In this document: positions 1 to 27,389 of the stretch, piece after piece
Layout of the letters: each line of letters starts with the position of its first letter
How positions within the stretch are numbered: position 1 is the stretch's first letter
Origin: a phage
Length of the DNA: 27,389 nt
Reading direction: 5' to 3' (one strand)
Assembly (NCBI GenBank): GCA_011967385.1
Contig: GCA_011967385.1_4516.1
Made by a program: the position numbers and the translations under genes
Notes under the pieces: model-generated
Database searches by the model: none
Told to the model about the DNA's origin: nothing
The model's input: the letters and a program-made list of their open reading frames with translations, nothing else

Positions 1-90
1 TAAAGCCAACCATGTTCCAGTGAAAGAACATGCAATGTAAAAAACCGTATCACAAATTGTTTTTAGTACAATAAGAAGTGCATTTTTCAT
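1..90 (-). CDS. Partial small hydrophobic protein; only the N-terminus is in the window (MKNALLIVLKTICDTVFYIACSF...), gene continues past the window start
   Basis: ATG at 88-90 on minus strand preceded by GAGG Shine-Dalgarno; hydrophobic N-terminus; not in ORF track because truncated. Confidence 0.3.
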   Translation of the reverse strand, partial: MKNALLIVLKTICDTVFYIACSFTGTWLAL

Positions 91-169
91 AAGTACCTCA
101 ATGCAATTGAAAATATTATACAAATCATAGGGATACTAAGCAACCATATTCCGATCCACATTTTAGAGC

Positions 170-433
170 TCATATCTCAACTTCCGCGAGTTCCATATAT
201 CCTTTGTTGATAACCTCTTTAAGGTCTTTAGAAAGAATAACATCAAAATGGTCGTTCATATGTCCATTAACTAAACGAGTTATTTCGGCTTCGGATGACA
301 TATAAGGCACGTCTGAGTCCCAATGAGATAGACCTAAATGAGTATAAATCATCCCTTCGTCATCTGCGGTGTTGTACATTGAAACAAACTCACCTGTCAC
401 TTTATGTTTTGCGTAGAAAAATTTAAATTTCAT
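170..433 (-). CDS. Hypothetical early protein, 87 aa
   Basis: ORF track; strong SD AGAGGA upstream of ATG; early-type promoter immediately upstream at 461-490. Confidence 0.55.
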   Translation of the reverse strand: MKFKFFYAKHKVTGEFVSMYNTADDEGMIYTHLGLSHWDSDVPYMSSEAEITRLVNGHMNDHFDVILSKDLKEVINKGYMELAEVEI

Positions 434-460
434 GATGTTATCCTCTTTTAGATAGGGACT

Positions 461-490
461 ACTGTATCATAGTCCTACTTAGTTGTAAAC
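461..490 (-). promoter_or_regulatory. T4-early / sigma70-type promoter: -35 TTTACA, 17-nt spacer, extended -10 TGaTACAGT
   Basis: Minus-strand sequence TGTTTACAactaagtaggactaTGaTACAGT upstream of ORF 170..433. Confidence 0.5.
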
Positions 491-502
491 ACTTTTATGA
501 AA

Positions 503-1060
503 TTAAAGTTGAAGATACCACCCGTTGTAGTTGCTCTTGCGGACGATTTTCTTTAGGTCTTCATGGTCTCCCACGAACTTTATAGAATAAGAGAAGACGT
601 CAGGTGAGGTTTCTTTGACATTCAATATAATAATACAGTCTGCAACTCGATGATTCAGGAATGGCCCTATGTTGATTCCGTTGCCACCCGGATAATCACC
701 ACTGTATCCTGTGGTAACAGAAATCCATTTAGAATCCATCTGATGGGTCTTGACTTCTACACGAATTCCACAATATTTAGGATGGGCTAACACGTCCCAT
801 GCATATGTGTACGGGTCTTCTACGTCTTCATTACCTTTATTAACATATCCGTCTAGCCAATTTGCTACTACATACTCTGCAAAGACTGCAACCTTACAAC
901 GTCGAACTACATCTTCTTTGTTTTGGTCTGGATTTTGGCTCAATGAATATCGAGCAGTGTCAGCAATCTTCACCTTCATTTCACTAGTCAAAAACTCATT
1001 CGACAGGATAAATGTCGGAAGATTCTTCAGTCTCAACAGTCCCAAGTTCGTCTTTACCAT
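503..1060 (-). CDS. Hypothetical protein, about 186 aa from the internal ATG (MVKTNLGL...); occupies the position downstream of rIIB where T4 has denB (185 aa), identity not verified
   Basis: ORF track 503..1123; start moved to ATG at 1058-1060 which has an AGAGG SD; start is ambiguous because of overlap with ORF 996..1283. Confidence 0.45.
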   Translation of the reverse strand: MVKTNLGLLRLKNLPTFILSNEFLTSEMKVKIADTARYSLSQNPDQNKEDVVRRCKVAVFAEYVVANWLDGYVNKGNEDVEDPYTYAWDVLAHPKYCGIRVEVKTHQMDSKWISVTTGYSGDYPGGNGINIGPFLNHRVADCIIILNVKETSPDVFSYSIKFVGDHEDLKKIVRKSNYNGWYLQL

Positions 1061-1283
1061 AGATACCTCTGATGTGTAGTTCGCCAAAATAAATGCGGTC
1101 TCCTTCTTCAAGATAGTTAGCATCTACAGGCGGAATTTCAATAACAACTTCGTCGCATTCTAACCAGCCGTAGTGTGCATCACCAGGATGTTTTACCAAT
1201 TTAGCACAATAAACTGATTTACACTTATGATGACCACGAAGATTAGCAATTTTGGATTCTGATACGTCAAATGGATGAATCAT
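996..1283 (-). CDS. Hypothetical small protein, about 95 aa (MIHPFDVSESK...)
   Basis: ORF track 996..1334; the N-terminal extension runs through the rIIB terminator hairpin so the start is placed at the ATG at 1281-1283 with a GGGG SD; overlaps the next ORF in another frame. Confidence 0.35.
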   Translation of the reverse strand: MIHPFDVSESKIANLRGHHKCKSVYCAKLVKHPGDAHYGWLECDEVVIEIPPVDANYLEEGDRIYFGELHIRGIYGKDELGTVETEESSDIYPVE

Positions 1284-1293
1284 AATTACCCCT

Positions 1294-1318
1294 AAAGAAA
1301 AAGGGGACCGAAGTCCCC
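1294..1318 (-). terminator. Rho-independent terminator after rIIB: 6-bp GC stem, UUCG tetraloop, U-tract
   Basis: Minus-strand GGGGACttcgGTCCCCtttttcttt. Confidence 0.6.
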
Positions 1319-1323
1319 AATTA

Positions 1324-2271
1324 TTATTCTGCAAATAATTCAGTAACGTCTGAAATTACTTCATAACGGCAAGTACGCATCTTAGCATCACCGTAGTCAA
1401 CCGGGATGGATACAACATCGCGTGGATGAACTTTAACCTTAACAACTTTATCTGAGCTAGAACCAAAGTAACGAATATATGATTTAGCGCAAACATGTAG
1501 ACCACGTGAGCAGGTTTGTGTATCATCATCGTTAACACGAGTACGAGGCATTGAAACAACTTTACCTGGTGAGTTATCAAATGTACCGCTATAGCAATCT
1601 AAATAATCTTTACGAACTACTTTCCACGCGTAGAAATGCCCATCTTCAGTGATTTCAATATCGTTTGCAACCAAGAAGTCGAATAAACGTTGTACAGCTT
1701 TTTCGCTTGGGTTTTCTAACAAGTTTTCAAGGAATGGCAGATAGAATTTAAAGTCTTCGCCTTTTTCCATGGAATCAATAATACGATTAACCAGGCCAGA
1801 ACGAATCTCTATACCTTGATAAAATAAACTACCACCTTCAATAACAACATTACCGTCAACAAACTTACTAATAGCTTTCTTGATGTTAATAAGTTCGACA
1901 GCTTTACTAAGGTTTCCTGCGACCAGATTAGCTTTAATTTCTTCAAAATTTGCATGACTTGATGGGGTCGCATTGTATGCTACGCGTCCTTCAATAATTG
2001 AAATAAATTTAGATGACGCGTTCCATACGATTTCAGGACGATGTCCGCCGATAATAGGTTCATCATTTTCTGGAACTTCTTCGATTACATAAGAGGCATC
2101 GTTTGCTTCAGGGACAACGCCTTCTGCTTTAAAATTCTTAACAATCTTACGAAGAGTATCTGTTGAAATGTCGAAGTAATCGGCAATTTCTTTACGAGTC
2201 CATTTGCCTGATTCAACCAGGCCGTAAGCTTCTAACTGTTCTTCTTGGGACAAGCATTTGATATTGTACAT
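1324..2271 (-). CDS. rIIB: rIIB protein (anti-exclusion membrane-associated protein)
   Basis: 315 aa; high recalled identity to T4 rIIB (MYNIKCL..., C-terminal ...TQTCSRGLHVC.KSYIR.FGSS...VVKVKVHPRDVVSIP); position downstream of rIIA. Confidence 0.9.
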   Translation of the reverse strand: MYNIKCLSQEEQLEAYGLVESGKWTRKEIADYFDISTDTLRKIVKNFKAEGVVPEANDASYVIEEVPENDEPIIGGHRPEIVWNASSKFISIIEGRVAYNATPSSHANFEEIKANLVAGNLSKAVELINIKKAISKFVDGNVVIEGGSLFYQGIEIRSGLVNRIIDSMEKGEDFKFYLPFLENLLENPSEKAVQRLFDFLVANDIEITEDGHFYAWKVVRKDYLDCYSGTFDNSPGKVVSMPRTRVNDDDTQTCSRGLHVCAKSYIRYFGSSSDKVVKVKVHPRDVVSIPVDYGDAKMRTCRYEVISDVTELFAE

Positions 2272-2280
2272 AATGTTTCC

Positions 2281-4494
2281 TTATTTGGCCGCTTCCACGG
2301 CCTTCATGAATTTAACGATTTGAGCGACCTGTTCTTTGGAAAGAGTACCACGTCGTCCCATGTAGTCTGACACAATATGATAATTGGTTTCGAATTCAAT
2401 AACCATTTTATCATCATTATCGTAAGCATTATCTTTAAGCTTATCGAAAATTTTAGCACACAATTCTAACTTTTTATTCAGTTCTCTGTTAGTAGCACCT
2501 GAGAATCGATTCCATCCCCAACGATTATTTACCGTTGAGAGTTTTGCAAAATCTTTACTGATTTCTTTGTTTTTAGAGCTAAAATACTTACTAAGGAAGT
2601 TAAGCTCTTCATTACGAGTAATATGATTCAAATAAGGTTGAGCTCTACGACTTGGTGATACATACTCATCATAATCTACTTTATCGATTAGCATAATATA
2701 GTCGTTAATTGATTTTTCGAACAAGCATTCTACTTCGCCAAGTTTACGAACTTTCTTAGCAATCTGTGGACGAACTACAGTGAACTCTTTAATACCTGAC
2801 AAATCAGCAATACGGGTCAAGAAATTGGAGTCATAGTTCAACCAACCTTTATCTGCGTCAAGACATTCAGCATTAGAACGATTACGAACTATAGCATAAC
2901 CTTGGATTTCATCTGCTTCACTTGCCGGAATAAAGAGGTCTTCTGATACCCAAACATCGTTTTCATTCTTAAAGAATCGATGAGCACTTGGCGATTTAGG
3001 ACGAGGCTCATTAGTCCGTTTCCTGACTTCAATCCATGGCTTAACGATTTGTAAAAGCTCTGAAGTCTTGTACATGTTAATGTTGTCGCCATCAAAGATA
3101 ACTTTAAGGCGTTCCAGAAGTTTCATTGCATCTTCGTCTGTAGGGTCAACGAATAGTACGCTTTTACCAAAACCGCGTGGAACTTTACCGGTTAATTTAA
3201 CCTCGTCTTTAGACATTTCAATTGAATTAAGAGCTCGCATTAATGGAACGCGTCCCTTAACGTCGTCAATAACAATTTCAACGTTTTTAATGTTAATGCC
3301 AATCAGGCTGTTAATTGAAATAGTTGATGATGAGCTACCACTTTCACGAATACGACGAAGACGAGGGGATTCAACGATATCGTATACGACGCCAAGATTA
3401 CACCACTCAGGCCCCATTTTAAAACGTTTGTACAACTCAGAATAAGTTAGTTGTTCTTTAGAGTATTTCAGTGATTCAATATTAGACCCGGCCTTTTCCA
3501 TGTATTTACGAGCGGTATAACCAAGAGAATCAATTTCACGGAACACATGACGTGGGTATTTACAATCAATCCATTTCTTAGAATCTTCAGCGAACAATTT
3601 AGCATCGATTTCTGCAACACGTTTATGGATATTTGCTACTGTACGTTTATCAAATGACAATGCTTCACGAGACGGGGCTACATCTAGTTCACCCATAGGG
3701 AATTTAATATAAGCTGTAGTGCATCGCGTCATCATCCATGTTTGTTCTTTAATAACACTTCCGATTGGATATACAATACCACCATAAACAGCCATGATAT
3801 TACCACGTTCACCCCATGGAGCTTCCTTGGCCAAATATACATCATCAAATTCTGGGAAGTATTTAATATCTTTAACACCACGAACTTCTGCAATATCACC
3901 TAGAGGACGCATAACATATGCAATTTCGGATGCGAATTTTTCAAAATCTTCTGGGTTAACCGGTACGACTACTTCTACACCCGTACGGTCATCAGGACCC
4001 ATCTTATCTACAAAGGTTGGCTTAATTTGAGGACCCGTGTCATCTTGGTAGATTACGTAACCACGAACTTCACCGTTGTGATAAGACGTAAGGTTAAACG
4101 TATCGGTATATGCTAGCGGAGCTTTAGAGCCTAGTCCGAATCCACCAATGAAATCGTTGCTCGATGTTTTAGTTGAAGCAAAATATGAGTTATAGATTCC
4201 TGGCTCTTCGTCATTACCTCGAATAGTGAAATCGCTCATACCAGGACCAAAGTCTCGAACTACAAAGCGTGGGTCTAAACGACCTGGAGCCTGAACAATA
4301 AACTTATCAGTGCAACCGTTAAGAATTTGTCCATCAATACAGTTTGTGATTAATTCACGTACACAAGCCAATTCTTTGTTTGTATAAAGGTCATTAGACA
4401 AAATCTTATAAACTTTGCTATTGCCTTGAATAGTGAATGCTGTGCTCTTACCGCCTGAACCAATAATCGTTTCTTTAGCCGTTTCAATAATCAT
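2281..4494 (-). CDS. rIIA: rIIA protein (GHKL ATPase-like)
   Basis: 737 aa; N-terminal region closely matches recalled T4 rIIA (...LYTNK...VRELITN..., PGRLDPRFV.RDFGPGMSDF, FIGGFGLGSK). Confidence 0.92.
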   Translation of the reverse strand: MIIETAKETIIGSGGKSTAFTIQGNSKVYKILSNDLYTNKELACVRELITNCIDGQILNGCTDKFIVQAPGRLDPRFVVRDFGPGMSDFTIRGNDEEPGIYNSYFASTKTSSNDFIGGFGLGSKAPLAYTDTFNLTSYHNGEVRGYVIYQDDTGPQIKPTFVDKMGPDDRTGVEVVVPVNPEDFEKFASEIAYVMRPLGDIAEVRGVKDIKYFPEFDDVYLAKEAPWGERGNIMAVYGGIVYPIGSVIKEQTWMMTRCTTAYIKFPMGELDVAPSREALSFDKRTVANIHKRVAEIDAKLFAEDSKKWIDCKYPRHVFREIDSLGYTARKYMEKAGSNIESLKYSKEQLTYSELYKRFKMGPEWCNLGVVYDIVESPRLRRIRESGSSSSTISINSLIGINIKNVEIVIDDVKGRVPLMRALNSIEMSKDEVKLTGKVPRGFGKSVLFVDPTDEDAMKLLERLKVIFDGDNINMYKTSELLQIVKPWIEVRKRTNEPRPKSPSAHRFFKNENDVWVSEDLFIPASEADEIQGYAIVRNRSNAECLDADKGWLNYDSNFLTRIADLSGIKEFTVVRPQIAKKVRKLGEVECLFEKSINDYIMLIDKVDYDEYVSPSRRAQPYLNHITRNEELNFLSKYFSSKNKEISKDFAKLSTVNNRWGWNRFSGATNRELNKKLELCAKIFDKLKDNAYDNDDKMVIEFETNYHIVSDYMGRRGTLSKEQVAQIVKFMKAVEAAK

Positions 4495-4506
4495 ATTTTT
4501 CTCTCA

Positions 4507-4707
4507 TCACAAGTTACGTTTAAAAATTTCTGCTACTTCAAGAAGTTCTTCTTTAGTAGCTGTATCGGTTTGTATTTTATATCGAATTTCTTTAAAGCGT
4601 TCTTTAAAGGACTCTGCTGACTCGATATCAAAAAATCTTTGGATAAGCCGGAATTCCCGGAGCACTGCTTTATCAAAAAGTTCCAAGTCCACGTTATATG
4701 TTCTCAT
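4507..4707 (-). CDS. Small acidic protein, 66 aa, in the position of T4 rIIA.1
   Basis: ORF track; placed directly upstream of rIIA; identity inferred from synteny only. Confidence 0.5.
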   Translation of the reverse strand: MRTYNVDLELFDKAVLREFRLIQRFFDIESAESFKERFKEIRYKIQTDTATKEELLEVAEIFKRNL

Positions 4708-4734
4708 AATATTCTCTTCAGTAGATTCCTAGGG

Positions 4735-4785
4735 CACTATTACTAAAGACCATATAATCTATCATCTTATGTGTAATAGTGCCTC
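4735..4785 (-). promoter_or_regulatory. 11-bp perfect inverted repeat (GGCACTATTAC ... GTAATAGTGCC) with a 29-nt AT-rich spacer, in the intergenic region upstream of the rIIA.1-like gene
   Basis: Read directly from the sequence; the spacer contains -10-like TATAAT/TATGAT elements. Confidence 0.4.
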
Positions 4786-4799
4786 AGGCGATTCAGGAT

Positions 4800-5900
4800 T
4801 TACGCTGTGAAGATTTTATCCCACATCGCAACAACTGCATCTCGGTTATACTTCTTCCATACTGCTTCAGCACGTTTAACTCGAGCTTCGTATGTGTCAG
4901 TGAATTCTAATACAGCCTTTGTGTAAAGCGCAACTACTTCTTTCTTAGGAGTAGAGGAATCAATTTCTACACGCACAGTATCTGGGTCGTATTCGAATGT
5001 CGCATGCGGATAATCCTTAAAAACTAGCTGAATTACAGGGACACCTTTAGAGATGGCTTCAATAGAACTATTCTCTACCGTACCCGTGTCAGGACACGTA
5101 TTAATAAGTGCTTTAGCTGTTTTAAGACGTTCCATGATTTCACTGTGTGGAGCATCAATAATAACAGGATACTTAGCTGGTGGTGCCCATTTGCTTGGAC
5201 AATAACCAATACCATTTTCGCCTAGTGCTTTAATCGCTTCAAGAGCAACATCAGTACGACGCATTTTAGTGTCATAACGTTGTGCACTAATAATCAGATC
5301 AGTCGCCGGAAGAACTTCAGGTTTCTCATTCAAACAAATAACCGGATAATCTTCGGCTTCAAACAACGGATTTGCTCGCCAATAATCATAATCAATTTTG
5401 TCAGTCAGACCTGAAGTCATATAACAATATTTGCGTTCAAATTCACGGAAGGCTTTAGTAGGAGCATAACTCTTACCACCGTTCTTATGAATTTGAATAG
5501 TCTGGTCCCAAATTTGAACAATGCCACGAGATACCGGCTCAAATGGTGTTGCCATAAAATTCTTATGAACTTTAGAGAGACCTGCGTCTTTAATTGCCTG
5601 AACGGTTAGTTTAGTCGGTTCCATTGTAACAACAAAATCGTATTCATGGATGCCGGCTAGTTCAACAATCTTACGAGCCATAGTATAACTCATACCTAGA
5701 CTGAATTTAGTCAGATGACCAACAGGATGGTGTGTAACTTTCCAGTCACCAAACGTGTCATTATCAAAGCCGATATAATCAATATCAGCACCGATGGACA
5801 CAAGATATTTCAACACATTTAAATGTACTGCTTCAAGACCACCTTGTACACGTTCTGGGTTAAACGGGACTGCGCGAGATGGGATAAACATAACTTTCAT
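4800..5900 (-). CDS. GT-B fold glycosyltransferase (GT4-like), candidate DNA sugar transferase
   Basis: 366 aa; N-terminal MKVMFIP...ERVQGGLEAVHLNVLKYL and C-terminal ...TGTVENSSIEAISKGVPVI resemble GT4 donor-binding motifs; AAGG SD; sits between 39 and rIIA.1 where T4 has no such gene. Confidence 0.7.
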   Translation of the reverse strand: MKVMFIPSRAVPFNPERVQGGLEAVHLNVLKYLVSIGADIDYIGFDNDTFGDWKVTHHPVGHLTKFSLGMSYTMARKIVELAGIHEYDFVVTMEPTKLTVQAIKDAGLSKVHKNFMATPFEPVSRGIVQIWDQTIQIHKNGGKSYAPTKAFREFERKYCYMTSGLTDKIDYDYWRANPLFEAEDYPVICLNEKPEVLPATDLIISAQRYDTKMRRTDVALEAIKALGENGIGYCPSKWAPPAKYPVIIDAPHSEIMERLKTAKALINTCPDTGTVENSSIEAISKGVPVIQLVFKDYPHATFEYDPDTVRVEIDSSTPKKEVVALYTKAVLEFTDTYEARVKRAEAVWKKYNRDAVVAMWDKIFTA

Positions 5901-5914
5901 AATTAAGCCTTATT

Positions 5915-5944
5915 AAAATTAAAATGAAGCTCCCGAAGGAGCTT
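5915..5944 (-). terminator. UUCG-tetraloop hairpin plus U-rich tract directly after the gene 39 stop (terminator or attenuator before the glycosyltransferase gene)
   Basis: Minus-strand AAGCTCCttcgGGAGCTTcattttaatttt. Confidence 0.5.
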
Positions 5945-7760
5945 AGGACATCCATTCTTTACGAAGTTCTGAATCATCACCCAACAACATTTCAAAGAGT
6001 TCTTTCCAATTTTCAGGAAGTTTAACTACGTCGTACACAGGGTTTTGAATCATTTCACGATATTCTGACTTTTCAAGGGAGCCTAATCCCTTGATGTATC
6101 GAATACTATGCTTAGGCAGTGTATCTTTAGCTTCTTCATACTCAGCTACAGTATAAAACCATTTTTGAGATTTGCCAATTTGTGCAATAATTACAGGTGT
6201 TTTAACAAAGCGAATACGTCCTTGTTCAAACAATTCAGGCCAATTACTAAAGAAAGCAAGCAAAGCCGGATAGATACTTCCAAGACCGTCATGATCGGCA
6301 TCGGTCATAATTGCAATATTACGATAGTTCGTATTCTCTGCCTTTTCGCCAAGAATAAGACCTGTGATAGCACAGATATCAAAGAGCTCTTTGTTCTTCA
6401 TCATATCGGCATATGACATACCCCAGCTATTCATCACCTTACCACGTAATGGGAATCCGCCATGTAGTTCACGGTCACGAACATCAATGAGATATCCAAT
6501 TGCCGAATCACCTTCTGTTAAAAACAATGTCGTATCTGCATCTTTACCGCATTGGTTAGCTTTAATATGCTTATGAACCTTAGCTTTAGTGGCCTTTTTA
6601 GCTGCTTTAGTTTCTGCAGCCTTTTCTGCTGCCAATTTACGAGCTAATGCTGCTTCAACAATAGGCATAATCAAGGCTTCGTTTTTAAGAAGTGCCTGAG
6701 CAATTTTCTTAGCATCTAATTGGATATGATTACGAATATCACCATATGTTGACGTTAAACGTTCTTTAGTCTGAGAATCAAAACGCATGTTGCTCATGTC
6801 TCTAATAAACATCAACATTGTGAGGCATTCTTTAACACGAGCTTTAGTGACTTCAATACCCTTATATTTCTTTTTAATACCGGGCAAAAGATGTTCGCAG
6901 ATATCATCCATTACACATTCAACATGATGACCACCATTTTTAGTATGGATGTTATTCACATAAGTTAAATGACGGAAGCCATCTGGTGATGTTGTGAATG
7001 CTATAGAGACTTTATCATTTTCTTGAATGATGTTATCTTCACCAAATTGTTTAGCAAATCGTTTAAAATTACCATCAACCTTTTTACCATTAAATGTGAA
7101 CTTGATATCAGGATAAACGACTGCCAATGTTTGAAGTCGGTCTAAAGTAATATCTAAATAAATTTGAGATAAATTATGCTCTTCAAATGAAGTGAAATCA
7201 GGAGTGAAGATTACTTTAGTGCCTTTACCTTTAGATTTCTTAGAAGACCATGATTTGTTTTCCATTCCGTTTGAACAGTTAACAGTGATTTCATTTTCGC
7301 CATCTGACGTGATGCCTGTAAACAACGTAGAGAAGATATTAGTTAAACTACTCCCGACGCCGTTCATACCACCAGTCTTGCGTTCAGAGTCATCACCAAA
7401 GTTACCACCGGCCTTTGGAATAGTCCAGGCTGCTACAGGCCCAGGAATTTGTTCACCCGTTTGGTCAGTAACTAAACCTTGAGGAATACCACGTCCGTTA
7501 TCTTCCACCGAAACTTGATTATTTTTAATTTGCACATCAATTTTATTTGCAAACTTAAATGATGTACGAATAGCTTCATCAACCGAGTTGTCAATAATCT
7601 CATCGATTAATTTAACCAGACCTGGAACATATTCAACTTGTTGATATTTACCAAACAAAAAACGCTCGTGGGCTTCTTTAGCAGAAGAACCAATATACAT
7701 ACCACTACGTTTCTTAATATGTTCTACATCTGACAGTACCTTAATTTCATTTTTAATCAT
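5943..7760 (-). CDS. 39: DNA topoisomerase II large subunit, continuous 39+60 form (GyrB-like ATPase plus the segment that is gp60 in T4)
   Basis: 605 aa; N-terminus MIKNEIKVLSDVEHIKKRSGMYIGS matches T4 gp39; C-terminal ...AIMTDADHDGLGSIYP...WPELFEQGRIRFVKTPVIIAQ... matches T4 gp60; single uninterrupted ORF. Confidence 0.92.
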   Translation of the reverse strand: MIKNEIKVLSDVEHIKKRSGMYIGSSAKEAHERFLFGKYQQVEYVPGLVKLIDEIIDNSVDEAIRTSFKFANKIDVQIKNNQVSVEDNGRGIPQGLVTDQTGEQIPGPVAAWTIPKAGGNFGDDSERKTGGMNGVGSSLTNIFSTLFTGITSDGENEITVNCSNGMENKSWSSKKSKGKGTKVIFTPDFTSFEEHNLSQIYLDITLDRLQTLAVVYPDIKFTFNGKKVDGNFKRFAKQFGEDNIIQENDKVSIAFTTSPDGFRHLTYVNNIHTKNGGHHVECVMDDICEHLLPGIKKKYKGIEVTKARVKECLTMLMFIRDMSNMRFDSQTKERLTSTYGDIRNHIQLDAKKIAQALLKNEALIMPIVEAALARKLAAEKAAETKAAKKATKAKVHKHIKANQCGKDADTTLFLTEGDSAIGYLIDVRDRELHGGFPLRGKVMNSWGMSYADMMKNKELFDICAITGLILGEKAENTNYRNIAIMTDADHDGLGSIYPALLAFFSNWPELFEQGRIRFVKTPVIIAQIGKSQKWFYTVAEYEEAKDTLPKHSIRYIKGLGSLEKSEYREMIQNPVYDVVKLPENWKELFEMLLGDDSELRKEWMS

Positions 7761-7800
7761 GTTGTCTCCTCGTTATGAAGGTATTCTATCATCCGAAATC

Positions 7801-7825
7801 TAAAGCAAAAAGGGCCGAAGCCCTT
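7801..7825 (-). terminator. Rho-independent terminator after the 140-aa gene: GC stem, UUCG loop, U-tract
   Basis: Minus-strand AAGGGCttcgGCCCTTtttgcttta; stem overlaps the stop codon. Confidence 0.55.
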
Positions 7826-8246
7826 ATTTAAATTTAATTTTCTGAAGTGCATCAATTGCAGCCAAACGACCTTGTTCACTTTTAACTGTAATGACCACAT
7901 CGCCTGATACGATCACCGAACCATCAACAAATTCTATAGAGCCTTTTTTGAAATCAACTGACGTAGGTTCCGGAACTTCTTCAAAGAATTTAAATTCTGC
8001 ACCATAAAGCAGAATATCACCTTGCATACTATGAATAGTTCGGCCATAATCGCCTACGGCTTCTACAGCAATAACCGAAACGCCGTAACCAATCATCTCT
8101 TCCACAATAAAATCTTTAGACAATAAAGTAGTATGCAGATTAGTGTTAAGACGTTTACCAGTTGTATTAAGAATTCTCAAGAAATTATCTTCTTGACCTT
8201 TGATAATACGGTATTTCTTGCCAATTTCAAAACCTTTAAAAGCCAT
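7824..8246 (-). CDS. Hypothetical protein, 140 aa (size and position compatible with T4 goF, unverified)
   Basis: ORF track; GAAGGGA SD; followed by a terminator hairpin. Confidence 0.55.
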   Translation of the reverse strand: MAFKGFEIGKKYRIIKGQEDNFLRILNTTGKRLNTNLHTTLLSKDFIVEEMIGYGVSVIAVEAVGDYGRTIHSMQGDILLYGAEFKFFEEVPEPTSVDFKKGSIEFVDGSVIVSGDVVITVKSEQGRLAAIDALQKIKFK

Positions 8247-8248
8247 AA

Positions 8249-8428
8249 TTATCCCTTCTTAAGTAAGTCGTAAAAACCACCGTTCACATGTTTAGGAGCA
8301 GAAACCCGACGAGTAGACAGACGATGACATTCAGGGCAAACATCGTTTTCTCGTTCAGAAATTCTTTTAATTTTTTCATATTCATGACCACAATCTTCAG
8401 ATTGACATTTATAGTCGTATAACGGCAT
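8249..8428 (-). CDS. Small zinc-ribbon protein, 59 aa (CxxC...CxxC, FmdB-like)
   Basis: My translation of the minus strand: MPLYDYKCQSEDCGHEYEKIKRISERENDVCPECHRLSTRR...; below the 60-aa track threshold; stop 2 nt before the next start. Confidence 0.45.
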   Translation of the reverse strand: MPLYDYKCQSEDCGHEYEKIKRISERENDVCPECHRLSTRRVSAPKHVNGGFYDLLKKG

Positions 8429-8430
8429 TA

Positions 8431-8841
8431 TTATTCCTTAAAGTGAGCTTTCAACATTTGATACAAAGACCATGCCTGGTCGTTATTTTCGATAGTAATA
8501 GTCATCACAGGAAATTCAGACAATTCGTCAAGTTCACCAGAATCTTGCTCTTCGGACGCTTGATACGGATTTCCAACTTCATCAAAAAACTCTGCTTCAC
8601 TAGTAGAGAGCCAGATAAAGTTTTCATCAAGAATATCACCACCAGTTGCGTATCCAACCATGCCAGTAGATGTCACAATTTTAGTAGGTCGTCCAAGATG
8701 GTCAACATCTAATACTTTAAATGGTTCCATGCCAAGACGTCGTGCATAAATCCCATTATCAGTGTGGTTTTTAATAAACTCTTCTTGGGCACGTTTATCT
8801 TTAAATTGGTACCATGAGTTAACGCGGAATTTATTAGCCAT
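8431..8841 (-). CDS. Hypothetical acidic protein, about 136 aa (start at [11 protein letters not shown])
   Basis: ORF track 8431..8859; start placed at internal ATG overlapping the stop of the upstream gene. Confidence 0.55.
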
Positions 8842-9068
8842 TAGTAAGTTTCCTTCCAATAAGTTGTACCGTTTTCAGTGATTTCACGGAAGATACCATA
8901 GATAGGCATTTCATCACCGAGTTTTTCGTAAACGTAAACCACTTCGGTGTAGCATAAAAATTCGGTCCAGTTTTTCTGTACAACAACTAAATCAGGATTA
9001 AATAGAACATCTTCAAACTCATCGATGTTTGAATCGGTAGTTACGTTTTTAATGATTTGACGTTTCAT
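8841..9068 (-). CDS. Hypothetical protein, about 75 aa (start at MKRQIIKN)
   Basis: ORF track 8841..9113; the N-terminal extension crosses the promoter, so the start is set at the ATG with a GAGGAG SD. Confidence 0.5.
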
Positions 9069-9096
9069 AATATTCTCCTCTTGTTTTGATAGGTCT

Positions 9097-9125
9097 ATAG
9101 TATCATAGCCCATAGTTGTTGTACA
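9097..9125 (-). promoter_or_regulatory. Early-type promoter: -35 TGTACA, 17-nt spacer, extended -10 TGaTACTAT
   Basis: Minus-strand TGTACAacaactatgggctaTGaTACTAT upstream of the 75-aa gene. Confidence 0.45.
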
Positions 9126-9650
9126 TCATTTTAGCAAAATAAAATCAACTTGTTCTGCCAATGAACGTCTGAACATTAATTGACAACTTCCGAGGATGAA
9201 ATCAGGTGCTTCATAGACCGCGATGTAGTATCCTTTAGCTTTCAAGAGTTCAACATCCACCTGGTCATCAAACCATGCATAAACCGCGTCAACACTTTCA
9301 AATCCAAAATAGAACCCTTGAGCCCAATCTTCACTCAATTCAAATGTGTGCTCAATTCTATAGTATCTTAAGATATTTTGTTCAAGGAGTTTGTCTTCAT
9401 TTACTGTAGGACGATTAGGGACATTATAGTTGTCGCCGTGATGGTAGAAGTTACCTGAGATTATTCCGTGTTTATCAAGGAACTCCCATGTTTCTTCAGA
9501 GTTGTCAGTGCCCGACCAACCGTAAGGTGAGCGAGGTTCTTTATTCCAAGAGGTTTCCCAAATTCTGACGGCTTTACCATCTTCGATAGCAACTCCCGGT
9601 AAAGATTCACGTTGAGTGCAAAAACTACGTTCTACGCGGTAAACTAACAT
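9126..9650 (-). CDS. Hypothetical protein, 174 aa
   Basis: ORF track; GAGGAG SD; early-type promoter at 9677-9705. Confidence 0.6.
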   Translation of the reverse strand: MLVYRVERSFCTQRESLPGVAIEDGKAVRIWETSWNKEPRSPYGWSGTDNSEETWEFLDKHGIISGNFYHHGDNYNVPNRPTVNEDKLLEQNILRYYRIEHTFELSEDWAQGFYFGFESVDAVYAWFDDQVDVELLKAKGYYIAVYEAPDFILGSCQLMFRRSLAEQVDFILLK

Positions 9651-9676
9651 ATTATTCTCCTCTAGTCGATAGATTT

Positions 9677-9705
9677 ATAGTATCAAAACTAGAGGAGAAG
9701 TAAAC
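9677..9705 (-). promoter_or_regulatory. Early-type promoter: -35 GTTTAC, extended -10 TGaTACTAT
   Basis: Minus-strand GTTTACttctcctctagtttTGaTACTAT upstream of ORF 9126..9650. Confidence 0.5.
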
Positions 9706-9709
9706 AACT

Positions 9710-10129
9710 TTATGCAAAAGATGCTGGACAATATTTTTTGATTTGGAACTCAGGAACTACCATGAACTGTCCAGCGAAAACGATGTTATAAAGCTTAACA
9801 CCATCTTCTACCCATTGGTCGCTAATAAATCCAGCGATTTGCTTAGTTTTCCACGGTGTTCCATCGGTTGCAGCAGCAATAGTAAATTCGTGGTCTTTTA
9901 CAACTAAAACAGACCTGCACAGTTTCCATTTGAACGCTTTTTCTTCCGGTTCAATGAACCGGCTTTTAACGTAACCAATGTTACCATCGACGTCACGAAC
10001 TTTAACTTCGTTACGACCAAAAACCGGATCACTTACATAAAGAACTTCAACCAACTTACCAGCAACTTTAGAGCGAGAAGCAGGAGATACGTGTACATAA
10101 TCGCCAATAGAGAGATTTGCAATATTCAT
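9710..10129 (-). CDS. Paralog A of a tandem three-member family (139 aa) sharing the C-terminal motif GF(I/V)(S/T)DQW(V/I)EDG
   Basis: ORF track; shares SRSK.AGKLVEV, FKW.LC and GFISDQWVEDG.KLYNIVF with the next gene. Confidence 0.6.
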   Translation of the reverse strand: MNIANLSIGDYVHVSPASRSKVAGKLVEVLYVSDPVFGRNEVKVRDVDGNIGYVKSRFIEPEEKAFKWKLCRSVLVVKDHEFTIAAATDGTPWKTKQIAGFISDQWVEDGVKLYNIVFAGQFMVVPEFQIKKYCPASFA

Positions 10130-10138
10130 AATAATTCC

Positions 10139-10624
10139 TTAAGCTTTACGAGGAGACACATAACAAGTGATTTCAGATTCTTTAACAACTCGGAAGTCAC
10201 CTAAGAATACGATATTGTATAACTTTTCACCATCTTCTACCCATTGGTCACTAATGAAGCCACACATAGTATCAGTTTTGCTTGGATAACCGTATTCATC
10301 GATGAAGTCAAATTCTTTATCAGTCTGGAATTCAACGCCTTTGCAAAGGGCCCATTTGAACTGTACATTATGCTCTGTGGATTCAACTTTTTCTCTTGAA
10401 GCAAAAGCACTACTCACAGGCGTTTCCAAGAACTTTGCACGAACATAAGCAAATTTGGTTTCCTGTGTCCCAAAACTAGGAATAATACGAACCTTTACCT
10501 CAGAATCTTCATCTTTAACGCCTTCTTTAAGTTGAATACTTACAACTTCGACCAATTTTCCTGCGGCTTTAGAACGAGATTTGTTAGATACGCGAACGAT
10601 TTCACCAATAATACCAAGATTCAT
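10139..10624 (-). CDS. Paralog B of the tandem family (about 161 aa, start at MNLGIIGEIV)
   Basis: ORF track 10139..10687; start moved downstream of the promoter at 10654-10682. Confidence 0.6.
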   Translation of the reverse strand: MNLGIIGEIVRVSNKSRSKAAGKLVEVVSIQLKEGVKDEDSEVKVRIIPSFGTQETKFAYVRAKFLETPVSSAFASREKVESTEHNVQFKWALCKGVEFQTDKEFDFIDEYGYPSKTDTMCGFISDQWVEDGEKLYNIVFLGDFRVVKESEITCYVSPRKA

Positions 10625-10653
10625 AATTTCTCTCTCTTTGTTTAAATTGAATT

Positions 10654-10682
10654 CATTATACTCCATCCATCCTTGGATGTAC
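10654..10682 (-). promoter_or_regulatory. Sigma70-type promoter: -35 TGTACA, 17 nt, -10 TATAAT, for paralog B
   Basis: Minus-strand TTGTACAtccaaggatggatggagTATAAT; near-identical copy at 11213-11241. Confidence 0.55.
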
Positions 10683-10686
10683 AACA

Positions 10687-11181
10687 TTAATTAAGGATAT
10701 TAACCACAGCACTACGTGGAACTACACTAAAATCACCTGCATGAACAACGTTCAGAAGTTCAACACCGTCTTCAATCCACTGGTCAGTTACCCATCCATT
10801 TACTGGACCTGCGAACGGGCGTCGAATTGAAACATATTTACACAGCAAATCAGTAGGCTCAATAGGCTTAATCAGAGTACCGTACATACAAGCGATATCC
10901 ATATCAATACAGATGTCTTTAACGGGTTCTACTTCTTCAATCAACAGTTCAAAGTCTGTGCTTGGAAGGGCGGTAGTGGAAATTGTACCATATGAATTTT
11001 TAATTTCTAAGAATAACCAAGGGCCTTCAGCTTGTTTGATGAAGTTAACAATAGTGAAACTATTACCTTGAGTGGTGCCTAAAATTTCACAAAACTTTTC
11101 GTAAGCTCGCACTGAAGCACTGTACCAGTTGATTTGTTTTTCGTCTTTCAGGATGTAAGTAGCCGTAGTATTGATATTCAT
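10687..11181 (-). CDS. Paralog C of the tandem family (164 aa), divergent but keeps the C-terminal GWVTDQWIEDG motif
   Basis: ORF track; AGGAA SD; own promoter at 11213-11241 that is a near copy of the promoter of paralog B. Confidence 0.6.
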   Translation of the reverse strand: MNINTTATYILKDEKQINWYSASVRAYEKFCEILGTTQGNSFTIVNFIKQAEGPWLFLEIKNSYGTISTTALPSTDFELLIEEVEPVKDICIDMDIACMYGTLIKPIEPTDLLCKYVSIRRPFAGPVNGWVTDQWIEDGVELLNVVHAGDFSVVPRSAVVNILN

Positions 11182-11212
11182 AATGTTTTTCCTGTTTGGT
11201 TAAGATAGATTC

Positions 11213-11241
11213 ATTATACTCCAACCATCCTTGGTTGTAAA
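11213..11241 (-). promoter_or_regulatory. Sigma70-type promoter: -35 TTTACA, 17 nt, -10 TATAAT, for paralog C
   Basis: Minus-strand GTTTACAaccaaggatggttggagTATAAT; duplicated promoter/leader. Confidence 0.55.
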
Positions 11242-11247
11242 CTGATT

Positions 11248-11925
11248 TTATCGCTGTTTTACACTTAACGGGTCAGGATTCTCAGGAACATCTTCAAGAC
11301 CAAGCGCATAACGCTGAGCATATTTTAACATCAAAATATCTTTAGCACAATCATGAATACTATCATGGGCAACGAATCCTTTTAGCGTACCCATCGGTAA
11401 TGGACACATACTTAATCCTCGTGTCAACGAGTAAGCTTCGATTGCCGTACGAATATCGCGTTGAGCCCAGAATTTAACCGGTTCTAATTTATCAGTATCA
11501 ATATCTGGTTCAAGAACACCTTCATCACGATAGAGATCACGAATCAAATCGACCAATATCGGGAAGTCAAAGCTCATACCACGGCACCACATCTGTGATT
11601 TCCATTGGTCAACTTTATTAGCTCGACAATAATCTAAAAAGATTTTAATGCCTTCAAGCGTAGTGACATCGTCTTCAGACGGAGCCAGGTTTTTACGTGC
11701 TTCTGCTGATTGTTCTTTCCACCATTTCATAGTGGATTTAGCGAAAACTCTCTTCCCTTTCTGAGAAGCTAAATTAAATTTAATTCGCTTACCTCGTTGA
11801 ACAAGTTCTTCGAATGTTTCAACAACTTCAGGGTCGGAATTATATGCAATAACCGCAAGGTCGATAACAGCCGCTTTTGATGTATTGCCGAATGTTTCAA
11901 AATCTATAATAACATCAGTGCTCAT
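11248..11925 (-). CDS. dexA: Exonuclease A (DEDD 3'-5' exonuclease)
   Basis: 225 aa; N-terminal Exo motif VIIDFETFG; size and position next to dda as in T4. Confidence 0.8.
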   Translation of the reverse strand: MSTDVIIDFETFGNTSKAAVIDLAVIAYNSDPEVVETFEELVQRGKRIKFNLASQKGKRVFAKSTMKWWKEQSAEARKNLAPSEDDVTTLEGIKIFLDYCRANKVDQWKSQMWCRGMSFDFPILVDLIRDLYRDEGVLEPDIDTDKLEPVKFWAQRDIRTAIEAYSLTRGLSMCPLPMGTLKGFVAHDSIHDCAKDILMLKYAQRYALGLEDVPENPDPLSVKQR

Positions 11926-11934
11926 AATTTTCTC

Positions 11935-13248
11935 TCAAATAAAATGGACGTCAAAACGACCACGAGTTGTGCCGACATACAATAGTTGTTTAGCTAATTC
12001 TGAATCGGCATAATGGATACAAGGTGTATAAACAAAGGCCGTGTCAACAGACATACCCTGAGCCTTATGGAAGGTTGATACTGGTAGTGCCTTCACCTTA
12101 GTGAACATACGTTTAGCATCCCAGAATTCGCTCCATGGAGCTTTACCACCTTTATTCCAGAATTTGTATGTTTCTGCTGTCTTAGCCAAAAACAAATTGA
12201 ATTTATAAAGCTCTTCTTCAGAAGAAATAACCTTTATATCCTCGCGGACGTATTCTTCATCATCCCCATATGTTTCTACTGTAAGATTCCAGTATCGTAT
12301 CATATATTCGCCTGAAACACCACGTGCTTTAACGAATGTAGACGTTTCTACAGCATCTCGAATACGAACGAATTGCCCGTTGTTGAAAAGCATTTCGGTC
12401 ATATTTTTACCATCTAGCTTATATGTCTTAGTAAATGGCTCTTGTAGAACAATGACCTCGTCTTTAATAAATGGTTTTTCTGTTTCAAGAAGTTTTCGGC
12501 GAATAATTGAATTCAACTTGTCAACCGACTTATTTGTGAATGCCATCATTCGATTTTCGAAAAGGTCTTCAGGAGTTTTAACGACATTAAAATAGTTCAT
12601 CATATACGATTTAAGGTCTGTATATCCATGAACACCATGCCCGTCAACTACTTTATCATAAATCCATTTGCCATTACGAATATCGGTCGCAACATCAATA
12701 ATTGGTGCATTGCTACGTTTAACTTCTGTAAGGTTGCATTGCACGAAGTCTTTGTGAGTGAAGAAAGGACTTAGATACGCAGTTGATTCGCCGGGGTCCA
12801 CTGGACGAATCTGACATCGGTCACCAATTCCAATTACTGTACACCATTTAGGGATACTAGCTAACATTATTTTAAACAGAGAACGGTCACACATTGACGC
12901 TTCATCAAATAACAGTACACGACACAAGGCTAAGTCGGGAACCTTTTTCTGTTCAAATAATACGTTTTCTTCGTATGTAGTTGGGTTGATTTTAAGAATG
13001 CTATGAATAGTCGATGCTTCTTGTCCAGCAAGTTTGCTTAGAACCTTTTTAGCAGCGTGTGTTGGTGCTGCTAAAATAATACCTGATTCTCCAGAAGAAA
13101 TAAGGGCTTCAACGATGAATCTAGTAAGGGTTGTTTTACCCGTACCAGCAGGTCCATTAATAGTTACGTGATGTTTCTTTTCTTTAATAGCTTTCATAAC
13201 AACGTTGAAGGCGTTTTTCTGGCCGTCAGTCAAATCATCAAATGTCAT
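11935..13248 (-). CDS. dda: Dda DNA helicase (SF1B)
   Basis: 437 aa; Walker A GPAGTGKTT; size and synteny match T4 Dda (439 aa). Confidence 0.9.
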   Translation of the reverse strand: MTFDDLTDGQKNAFNVVMKAIKEKKHHVTINGPAGTGKTTLTRFIVEALISSGESGIILAAPTHAAKKVLSKLAGQEASTIHSILKINPTTYEENVLFEQKKVPDLALCRVLLFDEASMCDRSLFKIMLASIPKWCTVIGIGDRCQIRPVDPGESTAYLSPFFTHKDFVQCNLTEVKRSNAPIIDVATDIRNGKWIYDKVVDGHGVHGYTDLKSYMMNYFNVVKTPEDLFENRMMAFTNKSVDKLNSIIRRKLLETEKPFIKDEVIVLQEPFTKTYKLDGKNMTEMLFNNGQFVRIRDAVETSTFVKARGVSGEYMIRYWNLTVETYGDDEEYVREDIKVISSEEELYKFNLFLAKTAETYKFWNKGGKAPWSEFWDAKRMFTKVKALPVSTFHKAQGMSVDTAFVYTPCIHYADSELAKQLLYVGTTRGRFDVHFI

Positions 13249-13556
13249 CGTAAAGTCCCTGCAATTGGAATACTAACAATACGGCCTGTGTCCAGGATTC
13301 GTTGATATAATCTTTGCGTCTCCGCATCTAGTTTAACGTGTTTCATTTCAAGCTTATTAAACCAGAACTTACGCGGAGTTTCGACCATTCTTAGAACTCC
13401 CATTTTTAAATCTGTTTTATACTGTGTTTTCAAAGTATCGAAAACTTTATCTGCAATATCCTTTCTAAAAAATACTGCAGGACGATGTTCATCAAGTGGA
13501 ACCGGGACAGTAAATCCTTCCATATCTCGATAAACTATTGCATATACATAAACCAT
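13245..13556 (-). CDS. Hypothetical protein, 103 aa (position of T4 dda.1)
   Basis: ORF track; stop overlaps the dda start. Confidence 0.5.
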   Translation of the reverse strand: MVYVYAIVYRDMEGFTVPVPLDEHRPAVFFRKDIADKVFDTLKTQYKTDLKMGVLRMVETPRKFWFNKLEMKHVKLDAETQRLYQRILDTGRIVSIPIAGTLR

Positions 13557-13558
13557 AA

Positions 13559-14305
13559 TTAACCTTTAATCAGTTGGAATAATGATGCGCTAAGTGGTAA
13601 GCCGCGTTTCAATTTTAATTTACCAATGAAACCAATCTTTTCAAAACGTTGCAAACCTTGGATAACTTTATCATATGTATCGAAAAGCGATTCAGCGTCA
13701 GTTAATTTAGTTTTAGTTTTCCAGTCAGAGCCTTTAAGAAGAACGTTGAGTTTAGTAAGTTCATGGCCTTCTGCTTGATGTGAGCCATTAATGCGTGCTT
13801 TCAAAGCAACAATTCTAAGTTTAGATTCGTTAGATAAAGGTTGATTTTTCATCATGTTAGCCATATGCTTAACACGATTTTCACGTTTTGCTCGGATTTT
13901 TAAAATATTACCATAAACCTTTTTAATTTGGGCCCATTTCTTCTCATCAAGATTAAGTTTCTCTACTTTACGGACAGAAGGATTAGCGATACGTCTTGCA
14001 ATAGCATCACGTTTCTCAATAAGTTCTTCTAATGTTAAATCGGAACGAGCCGTATTATATTTTTTCTTAACAGGGATAACATTACCTTTAATGTAGCCGA
14101 TATCGTTATTAAAACGTTCTAAGGATAATTTCTCACCTTCAACAGAGTTATTGAAAGATTCACCTGAGTAAGCGCAGACCTTTTGATCAAGAATGTTTTT
14201 AAGGTAATTAAAGTCTAAGTTAAAATCCTTAGAGCGTCTCTTCGCAGAAGCTCTGGTGTGGTCAAGACGACGATTGATTTTGTTAATTTTATTATTTGAT
14301 AACAT
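13559..14305 (-). CDS. Basic, Lys/Arg-rich protein, 248 aa; position and size compatible with T4 Srd, unverified
   Basis: ORF track; synteny dda - dda.1 - srd in T4; no motif-level confirmation. Confidence 0.45.
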   Translation of the reverse strand: MLSNNKINKINRRLDHTRASAKRRSKDFNLDFNYLKNILDQKVCAYSGESFNNSVEGEKLSLERFNNDIGYIKGNVIPVKKKYNTARSDLTLEELIEKRDAIARRIANPSVRKVEKLNLDEKKWAQIKKVYGNILKIRAKRENRVKHMANMMKNQPLSNESKLRIVALKARINGSHQAEGHELTKLNVLLKGSDWKTKTKLTDAESLFDTYDKVIQGLQRFEKIGFIGKLKLKRGLPLSASLFQLIKG

Positions 14306-14457
14306 AATATTTTCCTCTGTCTTACGGACGTTAGGTCATTTAGCTGATAAGCTTATAATATCATGCCCTCAGGTAGTATACATTCTTTTTTCATAAAATG
14401 CTTTAATTTTTTATGTGTTATAATGGTTCTGAGTTCCATCCGGTTATTCCAATCCAG

Positions 14458-15066
14458 TCAGTAACTGACAATAGTCAGATTCCAGATTGTATAATTTCCG
14501 TCTTGAATAATAGAATCTACACGCAGTGTAGTCCCTATAGGGAGCATAAATTCACATTCGTCAGATATAAGTCTAGCATTAGACCGTCTTGTCGCTTCAG
14601 GGAAAGCTCCATTGAACTCACAAGATGGCGCAGCCAGAATCATATTAAGCATATGTTCACGGAAGTTGAAAGCAAATGGTGCATCTTTGATACAGAACAT
14701 ATTAAATGTTCCATAAAAATTATACGAAGCGAAGTTACGTGCTACACCAAACACTGGGCTGAAGCTCATTACTCTGTCAAATTTAATAATACTACCAATG
14801 CCTTTATCATCGAGTGTGGCCATAGTTTTCTTAGAGATTCCACGATACATTGTCTCAGGAACAGAAGACGACCAATTTCTACGAACGATTGAACTTAACT
14901 CCTGTTGAATACAGTCTGGCTTGTTTTCCATACACTGCCACAGTATACTTTGTTCAATGTCGCTGAATTGACTATCAATTTCGTACTGCAATACATCTTG
15001 ATATTCGGGGTTTTGAGCACGACGAACCATTTCTTCAATTTCACACTCGTTATACGGCATAAACAT
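14458..15066 (-). CDS. Mono-ADP-ribosyltransferase of the ModA/ModB type
   Basis: 202 aa; ordered R ... S-x-S ... E-x-E candidates (MYRGIS, SFSPVFG, SDECEF) typical of R-S-EXE ADP-ribosyltransferases; size and position match T4 modA/modB; only one copy present. Confidence 0.6.
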   Translation of the reverse strand: MFMPYNECEIEEMVRRAQNPEYQDVLQYEIDSQFSDIEQSILWQCMENKPDCIQQELSSIVRRNWSSSVPETMYRGISKKTMATLDDKGIGSIIKFDRVMSFSPVFGVARNFASYNFYGTFNMFCIKDAPFAFNFREHMLNMILAAPSCEFNGAFPEATRRSNARLISDECEFMLPIGTTLRVDSIIQDGNYTIWNLTIVSY

Positions 15067-15094
15067 TTAGGTTTCTCCTGTGGTTGATAAAGGT

Positions 15095-15123
15095 ATAGTA
15101 TCATCGTCGGTAGAGTTTGTACA
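15095..15123 (-). promoter_or_regulatory. Early-type promoter with extended -10 TGaTACTAT, upstream of the Mod-type ADP-ribosyltransferase gene
   Basis: Minus-strand GTGTACAaactctaccgacgaTGaTACTAT. Confidence 0.5.
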
Positions 15124-15313
15124 CTAAAAATTCAACATTTTCAAATGAATGATTTTGTATAATCGAGATAAAGGGTCATATTCTAAGTCTTCAATTTCCA
15201 CAATCTCAAATCTAGAGATACTTGAGACCATGTACTCTTGTTCAGATTGACATGTCATGATAGACCTCCATTTAAAGATAAGCCTATCATAACACGAGAG
15301 GAGGGAATGTAAA

Positions 15314-15466
15314 CTACTTTTTAAGCTTTCCGACTAAAGGACCATCAGGACCAGGTTGTTCTAACATGAATGGTGATGCTTTAAGAAGCAATGCCAACCC
15401 TTTCACCATTCGATACCATATCTCAAAGTCCTTTTTCTTGGTTTCCACTAAGAATTGCTCTTTCAT
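15314..15466 (-). CDS. Small hypothetical protein, 50 aa
   Basis: My translation; ATGA start/stop overlap with the upstream gene suggests translational coupling. Confidence 0.35.
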   Translation of the reverse strand: MKEQFLVETKKKDFEIWYRMVKGLALLLKASPFMLEQPGPDGPLVGKLKK

Positions 15467-15651
15467 TTCCAAGGACTCCATGGTGGCGGGTCGTCATAAT
15501 AAGAGGCTAGGTCTTTCAGGACTTCTAATGGTAAACTAAAGCCATGACGTTGTATAATACTATCTAGTTCATCAACAAGTTCACTACGATGCACTTTAGG
15601 AGCCTCAACTTCAGGCTCGTCAAACATACTCATAAGGTCCATATTATTCAC
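15463..15651 (-). CDS. Hypothetical acidic protein, 62 aa
   Basis: ORF track; overlaps the end of the upstream gene by 8 nt. Confidence 0.4.
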   Translation of the reverse strand: MNNMDLMSMFDEPEVEAPKVHRSELVDELDSIIQRHGFSLPLEVLKDLASYYDDPPPWSPWK

Positions 15652-16108
15652 CGAGATAAAAACTAGCAGGTTCAGAGAATGTTTCTAGTGCTACACCTTT
15701 TGTCTTAAAAAATTTCCAAATAGCTCGTTGCAAATGGGTTAAATCTGCTAATGATGTAATAAAGTATTTTTTGGCAAAATACTTATGGTCTCGCTTTTCA
15801 AACAGGTCTAAACGCTTTTCAGGATTCACATAAACAGCATTTTCTGTAGATTCGTACCCTAAATCCTTTATGCCTTCTTCAAGACTAAATGGAGAATTTT
15901 TAGAATGAGTAATAGCTCCAACTCGCTCTACACGAATTTTGTAACCTTTAGGAATCTGCAATTTACAGAATTCTTCTACGATATATTGCGGATTATTTAG
16001 ACTTTTGTTAATGAGAATAGCTATTTCTAGTGGAGTCTTATCTTCTACTGGTATATGTTTAAATGACTTGGCTTCAAGCAAATACATTTTAAATAACATA
16101 GCATCCAT
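15644..16108 (-). CDS. Hypothetical protein, 154 aa
   Basis: ORF track; start codon directly follows the stop of a 58-aa ORF (TAATGGATG). Confidence 0.55.
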   Translation of the reverse strand: MDAMLFKMYLLEAKSFKHIPVEDKTPLEIAILINKSLNNPQYIVEEFCKLQIPKGYKIRVERVGAITHSKNSPFSLEEGIKDLGYESTENAVYVNPEKRLDLFEKRDHKYFAKKYFITSLADLTHLQRAIWKFFKTKGVALETFSEPASFYLGE

Positions 16109-16110
16109 TA

Positions 16111-16287
16111 TAATTTCCTCAATGGTTCACCCATATAAAGTTTTACAATACGTTCGCCTTCATCTTCGACGAGCTTTTCTTCATGTTTCTGGAGTTCTTT
16201 GACCATTTTCTCTTCAAAAACATCTAACCAATCTTCCGGTCCGACTCCATCATTCAAGCTTTTAAACCATTTTACTATTCTGTTCAT
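16111..16287 (-). CDS. Small hypothetical protein, 58 aa (MNRIVKWFKSLNDGVGPEDW...)
   Basis: My translation; packed between neighbouring minus-strand genes. Confidence 0.35.
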
Positions 16288-16520
16288 TCACAGCTCCCTG
16301 AGCTTGAACCACAATCAGAATAACTTGTCCCAGAATCACCAGGCCAAGACGATACGTATGAATGATTATAACTTGAAGAGTTTGAAGCAGACTTAAGACG
16401 AATAACTTCTTCCATCATGCCGTCACCAATGTATTCCCAACTTTTTTCATGTGTATTAGGAATAGGCATCATCCCTTCGCCTGGTTTAGCAGCAAAAAAC
16501 TTCTTCAGCATCGTAAGCAT
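16284..16520 (-). CDS. Hypothetical protein with a Ser/Cys-rich C-terminal tail; start ambiguous
   Basis: ORF track 16284..16595; the upstream part overlaps the preceding gene, so the start is set at an internal ATG. Confidence 0.4.
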   Translation of the reverse strand: MLTMLKKFFAAKPGEGMMPIPNTHEKSWEYIGDGMMEEVIRLKSASNSSSYNHSYVSSWPGDSGTSYSDCGSSSGSCE

Positions 16521-16713
16521 TAATTGTTCCTCGAACAAAACGAACACCACCATCGTCCCAACGGATTTCGGCATTAAATTTGACGTCTTCACCATCCATC
16601 ATGAATGAGTGTACGACTACATCATCGTAATATCCAAGACCGTATTTCAACGAAACTTCTTGAGCAATCAAAGCACCTAATGTGTTATTAGGTTTAATCC
16701 AACGATTTAACAT
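16486..16713 (-). CDS. Hypothetical protein, about 75 aa (start at MLNRWIKPNN)
   Basis: ORF track 16486..16782; strong SD AGAGGAGA before the internal ATG; promoter at 16742-16771. Confidence 0.5.
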   Translation of the reverse strand: MLNRWIKPNNTLGALIAQEVSLKYGLGYYDDVVVHSFMMDGEDVKFNAEIRWDDGGVRFVRGTINAYDAEEVFCC

Positions 16714-16741
16714 ATTGTTCTCCTCTTGAGTAGGTAAGAAT

Positions 16742-16771
16742 ATCTTAACACAGTTTTTAGTGGTTGTAAAC
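16742..16771 (-). promoter_or_regulatory. Early-type promoter: -35 GTTTAC, extended -10 TGtTAAGAT
   Basis: Minus-strand GTTTACAaccactaaaaactgTGtTAAGAT upstream of ORF 16486..16713, immediately after the soc terminator. Confidence 0.45.
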
Positions 16772-16777
16772 TGTAGA

Positions 16778-16808
16778 AACAAAAAAAAGGAATCCCGAAG
16801 GATTCCTT
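16778..16808 (-). terminator. Strong rho-independent terminator after soc: 9-bp stem, UUCG loop, 9 U then GUUU
   Basis: Minus-strand AAGGAATCCttcgGGATTCCTTtttttttgttt. Confidence 0.7.
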
Positions 16809-16815
16809 AAATTAT

Positions 16816-17052
16816 TTAACCACTTACTGGTGTAGGGGTAAACATTGCGGCATTCTTAGTTTTCCAAGTTGCTGCATCAGAAACGACATCAGAATAAGCT
16901 GCCTTTTCTGATGGAAAGATTTGGTAATGAGAATCTGCAATCCGATGTTCGTTTGAATAAATCTCAAACGGTACAGAAACTTCCATACCTTTAACTTCTT
17001 TGCCTTCACCAGCAGGATGCGTAAAGGTTTTGATGTTTACATAACCACCCAT
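16816..17052 (-). CDS. soc: Small outer capsid protein Soc
   Basis: 78 aa; GYVNIKTF ... HYQ.FPSEKAAYS matches recalled T4 Soc; AGGAG SD; followed by a strong terminator. Confidence 0.8.
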   Translation of the reverse strand: MGGYVNIKTFTHPAGEGKEVKGMEVSVPFEIYSNEHRIADSHYQIFPSEKAAYSDVVSDAATWKTKNAAMFTPTPVSG

Positions 17053-17097
17053 AATTAACTCCTTTGTTGTTTAATTACAGGTGTATTTATAACTTAA

Positions 17098-17619
17098 TTA
17101 GTAACCATTATCCTGACGTTCAAAGTTGTGTTGGTTTTTCAAGTAGTAAAGTTTAAAGATTTCTTCAGCCGAAAGACCTAGACCTTGGAACATATTCAGA
17201 ACAAAGTGGAGGATATCAATCATTTCGAATTTAATTTCGAGCTGGTCTTCAGGAGACAACTCATCAATACGACGATTACGGAATTCAGCATGTTGTGCTT
17301 TCCAAGGCTTCCATACACTGCTGGCAGCTTTTTCACCATTGCTCATACCACCAAGTGAAGTCAGCAGTTCACGGAATTCATCATCAATATAATCTTTCTG
17401 ATTACGCAGCCAATCAACAACATCACCAGCAGTAGCCAATTCGTCAGGATGTTTGTTATGTTCAGGCTTGTCATTTGCCAGACGAACCTGTAAAGATTTC
17501 TGCATATCAAGCATTACCTGCAGTGGGTCTTTATCTTCGTGAATCAGAGCATTAAAATAAGCTTCTTCTGCTTTATCAACACCAGAAATAAGTTGTGAAC
17601 ATTCGTTAAAGTGTGCCAT
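17098..17619 (-). CDS. 56: dCTP pyrophosphatase (dCTPase, MazG-like)
   Basis: About 173 aa from the ATG at 17617-17619 (MAHFNEC...), AAAGGA SD; DPLQVMLDMQ, IDDEFRELLTSLG, EIFKLYYLKN match recalled T4 gp56. Confidence 0.85.
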   Translation of the reverse strand: MAHFNECSQLISGVDKAEEAYFNALIHEDKDPLQVMLDMQKSLQVRLANDKPEHNKHPDELATAGDVVDWLRNQKDYIDDEFRELLTSLGGMSNGEKAASSVWKPWKAQHAEFRNRRIDELSPEDQLEIKFEMIDILHFVLNMFQGLGLSAEEIFKLYYLKNQHNFERQDNGY

Positions 17620-17708
17620 TATTTTTCCTTTCAATTCAGTATAAGAGAGTTAATTCTAACATTAATTTTATAAAGCGTAATAAATAATAAGGTAACTAAG
17701 GAGATATT

Positions 17709-17906
17709 ATGTTTAAACTTCCATCGTTAATCAATGCTATTAAAGGCAATAAAAAGAAAACTGCTATCGCTGCAATAGTTGTAGGTGGCATTATTTCATG
17801 GAACTTCGGGATTGCACCGGTGTTAGTTGCTAATGGTATTATAGTTCCTTCTGTTCCGTTGGATACTGTAGTTGATTTGGCCTTTGCTATTATAGGGCTT
17901 GTTTAA
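17709..17906 (+). CDS. Small hydrophobic membrane protein, 65 aa, on the opposite strand to all neighbours
   Basis: Plus-strand ORF with canonical SD AAGGAG 7 nt before the ATG; two predicted hydrophobic segments; stop overlaps the primase stop on the other strand. Confidence 0.5.
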   Translation: MFKLPSLINAIKGNKKKTAIAAIVVGGIISWNFGIAPVLVANGIIVPSVPLDTVVDLAFAIIGLV

Positions 17907-18925
17907 ATCTTCGAATAACGAGATAATCTCATTTTAGCATGCAACCCACTTGAAATATTCTGTTTCATATATTCTAAAATTTCTTGTGGTGTTGCATTTT
18001 CTTTCATTACCATATCATTAACATCCTTTGAACTCCATGGAGCTCTATCCCAGAACATAACGCGTTCGCCTGCATCTACTAATCGCTTCATACGAGCTAT
18101 AGTATCTGGATGCCTAGGTTCATTATCCATTACCCATACCCGACGTTCTTTAAATGGTACCACATCTAAATCTATTGAGCCGCCTGTAATAGCGATTGCA
18201 TTGGGTATGAATAAACTATCAATAGGGCCTTCCATTACCCAGACGTCTCCTTCCTTAACACGTTCAACACCATAAATTTTTGTTGCAGATTCAAAAGCTT
18301 TAATAGTGATATATTTTTGAGGAGCATCTTTGCGAAGTGCACGTCCTTGAAATGACTCAGCCTTCCCGTCTTTATTAAAAATAGGTATCACTAAACGCGG
18401 TTCAGGAATCTCTTTCTTATACGTACCAGGTTGAATTTTGTTAACCAATTTAGGCCATTCTAATGTGAACCATAATCTGTTCCACGATTCTTTAGGAATA
18501 CACCGAGACTTAACATATTTCACAATAGGATGCTCTTCAGGCAGCTTGTCCAGACGAGAACAAGACGGCAAAGAATTTATAGTCTTTTTCTCCGGTTCTG
18601 GTTTATGTTCAGGAACCTTTTCAATCTTTGGTTCCATTCTAGCTTTTTCTTTACGAACTTCCATTAGATATTCACGATAAAGATCTTCGTCATACTCTTT
18701 TAAGTATCCGGAAATTGTATTATGATATTGACAGTTATAGCAATGCACATTACCTGGAGTACCGCCATAATACCATCCGCGAGCTTTCATTGCATCTGTC
18801 TGAGAGTCGCCACAAACTGGACAACGAAACGTTAATTTAAATGTGCTTGAATTATTGATTTGTCTAAAACGAGGTAGGTGAGAAAACGCACGATAAGCAA
18901 ATTCATTATCTATCCATTCAGCCAT
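17903..18925 (-). CDS. 61: DNA primase
   Basis: 340 aa; WIDNEFAYRA, zinc-finger FRCPVCGDS, GWYYG and C-terminal MAKMRLS.Y.KI match recalled T4 gp61. Confidence 0.9.
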   Translation of the reverse strand: MAEWIDNEFAYRAFSHLPRFRQINNSSTFKLTFRCPVCGDSQTDAMKARGWYYGGTPGNVHCYNCQYHNTISGYLKEYDEDLYREYLMEVRKEKARMEPKIEKVPEHKPEPEKKTINSLPSCSRLDKLPEEHPIVKYVKSRCIPKESWNRLWFTLEWPKLVNKIQPGTYKKEIPEPRLVIPIFNKDGKAESFQGRALRKDAPQKYITIKAFESATKIYGVERVKEGDVWVMEGPIDSLFIPNAIAITGGSIDLDVVPFKERRVWVMDNEPRHPDTIARMKRLVDAGERVMFWDRAPWSSKDVNDMVMKENATPQEILEYMKQNISSGLHAKMRLSRYSKI

Positions 18926-18964
18926 AGTATTCTCCAGAGGCCTTAAATTAATAAGGCCATCATA

Positions 18965-19459
18965 TCACAACTTATTGATATTTACTTTAATTCGCTTTCT
19001 TTTCTTGGAAGGAATTTGTTCTGGACCTTTATTTACGACTGCACCTGTAGTTGTTCCTGATGCAATAGCTTGAGGGCTGCCACCTGAATCACCAGCCACC
19101 ATATCCTCAAATAAAGGGAGTTCTTTAAATATTTCTTTCTGCTGTTCTTCTGTAATGTTATAGCGGGATGATACAGCACTCCAGGCAGACATCATTGAGG
19201 CCATTCCATTAAGTCCTGGAACAGTGCTCATCATTCGCTTCATTGAACGAACTGAAGCATGAAAAGGTGTATAAGCCGCTTTCTCTTCGGGAGTAGAAGG
19301 ACGTTTAAGAACACTTCCACGTTCGTCGATTATTTTGGCTTCGTACGCTTTCCATTCTGTAAAAGGTTTTTGCATTAGTCGAATAAACTTATATGCATAA
19401 ACTGAATCTATTGCAGTGTTAATAATACCCATAGGTACCTCCTGAGTATATTTAATCAA
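18965..19459 (-). CDS. Hypothetical protein, 164 aa, basic C-terminus
   Basis: ORF track; lies in the 61.x position. Confidence 0.55.
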   Translation of the reverse strand: MIKYTQEVPMGIINTAIDSVYAYKFIRLMQKPFTEWKAYEAKIIDERGSVLKRPSTPEEKAAYTPFHASVRSMKRMMSTVPGLNGMASMMSAWSAVSSRYNITEEQQKEIFKELPLFEDMVAGDSGGSPQAIASGTTTGAVVNKGPEQIPSKKRKRIKVNINKL

Positions 19460-19649
19460 TCACAAAGATCGCTTTATCACCGTTCGCATCTGTGACTTCA
19501 TATGTAGTGTCTTCATAGTGCGGAATATTCCAAATTACACCATCATTAGCTTTTACGCTAATATGGCATTGGTGTTTTGAAACAACTTCATAGTCTTCAA
19601 AACTTGTAAAAACACTAATTTTAGAACCAGTGCAAATTGCAGTAGTCAT
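19452..19649 (-). CDS. Hypothetical protein, 65 aa
   Basis: ORF track; tightly packed with flanking genes. Confidence 0.45.
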   Translation of the reverse strand: MTTAICTGSKISVFTSFEDYEVVSKHQCHISVKANDGVIWNIPHYEDTTYEVTDANGDKAIFVID

Positions 19650-19650
19650 T

Positions 19651-20310
19651 TTAACCTCGATTCATAAATGCATTAAATATTTGGTCATCAACAGAAATTT
19701 CTAGTTCGACTTCAATTGCTTCAGCCTTTTCTTCAGGTGGTAATTCGTATCCACACACTACAATTTTTTCATCGATATCAAAATATACAGAAGCAATACG
19801 ATTAATGTTATTTTCAGTTAAGTCTAAATCAACATCAACATCTTTTTGACCTACACTTAAAGGATAACTAATACGGGTTATTTTATTATCTTTAACAAAG
19901 AGTCCACCAACATACTCTGTACTACGTTTGAAGTTTACACGTTTCCGAATTGAAAGATATGATACATCTTTACCGTGAGCTCGGCTCATAGGACATAATG
20001 AATAGCTAGAATAAGAGATATCAAATCCTACGCCTTCAACATGTGCCAGAGTATCATGAGTAAACCAATTATAGTCGTATGCCAAATCCATTAAATTATA
20101 ATATGTGAACGGAACTGGATTAACGTCATACGTTGTACCTTTAAAATCTGCCCAGGCAACGATTTCGTTATCTTTAACAATTACAAAAATTACACCAATA
20201 TGGTATCCGTTATTATTTTCATTCGGCGTTATATTATAACATTGTGCATTAGGAAATTTACCATATTTAAACGGCGCGTTTTTGTGCATATAATAAATCA
20301 TATTATTCAC
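19651..20310 (-). CDS. Hypothetical protein, 219 aa (position and size like T4 61.2)
   Basis: ORF track; synteny only. Confidence 0.55.
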   Translation of the reverse strand: MNNMIYYMHKNAPFKYGKFPNAQCYNITPNENNNGYHIGVIFVIVKDNEIVAWADFKGTTYDVNPVPFTYYNLMDLAYDYNWFTHDTLAHVEGVGFDISYSSYSLCPMSRAHGKDVSYLSIRKRVNFKRSTEYVGGLFVKDNKITRISYPLSVGQKDVDVDLDLTENNINRIASVYFDIDEKIVVCGYELPPEEKAEAIEVELEISVDDQIFNAFMNRG

Positions 20311-20596
20311 CTGTGATTTCGGTTACGATATCTTTGTTATCGAAATTAGGGTCACAATACAAAACATAGTTGTACTGCATGATACCACCAGACTTAAGTT
20401 GTTCAACAACTTTATTAACCATATTAGGACGGTCTCGTTTAGTGATGTTCATGATATCAGAGAAGATTTGTTGTTCAACATCTTCTTGATTTGCAGTCAT
20501 TGACCACTCACAGAGGTCTTTATCATAACCTGCCGTAACTGGAGCCGGTGCACATGATACTGCAAGTAAGATTGCTGCCAATGATAACTTTTTCAT
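20303..20596 (-). CDS. sp: Spackle periplasmic protein (inhibitor of tail lysozyme, superinfection exclusion)
   Basis: 97 aa; signal peptide MKKLSLAAILLAVSCAPA; GYDKDLCEWSMTA...IMNI.KRDRP...LKSGG.MQYNYVLYCD matches recalled T4 Sp. Confidence 0.8.
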   Translation of the reverse strand: MKKLSLAAILLAVSCAPAPVTAGYDKDLCEWSMTANQEDVEQQIFSDIMNITKRDRPNMVNKVVEQLKSGGIMQYNYVLYCDPNFDNKDIVTEITGE

Positions 20597-20625
20597 TTTA
20601 ACTCCTTAGTTGATTTGATAGGACT

Positions 20626-20654
20626 ACTATACTATAGTCCATCTATAATGTAAA
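20626..20654 (-). promoter_or_regulatory. Early-type promoter: -35 TTTACA, 17 nt, -10 TATAGT, upstream of sp
   Basis: Minus-strand GTTTACAttatagatggactatagTATAGT. Confidence 0.45.
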
Positions 20655-20659
20655 CAAGT

Positions 20660-20908
20660 TTATTCTTTTTCGCGAATAATAATTACTTGTTGAGGCTGCT
20701 GAGCAGATTTCTTTTCGGCAACGATAGACCAAATTAAAGTTCCAATCCAACCAACCATCGTCCAGTTAAAGAGCAAAGATACAAAGAAGATTGCTGTTGT
20801 GCTTTTTGTGCCACGAATAAGTGCGATTACCCAAGGCAACATGTAAATGATGATTGAACCAATACCTGCGATTAAAACTGCTACTGAACTAGCTACGAAT
20901 AATTCCAT
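20660..20908 (-). CDS. Small inner-membrane protein, 82 aa, two hydrophobic segments
   Basis: ORF track; hydrophobic composition; own promoter at 20937-20966. Confidence 0.55.
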   Translation of the reverse strand: MELFVASSVAVLIAGIGSIIIYMLPWVIALIRGTKSTTAIFFVSLLFNWTMVGWIGTLIWSIVAEKKSAQQPQQVIIIREKE

Positions 20909-20936
20909 GTTAATTTCCTCTTGATTTGTTATGTTT

Positions 20937-20966
20937 ATAGTATCTTGTTTTAACTTTGGCGTAAAC
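20937..20966 (-). promoter_or_regulatory. Early-type promoter: -35 GTTTAC, -10 TACTAT, upstream of the 82-aa membrane protein gene
   Basis: Plus-strand tatagtatc ... gtaaac architecture shared with the other promoters. Confidence 0.4.
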
Positions 20967-20969
20967 CAA

Positions 20970-21338
20970 TTAATTAAATTTGTTTAAACGTTCAATACAC
21001 TGGACGTAGTTATTCGCGATTTGTTTCTGGGTAGGCTCTTTACCAGTTGTTTCAATATAGCGAATGAATGCGATTTCAGTAGCCTGTAAGCAATGTTCTT
21101 TAACGCGTTGTTCTTTTGTCAATGCTACAGTATCAGAATCACGATAACGTTGAGCATGGGCATCAGCTTGAATCATTCGATTACCTACAGTAACCGGGTC
21201 TTCCACTTCAACTTTAGGTTGGTTGTACTGTTTAACATTCGGGTTATAAATCAATTGGCCAACATTATTAGGGATAAAGCCGTGAGCACCACATCCAGTT
21301 AATCCGAATACCATTGCTAAAGCGATTAATTTTTTCAT
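20970..21338 (-). CDS. Predicted lipoprotein, 122 aa (signal peptide with lipobox LTGC)
   Basis: N-terminus MKKLIALAMVFGLTGC; promoter at 21367-21396. Confidence 0.6.
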   Translation of the reverse strand: MKKLIALAMVFGLTGCGAHGFIPNNVGQLIYNPNVKQYNQPKVEVEDPVTVGNRMIQADAHAQRYRDSDTVALTKEQRVKEHCLQATEIAFIRYIETTGKEPTQKQIANNYVQCIERLNKFN

Positions 21339-21366
21339 TTCAATTTCCTCTGTAGTTGATAGAAAG

Positions 21367-21396
21367 ATAGTAACACAGTATGCGGTGCTTGTAAAC
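21367..21396 (-). promoter_or_regulatory. Early-type promoter: -35 GTTTAC, -10 TACTAT, upstream of the lipoprotein gene
   Basis: Plus-strand gatagtaac ... gtaaac; same architecture. Confidence 0.4.
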
Positions 21397-21409
21397 AGCT
21401 ATTTTAAAA

Positions 21410-21598
21410 TTATCGAAAATCTGCTTCAAAAACTTTCTCGTCATTAACAAATGCTTTAACTAATGCATTGTTCACTTCAGCAAGTTGTACCGCCACCCAC
21501 TCGATTTCTTCACGATCACCTGATAACATAATATCTTTAGTGAACATCTCACCGCTTTTAAACCAACCGATAAAAGTAACTTTAGTTAATTTGCTCAT
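21410..21598 (-). CDS. dmd: Dmd antitoxin (inhibitor of host RnlA/LsoA RNase toxins)
   Basis: About 62 aa from the ATG at 21596-21598 with GAGGA SD; KVTFIGWFK...MFTK...VQLAEVNNALVKAF..D.KV.E.D.R matches recalled T4 Dmd (60 aa). Confidence 0.75.
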   Translation of the reverse strand: MSKLTKVTFIGWFKSGEMFTKDIMLSGDREEIEWVAVQLAEVNNALVKAFVNDEKVFEADFR

Positions 21599-21837
21599 AT
21601 TTCCTCGCAAAATGCCCATTCAGCGTGATAAACTGTAGCACCTTTAGTATCATTCATTTGAACTACGTCTACCGGAGAAATTACTCGATAGAGACGTGGT
21701 TCACCTCCATAAGAGCGTGCTGCTCGTCCTGCATAAATCTTTGCTAAACCGATATCTTCAGTAAAGAATACACGATTCAAGTTTTTCTTACGTCCGGTTT
21801 CAGACAGAACTCCTGTTTCTTCAGGAGGACAAAGCAT
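21595..21837 (-). CDS. Hypothetical protein, 80 aa; possibly the downstream part of a frameshifted gene
   Basis: ORF track; weak SD; a 46-aa ORF with a good SD (ATG at 21909-21911) overlaps its 5' end in another frame. Confidence 0.4.
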   Translation of the reverse strand: MLCPPEETGVLSETGRKKNLNRVFFTEDIGLAKIYAGRAARSYGGEPRLYRVISPVDVVQMNDTKGATVYHAEWAFCEEI

Positions 21838-21937
21838 ATTTTCGATGTTAGCTGAACTACTTGAACCGTGATAAAAATCTTAAATTCTGCTTTACAATCG
21901 ATGGTTTTCATTTTGTTCTCCAGTAGTTGATAGGTTT

Positions 21938-21966
21938 ATAATAACACAACTACTGGAGAAGTAAAC
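21938..21966 (-). promoter_or_regulatory. Early-type promoter: -35 GTTTAC, -10 TATTAT
   Basis: Plus-strand tttataataac ... gtaaac upstream of the ORFs at 21595-21911. Confidence 0.4.
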
Positions 21967-22341
21967 TTAAAACCGTAATTTAGATATATCTGCGTTGATT
22001 TCGCTTTGATTTGCGTCGTATGCAATTAAACGAACCGCTTTAGATGGGTCATTCAATGCATAGAAATGATGGAACATTGCTCGAACGATATCACCATTTA
22101 CGAGTTCTACCTGGATGGGAGAACCTTTTTCTAGTTGGAAATGTTCATAAGCTTTGATGGTTCGCAGATAATCAAGTTTTTGATTTCCGGCTCCAACAAT
22201 TTGTACGATACGTTTGCCCATGTTTTCCATACGAGATACAATAGTTTTAGGAGCAAGAATAACGTAGGTTGCCAACGGAGAAACTACTTCAACAGTTGTG
22301 TTTTCGGTGATTGCAGTAAAAATTGCTTGAGACATATTCAT
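21967..22341 (-). CDS. Hypothetical protein, 124 aa
   Basis: ORF track; promoter at 22371-22399. Confidence 0.55.
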   Translation of the reverse strand: MNMSQAIFTAITENTTVEVVSPLATYVILAPKTIVSRMENMGKRIVQIVGAGNQKLDYLRTIKAYEHFQLEKGSPIQVELVNGDIVRAMFHHFYALNDPSKAVRLIAYDANQSEINADISKLRF

Positions 22342-22370
22342 AATGTTTTCCTCTTGGTTGGTGTAAGTAC

Positions 22371-22399
22371 ATCATATCATGCCTAGAGGAAGATGTAAA
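22371..22399 (-). promoter_or_regulatory. Early-type promoter: -35 GTTTAC, 17 nt, extended -10 TGaTATGAT, upstream of the 124-aa gene
   Basis: Minus-strand GTTTACatcttcctctaggcaTGaTATGAT, immediately downstream of the hairpin after gene 41. Confidence 0.45.
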
Positions 22400-22405
22400 C
22401 CCCGA

Positions 22406-22423
22406 AAGGAGACCGAAGTCTCC
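22406..22423 (-). terminator. UUCG-tetraloop hairpin after gene 41; the minus-strand U-tract is short, so it may be an RNA stability element or weak terminator
   Basis: Minus-strand AGGAGACttcgGTCTCCTttcgggg; the better T-run lies on the plus-strand side. Confidence 0.4.
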
Positions 22424-22429
22424 TTTTTA

Positions 22430-23872
22430 TTAAAATTTTAACTCATTGGCTAAGCTATCTAGGTCAGCACGTGTTGCTTTGGCTTTACCTACGCGTTCCG
22501 TACGATTCACCTCTGCCTGACGCATCTGAGCACCTGCGTTTTCATTTACTGTGTTAGGTGTGTTCATGCCTTCTTGCTCAATCTCAACCCATTTCTGATT
22601 GCCTTTACGTACACCCATCAAGAACTTGTTCCACTTATTCTTATCACCATATCGTGATTTGATTTGTTTGATAAGTTGTTGTTCAGCTTGTGCAAGTTCT
22701 TCAGTTTCAATTACAGCCAACATGAAATCTGCCGTTGCTGGTAAACCTGCTGATTCTGCAATATCACTCATGTTCATGTCTGAAGCATCCCATGCTGCAC
22801 GTCCTACTTGAGCTGCAGTCCATAGAACTGTTTCAGATTCTACTGCTAATGCACGAAGTTCTTCTGCGATAGCTTTAACTAATGTGTAGCTATTTTCAGT
22901 GTAAACTCTGATACGACAAGACCCACAAATACCTAAGTAATCGACTATGATTACAGACGGCACAAAGTTCTTCTTAAGTTTCAATTCATTAAGCAATGCA
23001 CGGAATGTATTAGCATTAGCTCCACCAGTAGGATACTGTTTGACCACTAAACGTCCTAATGTGGATTTTGAACGCCATTTTTCCATCTTGGCTTTATATT
23101 CAGCATAAGATACGTTACCATCATCGATATCATCGAGTGATACGTCAAGCATGTTTGCATCTATACGCTTAGCACAAACTTCTTCGGCCATTTCCATGGA
23201 AATATAAAGAACATTATGTCCTGTTTGAAGATAATCTGCAGCAAGTGAACAAAGGCCTAAAGATTTACCAACGTTAACACCAGCCATTAAAACGTTCAGT
23301 GTACCGGTTTCAGCACCACCTTTGGTGATTTTATTCAGAATGTTTAATTTGAACGGGACCTTACGTGCTTTATTTAGATAAGAAAGCCAGCGTGCTTCAT
23401 AGTCTTCCATCCAGTCGTGACCAACATAACTATCAAACGAAATTGAAAGTGCTTGACGCATAATATCAGGAATAGCTCCTACGTCAGGCATTTTCTTGTT
23501 ACGTTGTTCTGGAGGTAGTTCGGCATTAGTCTGAATCTCAATGATTTTGGACGTGGCATTATACATCGCTTTTTGCTGGACATATTTCTCAGTTTCTTTA
23601 ACCAACCATTCGTGGTCTTCAGGAGTATCAGCCAATTTTTCAATTAGGTCTGAAGTTCCTTTATATTCGGCTTCAGTTAAAGAACTGTTATCTAAAGCCA
23701 CCTTTAATACATTGATGGATGGCATTGCATTATATTCGTTAACGTGGCTCTTTATAATTTTAAAGACATTTTTTGCCGGTCCACGCTCAAAATACTCAGA
23801 ATCCATATAAGGCCAGACCTTAGAAAAATAAGCCTGGTCATATACGAGATGAGACAAAATAATTTCTACCAC
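22430..23872 (-). CDS. 41: Replicative DNA helicase (DnaB-like), GTG start
   Basis: 480 aa; Walker A GVNVGKS; size and synteny match T4 gp41 (475 aa). Confidence 0.92.
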   Translation of the reverse strand: MVEIILSHLVYDQAYFSKVWPYMDSEYFERGPAKNVFKIIKSHVNEYNAMPSINVLKVALDNSSLTEAEYKGTSDLIEKLADTPEDHEWLVKETEKYVQQKAMYNATSKIIEIQTNAELPPEQRNKKMPDVGAIPDIMRQALSISFDSYVGHDWMEDYEARWLSYLNKARKVPFKLNILNKITKGGAETGTLNVLMAGVNVGKSLGLCSLAADYLQTGHNVLYISMEMAEEVCAKRIDANMLDVSLDDIDDGNVSYAEYKAKMEKWRSKSTLGRLVVKQYPTGGANANTFRALLNELKLKKNFVPSVIIVDYLGICGSCRIRVYTENSYTLVKAIAEELRALAVESETVLWTAAQVGRAAWDASDMNMSDIAESAGLPATADFMLAVIETEELAQAEQQLIKQIKSRYGDKNKWNKFLMGVRKGNQKWVEIEQEGMNTPNTVNENAGAQMRQAEVNRTERVGKAKATRADLDSLANELKF

Positions 23873-23881
23873 GATAACTCC

Positions 23882-24244
23882 TTAAAAGAATTTAAATTTT
23901 TTCTTGGTTCGTTCATTAAAAGCTTGTTGTACCTGCATTGTAACACATTTTTCAACATGCGGCGCAAGTTCTGCTTTTCTGTCCTGGTCAAGAACTGCAA
24001 AGTCCATTACGATTTTACCATCAACCCAATCTAGTTTTGTAATATAGACTATATGATGAGAACCGTCTTCAAGTGTAATCAGAATCTCTTGAATGACATT
24101 TTCCATTGCTGAACGGATAATTTTAAGAGATTCATTAAACACTCGTTCTTTGCGAATGTCCTCCCCTTCCGAAGAAGGGGATTCATCAACGATTTCTAGA
24201 TTTAAATCATCGAGATTATTCATCGAAATCTTCCATTTCGTCAA
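23882..24244 (-). CDS. 40: Protein in the position of T4 gene 40 (head vertex assembly chaperone), 120 aa
   Basis: ORF track; lies between 41 and uvsX as in T4; sequence identity not verified. Confidence 0.55.
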   Translation of the reverse strand: MTKWKISMNNLDDLNLEIVDESPSSEGEDIRKERVFNESLKIIRSAMENVIQEILITLEDGSHHIVYITKLDWVDGKIVMDFAVLDQDRKAELAPHVEKCVTMQVQQAFNERTKKKFKFF

Positions 24245-25154
24245 GGTCGTTTTCTATATCTGCTGCAGATGGAGCATCAGAAGTTTTAACCGGAACTTTA
24301 GTTGTTGCTTTGCAATTAATAAGGTCGTTAACTGCGTCATCAACTTCTTTAATAGAAGAGATAGCACCTAGTTTATATTTAGTTTCAATTGCATCTCGGA
24401 AAGGTTTGTGTTTAAACAACGGTCCCCAGAATTCTACACAATCGGTAGCTTTAGCGCGCCATGATTTCTCTTCACGAATCATTTCACCTGTTTCTTCGTC
24501 AAGGAATTCACGAGCATACCAACCGGCTTTAGGTTTAACTACAAAACCAATTTCAGTTGCCATTTCTAGCAAGCCACTGAATGGGTCAATACCGCCATCA
24601 AAATTAACCGTGATCGGGAAAGTAGATTTCTCTTTAACCGTACGAGATTTTTCTGCTTTCAACGTGAAGTCATAACCGGTCAATTCTGTACCTTCTTTAA
24701 CCTGACGTTTAGAGATAAAGAATACAGTGTTAGCAGAGTAAAGAATACCTGTACCACCACCCATAATCTCTTTAGGATATAGTCCGCCGATTTCCATTGC
24801 TGTATGGTTGATTGCAACACACGGAATATCTTTAATAGTCAGATACGGGGTCACAATACGGAAAAGAGATTTAAGTGCCTTAGCACGAGACATATCACCT
24901 ACGACTTTCTCGTTCAACGCATCTTCGGTTTCTTTCTTAGATGCAGTATTACCGATTGAATCGATAAAGATAATAACTTTATCACCGCGTTCAATTGCAT
25001 CAAGCTGATTAGTCATATCAACTTTAAGTTGTTCGACGGACTGAATTGGTGTATGAACTACACGGTCTAAATCAACACCCATCGAACGGAAGTAAGATTC
25101 TGAAGCACCAAATTCCGAATCATAGAACAAACAGATTGCATCATTATATTTTAC
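24216..25154 (-). pseudogene. uvsX: uvsX recombinase (RecA-like) homolog lacking the N-terminal 80 or so residues, including the Walker A motif; no ATG start
   Basis: Homology to recalled T4 UvsX starts at ...YNDAICLFYDSEFG (T4 ...YPDAVCLFYDSEFG) and continues to the acidic C-terminus; Walker B VIIFIDSIGN present; in-frame TGA (25155-25157) and TAA (25161-25163) directly upstream. Confidence 0.7.
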
Positions 25155-25220
25155 TCATGTTTAAAAGATAAGATGATTATATACTAAGGGTTATACAGCA
25201 TTTAAAACTTTAAATGGCTC

Positions 25221-25769
25221 TTAACGAGCCCATTTAATGATTTCTGTAATCAAATTATTACGTTCGCTTGCATTAAATCCTATAACTTTGTTAGAACCAT
25301 CATGATTAAGTAATTGATACGTTTGGATTTTGTTATGAATTGCAAACTCTTCAAAATATGAAATGACTGTATTAAAACCGAATGAAGACAAAGTAATAAG
25401 GTCGTCTTCAAAGCTTTCAGTCATTTCGTTACGTGTTAAAATAATTGTGAACACATCATGGTTTTGACAAAGACGAACATAATCCTGTTCATAAACGTCA
25501 AGAACCGAGTCCGCATCTTGTCGAATACGTCCATAAACCCAGTTACTAATATATCCACGGTCTAATAGATAAATCTTAGTAGGGTCTAAATAATTCAACA
25601 TCGTTTCGAAACAGCCAACTTCATTTCGAGACTTAACATCGAAACGCCCATCAACTGTTCGTTTAGGGAAATCAATCTTTACATATCTTTCACTAATTTC
25701 CATTATGTCATTAATGAAAGTTGTTTTACCGGCATTATCTGGGCCATCTACTAAAATAATTTTAGCCAT
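25221..25769 (-). CDS. P-loop nucleoside/nucleotide kinase-like protein, 182 aa
   Basis: N-terminal Walker A ILVDGPDNAGKTTF; LLDRGYIS resembles the DR(Y/H) motif of thymidylate/dNMP kinases; GAGGA SD; start 1 nt after the upstream stop. Confidence 0.65.
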   Translation of the reverse strand: MAKIILVDGPDNAGKTTFINDIMEISERYVKIDFPKRTVDGRFDVKSRNEVGCFETMLNYLDPTKIYLLDRGYISNWVYGRIRQDADSVLDVYEQDYVRLCQNHDVFTIILTRNEMTESFEDDLITLSSFGFNTVISYFEEFAIHNKIQTYQLLNHDGSNKVIGFNASERNNLITEIIKWAR

Positions 25770-25770
25770 T

Positions 25771-26670
25771 TTATTCCTCGATTACGACATCTTCGTATTT
25801 AGGTATATTATACGGCGAAGAAATTAAAGCATTAAAGTAGATGAACTCACCAAGACCTGGATGGAATACTTCTTCAGGATTTTCGAAATATTGAATCTTC
25901 GGACGTCCTTTAAGAATTTGATAGTACTCAGTTTTAGTTGGATTAAAAATTCGAATCAGCGCTTCTTCAGGATACTTATTTCTGTCGAAACTATTATTTG
26001 GATCGGTTATATAAAGTGGTTGACCTAATTGAATTGCGCATTCAACCACTTGTTCAAAACGATAGCATGGGTCACTAATTCGAAATGGATGAAAAATACC
26101 ATCTAGATGAATAGGAGCCAAATCACCTACAAGACGCTGCATGACGGAAGGACGTATAACTTTCTGCGTTACGATAATCTTATTACCATCTGCACCTGCG
26201 TTAACCAGCACTTCTTTTTGACGTTCATTCAACACAGTAGTTTGAAGTGAACGATTAACCGACAACATGTCGGTTTTTAAGAATTCATCAATATAAAAAC
26301 GTGGTTTATTAGGGTCTGCAGTGATATTGAAATTGAATTCTACATCAAAAGCGCCATCATATCCAGTGATATCTGTGATTAGAAAATCACAATCATAATA
26401 AGCAATTAATGAATCAACCACAAATTCATTTTCAGACCAGAAATATTTACGAGTGTTATACGCGTTATCTTTATACCATAATGGAACAAACTTAAATTCC
26501 GGGAAAAGACGTTCACATTCTTTAATATCAGATGCATTACGTGGATATGTAATCACATCACCCGGATTAGCACGGTGCAAATGAAGTTGGAAGTTGCCAT
26601 CCTTAAGGATAGCATACTGTCCAGTTTCATAAGACCGCATACTCAAGATTGGTACGCGGAAAATAGCCAT
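25771..26670 (-). CDS. Orphan protein, 299 aa, no motif recognised; occupies the position of beta-glucosyltransferase in T4
   Basis: ORF track; ATG overlaps the stop of the upstream gene (TAATG). Confidence 0.6.
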   Translation of the reverse strand: MAIFRVPILSMRSYETGQYAILKDGNFQLHLHRANPGDVITYPRNASDIKECERLFPEFKFVPLWYKDNAYNTRKYFWSENEFVVDSLIAYYDCDFLITDITGYDGAFDVEFNFNITADPNKPRFYIDEFLKTDMLSVNRSLQTTVLNERQKEVLVNAGADGNKIIVTQKVIRPSVMQRLVGDLAPIHLDGIFHPFRISDPCYRFEQVVECAIQLGQPLYITDPNNSFDRNKYPEEALIRIFNPTKTEYYQILKGRPKIQYFENPEEVFHPGLGEFIYFNALISSPYNIPKYEDVVIEE

Positions 26671-27389
26671 TAGTCAAGGAATCCTTTAACATAATCAAAA
26701 TCACGTTCAAACACATGGGCACTTACCATGGTATGAGTATAATCACCAACTTCTACACCGCATTCGTTAGCGATATAATGAAGTAATTTTCCTTGGAGAT
26801 AAAAATCCAACTGCATAACAACAGCACAGTTCTGAGAACGCATATGGCAGTGTGTATAAAGCTTACCATCACGAATATAATAAGTAACTGAGTCAGTACA
26901 TGGATATTCAAGCGTTTCGTCTGAATCAAGCAAAGCCTGATCAGAACTTTCTAGAATTTGGAACACAACTCTTCGGGAGTTAGGCTTCTCTTTAAGTTCT
27001 TTTAGAAGAGCTGGTAATTGGGCCGCAATGCGAGGACCATAGAAAGTGTTGAAGTTCGCCGGCAAAACATCTGATTTTGGTTTAGAAATAAATTTAGCGA
27101 CATTAGGATATGCCTTAAACGCTTCTTCTGCGTTGGTACCACCAGAAATCATAAACTTCCAGAAGTCTTCGGCATATTCATAAGAGATGCGGTTAATACG
27201 TGGATCGGTCATTTTGAATGATGATGGAGTGTCAACAACTACTGTCATAGACCCAATTTCATTACAACGTCCAATACGAGAATCAGTTACGAATTCCGGG
27301 TTTTCTAAAATTTCACGATTGACTGCTTTAAATGCGGTTTGAAAATCTGCGGCTTTGATATATTTCATTGTGTTATGTTTTCCCATGTT
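26670..27389 (-). CDS. Thymidylate synthase / dCMP hydroxymethylase family enzyme, partial (N-terminus beyond the window end); gene 42 position
   Basis: NSRRVVFQ, active-site region PCTDSVTYYIRDGKLY...HMRSQNCAVVMQLDF and HVFERDF align with TS-family motifs (catalytic Cys, RS.D); appears more divergent from recalled T4 gp42 than its neighbours are from their T4 orthologs. Confidence 0.7.
   Translation of the reverse strand, partial: NMGKHNTMKYIKAADFQTAFKAVNREILENPEFVTDSRIGRCNEIGSMTVVVDTPSSFKMTDPRINRISYEYAEDFWKFMISGGTNAEEAFKAYPNVAKFISKPKSDVLPANFNTFYGPRIAAQLPALLKELKEKPNSRRVVFQILESSDQALLDSDETLEYPCTDSVTYYIRDGKLYTHCHMRSQNCAVVMQLDFYLQGKLLHYIANECGVEVGDYTHTMVSAHVFERDFDYVKGFLD

Follow-up and report, generated by a model that had tools for sequence, protein, structure and literature searches.

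Thomas et al. (2018; PMC6024577) proposed that ORF003c of phage RB69, their best candidate by HMM and HHpred searches, was an arabinosyltransferase for the synthesis of arabinosyl-hmC. This proposal, which the first-pass annotation of the locus described here had cited accurately, is now outdated, as the RB69-type modified base is reported to be 5-hydroxycytosine (5hoC) with an ether-linked arabinofuranose and not hmC (PMC13326640, PMC13390438). Using MS and NMR, Lee et al. (2026; PMC13326640) found that the RB69 cytosines were present as beta-D-Araf-(1->3)-alpha-D-Araf-5-hydroxy-2'-deoxycytidine, alongside the mono form. In that study, 5hodCMP synthesis by RB69 gp48 was marked as experimentally confirmed, gp46:47 was proposed to be the first transferase, and gp3 was proposed to be "beta-arabinosyltransferase 2"; the role of gp3 was worded as "we propose", and RB69 gp3 was not among the experimentally confirmed activities. 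A role for the kinase-like protein of the RB69 gp45 type was also proposed (Table 1 in PMC13326640). Additionally, gp76 and gp77 of the Acinetobacter phage DLP3 jointly used UDP-Araf to extend RB69 DNA in vitro by a third arabinose, and none of the individual DLP3 glycosyltransferases, gp76 and gp77 included, was active on 5hoC DNA (Lee et al. 2026). An independent study of Mosigvirus NP gave a mono:di ratio of 1:4, and double arabinosylation was reported for Bas46 and Bas47. Bas46 reportedly becomes sensitive to a defence system encoded on a plasmid when its arabinosyltransferase Aat is deleted; Aat may correspond to the gp3-type gene of the DNA analysed here.

The DNA that we analysed was a stretch of 27,389 nucleotides from a phage, hereafter called the window. 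The locus of interest in the window contained the following features:

2281..4494: rIIA, 737 aa, beyond rIIA.1 (ORF listing and Pfam)
4507..4707, minus strand: rIIA.1, 66 aa, the downstream neighbour of the transferase (Pfam T4_RIIA1, E 2e-30)
4800..5900, minus strand: GT-B glycosyltransferase ORF, 366 aa, ATG start (ORF listing; ortholog of RB69 ORF003c/gp3)
5927..5944, minus strand: hairpin (short, GC-rich, T-rich tail) between the stop of gene 39 and the start of the transferase (sequence)
5943..7760, minus strand: gene 39, 605 aa, large subunit of topoisomerase II, unsplit (Pfam DNA_gyraseB, HATPase_c and Toprim; RB69 annotation)
7783..7807, minus strand: MotA-box-like middle-promoter match directly upstream of gene 39 (pattern TGCTTNA-N11-13-TANNNT)

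The ORF listing and the Pfam matches of the neighbours agreed with the first-pass annotation, which had placed a 366-aa ORF between gene 39 and rIIA.1 and had stated that T4 carries no glycosyltransferase there; the T4 interval from rIIA.1 to 39 holds 60, 60.1 and mobA. The gene order at the RB69 ORF003c locus was the same as in the window, and alignment of the window protein with RB69 ORF003c/gp3 (NP_861693.1), a comparison that had been suggested at the outset, revealed two proteins of equal length with 362 of 366 residues identical. None of the four differences (E16D, T56N, I231A and T327I) fell in a family-invariant column. When the gene and both neighbours were used as a 1.7-kb query, 154 phage records covered at least 80% of it, mostly at 95-99% identity, and the window was found to be of Mosigvirus origin. 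The GC content of the transferase gene (0.38-0.39) was that of its flanks, and the approximately 156 close records with the transferase (at least 95% identical) were essentially all Escherichia and Shigella phages. A recent horizontal insertion of the gene was considered and rejected because of this neighbour-like GC content and the presence of the gene in these records.

An AAGG ribosome-binding site was located 8 nt 5' of the transferase ATG, within the 42-nt spacer that follows gene 39, and a search for a promoter in this spacer found none. The hairpin at 5927..5944 was the one hit of a terminator-like scan for which 1.0 was expected by chance, which makes it weak by itself. The MotA-box-like pattern occurred at seven sites in the window, compared with 1.33 expected by chance. 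The transferase gene and the prereplicative topoisomerase gene 39 therefore probably belong to one transcription unit, with the MotA-box-like site upstream of gene 39 as its inferred source. Further MotA-box-like sites were present on the minus strand at 16365..16389 and 25807..25831. Downstream of the transferase, the spacer that separates its stop codon from rIIA.1 also contained a long hairpin (4728..4788, minus strand) with a perfect 11-bp stem (GGCACUAUUAC...GUAAUAGUGCC), an MFE of -29.5 kcal/mol and a z of -3.25 against shuffled sequences; as no U-run follows it, this hairpin is not a typical terminator.

The window protein matched PHROG 8302 ("unknown function") over residues 1-366 with an E value of 1.8e-222. 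In a sequence search against the PDB (E 2e-250), it was 98-99% identical to the phage HY126 glycosyltransferase, the structure of which has been deposited without ligand (9IQZ) and with UDP (9IR0); the PDB sequence cluster comprises four chains over the two entries, approximately two in each. The source study of the HY126 entries is He et al. (Nat Chem Biol 2026). As a near-identical protein has already been solved, the transferase is not novel. Its gene, structure and proposed role are published, the transferase is an ordinary member of a described system, and it brings nothing new to the field. The gp3 family is very small: a word-based search returned five clusters, 11 representatives were recovered when 1.84 billion proteins were searched exhaustively with a profile, and IMG/VR contained seven loci, all of which were from Mosigvirus or Acinetobacter phages.

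Sequence profiles were of little help in classifying the protein. No match was found in Pfam at E values up to 10 or in NCBIfam, and the window protein was not homologous in sequence to either of the T4 glucosyltransferases, a-gt and b-gt. Among 12 family members, the Pfam glycosyltransferase matches were weak, the best being GT4-conflict (0.0028), Glyco_trans_1_4 (0.013) and Glycos_transf_1 (0.048), and searches of the PDB with family profiles likewise gave nothing from which a GT family could be assigned. Fold comparison was the only route that placed the transferase in a glycosyltransferase class. A structure model built from 12 sequences had a pLDDT of 91.9 and a pTM of 0.88 and revealed two Rossmann-like domains in GT-B topology; an earlier model from six sequences was poor (pLDDT 64) and was discarded. 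The best Foldseek matches in the PDB were 9IR0 (TM 0.95, 99% identity) and 9IQZ (TM 0.97), followed within the top 50 by GT-B enzymes of the GT4 type, such as tetrahydrobiopterin glucosyltransferase, BshA and PimA, with E values from 5e-13 to approximately 1e-8. Binding of a nucleotide-sugar donor is indicated by the 99%-identical chain in 9IR0, which by its entry title is the "phage HY126 glycosyltransferase with UDP".

The overall architecture of the protein was thus similar to that of GT4 enzymes, although there were clear differences. Sequence identity to the GT4-type enzymes (sucrose-phosphate synthase 6KIH, BshA, PimA and tetrahydrobiopterin glucosyltransferase) was 10-15%. The invariant or near-invariant positions of the family were the GG loop (G20), R208-x5-R214, N267-T268, T274, E276 and E281-A282. 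G20/G21, R208, R214 and E281 are predicted to contact UDP, and D88 or E94 is a candidate catalytic base. Whereas GT4 enzymes contain an E-x7-E motif in the C-terminal domain, this motif was not found in the gp3 family, in which the corresponding signature is E276-x4-E281-A and the residue eight positions before E281 is the nearly invariant G273; the "E-x7-E-like" C-terminal signature read earlier is really E276-x4-E281. In addition, the proposed acceptor of gp3 is a sugar on DNA and its assigned product is beta, in contrast to the retaining GT4 enzymes. The transferase is therefore GT4-like in fold and not a GT4 member at the sequence level, and the initial GT-B assignment is supported by the model and by 9IQZ and 9IR0.

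At its 3' end, approximately 20 kb from the gp3-type gene, the window contained a second transferase and part of an arabinosylation cassette:

25221..25769, minus strand: nucleotide-kinase-like protein, 182 aa, RB69 gp45 ortholog, in the same cassette (ORF; RB69 annotation "thymidylate kinase")
25771..26670, minus strand: gp46:47-type transferase, intact, 299 aa, at the T4 beta-gt position (ORF and tblastn; role proposed in PMC13326640)
26670..27386, minus strand: thymidylate-synthase homolog, 238 aa, ortholog of RB69 gp48, located where T4 has gene 42 (Pfam Thymidylat_synt, E 2e-15)

The thymidylate-synthase (ThyA) homolog was identical to RB69 gp48 at 236 of 238 residues (99%) and near-identical to PDB 9IQC, 9IR2 and 9IQU; its sequence identifies it as the 5-hydroxy-dCMP synthase, with the activity of gp48 taken from PMC13326640. 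The published 5hodCMP-synthase signature is D169N. In an ungapped comparison with an approximate E. coli ThyA sequence, N186 of the homolog lay at D169 and D194 at N177, which would fit this signature, but BLAST and MAFFT shifted the stretch by two residues. The kinase-like protein gave only a faint match to dTMP kinase (E 0.0055). The 299-aa transferase was 100% identical to several Mosigvirus records, was not a paralog of the gp3-type enzyme (BLASTP E 2.0), and is of the type proposed to attach the first arabinose to 5hoC in alpha linkage (PMC13326640). At 27389 the window stops shortly after the synthase gene, and the UDP-arabinofuranose genes (A5P isomerase, kinase/pyrophosphorylase and phosphatase) lie further along in RB69. 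With regard to the non-glucose sugar on hmC predicted by the first-pass annotation, an arabinose system was indeed present, but the base is reported to be 5-hydroxycytosine (PMC13326640, PMC13390438). In the RB69 record, the first transferase was split (ORF046c and ORF047c; L001, 24597..25497; two tblastn pieces), while other Mosigvirus records had one ORF; the split has been put down in the literature to an error in the sequencing of RB69, and the intact ORF in these records and in the window fits that account. One of the MotA-box-like sites, 25807..25831, was located inside the 3' end of the first-transferase gene, upstream of the kinase-like gene.

We compared the distributions of the two transferases using tblastn. 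Genes similar to gp3 were present in 212 phage records, of which approximately 156 were Escherichia or Shigella phages (at least 95% identity, with one copy per record among the records listed) and 55 were Acinetobacter phages (approximately 42% identity, with two copies per record among the records listed). The first transferase was present in 349 phage records, including Klebsiella, Serratia, Enterobacter, Proteus and Yersinia phages, and no phages named after these five hosts were found among the gp3-like tblastn matches. Escherichia records with the first transferase numbered 177, compared with 137 for gp3. As the gp3-like records were fewer and those of the first transferase broader, the gp3 family is a nested subset. 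The remaining record among the 212 was from Tegunavirus, presumably a genus of Yersinia phages; other Yersinia phage records had only the first transferase.

In the Acinetobacter phage Apostate, the two paralogs (orf069 and orf070) directly adjoined the rest of the cassette. Identity between the Acinetobacter paralogs was 57%, compared with 40-43% to the window protein, and a neighbour-joining tree placed the duplication within the Acinetobacter lineage; gp3 is thus co-orthologous to both. DLP3 gp76 and gp77, which use UDP-Araf to lengthen the arabinose chain on 5hoC DNA (PMC13326640), belong to the same family as gp3 over the full length and share the GG loop, the R-x5-R motif and the E..EA residues. 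The arrangements are different: the DLP3/Apostate type has two tandem paralogs inside the cassette, while Mosigvirus has a single copy approximately 20 kb away, and both DLP3 proteins are needed for the third arabinose, while only one gp3 is available in Mosigvirus. The reported number of sugars tracked the copy number: Thanatos, with a single glycosyltransferase, is mono-arabinosylated, one gp3-like copy accompanies di-arabinosylation (RB69, NP and Bas46/47), and two accompany tri-arabinosylation (DLP3).

Four divergent members of the family were found on contigs that were short or otherwise uninformative. Two of these, P0009 and P0010, fell outside the Mosigvirus and Acinetobacter phages; they came from metagenomic phage contigs (L003, 10001..11140, and L004, 3040..4224) and were 35-39% identical, and no arabinosylation cassette was found in the flanks available for either. 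P0009 was located among tail, baseplate and terminase genes, and the member on the other divergent contig adjoined DNA ligase and DsbA-like genes.

Taken with the published chemistry, these comparisons make it probable that the window transferase has an add-on role in 5hoC arabinosylation, as a second DNA arabinofuranosyltransferase that uses UDP-Araf. This assignment draws on the gene itself, its identity to gp3, its fold, the UDP-bound crystal match, the restricted distribution and its presence with the cassette, as observed here; the modification chemistry and the activity attributed to the Acinetobacter homologs are taken from the papers. That the window enzyme itself makes the second linkage is most likely. 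The RB69 gp3 ortholog is a soluble GT-B enzyme that binds a UDP-sugar and would act on phage DNA once the first arabinose sits on 5-hydroxycytosine. A second D-arabinofuranose would then be moved from UDP-Araf, supplied by the phage cassette adjoining uvsX, to O3 of the first sugar, and the expected product would be beta-D-Araf-(1->3)-alpha-D-Araf-O5-deoxycytidine. Probable co-transcription with the prereplicative gene 39 would make the transferase available during DNA replication. The extra sugar would serve as an add-on layer that further shields the DNA from host nucleases and defence systems. As the window carries the standard two-transferase version, di-arabinosylated DNA is predicted for this phage. 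Arabinosylated 5-hydroxycytosine guards Mosigvirus DNA against restriction enzymes and some CRISPR systems, and it hinders the sequencing and engineering of Mosigvirus phages, which are members of phage therapy collections.

In the 2018 proposal, which is also the reading of the first-pass annotation, DNA arabinosylation relies primarily or exclusively on this enzyme, and it places the first arabinose on the modified cytosine. It was the best HMM and HHpred candidate at that time (PMC6024577), it is the more typical-looking GT-B enzyme of the two phage transferases and it binds UDP. However, many phage groups have a first transferase linked to a 5hoC synthase but have no gp3-like gene, Thanatos is reported to be mono-arabinosylated with its single glycosyltransferase, the first step has since been attributed to gp46:47, and the individual DLP3 enzymes, including gp76 and gp77, were inactive on 5hoC DNA. 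A primary role is consequently improbable, and of the arabinosyltransferase role named in the first-pass annotation, the enzyme class was upheld and the step probably was not, the second arabinose now being assigned to gp3 and the first to the gp46:47 type at 25771..26670.

We also have little reason to expect that the transferase works only in a complex, whether as a self-assembly or joined to the gp46:47 transferase, or that it acts at more than one step; in either case, a scheme of one enzyme per linkage would be too simple. The joint requirement for DLP3 gp76 and gp77, the approximately two chains in each PDB entry of the cluster and the coexistence of mono- and di-forms in virion DNA are consistent with such a complex, but Mosigvirus has a single copy approximately 20 kb from the other transferase, and the Acinetobacter duplication is lineage-specific (57% identity between the paralogs and 40-43% to gp3). 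It is very improbable that the transferase acts on a non-DNA substrate, for example a protein, a small molecule or part of the host envelope. The acceptors of all its structural neighbours are lipids, small molecules or polysaccharides, and P0009, a divergent relative, is encoded among genes for the tail and baseplate; in contrast, the Acinetobacter homologs are embedded in the arabinosylation cassette, the DLP3 homologs act on DNA in vitro, and, in the phage records searched, gp3-like genes occur in the same groups as the cassette.

Under the preferred role as second arabinosyltransferase, the stereochemistry of the two window enzymes differs in an unexpected manner. Both phage transferases resemble retaining GT4 enzymes, and the linkages have been assigned as alpha for the first transferase and beta for gp3 (PMC13326640). 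A single UDP-Araf donor presumably serves both. As both are GT4-like while the products are alpha and beta, one of the two would invert on a normally retaining scaffold or would use the other donor anomer. Tentatively, the gp3 family may use a GT4-like scaffold to form a beta-arabinofuranosyl linkage on a DNA-attached sugar, with the single Mosigvirus enzyme working alone, unlike the Acinetobacter pair, although we regard this combination as unlikely. If it is true, the gp3 family would stand out mechanistically among GT-B enzymes as an unusual variant, unless the published structures or biochemistry have already settled the matter.

A minor observation concerns uvsX, which adjoins the cassette. 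In the window, uvsX (24216..25143) was a 5'-truncated ORF of 304 aa, compared with 390 aa in RB69. The truncation corresponded to a clean 266-bp deletion relative to RB69, with the junction at approximately 25142/25143, and it removed the ribosome-binding site, the ATG and approximately the first 81 codons, including the expected region of the nucleotide-binding loop. The stretch missing from the window was flanked in RB69 by a near-identical direct repeat, AAATATAA(T/A)GATGC. The truncation is either a microhomology deletion in the isolate or an assembly error, and the 266 bp were retained in all 25 of the best-matching Mosigvirus records.

Follow-up and report, generated by a model that had tools for sequence, protein, structure and literature searches.

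Three short genes of related sequence lie one behind the other on the minus strand of a 27,389-nt stretch of phage DNA (the window), and nearly identical promoters precede the first two. We asked whether this arrangement records a recent copying of one gene together with its promoter, or whether the genes and the promoters have separate histories. By its sequence, the source phage is an RB69-like Mosigvirus of the T4 type: identity over the region is 97% with Shigella phage Shf125875 and about 95% with RB69. In both of these genomes the annotated order is dexA, motB.1, motB, ORF010c ("similar to motB"), motB.2 and cef. The region is the motB locus, with three early genes of the MotB family (PF17613). 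The three open reading frames proposed in the initial annotation were recovered on the minus strand (11181..10687, 10624..10139 and 10129..9710), and they correspond to genes known from RB69-like T4-type phages: motB.1, motB and a second copy of motB. Taking all observations together, we consider it highly probable that the locus combines an old trio of MotB-family genes with mobile promoter cassettes of the PeSL type. The features discussed below are:

11182..11247, minus strand: dexA-motB.1 intergenic promoter cassette, putative PeSL type
10687..11181, minus strand: motB.1, 164 aa (phrog_2333, PF17613, annotation of relatives)
10711..10797, minus strand: conserved C-terminal core of motB.1, GWVTDQWIEDGVELLNVVHAGDFSVVPRS
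10625..10686, minus strand: motB.1-motB intergenic promoter cassette, putative PeSL type
10139..10624, minus strand: motB, 161 aa, ATG with ribosome-binding site (PF17613, phrog_1671)
10175..10261, minus strand: conserved C-terminal core of motB, GFISDQWVEDGEKLYNIVFLGDFRVVKES
9710..10129, minus strand: second motB copy, 139 aa, RB69 ORF010c type (PF17613, phrog_1671)
9746..9832, minus strand: conserved C-terminal core of the second motB copy, GFISDQWVEDGVKLYNIVFAGQFMVVPEF

The three genes encode members of the MotB family

All three proteins passed the curated gathering score of PF17613 (25 bits). The 161-aa protein scored 181.3 bits, the 139-aa protein 82.3 bits and the 164-aa protein 35.3 bits, the latter with its C-terminal part only. 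The C-terminal block shared by the three proteins also had statistical support in pairwise BLASTP comparisons (161 vs. 139 aa, E = 3e-29 over the full length; 164 vs. 139 aa, E = 4e-11; 164 vs. 161 aa, E = 4e-10 with 16/31 identical residues). The core G(F/W)(I/V)(S/T)DQW(V/I)EDG..L.N.V was found in every protein, and SRSK.AGKLVEV and FKW.LC are common to the 161- and 139-aa proteins only. The 164-aa protein reads NVVHAG instead of NIVF.G. The shared part, roughly 50 residues long, is a small C-terminal beta-barrel; motB and its second copy also have a KOW/SH3-like N-terminal barrel in common, from which the N-terminal domain of motB.1 differs.

These relationships are not new. MotB and MotB.1 have been described to share their C-terminal domain, and RB69 to carry two motB copies plus motB.1 (PMC7827196), in the family description given by Patterson-West et al. 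(2018 and 2021, Viruses). The paralogy, including the copy number in RB69, was thus published in 2021 and is also present in database annotation. The label "unknown function" in the initial annotation has to be replaced accordingly.

The 161-aa gene is the ortholog of T4 MotB. Its product aligned with profile positions 5-157 of 162 in PF17613 (E = 1.6e-53) and with phrog_1671 (E = 7.9e-70), and the assignment is supported by the annotations of RB69 and Shf125875. The second copy, annotated as "RB69ORF010c similar to motB", matched phrog_1671 with E = 7.1e-52 and is ~40% identical to T4 MotB. Both proteins possess a KOW-like N-terminal domain with the SRSKAAGKLVEV motif, the class referred to as MotB proper or "Category 1" by Patterson-West et al. 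(2021), and thereby match the T4 MotB family in Pfam entry and two-domain layout. For the second copy, the secondary structure of the Alphafold2 model (pLDDT 85) suggests two beta-barrels. Its ATG follows the motB stop codon after 9 nt and it has no promoter of its own; from this arrangement we conclude that it is co-transcribed with motB. Some databases annotate motB at 172-186 aa. An N-terminal extension of motB, for which the frame is open to 10687, was rejected, as it crosses the promoter and indels interrupt it in RB69. We also rejected motB.2 (174 aa, 9650..9126) as a fourth family member (hhalign probability 0.04, no Pfam match).

The 164-aa protein belongs to the MotB.1 branch. It matched phrog_2333, a MotB.1 profile, over the full length (E = 1.3e-82), is 97% identical to a 181-member protein cluster, and its ortholog in Shf125875 is annotated as "similar to RB51 and RB69 motB.1". 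It lacks the KOW-like N-terminal domain with SRSKAAGKLVEV and has the N-terminal bent five-stranded sheet of the MotB.1 subfamily, a domain described as LSm-like (PMC12152347; Kim et al. 2025). This domain is followed by a disordered linker with a DMDIACMYGTLIKP motif and by the MotB-type C-terminal small beta-barrel. In the Alphafold2 model (mean pLDDT 79), residues 86-106 fall below 50 and five strands lie within residues 116-163. The window's motB.1 carries the C-terminal core that is shared across the MotB/MotB.1 family of T4. T4 and the window also have the genomic neighborhood (dexA ... cef) in common; the T4 gene order differs (dexA, motB.2, motB.1, motB), and the second motB copy is absent in T4.

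T4 MotB is a characterized nonspecific DNA-binding protein that alters H-NS binding. It is toxic, co-purifies with H-NS and doubles the burst size (PMC6070864); DNA binding, H-NS co-purification, toxicity in E. coli and the effect on burst size are known for T4 MotB only (PMC6070864, PMC7827196). By homology, the product of the window's motB, and probably that of the copy too, would be an abundant early protein that binds DNA without sequence specificity. It would shift the placement of the host silencer H-NS on DNA, leading to a modestly higher burst size.

Reference records contain truncated forms of motB.1

In the reference records of both T4 and RB69, frameshifts inside the conserved C-terminal domain truncate motB.1. 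In 13 other T4-type records (eleven named T4 or T4T, plus RB55 and RB59), motB.1 encodes 143 aa, not 119. The RB69 record splits the gene into 132 aa and a 29-aa "peptide", which is the displaced C-terminus of motB.1; in the window, motB.1 is intact with 164 aa. Published structure predictions and assays give T4 MotB.1 as 13.8 kDa. Since this is the size of the 119-aa reference form, these predictions and assays may have lacked most of the C-terminal domain.

The gene duplications are old

Between paralogs, the DNA of the shared block is 54-70% identical, and only 5/15 to 12/22 codons at conserved degenerate residues are the same, i.e., synonymous sites are scrambled. A blastn comparison of motB.1 with motB gave no significant match. 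Each of the three paralogs has orthologs across genera, and for the 139-aa copy, orthologs with at least 80% identity were present in 209 of 778 phage records carrying a MotB homolog. The scrambled synonymous sites and the orthologs across genera argue against the recent expansion proposed in the initial annotation. Based on these sequence comparisons, we conclude that the duplications are old and that phages differ in which copies are kept.

Two near-identical promoter cassettes precede motB.1 and motB

Both cassettes are built alike: AT-rich sequence, the -35 box, a spacer with a short stem-loop, the -10 box, and a ribosome-binding site ahead of the ATG. In the dexA-motB.1 cassette, the -35 box TTTACA (11241-11236) and the -10 box TATAAT (11218-11213) enclose the stem-loop CAACCA/AGGA/TGGTTG (11237-11222) and GGAG (11222-11219). 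The motB.1-motB cassette has TGTACA (10683-10678), TATAAT (10660-10655), the stem-loop CATCCA/AGGA/TGGATG (10679-10664) and GGAG (10664-10661) in the corresponding places. In both, a leader with a ribosome-binding site and ATG follows, and both genes begin with ATGAAT. Four-codon mini-ORFs after the -10 box (ATGAAT...TAA in both leaders) were dismissed as chance, since RB69 and Shf125875 lack them in their motB.1 leaders.

On the aligned sequences, the cassettes are identical at 29/31 positions from TACA to GAAT, and at 30/35 (86%) over 35 nt from the -35 hexamer, so that the "about 90 percent" given earlier was roughly right. With sigma-70-type hexamer scores of 11/12 and 10/12 and a 17-nt spacing, they are the two best promoters between 9000 and 12000. 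With up to three mismatches allowed, a 26-nt core, CCAAGGATGGWTGGAGTATAATGAAT, was found at two places only (10651-10676 and 11209-11234), while shuffled sequences gave an expectation of 0.

Both spacers contain a 6-bp stem with an AGGA loop, and their two differences fall on both sides of a single stem base pair. Across 13 distinct cassettes the stem is 94.9% paired and two pairs change on both sides, although these represent few independent haplotypes. The hairpin is weak (about -7 kcal/mol, z -1.4 to -2.3) and alternative folds compete with it. An intrinsic terminator was rejected: besides the low stability, single-sequence z-scores are not significant, no T-run follows the stem and no terminator-like site was called there. 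A DNA palindrome bound by a dimeric protein is less likely, as both stem variants occur within one genome and several variants pair only via G-U wobble.

The cassettes did not arise together with the genes

A plain explanation of the promoter similarity would be the shared consensus of T4-type early promoters, in line with the GTTTAC-like -35 box, the TATAAT -10 box and the 17-nt spacing of both. Ten or so further early promoters of the window carry the same hexamers with unrelated spacers and leaders, which shows that the cassette similarity exceeds the consensus, as had been claimed initially; together with the twofold occurrence of the core, this makes the consensus explanation extremely improbable. 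Alternatively, a gene of unknown function was recently triplicated in tandem, each copy bringing its promoter and leader, and the promoter similarity is a relic of this event. Tandem paralogs in the same orientation, two near-identical promoters and the common ATGAAT start speak for such a history. Set against this, the synonymous sites within the shared block have reached saturation and blastn gave no significant match between motB.1 and motB, yet the promoter core is almost unchanged. Further, the two promoters are directly followed by coding sequence for N-terminal domains that are not related to each other, and no promoter is common to motB and the 139-aa copy, which are the most similar pair. 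In T4, motB.1 lacks its own promoter and the motB promoter is a different one. We therefore regard a recent triplication as very improbable: the tandem paralogs and the near-identical promoters of the earlier proposal stand, its recent date and the joint duplication of promoter and gene do not.

The same cassette was also found upstream of unrelated genes of phrog_1435 and phrog_2351 (nrdC.3- and nrdC.5-like). Phages JK45 and AV116 are without motB.1. In each, dexA and motB are linked by just one chimeric cassette, whose crossover point differs between the two phages. The region between dexA and motB is plastic, as initially noted, with relatives differing in the presence of motB.1. The best 15 matches to a 106-nt junction probe (two of them JK45) had full coverage and at least 92% identity; JK45 and AV116 alone were inspected directly. 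This count of genomes without motB.1 is a lower bound, as 90% of the probe also aligns with the dexA-motB.1 junction. A metagenome scan with TACNNNNNAGGANNNNNGGAGTATAA was not specific enough: of the 120 stretches it gave, most were unrelated and just a handful were of T4 type. Given the contrast between the 29/31 core and the dissimilar gene DNA, the cassettes before unrelated genes and the breakpoints inside cassettes, we conclude that promoters and genes were not duplicated together.

We propose, from sequence, that the two promoters are regulatory cassettes of the PeSL type, at which relatives gained or lost motB.1. The PeSL class was established on RB49/phi1, T4/PST and KVP40/nt-1 rather than on RB69-like phages (Arbiol et al. 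2010; Comeau et al. [quoted passage not shown] PMC2839356 makes no mention of RB69, and we found no description of PeSLs in RB69-like phages in the PeSL literature consulted. The window's cassettes resemble PeSLs as intergenic sigma-70-type early promoters with a stem-loop between -35 and -10, AT-rich sequence upstream and a ribosome-binding site with ATG at the 3' end, and also in their copies before unrelated genes and in the breakpoints of gene presence or absence that lie within them. They differ from PeSLs in that the stem-loop is short and weak, making the terminator function shown for RB49 PeSLs unlikely here, and in that the -10 box overlaps GGAG, a RegB-type motif. Spread among unrelated early genes, the cassettes would serve as short homologies for recombination. 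Two of them flank motB.1, and a single chimeric one is present in relatives without this gene. The sequences are compatible with excision as well as insertion of motB.1.

A possible RNA signal within the cassettes

Even without recombination, strong purifying selection on a regulatory signal common to both promoters could preserve their similarity. The -10 box overlaps GGAGUAUAA, which resembles the site of the RegB nuclease in the T4 motB leader. The two are identical over 9 nt, and this leader site, GGAGUAUAAAA, is the model RegB/S1 substrate, with the consensus GGAGRAYARAA (PMC1702504; Durand et al. 2006, NAR). Like RegB/S1 sites, GGAGUAUAA is intergenic and lies within an early transcription unit. 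It differs in its location upstream of the local transcription start, such that only read-through RNA would carry it. Compared with the consensus, GGAGUAUAAUG matches at positions 1-4 and 6-9, has U at position 5 as in the T4 motB site, and has U and G instead of A and A at positions 10 and 11; the first G lies in the stem. Any role of the stem-loop and GGAG at the RNA level is putative.

On this basis, the cassettes might be alike mainly by selection on a dual DNA and RNA signal rather than by recombination. The element would act as a promoter on DNA; in RNA reading through from the upstream gene, its spacer would form a hairpin whose loop reads AAGGAY, and GGAGUAUAAU, a putative RegB/S1-type cleavage site, would come next. 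Cleavage of long transcripts would leave the upstream fragment with a protective hairpin at its end, and locally initiated transcripts would be without the site. Stem covariation that includes U-G and G-U wobble variants favors pairing in RNA, and the same loop is found on different stems (AGCCA/TGGCT in T4 nrdC.3, CCACA/TGTGG in T4 nrdC.4 and ACCC/GGGT in Shf125875 nrdC.6). T4 nrdC.3 even retains the hairpin and GGAGTATAAAT without a -35 box, and the T4 motB leader provides the precedent for cleavage. However, the hairpin is weak and has competing folds, positions 10 and 11 deviate from the A-rich consensus, and the first G of GGAG is paired, whereas RegB needs single-stranded RNA. Selection on such a signal also leaves the chimeric cassettes of JK45 and AV116 unexplained. 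We consider it possible, though unlikely, that this selection is the main reason for the similarity; it can coexist with the PeSL explanation. That the cassettes of motB.1, motB and the nrdC.3/nrdC.5-like genes are dual-use elements, with a strong early promoter and a conserved RNA hairpin 5' of a predicted RegB-type GGAGUAUAA, strikes us on the sequence as a doubtful proposition.

Implications

The main finding on the genes adds little, as the family, the domain sharing and the RB69 copy number were already in the literature and annotation. With its two independent chimeric junctions, the locus is a clean natural example of cassette-bounded gene gain or loss in RB69-like phages. The overlap of the -10 box with a RegB-type motif further offers a testable idea, namely that T-even phages may treat read-through and locally initiated early transcripts differently. 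If this is true, the phage could tell the two apart, with read-through transcripts being cleaved and a 3' hairpin closing off the upstream fragment, and selection on an RNA signal, not recombination alone, would keep the cassettes alike.

Identity of the three genes

Genes in this part of the window are all minus-strand, and the region 9100-11950 shares 97% identity with Shigella phage Shf125875 (Mosigvirus) and ~95% with RB69.

Gene layout of the dda-motB.2 region, in transcription order
13248..11935, minus, dda
11925..11248, minus, dexA, downstream of dda
66-nt gap between dexA and the 164-aa gene
11181..10687, minus, 164-aa gene (motB.1)
62-nt gap between the 164-aa and 161-aa genes
10624..10139, minus, 161-aa gene (motB)
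9-nt gap between the 161-aa and 139-aa genes
10129..9710, minus, 139-aa gene (second motB copy)
59-nt gap between the 139-aa and 174-aa genes
9650..9126, minus, 174-aa gene (motB.2)

The RB69 record (2003) lists dexA, motB.1, a 29-aa ORF012c, motB, "RB69ORF010c similar to motB", motB.2 and cef, and the annotation of the locus in Shf125875 agrees with it. The 164-, 161- and 139-aa proteins all pass the gathering score of Pfam PF17613 ("motB, modifier of transcription"). In PHROGs, the 161- and 139-aa proteins are assigned to phrog_1671 (MotB-like) and the 164-aa protein to phrog_2333, with a secondary match of its C-terminus to phrog_1671. The initial annotation had described a family of unknown function; judged by Pfam, PHROGs and the RB69 and Shf125875 annotations, the genes are motB.1, motB and a second motB copy, and not an unfamiliar family beside motB. 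We rejected motB.2 (174 aa) as a further member; it is unrelated and has only the name in common. Upstream of motB the reading frame stays open across the promoter as far as an ATG that overlaps the motB.1 stop (window 10625-10687, minus), and several database MotB entries (172-186 aa; 175 aa in Shf125875) carry the corresponding MLYIQGWMEYNEFNLNKERE... extension. Since RB69 has indels in that stretch, these extended starts are probably mis-called.

From an alignment of 102 phage homologs, Patterson-West et al. (2021) described a conserved C-terminal domain common to MotB and MotB.1 next to differing N-terminal domains, proposed that one of the two derived from the other by duplication, and predicted a KOW-like N-terminal and an OB-fold-like C-terminal domain (PMC7827196). 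T4 MotB is toxic to E. coli and a tight, non-specific DNA binder; it also co-purifies with H-NS, whose footprints it changes, and doubles the burst size (PMC6070864; PMC7827196). Kim et al. (2025) called the N-terminal domain of MotB.1 LSm-like and saw no phenotype when motB.1 was deleted from T4 (PMC12152347). The gene family, the domain sharing and the RB69 copy number are already known.

The shared C-terminal block

The C-terminal block noticed initially is real and significant in all three pairwise BLASTP comparisons (E = 4e-10, 4e-11 and 3e-29). Between the 161- and 139-aa proteins the alignment is full-length (43% identity), and the likeness of the 164-aa protein to both is limited to its last ~30 residues.

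Structures of the 139-aa and 164-aa proteins were predicted from family alignments. The strand pattern in the model of the 139-aa copy (mean pLDDT 85) suggests two beta-barrels. In the MotB.1 model (mean pLDDT 79), a sheet-plus-helix domain at the N-terminus is connected through a disordered linker (residues 86-106) to a C-terminal barrel of five strands (residues 116-163), and the shared block is predicted to form most of a small beta-barrel. Such small barrels commonly bind nucleic acids or peptides. The models point to the SH3/Tudor/KOW class rather than the classical OB-fold, and thus agree in general with the OB-fold-like C-terminus predicted by Patterson-West 2021 but differ in class. 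In the family alignments, at least four kinds of N-terminal context accompany the MotB.1-type barrel; KOW-like ones are among them, in Klebsiella and Enterobacter phages. Additionally, a motif D(M/F)D(I/V)A(C/S)MYGTL(I/V)KP was observed in the disordered MotB.1 linker (residues ~93-110; window 10852-10905, minus); it is missing from the 143-145-aa T4-type MotB.1 and occurs again at the N-terminus of 180- and 250-aa relatives bearing the same C-terminal barrel.

Frameshifts in the T4 and RB69 reference records

The T4 reference (AF158101/NC_000866; NC_000866.4 ~7290-7310) contains one extra G in the conserved core of motB.1 (ATTGGAAGA vs ATTGAAGA), resulting in an annotated 119-aa MotB.1 that ends ...DQWIGRWR*. 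Thirteen other T4-type records (eleven under the name T4 or T4T, the others being RB55 and RB59) code for an intact 143-aa MotB.1, matching it at 100% identity over a single piece; only the two T4 reference records need two pieces to match it. Because the published size of T4 MotB.1, 13.8 kDa, is that of the 119-aa form, the T4 MotB.1 of published work may lack most of the C-terminal barrel. In the RB69 reference (AY303349.1), a single T is inserted at two places (CCGTTTCG and ACGGTTG) relative to both the window and Shf125875. These insertions break motB.1 into two ORFs, one of 132 aa and the other ORF012c with 29 aa, so that what Patterson-West 2021 named a 29-aa "Category 3 peptide" is the displaced MotB.1 C-terminus. 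The RB69 insertions represent either sequencing error or mutation in the stock. We regard the frameshift errors in both reference records as among the most useful by-products of this analysis.

Age of the paralogs

DNA identity in the 29-codon core is 54% for motB.1 and motB, 61% for motB.1 and the 139-aa copy and 70% for motB and the 139-aa copy, with identical codons at 5/15, 10/16 and 12/22 conserved degenerate positions, respectively; blastn gave no significant alignment between motB.1 and motB. All three paralogs have orthologs of their own. Of the 778 phage records carrying a MotB homolog, 209, Tequatrovirus such as RB51 among them, contain the 139-aa copy at no less than 80% identity, and MotB.1 forms of 143-169 aa occur across T-even phages. 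The low core identity, the few matching codons and the separate orthologs speak against the family being "recently expanding", and phages that differ in copy number do so by keeping or losing old paralogs.

Three database proteins (P0147, P0149 and P0151), each from a single short contig or assembly, fuse a MotB N-terminal domain to an ORF010c-type C-terminal domain, one of them with its switch point within GFISDQWVEDG. They could be recombinants between tandem copies, or may be assembly artefacts or chimeras.

A promoter cassette before motB.1, motB and unrelated genes

The two top-scoring sigma-70-type sites in the region lie in the intergenic stretches before motB.1 and motB. Both promoters have a 26-nt core in common that is found nowhere else in the window. 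Since about 10 further early promoters in the window combine the same GTTTAC and TAtAAT boxes with unrelated spacers, the similarity exceeds the mere promoter consensus. The proposal that promoter and leader were duplicated along with the gene does not fit: the promoter cores are identical at 29/31 positions, whereas the genes behind them are unalignable in DNA and have unrelated first domains; motB and the 139-aa copy, the closest paralog pair, have no promoter in common; and in T4, motB.1 is without its own promoter and the motB promoter is differently built. The observation in the initial annotation holds; its interpretation was only partly right.

Pattern scans of viral and metagenomic contigs detected the same cassette, GTTTACA(A/T)CCAAGGA(T/C)GG(A/T)TGGAGTATAAT, before unrelated genes (~316-336 aa, phrog_1435 and phrog_2351), whose Shf125875 counterparts are nrdC.3- and nrdC.5-like. 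From the -35 box into the leader, the Shf125875 nrdC.3 cassette matches the window motB.1 cassette. The nrdC.3- and nrdC.5-like genes adjoin each other, are of similar size and have coiled-coil-like C-termini. The nrdC cassettes and hairpins described here come from Shf125875 10790-10860, 11812-11870 and 12863-12925 and from the T4 sequence upstream of nrdC.3 and nrdC.4.

Both spacers can be folded as CA(A/U)CCA-AGGA-UGG(U/A)UG, and the two spacer differences between the cassettes are the two sides of one base pair. Across 13 distinct cassettes, which represent a small number of independent haplotypes for covariation, 94.9% of cells are paired vs 13-53% when the partner is shifted by 1-3 positions; two of the pairs vary on both sides, and in several variants pairing is kept only as G-U or U-G. 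The AAGGAY loop is also found on markedly different stems (T4 nrdC.3, AGCCA/TGGCT; T4 nrdC.4, CCACA/TGTGG; Shf125875 nrdC.6, ACCC/GGGT). The stem is weak (~-7 kcal/mol, with competing folds), and z-scores are non-significant on single sequences. At Shf125875 nrdC.6 and T4 nrdC.4 no GGAG accompanies the AAGGAY-loop hairpin. At T4 nrdC.3 the hairpin is accompanied by GGAGTATAAAT but not by a -35 box, and this looks like a degraded cassette.

Immediately 3' of the stem, and overlapping the -10 box, is GGAGUAUAAU. The model substrate of the RegB/S1 endoribonuclease (consensus GGAGRAYARAA; PMC1702504) is GGAGUAUAAAA of the T4 motB leader. Here the RegB-type motif is located upstream of the local start, so that only read-through RNA would carry it. 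A dual DNA/RNA role of the cassette is possible but unproven; the overlap of promoter and RegB-type site is testable and also among the most useful by-products.

Other promoter designs were seen in the window. In the early promoters at 9648-9709, 21895-21966 and 22342-22429 (all minus), the spacer matches the reverse complement of the ribosome-binding site that follows, and the -10 box sits in the loop (for example CUUCUCCUCUAGU ... ACUAGAGGAGAAG), with strong folds of -20.2 kcal/mol (z -4.8) and -21.4 kcal/mol (z -5.7). The ribosome-binding site would be sequestered on read-through RNA and free on locally started RNA. A similar sequestering design is known for the T4 genes e, soc, 49 and I-TevI. 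In a third design (434-502 and 20597-20659, minus), the hairpin loop holds the -10 box (GGACUA...UAGUCC). The T4 motB promoter (~2680-2730 of the extracted T4 stretch, minus) is of this -10-in-loop type (GGGACC-AGAGTATAAT-GGTCCC), and after it comes another GGAGTATAAAA, which is the known RegB site. The -10-in-loop hairpins have modest energies (z -1.5 to -1.8).

Breakpoints at the cassette

motB.1 is absent in Shigella phage JK45 and Escherichia phage AV116, the two genomes checked directly, where dexA is followed by ~64 nt and then directly by motB. Their single intergenic cassette is chimeric. Its 5' part (dexA stop, AT-rich stretch, -35, CAACCA..TGGTTG stem, -10) is of the dexA-motB.1 type and its 3' part (TTAAACAAAGAGAG...ATG) is the motB leader, with a switch position that differs between JK45 and AV116. 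A 106-nt JK45 junction probe was fully covered at 92% identity or more in the top 15 rows, two of which are one phage, JK45. The JK45 record (MK962757.1) is labelled Tequatrovirus, with a dda-dexA-motB region ~95% identical to the Mosigvirus-like window, which points to either a mosaic genome or a doubtful taxonomic label.

The window motB.1 cassette reads TATAATGAAT, as do the motB and nrdC.3 cassettes, where that of the closest relatives reads TATAATCTTT, which suggests patchy exchange between cassette copies.

Promoter-early stem-loops (PeSLs) are early promoters with a stem-loop, which in one subclass is placed between -35 and -10. Their stems include G-T pairs; the cassettes are common to unrelated genes and act in pairs as recombination points at which the intervening gene is excised or inserted (PMC2839356; PMC4122927). 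The motB.1 and motB cassettes behave as PeSLs are described to, and on sequence grounds we assign the promoter repeat to this known kind of mobile regulatory cassette. The comparison presented here provides direct comparative evidence for cassette-bounded gain or loss of motB.1.

Follow-up and report, generated by a model that had tools for sequence, protein, structure and literature searches.

The predicted lipoprotein gene imm.1 accompanies the superinfection immunity gene imm at all T-even-type loci examined

Superinfection exclusion by T-even phages has long been attributed to two proteins, Imm and Spackle (Sp). A stretch of 27,389 nucleotides of phage DNA (assembly GCA_011967385.1, contig GCA_011967385.1_4516.1; hereafter the window) carries three small ORFs on the minus strand between positions 20303 and 21338, all of which have both a Shine-Dalgarno sequence and a match to the T4-type early promoter, and raises the question of whether a third protein, the predicted lipoprotein encoded by one of them, takes part as well. 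An initial annotation, made from the sequence alone, had described the three products as Spackle, a two-helix membrane protein and a lipoprotein, and the ORFs themselves were confirmed (97, 82 and 122 aa, respectively).

The window belongs to an RB69-like Mosigvirus, with 98.6% nucleotide identity to RB69, and the segment shows 95-99% identity across 155 Mosigvirus records. RB69 (NC_004928) has the same three genes, annotated as sp, imm and imm.1 (RB69p035, RB69p036 and RB69p037), in the same order and with the same spacing as the window, where imm.1 precedes imm on the same strand with a gap of 61 nt and the imm.1-imm pair is separated from sp by 63 nt. The identities of the three genes are virtually certain. 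The arrangement is common to about 155 sequenced Mosigvirus genomes, and the sp-imm-imm.1 locus of RB69-type phages is, as such, already annotated and ordinary; the segment very probably represents the RB69-type (Mosigvirus) layout of three early genes, with products at three sites in the envelope of a host cell that is already infected. Neighbours of the cluster are adfA (gene 61.2, anti-DarT) and dmd, and the Mosigvirus imm.1-imm pair is located between dmd or gene 61.4 on one side and sp on the other. Gene 61.4 lies between imm.1 and dmd in RB69 but is missing from the window, and its presence varies among close relatives within Mosigvirus. No repeats of note that could account for a relocation were found between positions 20250 and 21450. 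What remains near the 43-42 region of RB69 is a short ORF whose annotation notes similarity to the 42-imm intercistronic region of T4.

The gene sp (gene 61.3; 20303-20596, minus strand; phrog_1586) encodes a 97-aa precursor that shares 66% identity with T4 Spackle. The initial call of Spackle was borne out by the T4_Spackle profile PF25676, which is matched in full length (145 bits, cut-off 27; 1.1e-42; residues 1-96 of 96), and by the T4 Spackle structures 6x6o and 7cn6, which also match over the full length (E ~1e-39). At the N-terminus, MKK leads into a hydrophobic core, and a signal peptide comprising residues 1-22 is predicted, with cleavage between VTA and GYDKDL. The mature periplasmic protein would then have 75 aa and retains Cys29 and Cys81, in line with T4 Spackle, where the mature form spans Gly23-Glu97 and the two cysteines form a disulfide (PMC7677548). 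Inhibition of the gp5 tail lysozyme by Sp is likewise inferred from the 66% identity to the T4 protein.

The 82-aa membrane protein encoded by the middle gene (20660-20908, minus strand) does have the two long hydrophobic segments expected of it, and its identity, which had initially gone unrecognised, is that of Imm, the inner-membrane superinfection immunity protein (phrog_1039 at 1.2e-30). It matches the PF14373 profile with 56.9 bits (cut-off 27.9; 1.8e-15), shows 64% full-length identity to T4 Imm, and is hydrophobic almost throughout, without a periplasmic domain. Reportedly, Lu and Henning found in 1989 that T4 is excluded when T4 Imm by itself is supplied from a plasmid. The assays of a 2026 preprint used Imm alone as well (bioRxiv 10.64898/2026.03.06.709160), and on both counts the basic activity of Imm would not need Imm.1. 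In the same study, a fragment of gp29, the tape-measure protein, co-purified with T4 Imm, and exclusion was lowered by the substitutions W50A and R33A (bioRxiv 10.64898/2026.03.06.709160). The corresponding residues, R32 and W49 of the window protein, are invariant in an alignment of eight diverse Imm sequences. By homology, Imm of the window would thus exclude superinfecting phage and bind the tape-measure protein as T4 Imm does, although tape-measure binding as the mechanism of Imm has been reported in this one 2026 preprint only. Taken together, Sp and Imm can with good confidence be predicted to function as in T4.

The preprint authors liken Imm to HK97 gp15 and to colicin immunity proteins (bioRxiv 10.64898/2026.03.06.709160), which are also small inner-membrane proteins that block an incoming pore-forming or tape-measure domain, but which are unrelated to Imm in sequence. 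With regard to the third gene of the cluster, it may be added that HK97 gp15 and the colicin immunity proteins have, to our knowledge, no lipoprotein partner.

This third gene, imm.1 (20970-21338, minus strand; phrog_1754 at 2e-29), encodes a protein of 122 aa that matches PF17578 (DUF5481; 38.8 bits, cut-off 27, 1.4e-9) and shows 33% full-length identity to T4 Imm.1 (BLASTP 4e-19). Its N-terminus, MKKLIALAMVFGLTGC (21291-21338, minus strand), has the layout of a lipoprotein signal peptide, with a basic MKK, the hydrophobic core LIALAMVFG and an LTGC lipobox (L13-T14-G15-C16, encoded at 21291-21302) that ends in Cys16 and is followed by Gly at position +2. It passes a PROSITE PS51257-style pattern ([LVI][ASTVI][GAS]C with the Cys at 15-35, a basic n-region and a hydrophobic h-region), which upholds the lipoprotein signal of the initial annotation. 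The same pattern is also matched by the signal peptide of Sp (LLAVSC15), hence Imm.1 is not the sole lipobox-like sequence in the cluster. A chance match is nevertheless ruled against, since the lipobox Cys is present in 13 of the 14 divergent lineages of Imm.1-type proteins, whereas the pattern is fitted by about 2.9% of all ORFs in the comparison loci that reach 60 aa. Imm.1 is therefore predicted, with high confidence, to be a lipoprotein. In one relative, P0002, the lipobox Cys has been lost and the protein resembles an ordinary secreted one, indicating that lipid anchoring is not indispensable. Asp at +2 occurs in none of the 14 lineages. Gly at this position can retain artificial reporter constructs in the inner membrane, which makes sorting of Imm.1 to the outer membrane less certain.

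Beyond the lipid-bearing residue, the number of cysteines is even in every lineage, which fits disulfides formed in the periplasm, and two C-terminal cysteines are aligned in all 14 (Cys83 and Cys114, invariant family columns). AlphaFold2, run with alignments of 4 and 15 sequences, gave a mean pLDDT of about 60 (60.8 in the model considered) with residues 75-120 alone modelled confidently; the mature protein appears as a poorly modelled tether, which bears a YNPNVKQY...PK..VE motif, followed by helices. A Foldseek search of the PDB with this model returned no match (best E 3.3), hits in the viral-structure library BFVD were confined to the protein's own family, and a sequence search of the PDB with Imm.1 returned nothing. 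Pfam, NCBIfam and PADLOC gave no family beyond DUF5481 for Imm.1, and NCBIfam and PADLOC had no match for Sp or Imm either. Word-indexed homologue searches yielded three clusters apiece, while a HMMER profile run against 1.84 billion representatives reached six, all of which are apparently phage-derived, with no bacterial homologue among them. A literature search for imm.1 and DUF5481 did not find a functional study.

That each gene has an early promoter of its own, as had been proposed, agrees with a search for the T4-type early-promoter pattern GTTTAC-N16-18-TAnnnT, although the hits are consensus matches and not mapped transcription starts. Ten sites were found in the window, where 1.18 would be expected from shuffled sequence, and all of them lie on the minus (coding) strand. 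The site 5' of sp (20626-20655, minus strand) reads GTTTACA-N17-TATAGT, scores 10 of 12 in a sigma-70 scan and is followed by an AGGAG Shine-Dalgarno sequence. The site 5' of imm.1 (21367-21396, minus strand; GTTTACA-N17-TACTAT with an upstream TG, then a GAGG Shine-Dalgarno sequence) differs by one base from that of RB69. Weakest of the three is the site 5' of imm (20937-20966, minus strand; GTTTACG-N17-TACTAT, then GAGG), which scores 8 of 12, below the threshold of the sigma-70 scan, and was caught by the pattern search. With separate promoter-like sites and a gap of 61 nt, imm.1 and imm of Mosigvirus need not be co-translated. In T4, imm.1 and sp fall into the early class at the level of both RNA and protein (PMC9697503 supplements). 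A spanin-like pair formed by Imm.1 and Imm was also considered and was rejected on the basis of the early-promoter matches, the early class of T4 Imm.1 and the lack of a periplasmic domain in Imm.

The lipoprotein had initially not been recognised as a T4 feature at this locus, but T4 encodes full-length homologs of all three window proteins, among them an Imm.1 (DUF5481) that likewise has a lipobox (LAGC) and two C-terminal cysteines, plus an extra Cys pair that is missing from the window protein. What differs is location alone. In T4, imm.1 lies directly upstream of imm, with a gap of 11 nt, between genes 43 and 42, and sp is about 6 kb away from the pair, as opposed to the 63 nt found in the window, where each gene has its own promoter-like site. 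The proposal of an expanded superinfection-exclusion module hence stands as far as exclusion is concerned, given that the 82-aa protein is Imm, but not with regard to expansion: T4 already has Imm.1, and the module is rearranged, with the imm.1-imm pair relocated beside sp.

The pairing of a lipoprotein gene with imm extends well beyond T4 and RB69. A same-strand lipobox ORF was found within one gene of imm at 22 of 22 T-even-type loci, compared with 3 of 58 other phage Imm loci, and it is this constancy of an imm-adjacent lipobox ORF at all T-even-type loci examined that is new here. In most genera the pair sits between the DNA polymerase gene 43 and gene 42, and imm.1 is directly upstream of imm in three contexts (43-imm.1-imm-42, dmd-(61.4)-imm.1-imm-sp and frd.3-imm.1-imm), with gaps of 7-33 nt or overlapping genes outside Mosigvirus. 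A lipobox protein within one gene of imm is also encoded by Moonvirus Merlin, Jiaodavirus JD18 and the Serratia phages PS2 and 4S, as well as by Dhakavirus and Gaprivervirus, which have the inverse order, with the lipoprotein gene downstream of imm, past an ORF for a 45-47-aa membrane protein. Adjacency of sp and imm, in contrast, was seen at Mosigvirus loci alone, while the other genera examined, T4 and Jiaodavirus phages among them, keep the two genes several kb apart.

The lipoproteins adjacent to imm in these other Tevenvirinae are longer than that of the window (146-176 aa as called, vs. 122 aa), yet share the tether and a helical region with two aligned cysteines. Two of them are detected, weakly, by a profile based on DUF5481, and alignment with hhalign gave probabilities of 67-74% for DUF5481 against the Moonvirus and Dhakavirus groups, limited to the N-terminal motif, and of 6% for the Serratia phages. 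Homology of DUF5481 to the lipoproteins of other genera is thus supported to a moderate degree at the level of sequence. The pairing spans genera whose lipoproteins have diverged past detection by tblastn, and other ORFs of the 43-42 interval vary. Adjacency among T-even phages may nonetheless partly reflect general synteny, and the independent tests of linkage amount to two or three rearrangements only.

Since imm.1 and imm are paired in all T-even-type phages examined, Imm.1 might be an accessory of Imm-mediated immunity. The chances that it is functionally coupled to Imm appear about even, whereas a contribution of Imm.1 to exclusion can be proposed only tentatively. More specifically, and with slightly greater reserve, Imm.1 could be a third component of T-even immunity, tethered to the outer membrane and working with Imm by means of the YNPNVKxY..PK..VE motif and a helical hairpin. 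As such it might act in the periplasm by catching the tail tip or tape-measure protein of an incoming phage or leading it astray, or else by holding Imm in place or stabilising it where injection occurs, and the ancestral unit would consist of two genes, or of three if the small membrane ORF downstream of imm is included.

Other roles have to be weighed against that of a third immunity component. T5 Llp and Cor are, like Imm.1, small phage-encoded lipoproteins, and act in phage-phage conflict at the envelope, leading to the speculation that Imm.1 masks a receptor or protects from debris in a similar way and is placed beside imm only incidentally. It would then bind, for example, OmpC from the periplasm, so that adsorption is stopped or progeny are spared from inactivation by debris. 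Such a role would suit a small, early, phage-encoded protein that lacks Asp at +2 and is hence expected to be sorted to the outer membrane, as well as its faster divergence (33% identity to the T4 protein, vs. 64% for Imm and 66% for Sp), as would be seen for a protein that tracks a variable partner. However, Llp and Cor block receptors, whereas exclusion by T4 imm and sp stops genome translocation "without blocking secondary adsorption", on which lysis inhibition moreover depends (PMC6832632), and receptor masking is down-weighted for this reason. Imm.1 also resembles no known family in sequence or fold, with no similarity to Llp or Cor in Pfam or in Foldseek searches against the PDB and BFVD, and masking would leave it unexplained why imm.1 stays beside imm through relocation and inversion. 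It is therefore considered rather improbable.

In another role, one in lysis timing, Imm.1 would relay or shape the periplasmic signal that secondary adsorption gives for lysis inhibition, or guard the envelope against lysis from without, alongside Sp and Imm. Mutants of sp and imm are partly defective in lysis inhibition, and it has been proposed that Sp or Imm takes part in propagating the signal (PMC6832632). Imm.1 is early and faces the periplasm, like the known players, and its pairing with imm is confined to T-even-type phages and rare in other Imm-encoding phages. On the other hand, this case is built on association, and Imm.1 has no similarity to RI, RIII or spanins. We know of no rapid-lysis mutation from the classical r-mutant screens that maps to imm.1, which further counts against a role in lysis timing, and the latter is accordingly rated as improbable as receptor masking. 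Somewhat less improbable, but still unlikely, is that the three genes are functionally unrelated and were brought together by modular shuffling, with Imm.1 acting, for example, as an inhibitor of a host periplasmic enzyme or defence. The region is indeed a mosaic of small accessory genes, with adfA and dmd nearby and gene 61.4 coming and going among close relatives, each gene of the cluster has its own promoter-like site, and sp-imm adjacency is limited to Mosigvirus among the loci examined. It is the imm.1-imm pairing which, unlike that of sp and imm, holds at every one of the T-even-type loci and speaks against shuffling.

By homology to T4 and, for Imm.1, by prediction from sequence, exclusion at this locus would probably proceed as follows. 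Spackle would be exported via the Sec pathway, its signal peptide being cleaved after residue 22, and in the periplasm would bind the gp5 lysozyme at the tail tip of a second phage and inhibit it, which would keep the tail tube from passing through the cell wall. Imm would enter the inner membrane and bind the helical-bundle domain of incoming gp29, thereby blocking the channel for DNA entry. For Imm.1, lipidation of Cys16 and sorting to the outer membrane, on its periplasmic face, are probable; the protein would hang from there by a flexible tether, about 30-55 residues long, that bears the most conserved motif of the family and ends in a helical hairpin, the two family-invariant cysteines probably being joined by a disulfide. 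From the outer-membrane or periplasmic side it could then act on the incoming tail tip, on the tape-measure protein or on Imm itself. The pair of imm.1 and imm has moved beside sp in Mosigvirus, which makes the genes of both exclusion systems contiguous, with each gene keeping its own early promoter.

In every T-even-type phage examined, imm thus has a constant neighbour, encoding an early and probably outer-membrane lipoprotein. If Imm.1 takes part in exclusion, T-even immunity would have an outer-membrane or periplasmic arm, with consequences for how phages compete with one another and for how T-even cocktails are designed.

The three genes of the segment at 20303-21338, all on the minus strand, are sp (97 aa, 20303-20596), imm (82 aa, 20660-20908) and imm.1 (122 aa, 20970-21338), exactly where the initial annotation had placed its reading frames, and in each a Shine-Dalgarno sequence (AGGAG or GAGG) lies a few bases 5' of the ATG. 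Nucleotide identity of the 1036-bp segment reaches 98.6% with phage RB69 and 99.1% with Shigella phage ESh15. Matches covering 80% or more of its length were obtained in 155 records, nearly all of them 95-99% identical, hence the window is assigned by sequence to an RB69-like Mosigvirus. The sp-imm-imm.1 locus is already known and annotated, the genes carrying these names in the RB69 record, where gene 61.2 flanks them on one side and 61.4, dmd and gene 41 on the other.

A search of the 27-kb window for the T4-type early-promoter pattern GTTTAC-N16-18-TAnnnT returned 10 matches, compared with 1.18 expected from shuffles, and all 10 lie on the minus (coding) strand. Three of them are found directly 5' of sp (20626-20655), imm (20937-20966) and imm.1 (21367-21396), so the early promoter proposed for each gene is borne out as a consensus match; a generic sigma-70 scan detected the sp and imm.1 sites, while the weaker imm site fell below threshold. 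An inverted repeat at 20621-20640 (GGACTA-TAGTATAG-TAGTCC), with perfect 6-bp arms around a spacer of 8 nt, overlaps the promoter-like site of sp at its -10 element and recalls the promoter-stem-loop cassettes that were proposed as mediators of gene shuffling in T4-type genomes.

Sp matches T4_Spackle (PF25676) over its full length (145 bits), as well as phrog_1586 and the solved T4 Spackle chains 6x6o and 7cn6 (E 1e-39), is 66% identical to T4 Sp and retains Cys29 and Cys81, which form a disulfide in the helical bundle of mature T4 Sp (Gly23-Glu97; PMC7677548). By homology to the T4 protein, for which experiments established this activity, Sp would inhibit the incoming tail lysozyme in the periplasm. 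The Sp signal peptide (20531-20596) also harbors a lipobox-like motif with a cysteine at position 15, N-terminal to the accepted signal-peptidase I cleavage site (after residue 22). The cysteine is conserved among this phage (LLAVSC), T4 (FALASC) and Klebsiella phage KpV477 (FAVSSC; Sp 45% identical, comparison locus L101:1201-1494). The 82-aa membrane protein is present as originally described, but its identity had been missed: it is Imm (PF14373, 56.9 bits; phrog_1039), 64% identical to T4 Imm. According to a 2026 preprint (10.64898/2026.03.06.709160), part of gp29, the tape-measure protein, co-purifies with T4 Imm, which binds the helical-bundle domain, and exclusion is lowered by the T4 Imm substitutions W50A and R33A; the corresponding W49 and R32 are invariant in eight diverse Imm sequences. 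Again by homology to T4 experiments, Imm would block tape-measure-dependent DNA translocation at the inner membrane. The reading of the cluster as a superinfection-exclusion module is upheld, as two of its three genes, sp and imm, are classical exclusion genes.

The third protein, Imm.1, matches DUF5481 (PF17578, 38.8 bits; cut-off 27) and phrog_1754, a family without known function, and its N-terminus (MKKLIALAMVFGLTGC) passes a PROSITE-style lipobox test, in agreement with the lipoprotein signal first noticed. It had been considered foreign to T4, yet T4 has a homolog at a different locus, in the interval from gene 43 to gene 42, with an 11-nt gap to the imm gene downstream (125 aa, N-terminus MKIAILVIALGLAGC, 33% identical over the full length), labeled in the T4 record only as a "hypothetical predicted membrane protein." Compared with the 64% and 66% of its neighbors Imm and Sp, this identity indicates that Imm.1 diverges much faster between T4 and this phage. 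Both imm.1 and sp of T4 fall into the early class, for RNA as well as for protein (PMC9697503 supplements), hence Imm.1 is a real, early-expressed protein. In two AlphaFold2 runs the mean pLDDT was about 60 both times, with low confidence for residues 1 to ~55 and confident helices at 75-98 and 104-120; the invariant Cys83 and Cys114 sit on these helices and probably form a disulfide staple. Residues 31-46 (YNPNVKxY..PK..VE), within the low-confidence tether, hold 11 of the core family's 31 invariant columns, which suggests a putative binding motif. Foldseek searches against the PDB and BFVD found no fold match outside the Imm.1 family.

DUF5481 is very small, a HMMER profile run against 1.84 billion representative proteins yielding six clusters, all apparently phage-derived, and imm.1 lies immediately upstream of imm in every context recovered; one contig with frd.3 upstream of the pair represents a third genomic context. 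Further loci were chosen from phages with Imm but without Imm.1 by tblastn. In Moonvirus Merlin, Jiaodavirus JD18 and the Serratia phages PS2 and 4S, an ORF just upstream of imm encodes a protein of 146-152 aa whose lipobox reads LTGC or LSGC and whose C-terminal part carries two cysteines, while in Dhakavirus and Gaprivervirus imm is followed downstream by a small membrane ORF and then by the gene of a lipoprotein (LSGC; called at 166-176 aa). When an Imm alignment was scanned against viral contigs, 80 loci were returned, and a same-strand lipobox ORF was found within one gene of imm at 22 of 22 T-even-type loci versus 3 of the 58 remaining loci, which come from different contigs that are in most cases much shorter; as background, 52 of 1786 ORFs match the lipobox pattern. 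Two aligned C-terminal cysteines are shared by all 14 aligned lineages and the lipobox cysteine by 13, whereas aspartate at +2 occurs in none. The exception, an Imm.1 relative on a single 1.5-kb metagenomic contig (L010:718-1086), has phenylalanine in place of the cysteine (LAGF-SAHA followed by S) and what looks like an ordinary signal peptide; it appears to be soluble and periplasmic, yet is encoded immediately upstream of imm, and a sequencing error is possible. Homology beyond the common architecture is uneven: hhalign gives probabilities of 97% for the Moonvirus against the Dhakavirus group, 83% for the Dhakavirus group against the Serratia phages, 67-74% for DUF5481 against the Moonvirus and Dhakavirus groups, resting on an N-terminal motif, and 6% for DUF5481 against the Serratia phages.

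The order 43 - imm.1 - imm - 42 is found in T4-type phages and two metagenomic relatives. In RB69, sugar-metabolism genes fill the stretch from the gene-42 homolog to the expected gene 43 site, and this stretch also keeps a 36-aa ORF (RB69ORF054c, L014:7424-7534) annotated as "similar to T4 42-imm intercistronic region" and homologous to the small hydrophobic ORF after imm in T4-type phages, Dhakavirus, Gaprivervirus and the metagenomic contig (L010:1341-1490; further loci L002:3134-3283 and L029:2740-2883). On this sequence evidence, the imm.1-imm pair has moved out of the 43-42 region to its present site, with 61.4/dmd on one side and sp on the other. The hydrophobic ORF (36-49 aa; ...MIPT[IL][IV]LGW...LQ.KYEC[FI]N), which follows or overlaps the end of imm and is unannotated in the T4 record, stayed behind in RB69 when the pair moved, so the ancestral module may have included it as a third member. 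What had been proposed as an expanded module is instead rearranged, as its gene set is that of T4, and the Mosigvirus arrangement puts the genes of both exclusion systems together. RB69-type phages do have imm.1, 33% identical and at a different locus, so that a reported gene-content difference involving this gene (PMC5885020) seems to be a clustering-threshold artefact.

Gene 61.2 (19651-20310), which shares its first 8 nt with the end of sp, encodes the anti-DarT factor AdfA (PF23813, 3.7e-119), and dmd (PF17587, 21410-21598) lies on the other side; flanked by these counter-defence genes, the cluster belongs to an early stretch that is a run of conflict genes against host defences and rival phages. 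Gene 61.4, which separates imm.1 from dmd in RB69 (L001:5037-5310), is missing in the window, leaving a gap of only 71 nt (21339-21409). Among Mosigvirus genomes, some have 61.4, giving matches in two pieces that span 487 bp, and others lack it, giving matches in one piece; the sequence difference stops shortly 5' of the promoter-like site of imm.1. The ORF upstream of dmd (21595-21837), which contains a terminator-like hairpin (21810-21827), is called at 80 aa and matches only positions 26-105 of phrog_2110, compared with 105 aa for RB69ORF040c, so its start codon or N-terminus may differ.

Imm.1 is predicted to carry a lipid anchor that holds it on the periplasmic face of a membrane, probably the outer one, with some doubt left by the glycine at +2. 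Argued solely from the conserved pairing, functional coupling to Imm is an evenly balanced proposition, and a contribution to exclusion is a more tentative one. Imm alone from a plasmid reportedly excluded T4 in the work of Lu and Henning in 1989. Plasmid-borne Imm alone also excludes T4 in a later assay (10.64898/2026.03.06.709160), which argues against a strict requirement for Imm.1. A receptor-masking lipoprotein is improbable, since T4 exclusion leaves secondary adsorption unblocked (PMC6832632), while Imm.1 may act in lysis inhibition, guard against lysis from without or have an unrelated periplasmic function. A literature search returned no functional study of Imm.1 or DUF5481, and the lipoprotein gene that accompanies imm throughout the T-even phages examined offers a modest but concrete experimental lead.

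Follow-up and report, generated by a model that had tools for sequence, protein, structure and literature searches.

The window analysed here is a 27,389-nucleotide stretch of phage DNA that makes up one whole contig of the draft assembly of an Escherichia coli isolate sequenced together with a Mosigvirus. It derives from an RB69-like T-even phage of the genus Mosigvirus and is colinear with ~150 phage records at 95-99% identity; the colinearity extends from the rIIA side, across genes 41, 40 and uvsX, as far as the gene-42 position. The closest phage record among the matches listed was that of Shigella phage ESh27 (98.0%), with none at 99% or above. The gene 41 product is NCBI protein EEU1768907.1, which is labelled "[Escherichia coli]".

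The features of the locus are collected in Table 1. Upstream of uvsX lies a three-gene module, and the RB69 counterpart of its ThyA-like enzyme, RB69p048, is the reported 5-hydroxy-dCMP synthase of RB69 (PMC13326640). In all Mosigvirus relatives examined, the kinase/arabinosyltransferase/ThyA-like module is followed by a spacer of 98-100 nt and then by a complete uvsX of 390 aa. In the window the spacer survives to a point 5 nt beyond its second TATAAT, the border of the module itself is untouched, and uvsX is incomplete.

Table 1. Features at the uvsX locus, listed from the upstream module to gene 41 (positions in the window)
Feature	Position	Strand	Description
Thymidylate-synthase-fold enzyme (ThyA-like), RB69p048 homologue	26670-27386	-	238 aa; intact
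RB69p046:47 homologue, predicted arabinosyltransferase 1	25771-26670	-	299 aa; intact; phrog_3891; PMC13326640
Nucleotide-kinase-like protein, RB69p045 homologue	25221-25769	-	182 aa; intact; phrog_761 thymidylate kinase, 4e-45; PMC13326640
Weak terminator-like hairpin	25216-25230	-	GGCTC-GTTAA-GAGCC and T-rich tail; over the kinase stop; terminator in the SA79RD annotation
Middle-promoter-like element	25176-25203	-	MotA-box-like AAATGCTGTA (25203-25194), 12-nt spacer, TATAAT (25181-25176); intact; sequence match only
In-frame stops in the uvsX leader	TAA 25163-25161, TGA 25157-25155	-	Terminate the frame 5′ of the remnant
Second TATAAT	25143-25148	-	Inside the retained repeat; -10 of a T4-type middle promoter in the SA79RD annotation
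Deletion junction	25138-25151	-	Single retained copy of the 14-bp repeat, AAATATAATGATGC; BLAST segments against ESh27 overlap exactly here
uvsX remnant	24216-25137	-	Native codons 85-390 and TAA stop (24216-24218); Walker B and UvsX C-terminal domain present
Gene 40, head vertex assembly chaperone	23882-24223	-	ATG overlaps the uvsX stop (ATGAATAA); intact; 100% identical to relatives
Gene 41, replicative helicase	22430-23872	-	480 aa from GTG; intact; downstream of uvsX and gene 40

The uvsX gene lacks its 5′ part

The ribosome-binding region, the ATG and approximately the first 84 codons of uvsX are gone, among them those for Walker A (about residues 59-67), and certain native sequence starts at I85 (25137). 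When a T4 UvsX sequence was compared with the window by tblastn, the only match covered residues 80-388 (25151-24219; 68% identity over 311 residues), and residues 1-79 found no match anywhere in the window. Likewise, the similarity of the remnant to the Pfam RecA model starts only at model position 85 of 262, while the UvsX-specific C-terminal model, PF21134 (T4_UVSX_C), is matched in full (7.7e-39). The complete Mosigvirus UvsX comprises 390 residues, with an alignment to the crystal structure of T4 UvsX (3IO5) over residues 28-358 and the P-loop AAPSKHFKT at residues 59-67. The remnant lacks this P-loop and retains Walker B (VIIFIDSIGN) and the native stop. Of the hallmarks of a RecA-family recombinase it has Walker B and the C-terminal domain, and it is missing Walker A and a start codon with a ribosome-binding site. 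These searches bear out the original prediction that uvsX is truncated at its 5′ end, with Walker A lost and Walker B and the C-terminus intact.

The minus-strand frame GTA AAA TAT AAT GAT GCA ATC TGT TTG TTC... translates to VKYNDAICLFYDSEFG and is open to the native stop (24218-24216). The TGA and TAA that had been described in this frame upstream of the remnant were found in the sequence at the positions given in Table 1. Between the remnant frame and the stop of the 182-aa kinase-like open reading frame (25223-25221) lie 63 nt, which had been said to encode nothing resembling UvsX. The claim that the remnant contains no in-frame ATG was not entirely accurate, since there are two, one at 25082-25080, corresponding to M103 in full-length UvsX, and one at 25016-25014, in addition to an in-frame TTG at 25130. 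No Shine-Dalgarno pairing was detected for any of these three starts; duplex free energies were +0.2 and -0.4 kcal/mol for the two ATGs and +0.6 kcal/mol for the TTG, compared with a background mean of -1.6 and a value of -3.3 kcal/mol for native uvsX.

No UvsX able to bind ATP can be made from this allele, which is a uvsX-null pseudogene. With its 5′ end, Walker A and any usable start missing from the gene, the phage is most likely without functional UvsX.

A 266-bp segment is missing between two imperfect direct repeats

Anchored string comparison with WFL6982 showed that exactly 266 bp are missing from the window. When queried with 2.8 kb around the site, all close relatives gave two separate matches, which together span ~266 bp more than the query, and a 151-bp query centred on the junction occupies 151 nt in the window and 417 nt in each of the best 40 records. 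The endpoints were taken from the anchored string comparison together with the overlap of the BLAST segments, as a MAFFT alignment smeared the gap across the junction.

The missing segment extends from AAATATAATGATGC in the uvsX leader, a sequence that contains TATAAT, to AAATATAAAGATGC in uvsX codons 80-84. In relatives the leader, 29 nt before the ATG, reads ...GAGTAAAATATAATGATGC followed directly by CTATGGAAAAATACAATG..., and codons 79-86 read ...ATGAAGAAATATAAAGATGC followed by AATTTGTTTG...; across the junction the window reads ...GAGTAAAATATAATGATGC followed by AATCTGTTTG.... The repeat is imperfect (13/14), and its two copies are exactly 266 bp apart in 6/6 Mosigvirus relatives. Neither filler nor inserted DNA was detected at the junction, and both flanks align to relatives right up to the repeat. 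The original prediction had placed the beginning of UvsX homology at KYND; these residues are encoded by the leader copy of the repeat, which resembles codons 80-84 (KYKDA).

All endpoint pairs at least 30 nt apart were enumerated in the 1,322-nt locus of ESh27. Among these 817,281 pairs the observed one is the only flush repeat with at least 13/14 identity, and the longest exact repeat in the locus does not exceed 10 nt. That the endpoints coincide with the only near-perfect 14-bp repeat of the locus marks the junction as homology-directed rather than a random cut. The locus shows what is expected of a short-repeat deletion, namely a parental repeat at both endpoints with one copy kept, endpoints biased towards homology and a clean junction.

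At the mismatched position the window has the T found in the upstream copy, and the exchange therefore took place within the last 5 nt of the repeat (GATGC), or else the mismatch was corrected. The retained T is also the reason that the frame reads K-Y-N-D-A instead of the native K-Y-K-D-A. Perfect identity 3′ of the mismatch amounts to only 5 nt, which is short even for minihomology events.

Leader elements and downstream genes are retained

Middle promoters of T4 have the consensus (a/t)(a/t)(a/t)TGCTTtA located 12 ± 1 bp from TAtaaT (PMC2988021). The leader contains AAATGCTGTA-N12-TATAAT, which by sequence match has a MotA box at this distance upstream of a good sigma-70 -10 element. A generic scan of the intergenic region for sigma-70 promoters and terminators called nothing, the hairpin over the kinase stop included; for the promoter such a null is expected, because a MotA-type promoter has no -35 element. 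Further along the leader, the block AAAATATAATGATGCCTATGGAAAAA..AATG is kept upstream of uvsX even in distant T4-like phages without segA, and this conservation suggests that the block is probably regulatory. We also considered whether the leader copy of the repeat could correspond to PuvsX, the experimentally mapped promoter of T4 (start 23752). This was rejected, as PuvsX lies within segA, a gene that Mosigviruses lack; for the same reason of position, PuvsX is not the positional homologue of the leader block.

Gene 41 has a strong Shine-Dalgarno sequence of its own. Because none of the promoter-like elements was lost, transcription probably still runs into the remnant and from there to genes 40 and 41, both of which are intact.

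No sign of decay in the remnant

The frame of the remnant is open without a break as far as the native stop. Compared with four relatives it differs at 20-31 codons synonymously, and its non-synonymous differences are confined to the K→N change at the repeat mismatch and one A→T change relative to SA79RD only. The remnant protein is identical to UvsX of ESh27/ESh15 over residues 103-390 (BLASTP), with no non-synonymous difference from codon 83 on. Only two substitutions in the remnant are private to the window, both synonymous, a rate of 0.22 per 100 nt compared with 0-0.42 in the flanking intact genes. Neither the codon comparison nor the private-substitution rate revealed relaxed constraint in the remnant. 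This lack of decay indicates that, measured against the ~2% divergence among these phages, the deletion happened very recently.

A short-repeat deletion and its counterparts in T4

We consider it highly probable that a recent 266-bp short-repeat deletion, in an RB69-like phage co-sequenced with an E. coli isolate, converted uvsX into a null pseudogene. A single event joined two near-identical 14-bp direct repeats, one in the leader and the other at uvsX codons 80-84; the proposed route is either a double-strand break whose resected ends annealed or slippage during replication, which would leave the same footprint. Lost in the event were the ribosome-binding region, the ATG and codons 1-84 with the P-loop, while the promoter-like elements and genes 40 and 41 were spared. 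In T4, UvsX-dependent pairing of short identities rejoins resected ends after CRISPR cleavage (PMC8262927). The gene destroyed in the Mosigvirus encodes UvsX, the very recombinase that is reported to carry out such joins in T4 (PMC8262927).

T4 deletions are flanked by short repeats (PMC8262927). The Mosigvirus allele resembles the minihomology deletions of T4 (rII, the 39-56 region and CRISPR escape; PMC8262927) in that the parental repeat stands at both ends and one copy is kept; it further shares with them the absence of filler, a size of hundreds of bp and a target that is non-essential in the laboratory. While the minihomologies of the T4 CRISPR-escape deletions are exact and 3-8 nt long (PMC8262927), the Mosigvirus repeat is longer (14 nt) but matches at 13/14 positions, and the Mosigvirus case, unlike those deletions, has no known triggering break. 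The case illustrates cleanly how an imperfect 14-bp repeat can direct a deletion, and many relatives document the parental state. That such events occur and that uvsX is dispensable is well known; this particular allele, and the fact that it arose in nature, are new, though they come as no surprise.

Expected phenotype and possible selection

An engineered T4 uvsX.del phage is viable, and uvsX is non-essential in T4 (PMC8262927). T4 also tolerates transposon insertions in uvsX, at a cost in fitness (bioRxiv 10.1101/2025.11.20.689424), and Δ-uvsX mutants of T6 have been propagated (PMC13096335). Loss of uvsX is non-lethal yet costly in T4; by extrapolation from T4 and T6, the Mosigvirus carrying the deletion would be expected to be viable, with a reduced burst and with impaired recombination, recombination-dependent replication and repair. 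The allele is comparable to the laboratory uvsX mutants of T4 and T6 (amber, T4 uvsX.del Q52-G211 and T6 Δ-uvsX), in all of which the function of the RecA core is lost and the flanking genes are kept. In contrast to these laboratory mutants it is spontaneous and comes from the sequence data of an E. coli isolate, and whereas some of the laboratory alleles remove an internal segment, the Mosigvirus deletion takes the 5′ leader together with codons 1-84.

The junction appears to be private to this phage. A 151-bp query was not matched across the junction in the phage records inspected, which include about 180 Mosigvirus records, and exact and degenerate junction patterns had no match in the IMG/VR viral contigs, the JGI metagenome contigs or the GTDB genome contigs. 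The window therefore documents a naturally occurring uvsX-null T-even phage in bacterial-isolate sequence data, and no other examined record carries the deletion. If recovered, the phage would be a natural mutant for the study of T-even life without recombination-dependent replication, of suppressors (e.g. in uvsW) and of selection by defence systems. In T4, mutations in uvsW are reported to suppress the defects of uvsX mutants (Yonesaki & Minagawa 1987).

It is unlikely, in our judgement, that the deletion was selected or provoked. It could have been an escape from a recombination-sensing defence, or the trace of a phage that survived a nuclease cut through minihomology joining; speculatively, the deleted segment might have been cut by CRISPR, by restriction or by a SegA-type homing endonuclease of a co-infecting T-even phage. 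Several observations are compatible with such a history. T4 survivors of CRISPR cleavage carry repeat-flanked deletions of this kind (PMC8262927), and T4 segA sits upstream of uvsX at the same position, its product making a double-strand break in uvsX (PMC2988022). Escapers of Shedu among T-even phages lose uvsW (bioRxiv 10.1101/2023.08.10.552762), UvsX-like genes are mutated in Evangelion escapers (bioRxiv 10.64898/2026.06.25.731849), and the phage lived with, or contaminated, a bacterial isolate culture. However, neither a trigger nor a defence system was identified in the window, and the allele occurs in one genome only, so that there is no recurrence to indicate selection. Were selection the true cause, the allele would represent a natural case of a T-even phage that sacrificed its recombinase to evade immunity or the homing endonuclease of a rival; interest in the allele would rise only if the loss of UvsX proved to be selected.

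Support for the junction from a second assembly

An exact-protein look-up with the 288-aa version of the remnant that starts at ATG retrieved one contig, of 16,196 bp, from the Logan assembly of SRA run SRR8786329; the 304-aa version that starts at TTG had no match in the same look-up. The Logan contig is identical to positions 14216-27389 of the window (13,174 bp, 0 mismatches or gaps), the junction included, while the ends of the two contigs differ. Reproduction of the junction by this independent assembly indicates that it is present in the reads.

It is quite improbable that uvsX is really intact and that the junction arose in the library or the assembly, from chimeric fragments or a spurious join. 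In favour of such an artefact, the phage is fragmented into contigs in the draft bacterial-isolate assembly, which suggests modest coverage; template switching in vitro would likewise favour short repeats; and both assemblies were built from one and the same read set. Nevertheless, two independent assemblers gave an identical junction inside unbroken contigs of 27 kb and 16 kb. From the way such assemblers work, a k-mer assembler should cross a junction at a 14-nt imperfect repeat only if reads truly span it, as would apply to a de Bruijn contig built with k=31, and an intact allele at comparable depth would be expected to fork the assembly graph on both sides. The remainder of the window is also clean, its genes being full length. 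The earlier proposal of an assembly error is accordingly disfavoured. For annotation and quality control, the truncated uvsX is best treated as a genuine pseudogene of one phage lineage and not as an error to "fix".

The lengths of rIIA, gp39, dda, gp61, gp41, gp40 and the modification enzymes equal those in ESh27/ESh15. One further frameshift was found in the window, a T6→T5 change at 21866-21884 in the RB69ORF040c homologue. It is also carried by BASEL phage Bas47, which identifies it as a population polymorphism rather than an error. The notion that the window is generally error-prone was rejected, given that its other sizeable genes are full length and that the sole other frameshift is common to Bas47.

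Split gene and module acquisition

The original prediction had also raised the possibility of a split gene whose N-terminal part lies elsewhere. We considered this in two forms: the N-terminal ~84 residues would be encoded elsewhere and the two parts would assemble, or a mobile element would have interrupted uvsX. Split or interrupted genes do occur in T4-like phages, as in the uvsX of IMGVR_UViG_2706796796 (see below), and the search for the N-terminus covered 27 kb of the genome. This explanation is nonetheless very improbable: the window contains no N-terminal fragment by tblastn, uvsX is contiguous in about 180 relatives, and the remnant is without a start codon that has a ribosome-binding site. 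No foreign open reading frame, intein, intron or endonuclease gene was found at the junction, where nothing has been inserted and where DNA was cleanly lost between two repeats that the parental arrangement already had.

That the truncation is a scar left by insertion of the upstream kinase/glycosyltransferase cassette has next to no probability, even though only 63 nt separate it from the cassette end, because the cassette is lineage-wide and stands beside intact uvsX with the same spacer in all relatives (PMC6024577), and because the window retains this spacer while the deleted DNA, leader plus coding region, lies entirely on the uvsX side. The earlier description of the site as a recombination scar therefore holds in the broad sense, but not its attribution to the acquisition of the cassette. 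The deletion is likewise no evidence that the RB69-type DNA-modification module disrupts uvsX.

A partial uvsX in the distant T4-like contig IMGVR_UViG_2706796796 was considered as a second truncation and rejected, as it represents a different phenomenon. The gene contains an intein-like insertion after residue ~214, starting GGG/CVVEG. Its frame is discontinuous too, but through DNA added in the middle of the gene, whereas the Mosigvirus remnant has lost its 5′ part with nothing inserted.

The uvsX leader and an interrupted uvsX in a distant phage

The block immediately upstream of the uvsX start codon, AAAATATAATGATGCCTATGGAAAAA..AATG, is kept in distant T4-like genera that lack segA (loci L007-L010, L019-L022 and L064, at approximately 4966-5000). 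In T4, the 3′ end of segA stands in its place. Conservation of the block across distant genera suggests that it is a putative conserved promoter or translation-control element.

In one distant T4-like phage, uvsX is broken after ...EIMGGG by approximately 1.3 kb of intein-like insertion starting CVVEGTKIQMSDG. After the insertion UvsX residues 185-386 continue in a different frame, and the segment 185-245 is present twice.

Coordinates of features in the window and in related phages
Feature	Location	Strand	Family
174-aa ORF	window 9126-9650; counterpart in ESh27 (L003) 12316-12829		
139-aa ORF, locally diverged	window 9710-10129	minus	
80-aa ORF remaining of RB69ORF040c homologue, internal ATG start	window 21595-21837	minus	
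Frameshift T6→T5, RB69ORF040c homologue	window 21866-21884	minus	phrog_2110
Leader block AAAATATAATGATGCCTATGGAAAAA..AATG, immediately 5′ of uvsX ATG	window 25138-25165		
Accessory ORF missing in window, 93 aa	ESh27 (L003) 20272-20553		
Accessory ORF missing in window	ESh27 (L003) 24854-25066		
Interrupted uvsX, distant T4-like phage	L027:5001-7558 (IMGVR_UViG_2706796796_000001)		

Differences from related Mosigviruses

While the RB69ORF040c homologue encodes 105 aa in most Mosigviruses, the window retains an 80-aa ORF. A T6 tract is present in nearly all of approximately 200 relatives. A private error of the window was considered for the T5 tract and rejected, since the BASEL phage Bas47 (AlbertHofmann) also carries T5. 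Together with the 80-aa product annotated in Bas46, this makes the change a shared polymorphism.

The 174-aa ORF is whole in both the window and ESh15, and lies in two pieces (110 aa and 82 aa) in Shigella phage ESh27. The ESh27 record carries an UNVERIFIED flag, so the split there probably stems from a frameshift or from a sequencing error. The 139-aa ORF shares 87-88% protein identity with its ESh27 and ESh15 orthologues, compared to 97-100% for its neighbours, and is a locally diverged allele, probably mosaic. Two small accessory ORFs of ESh27 are absent from the window (at 17096/17111 and 21417/21418), typical of small-gene presence/absence variation in T-even hyperplastic regions.

T-even phages in bacterial-isolate assemblies

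The window makes up one whole contig, 27,389 bp long, of an NCBI draft 'Escherichia coli' assembly (reads SRR8786329), and its gp41 is EEU1768907.1. Near-complete Mosigvirus genomes, in contigs of approximately 169 kb, are found in several further NCBI 'E. coli' assemblies (example proteins EHH5496310.1, ENB2373829.1 and ELV3995662.1). Virulent T-even phages thus recur in bacterial-isolate sequencing, by way of a carrier state or contamination.
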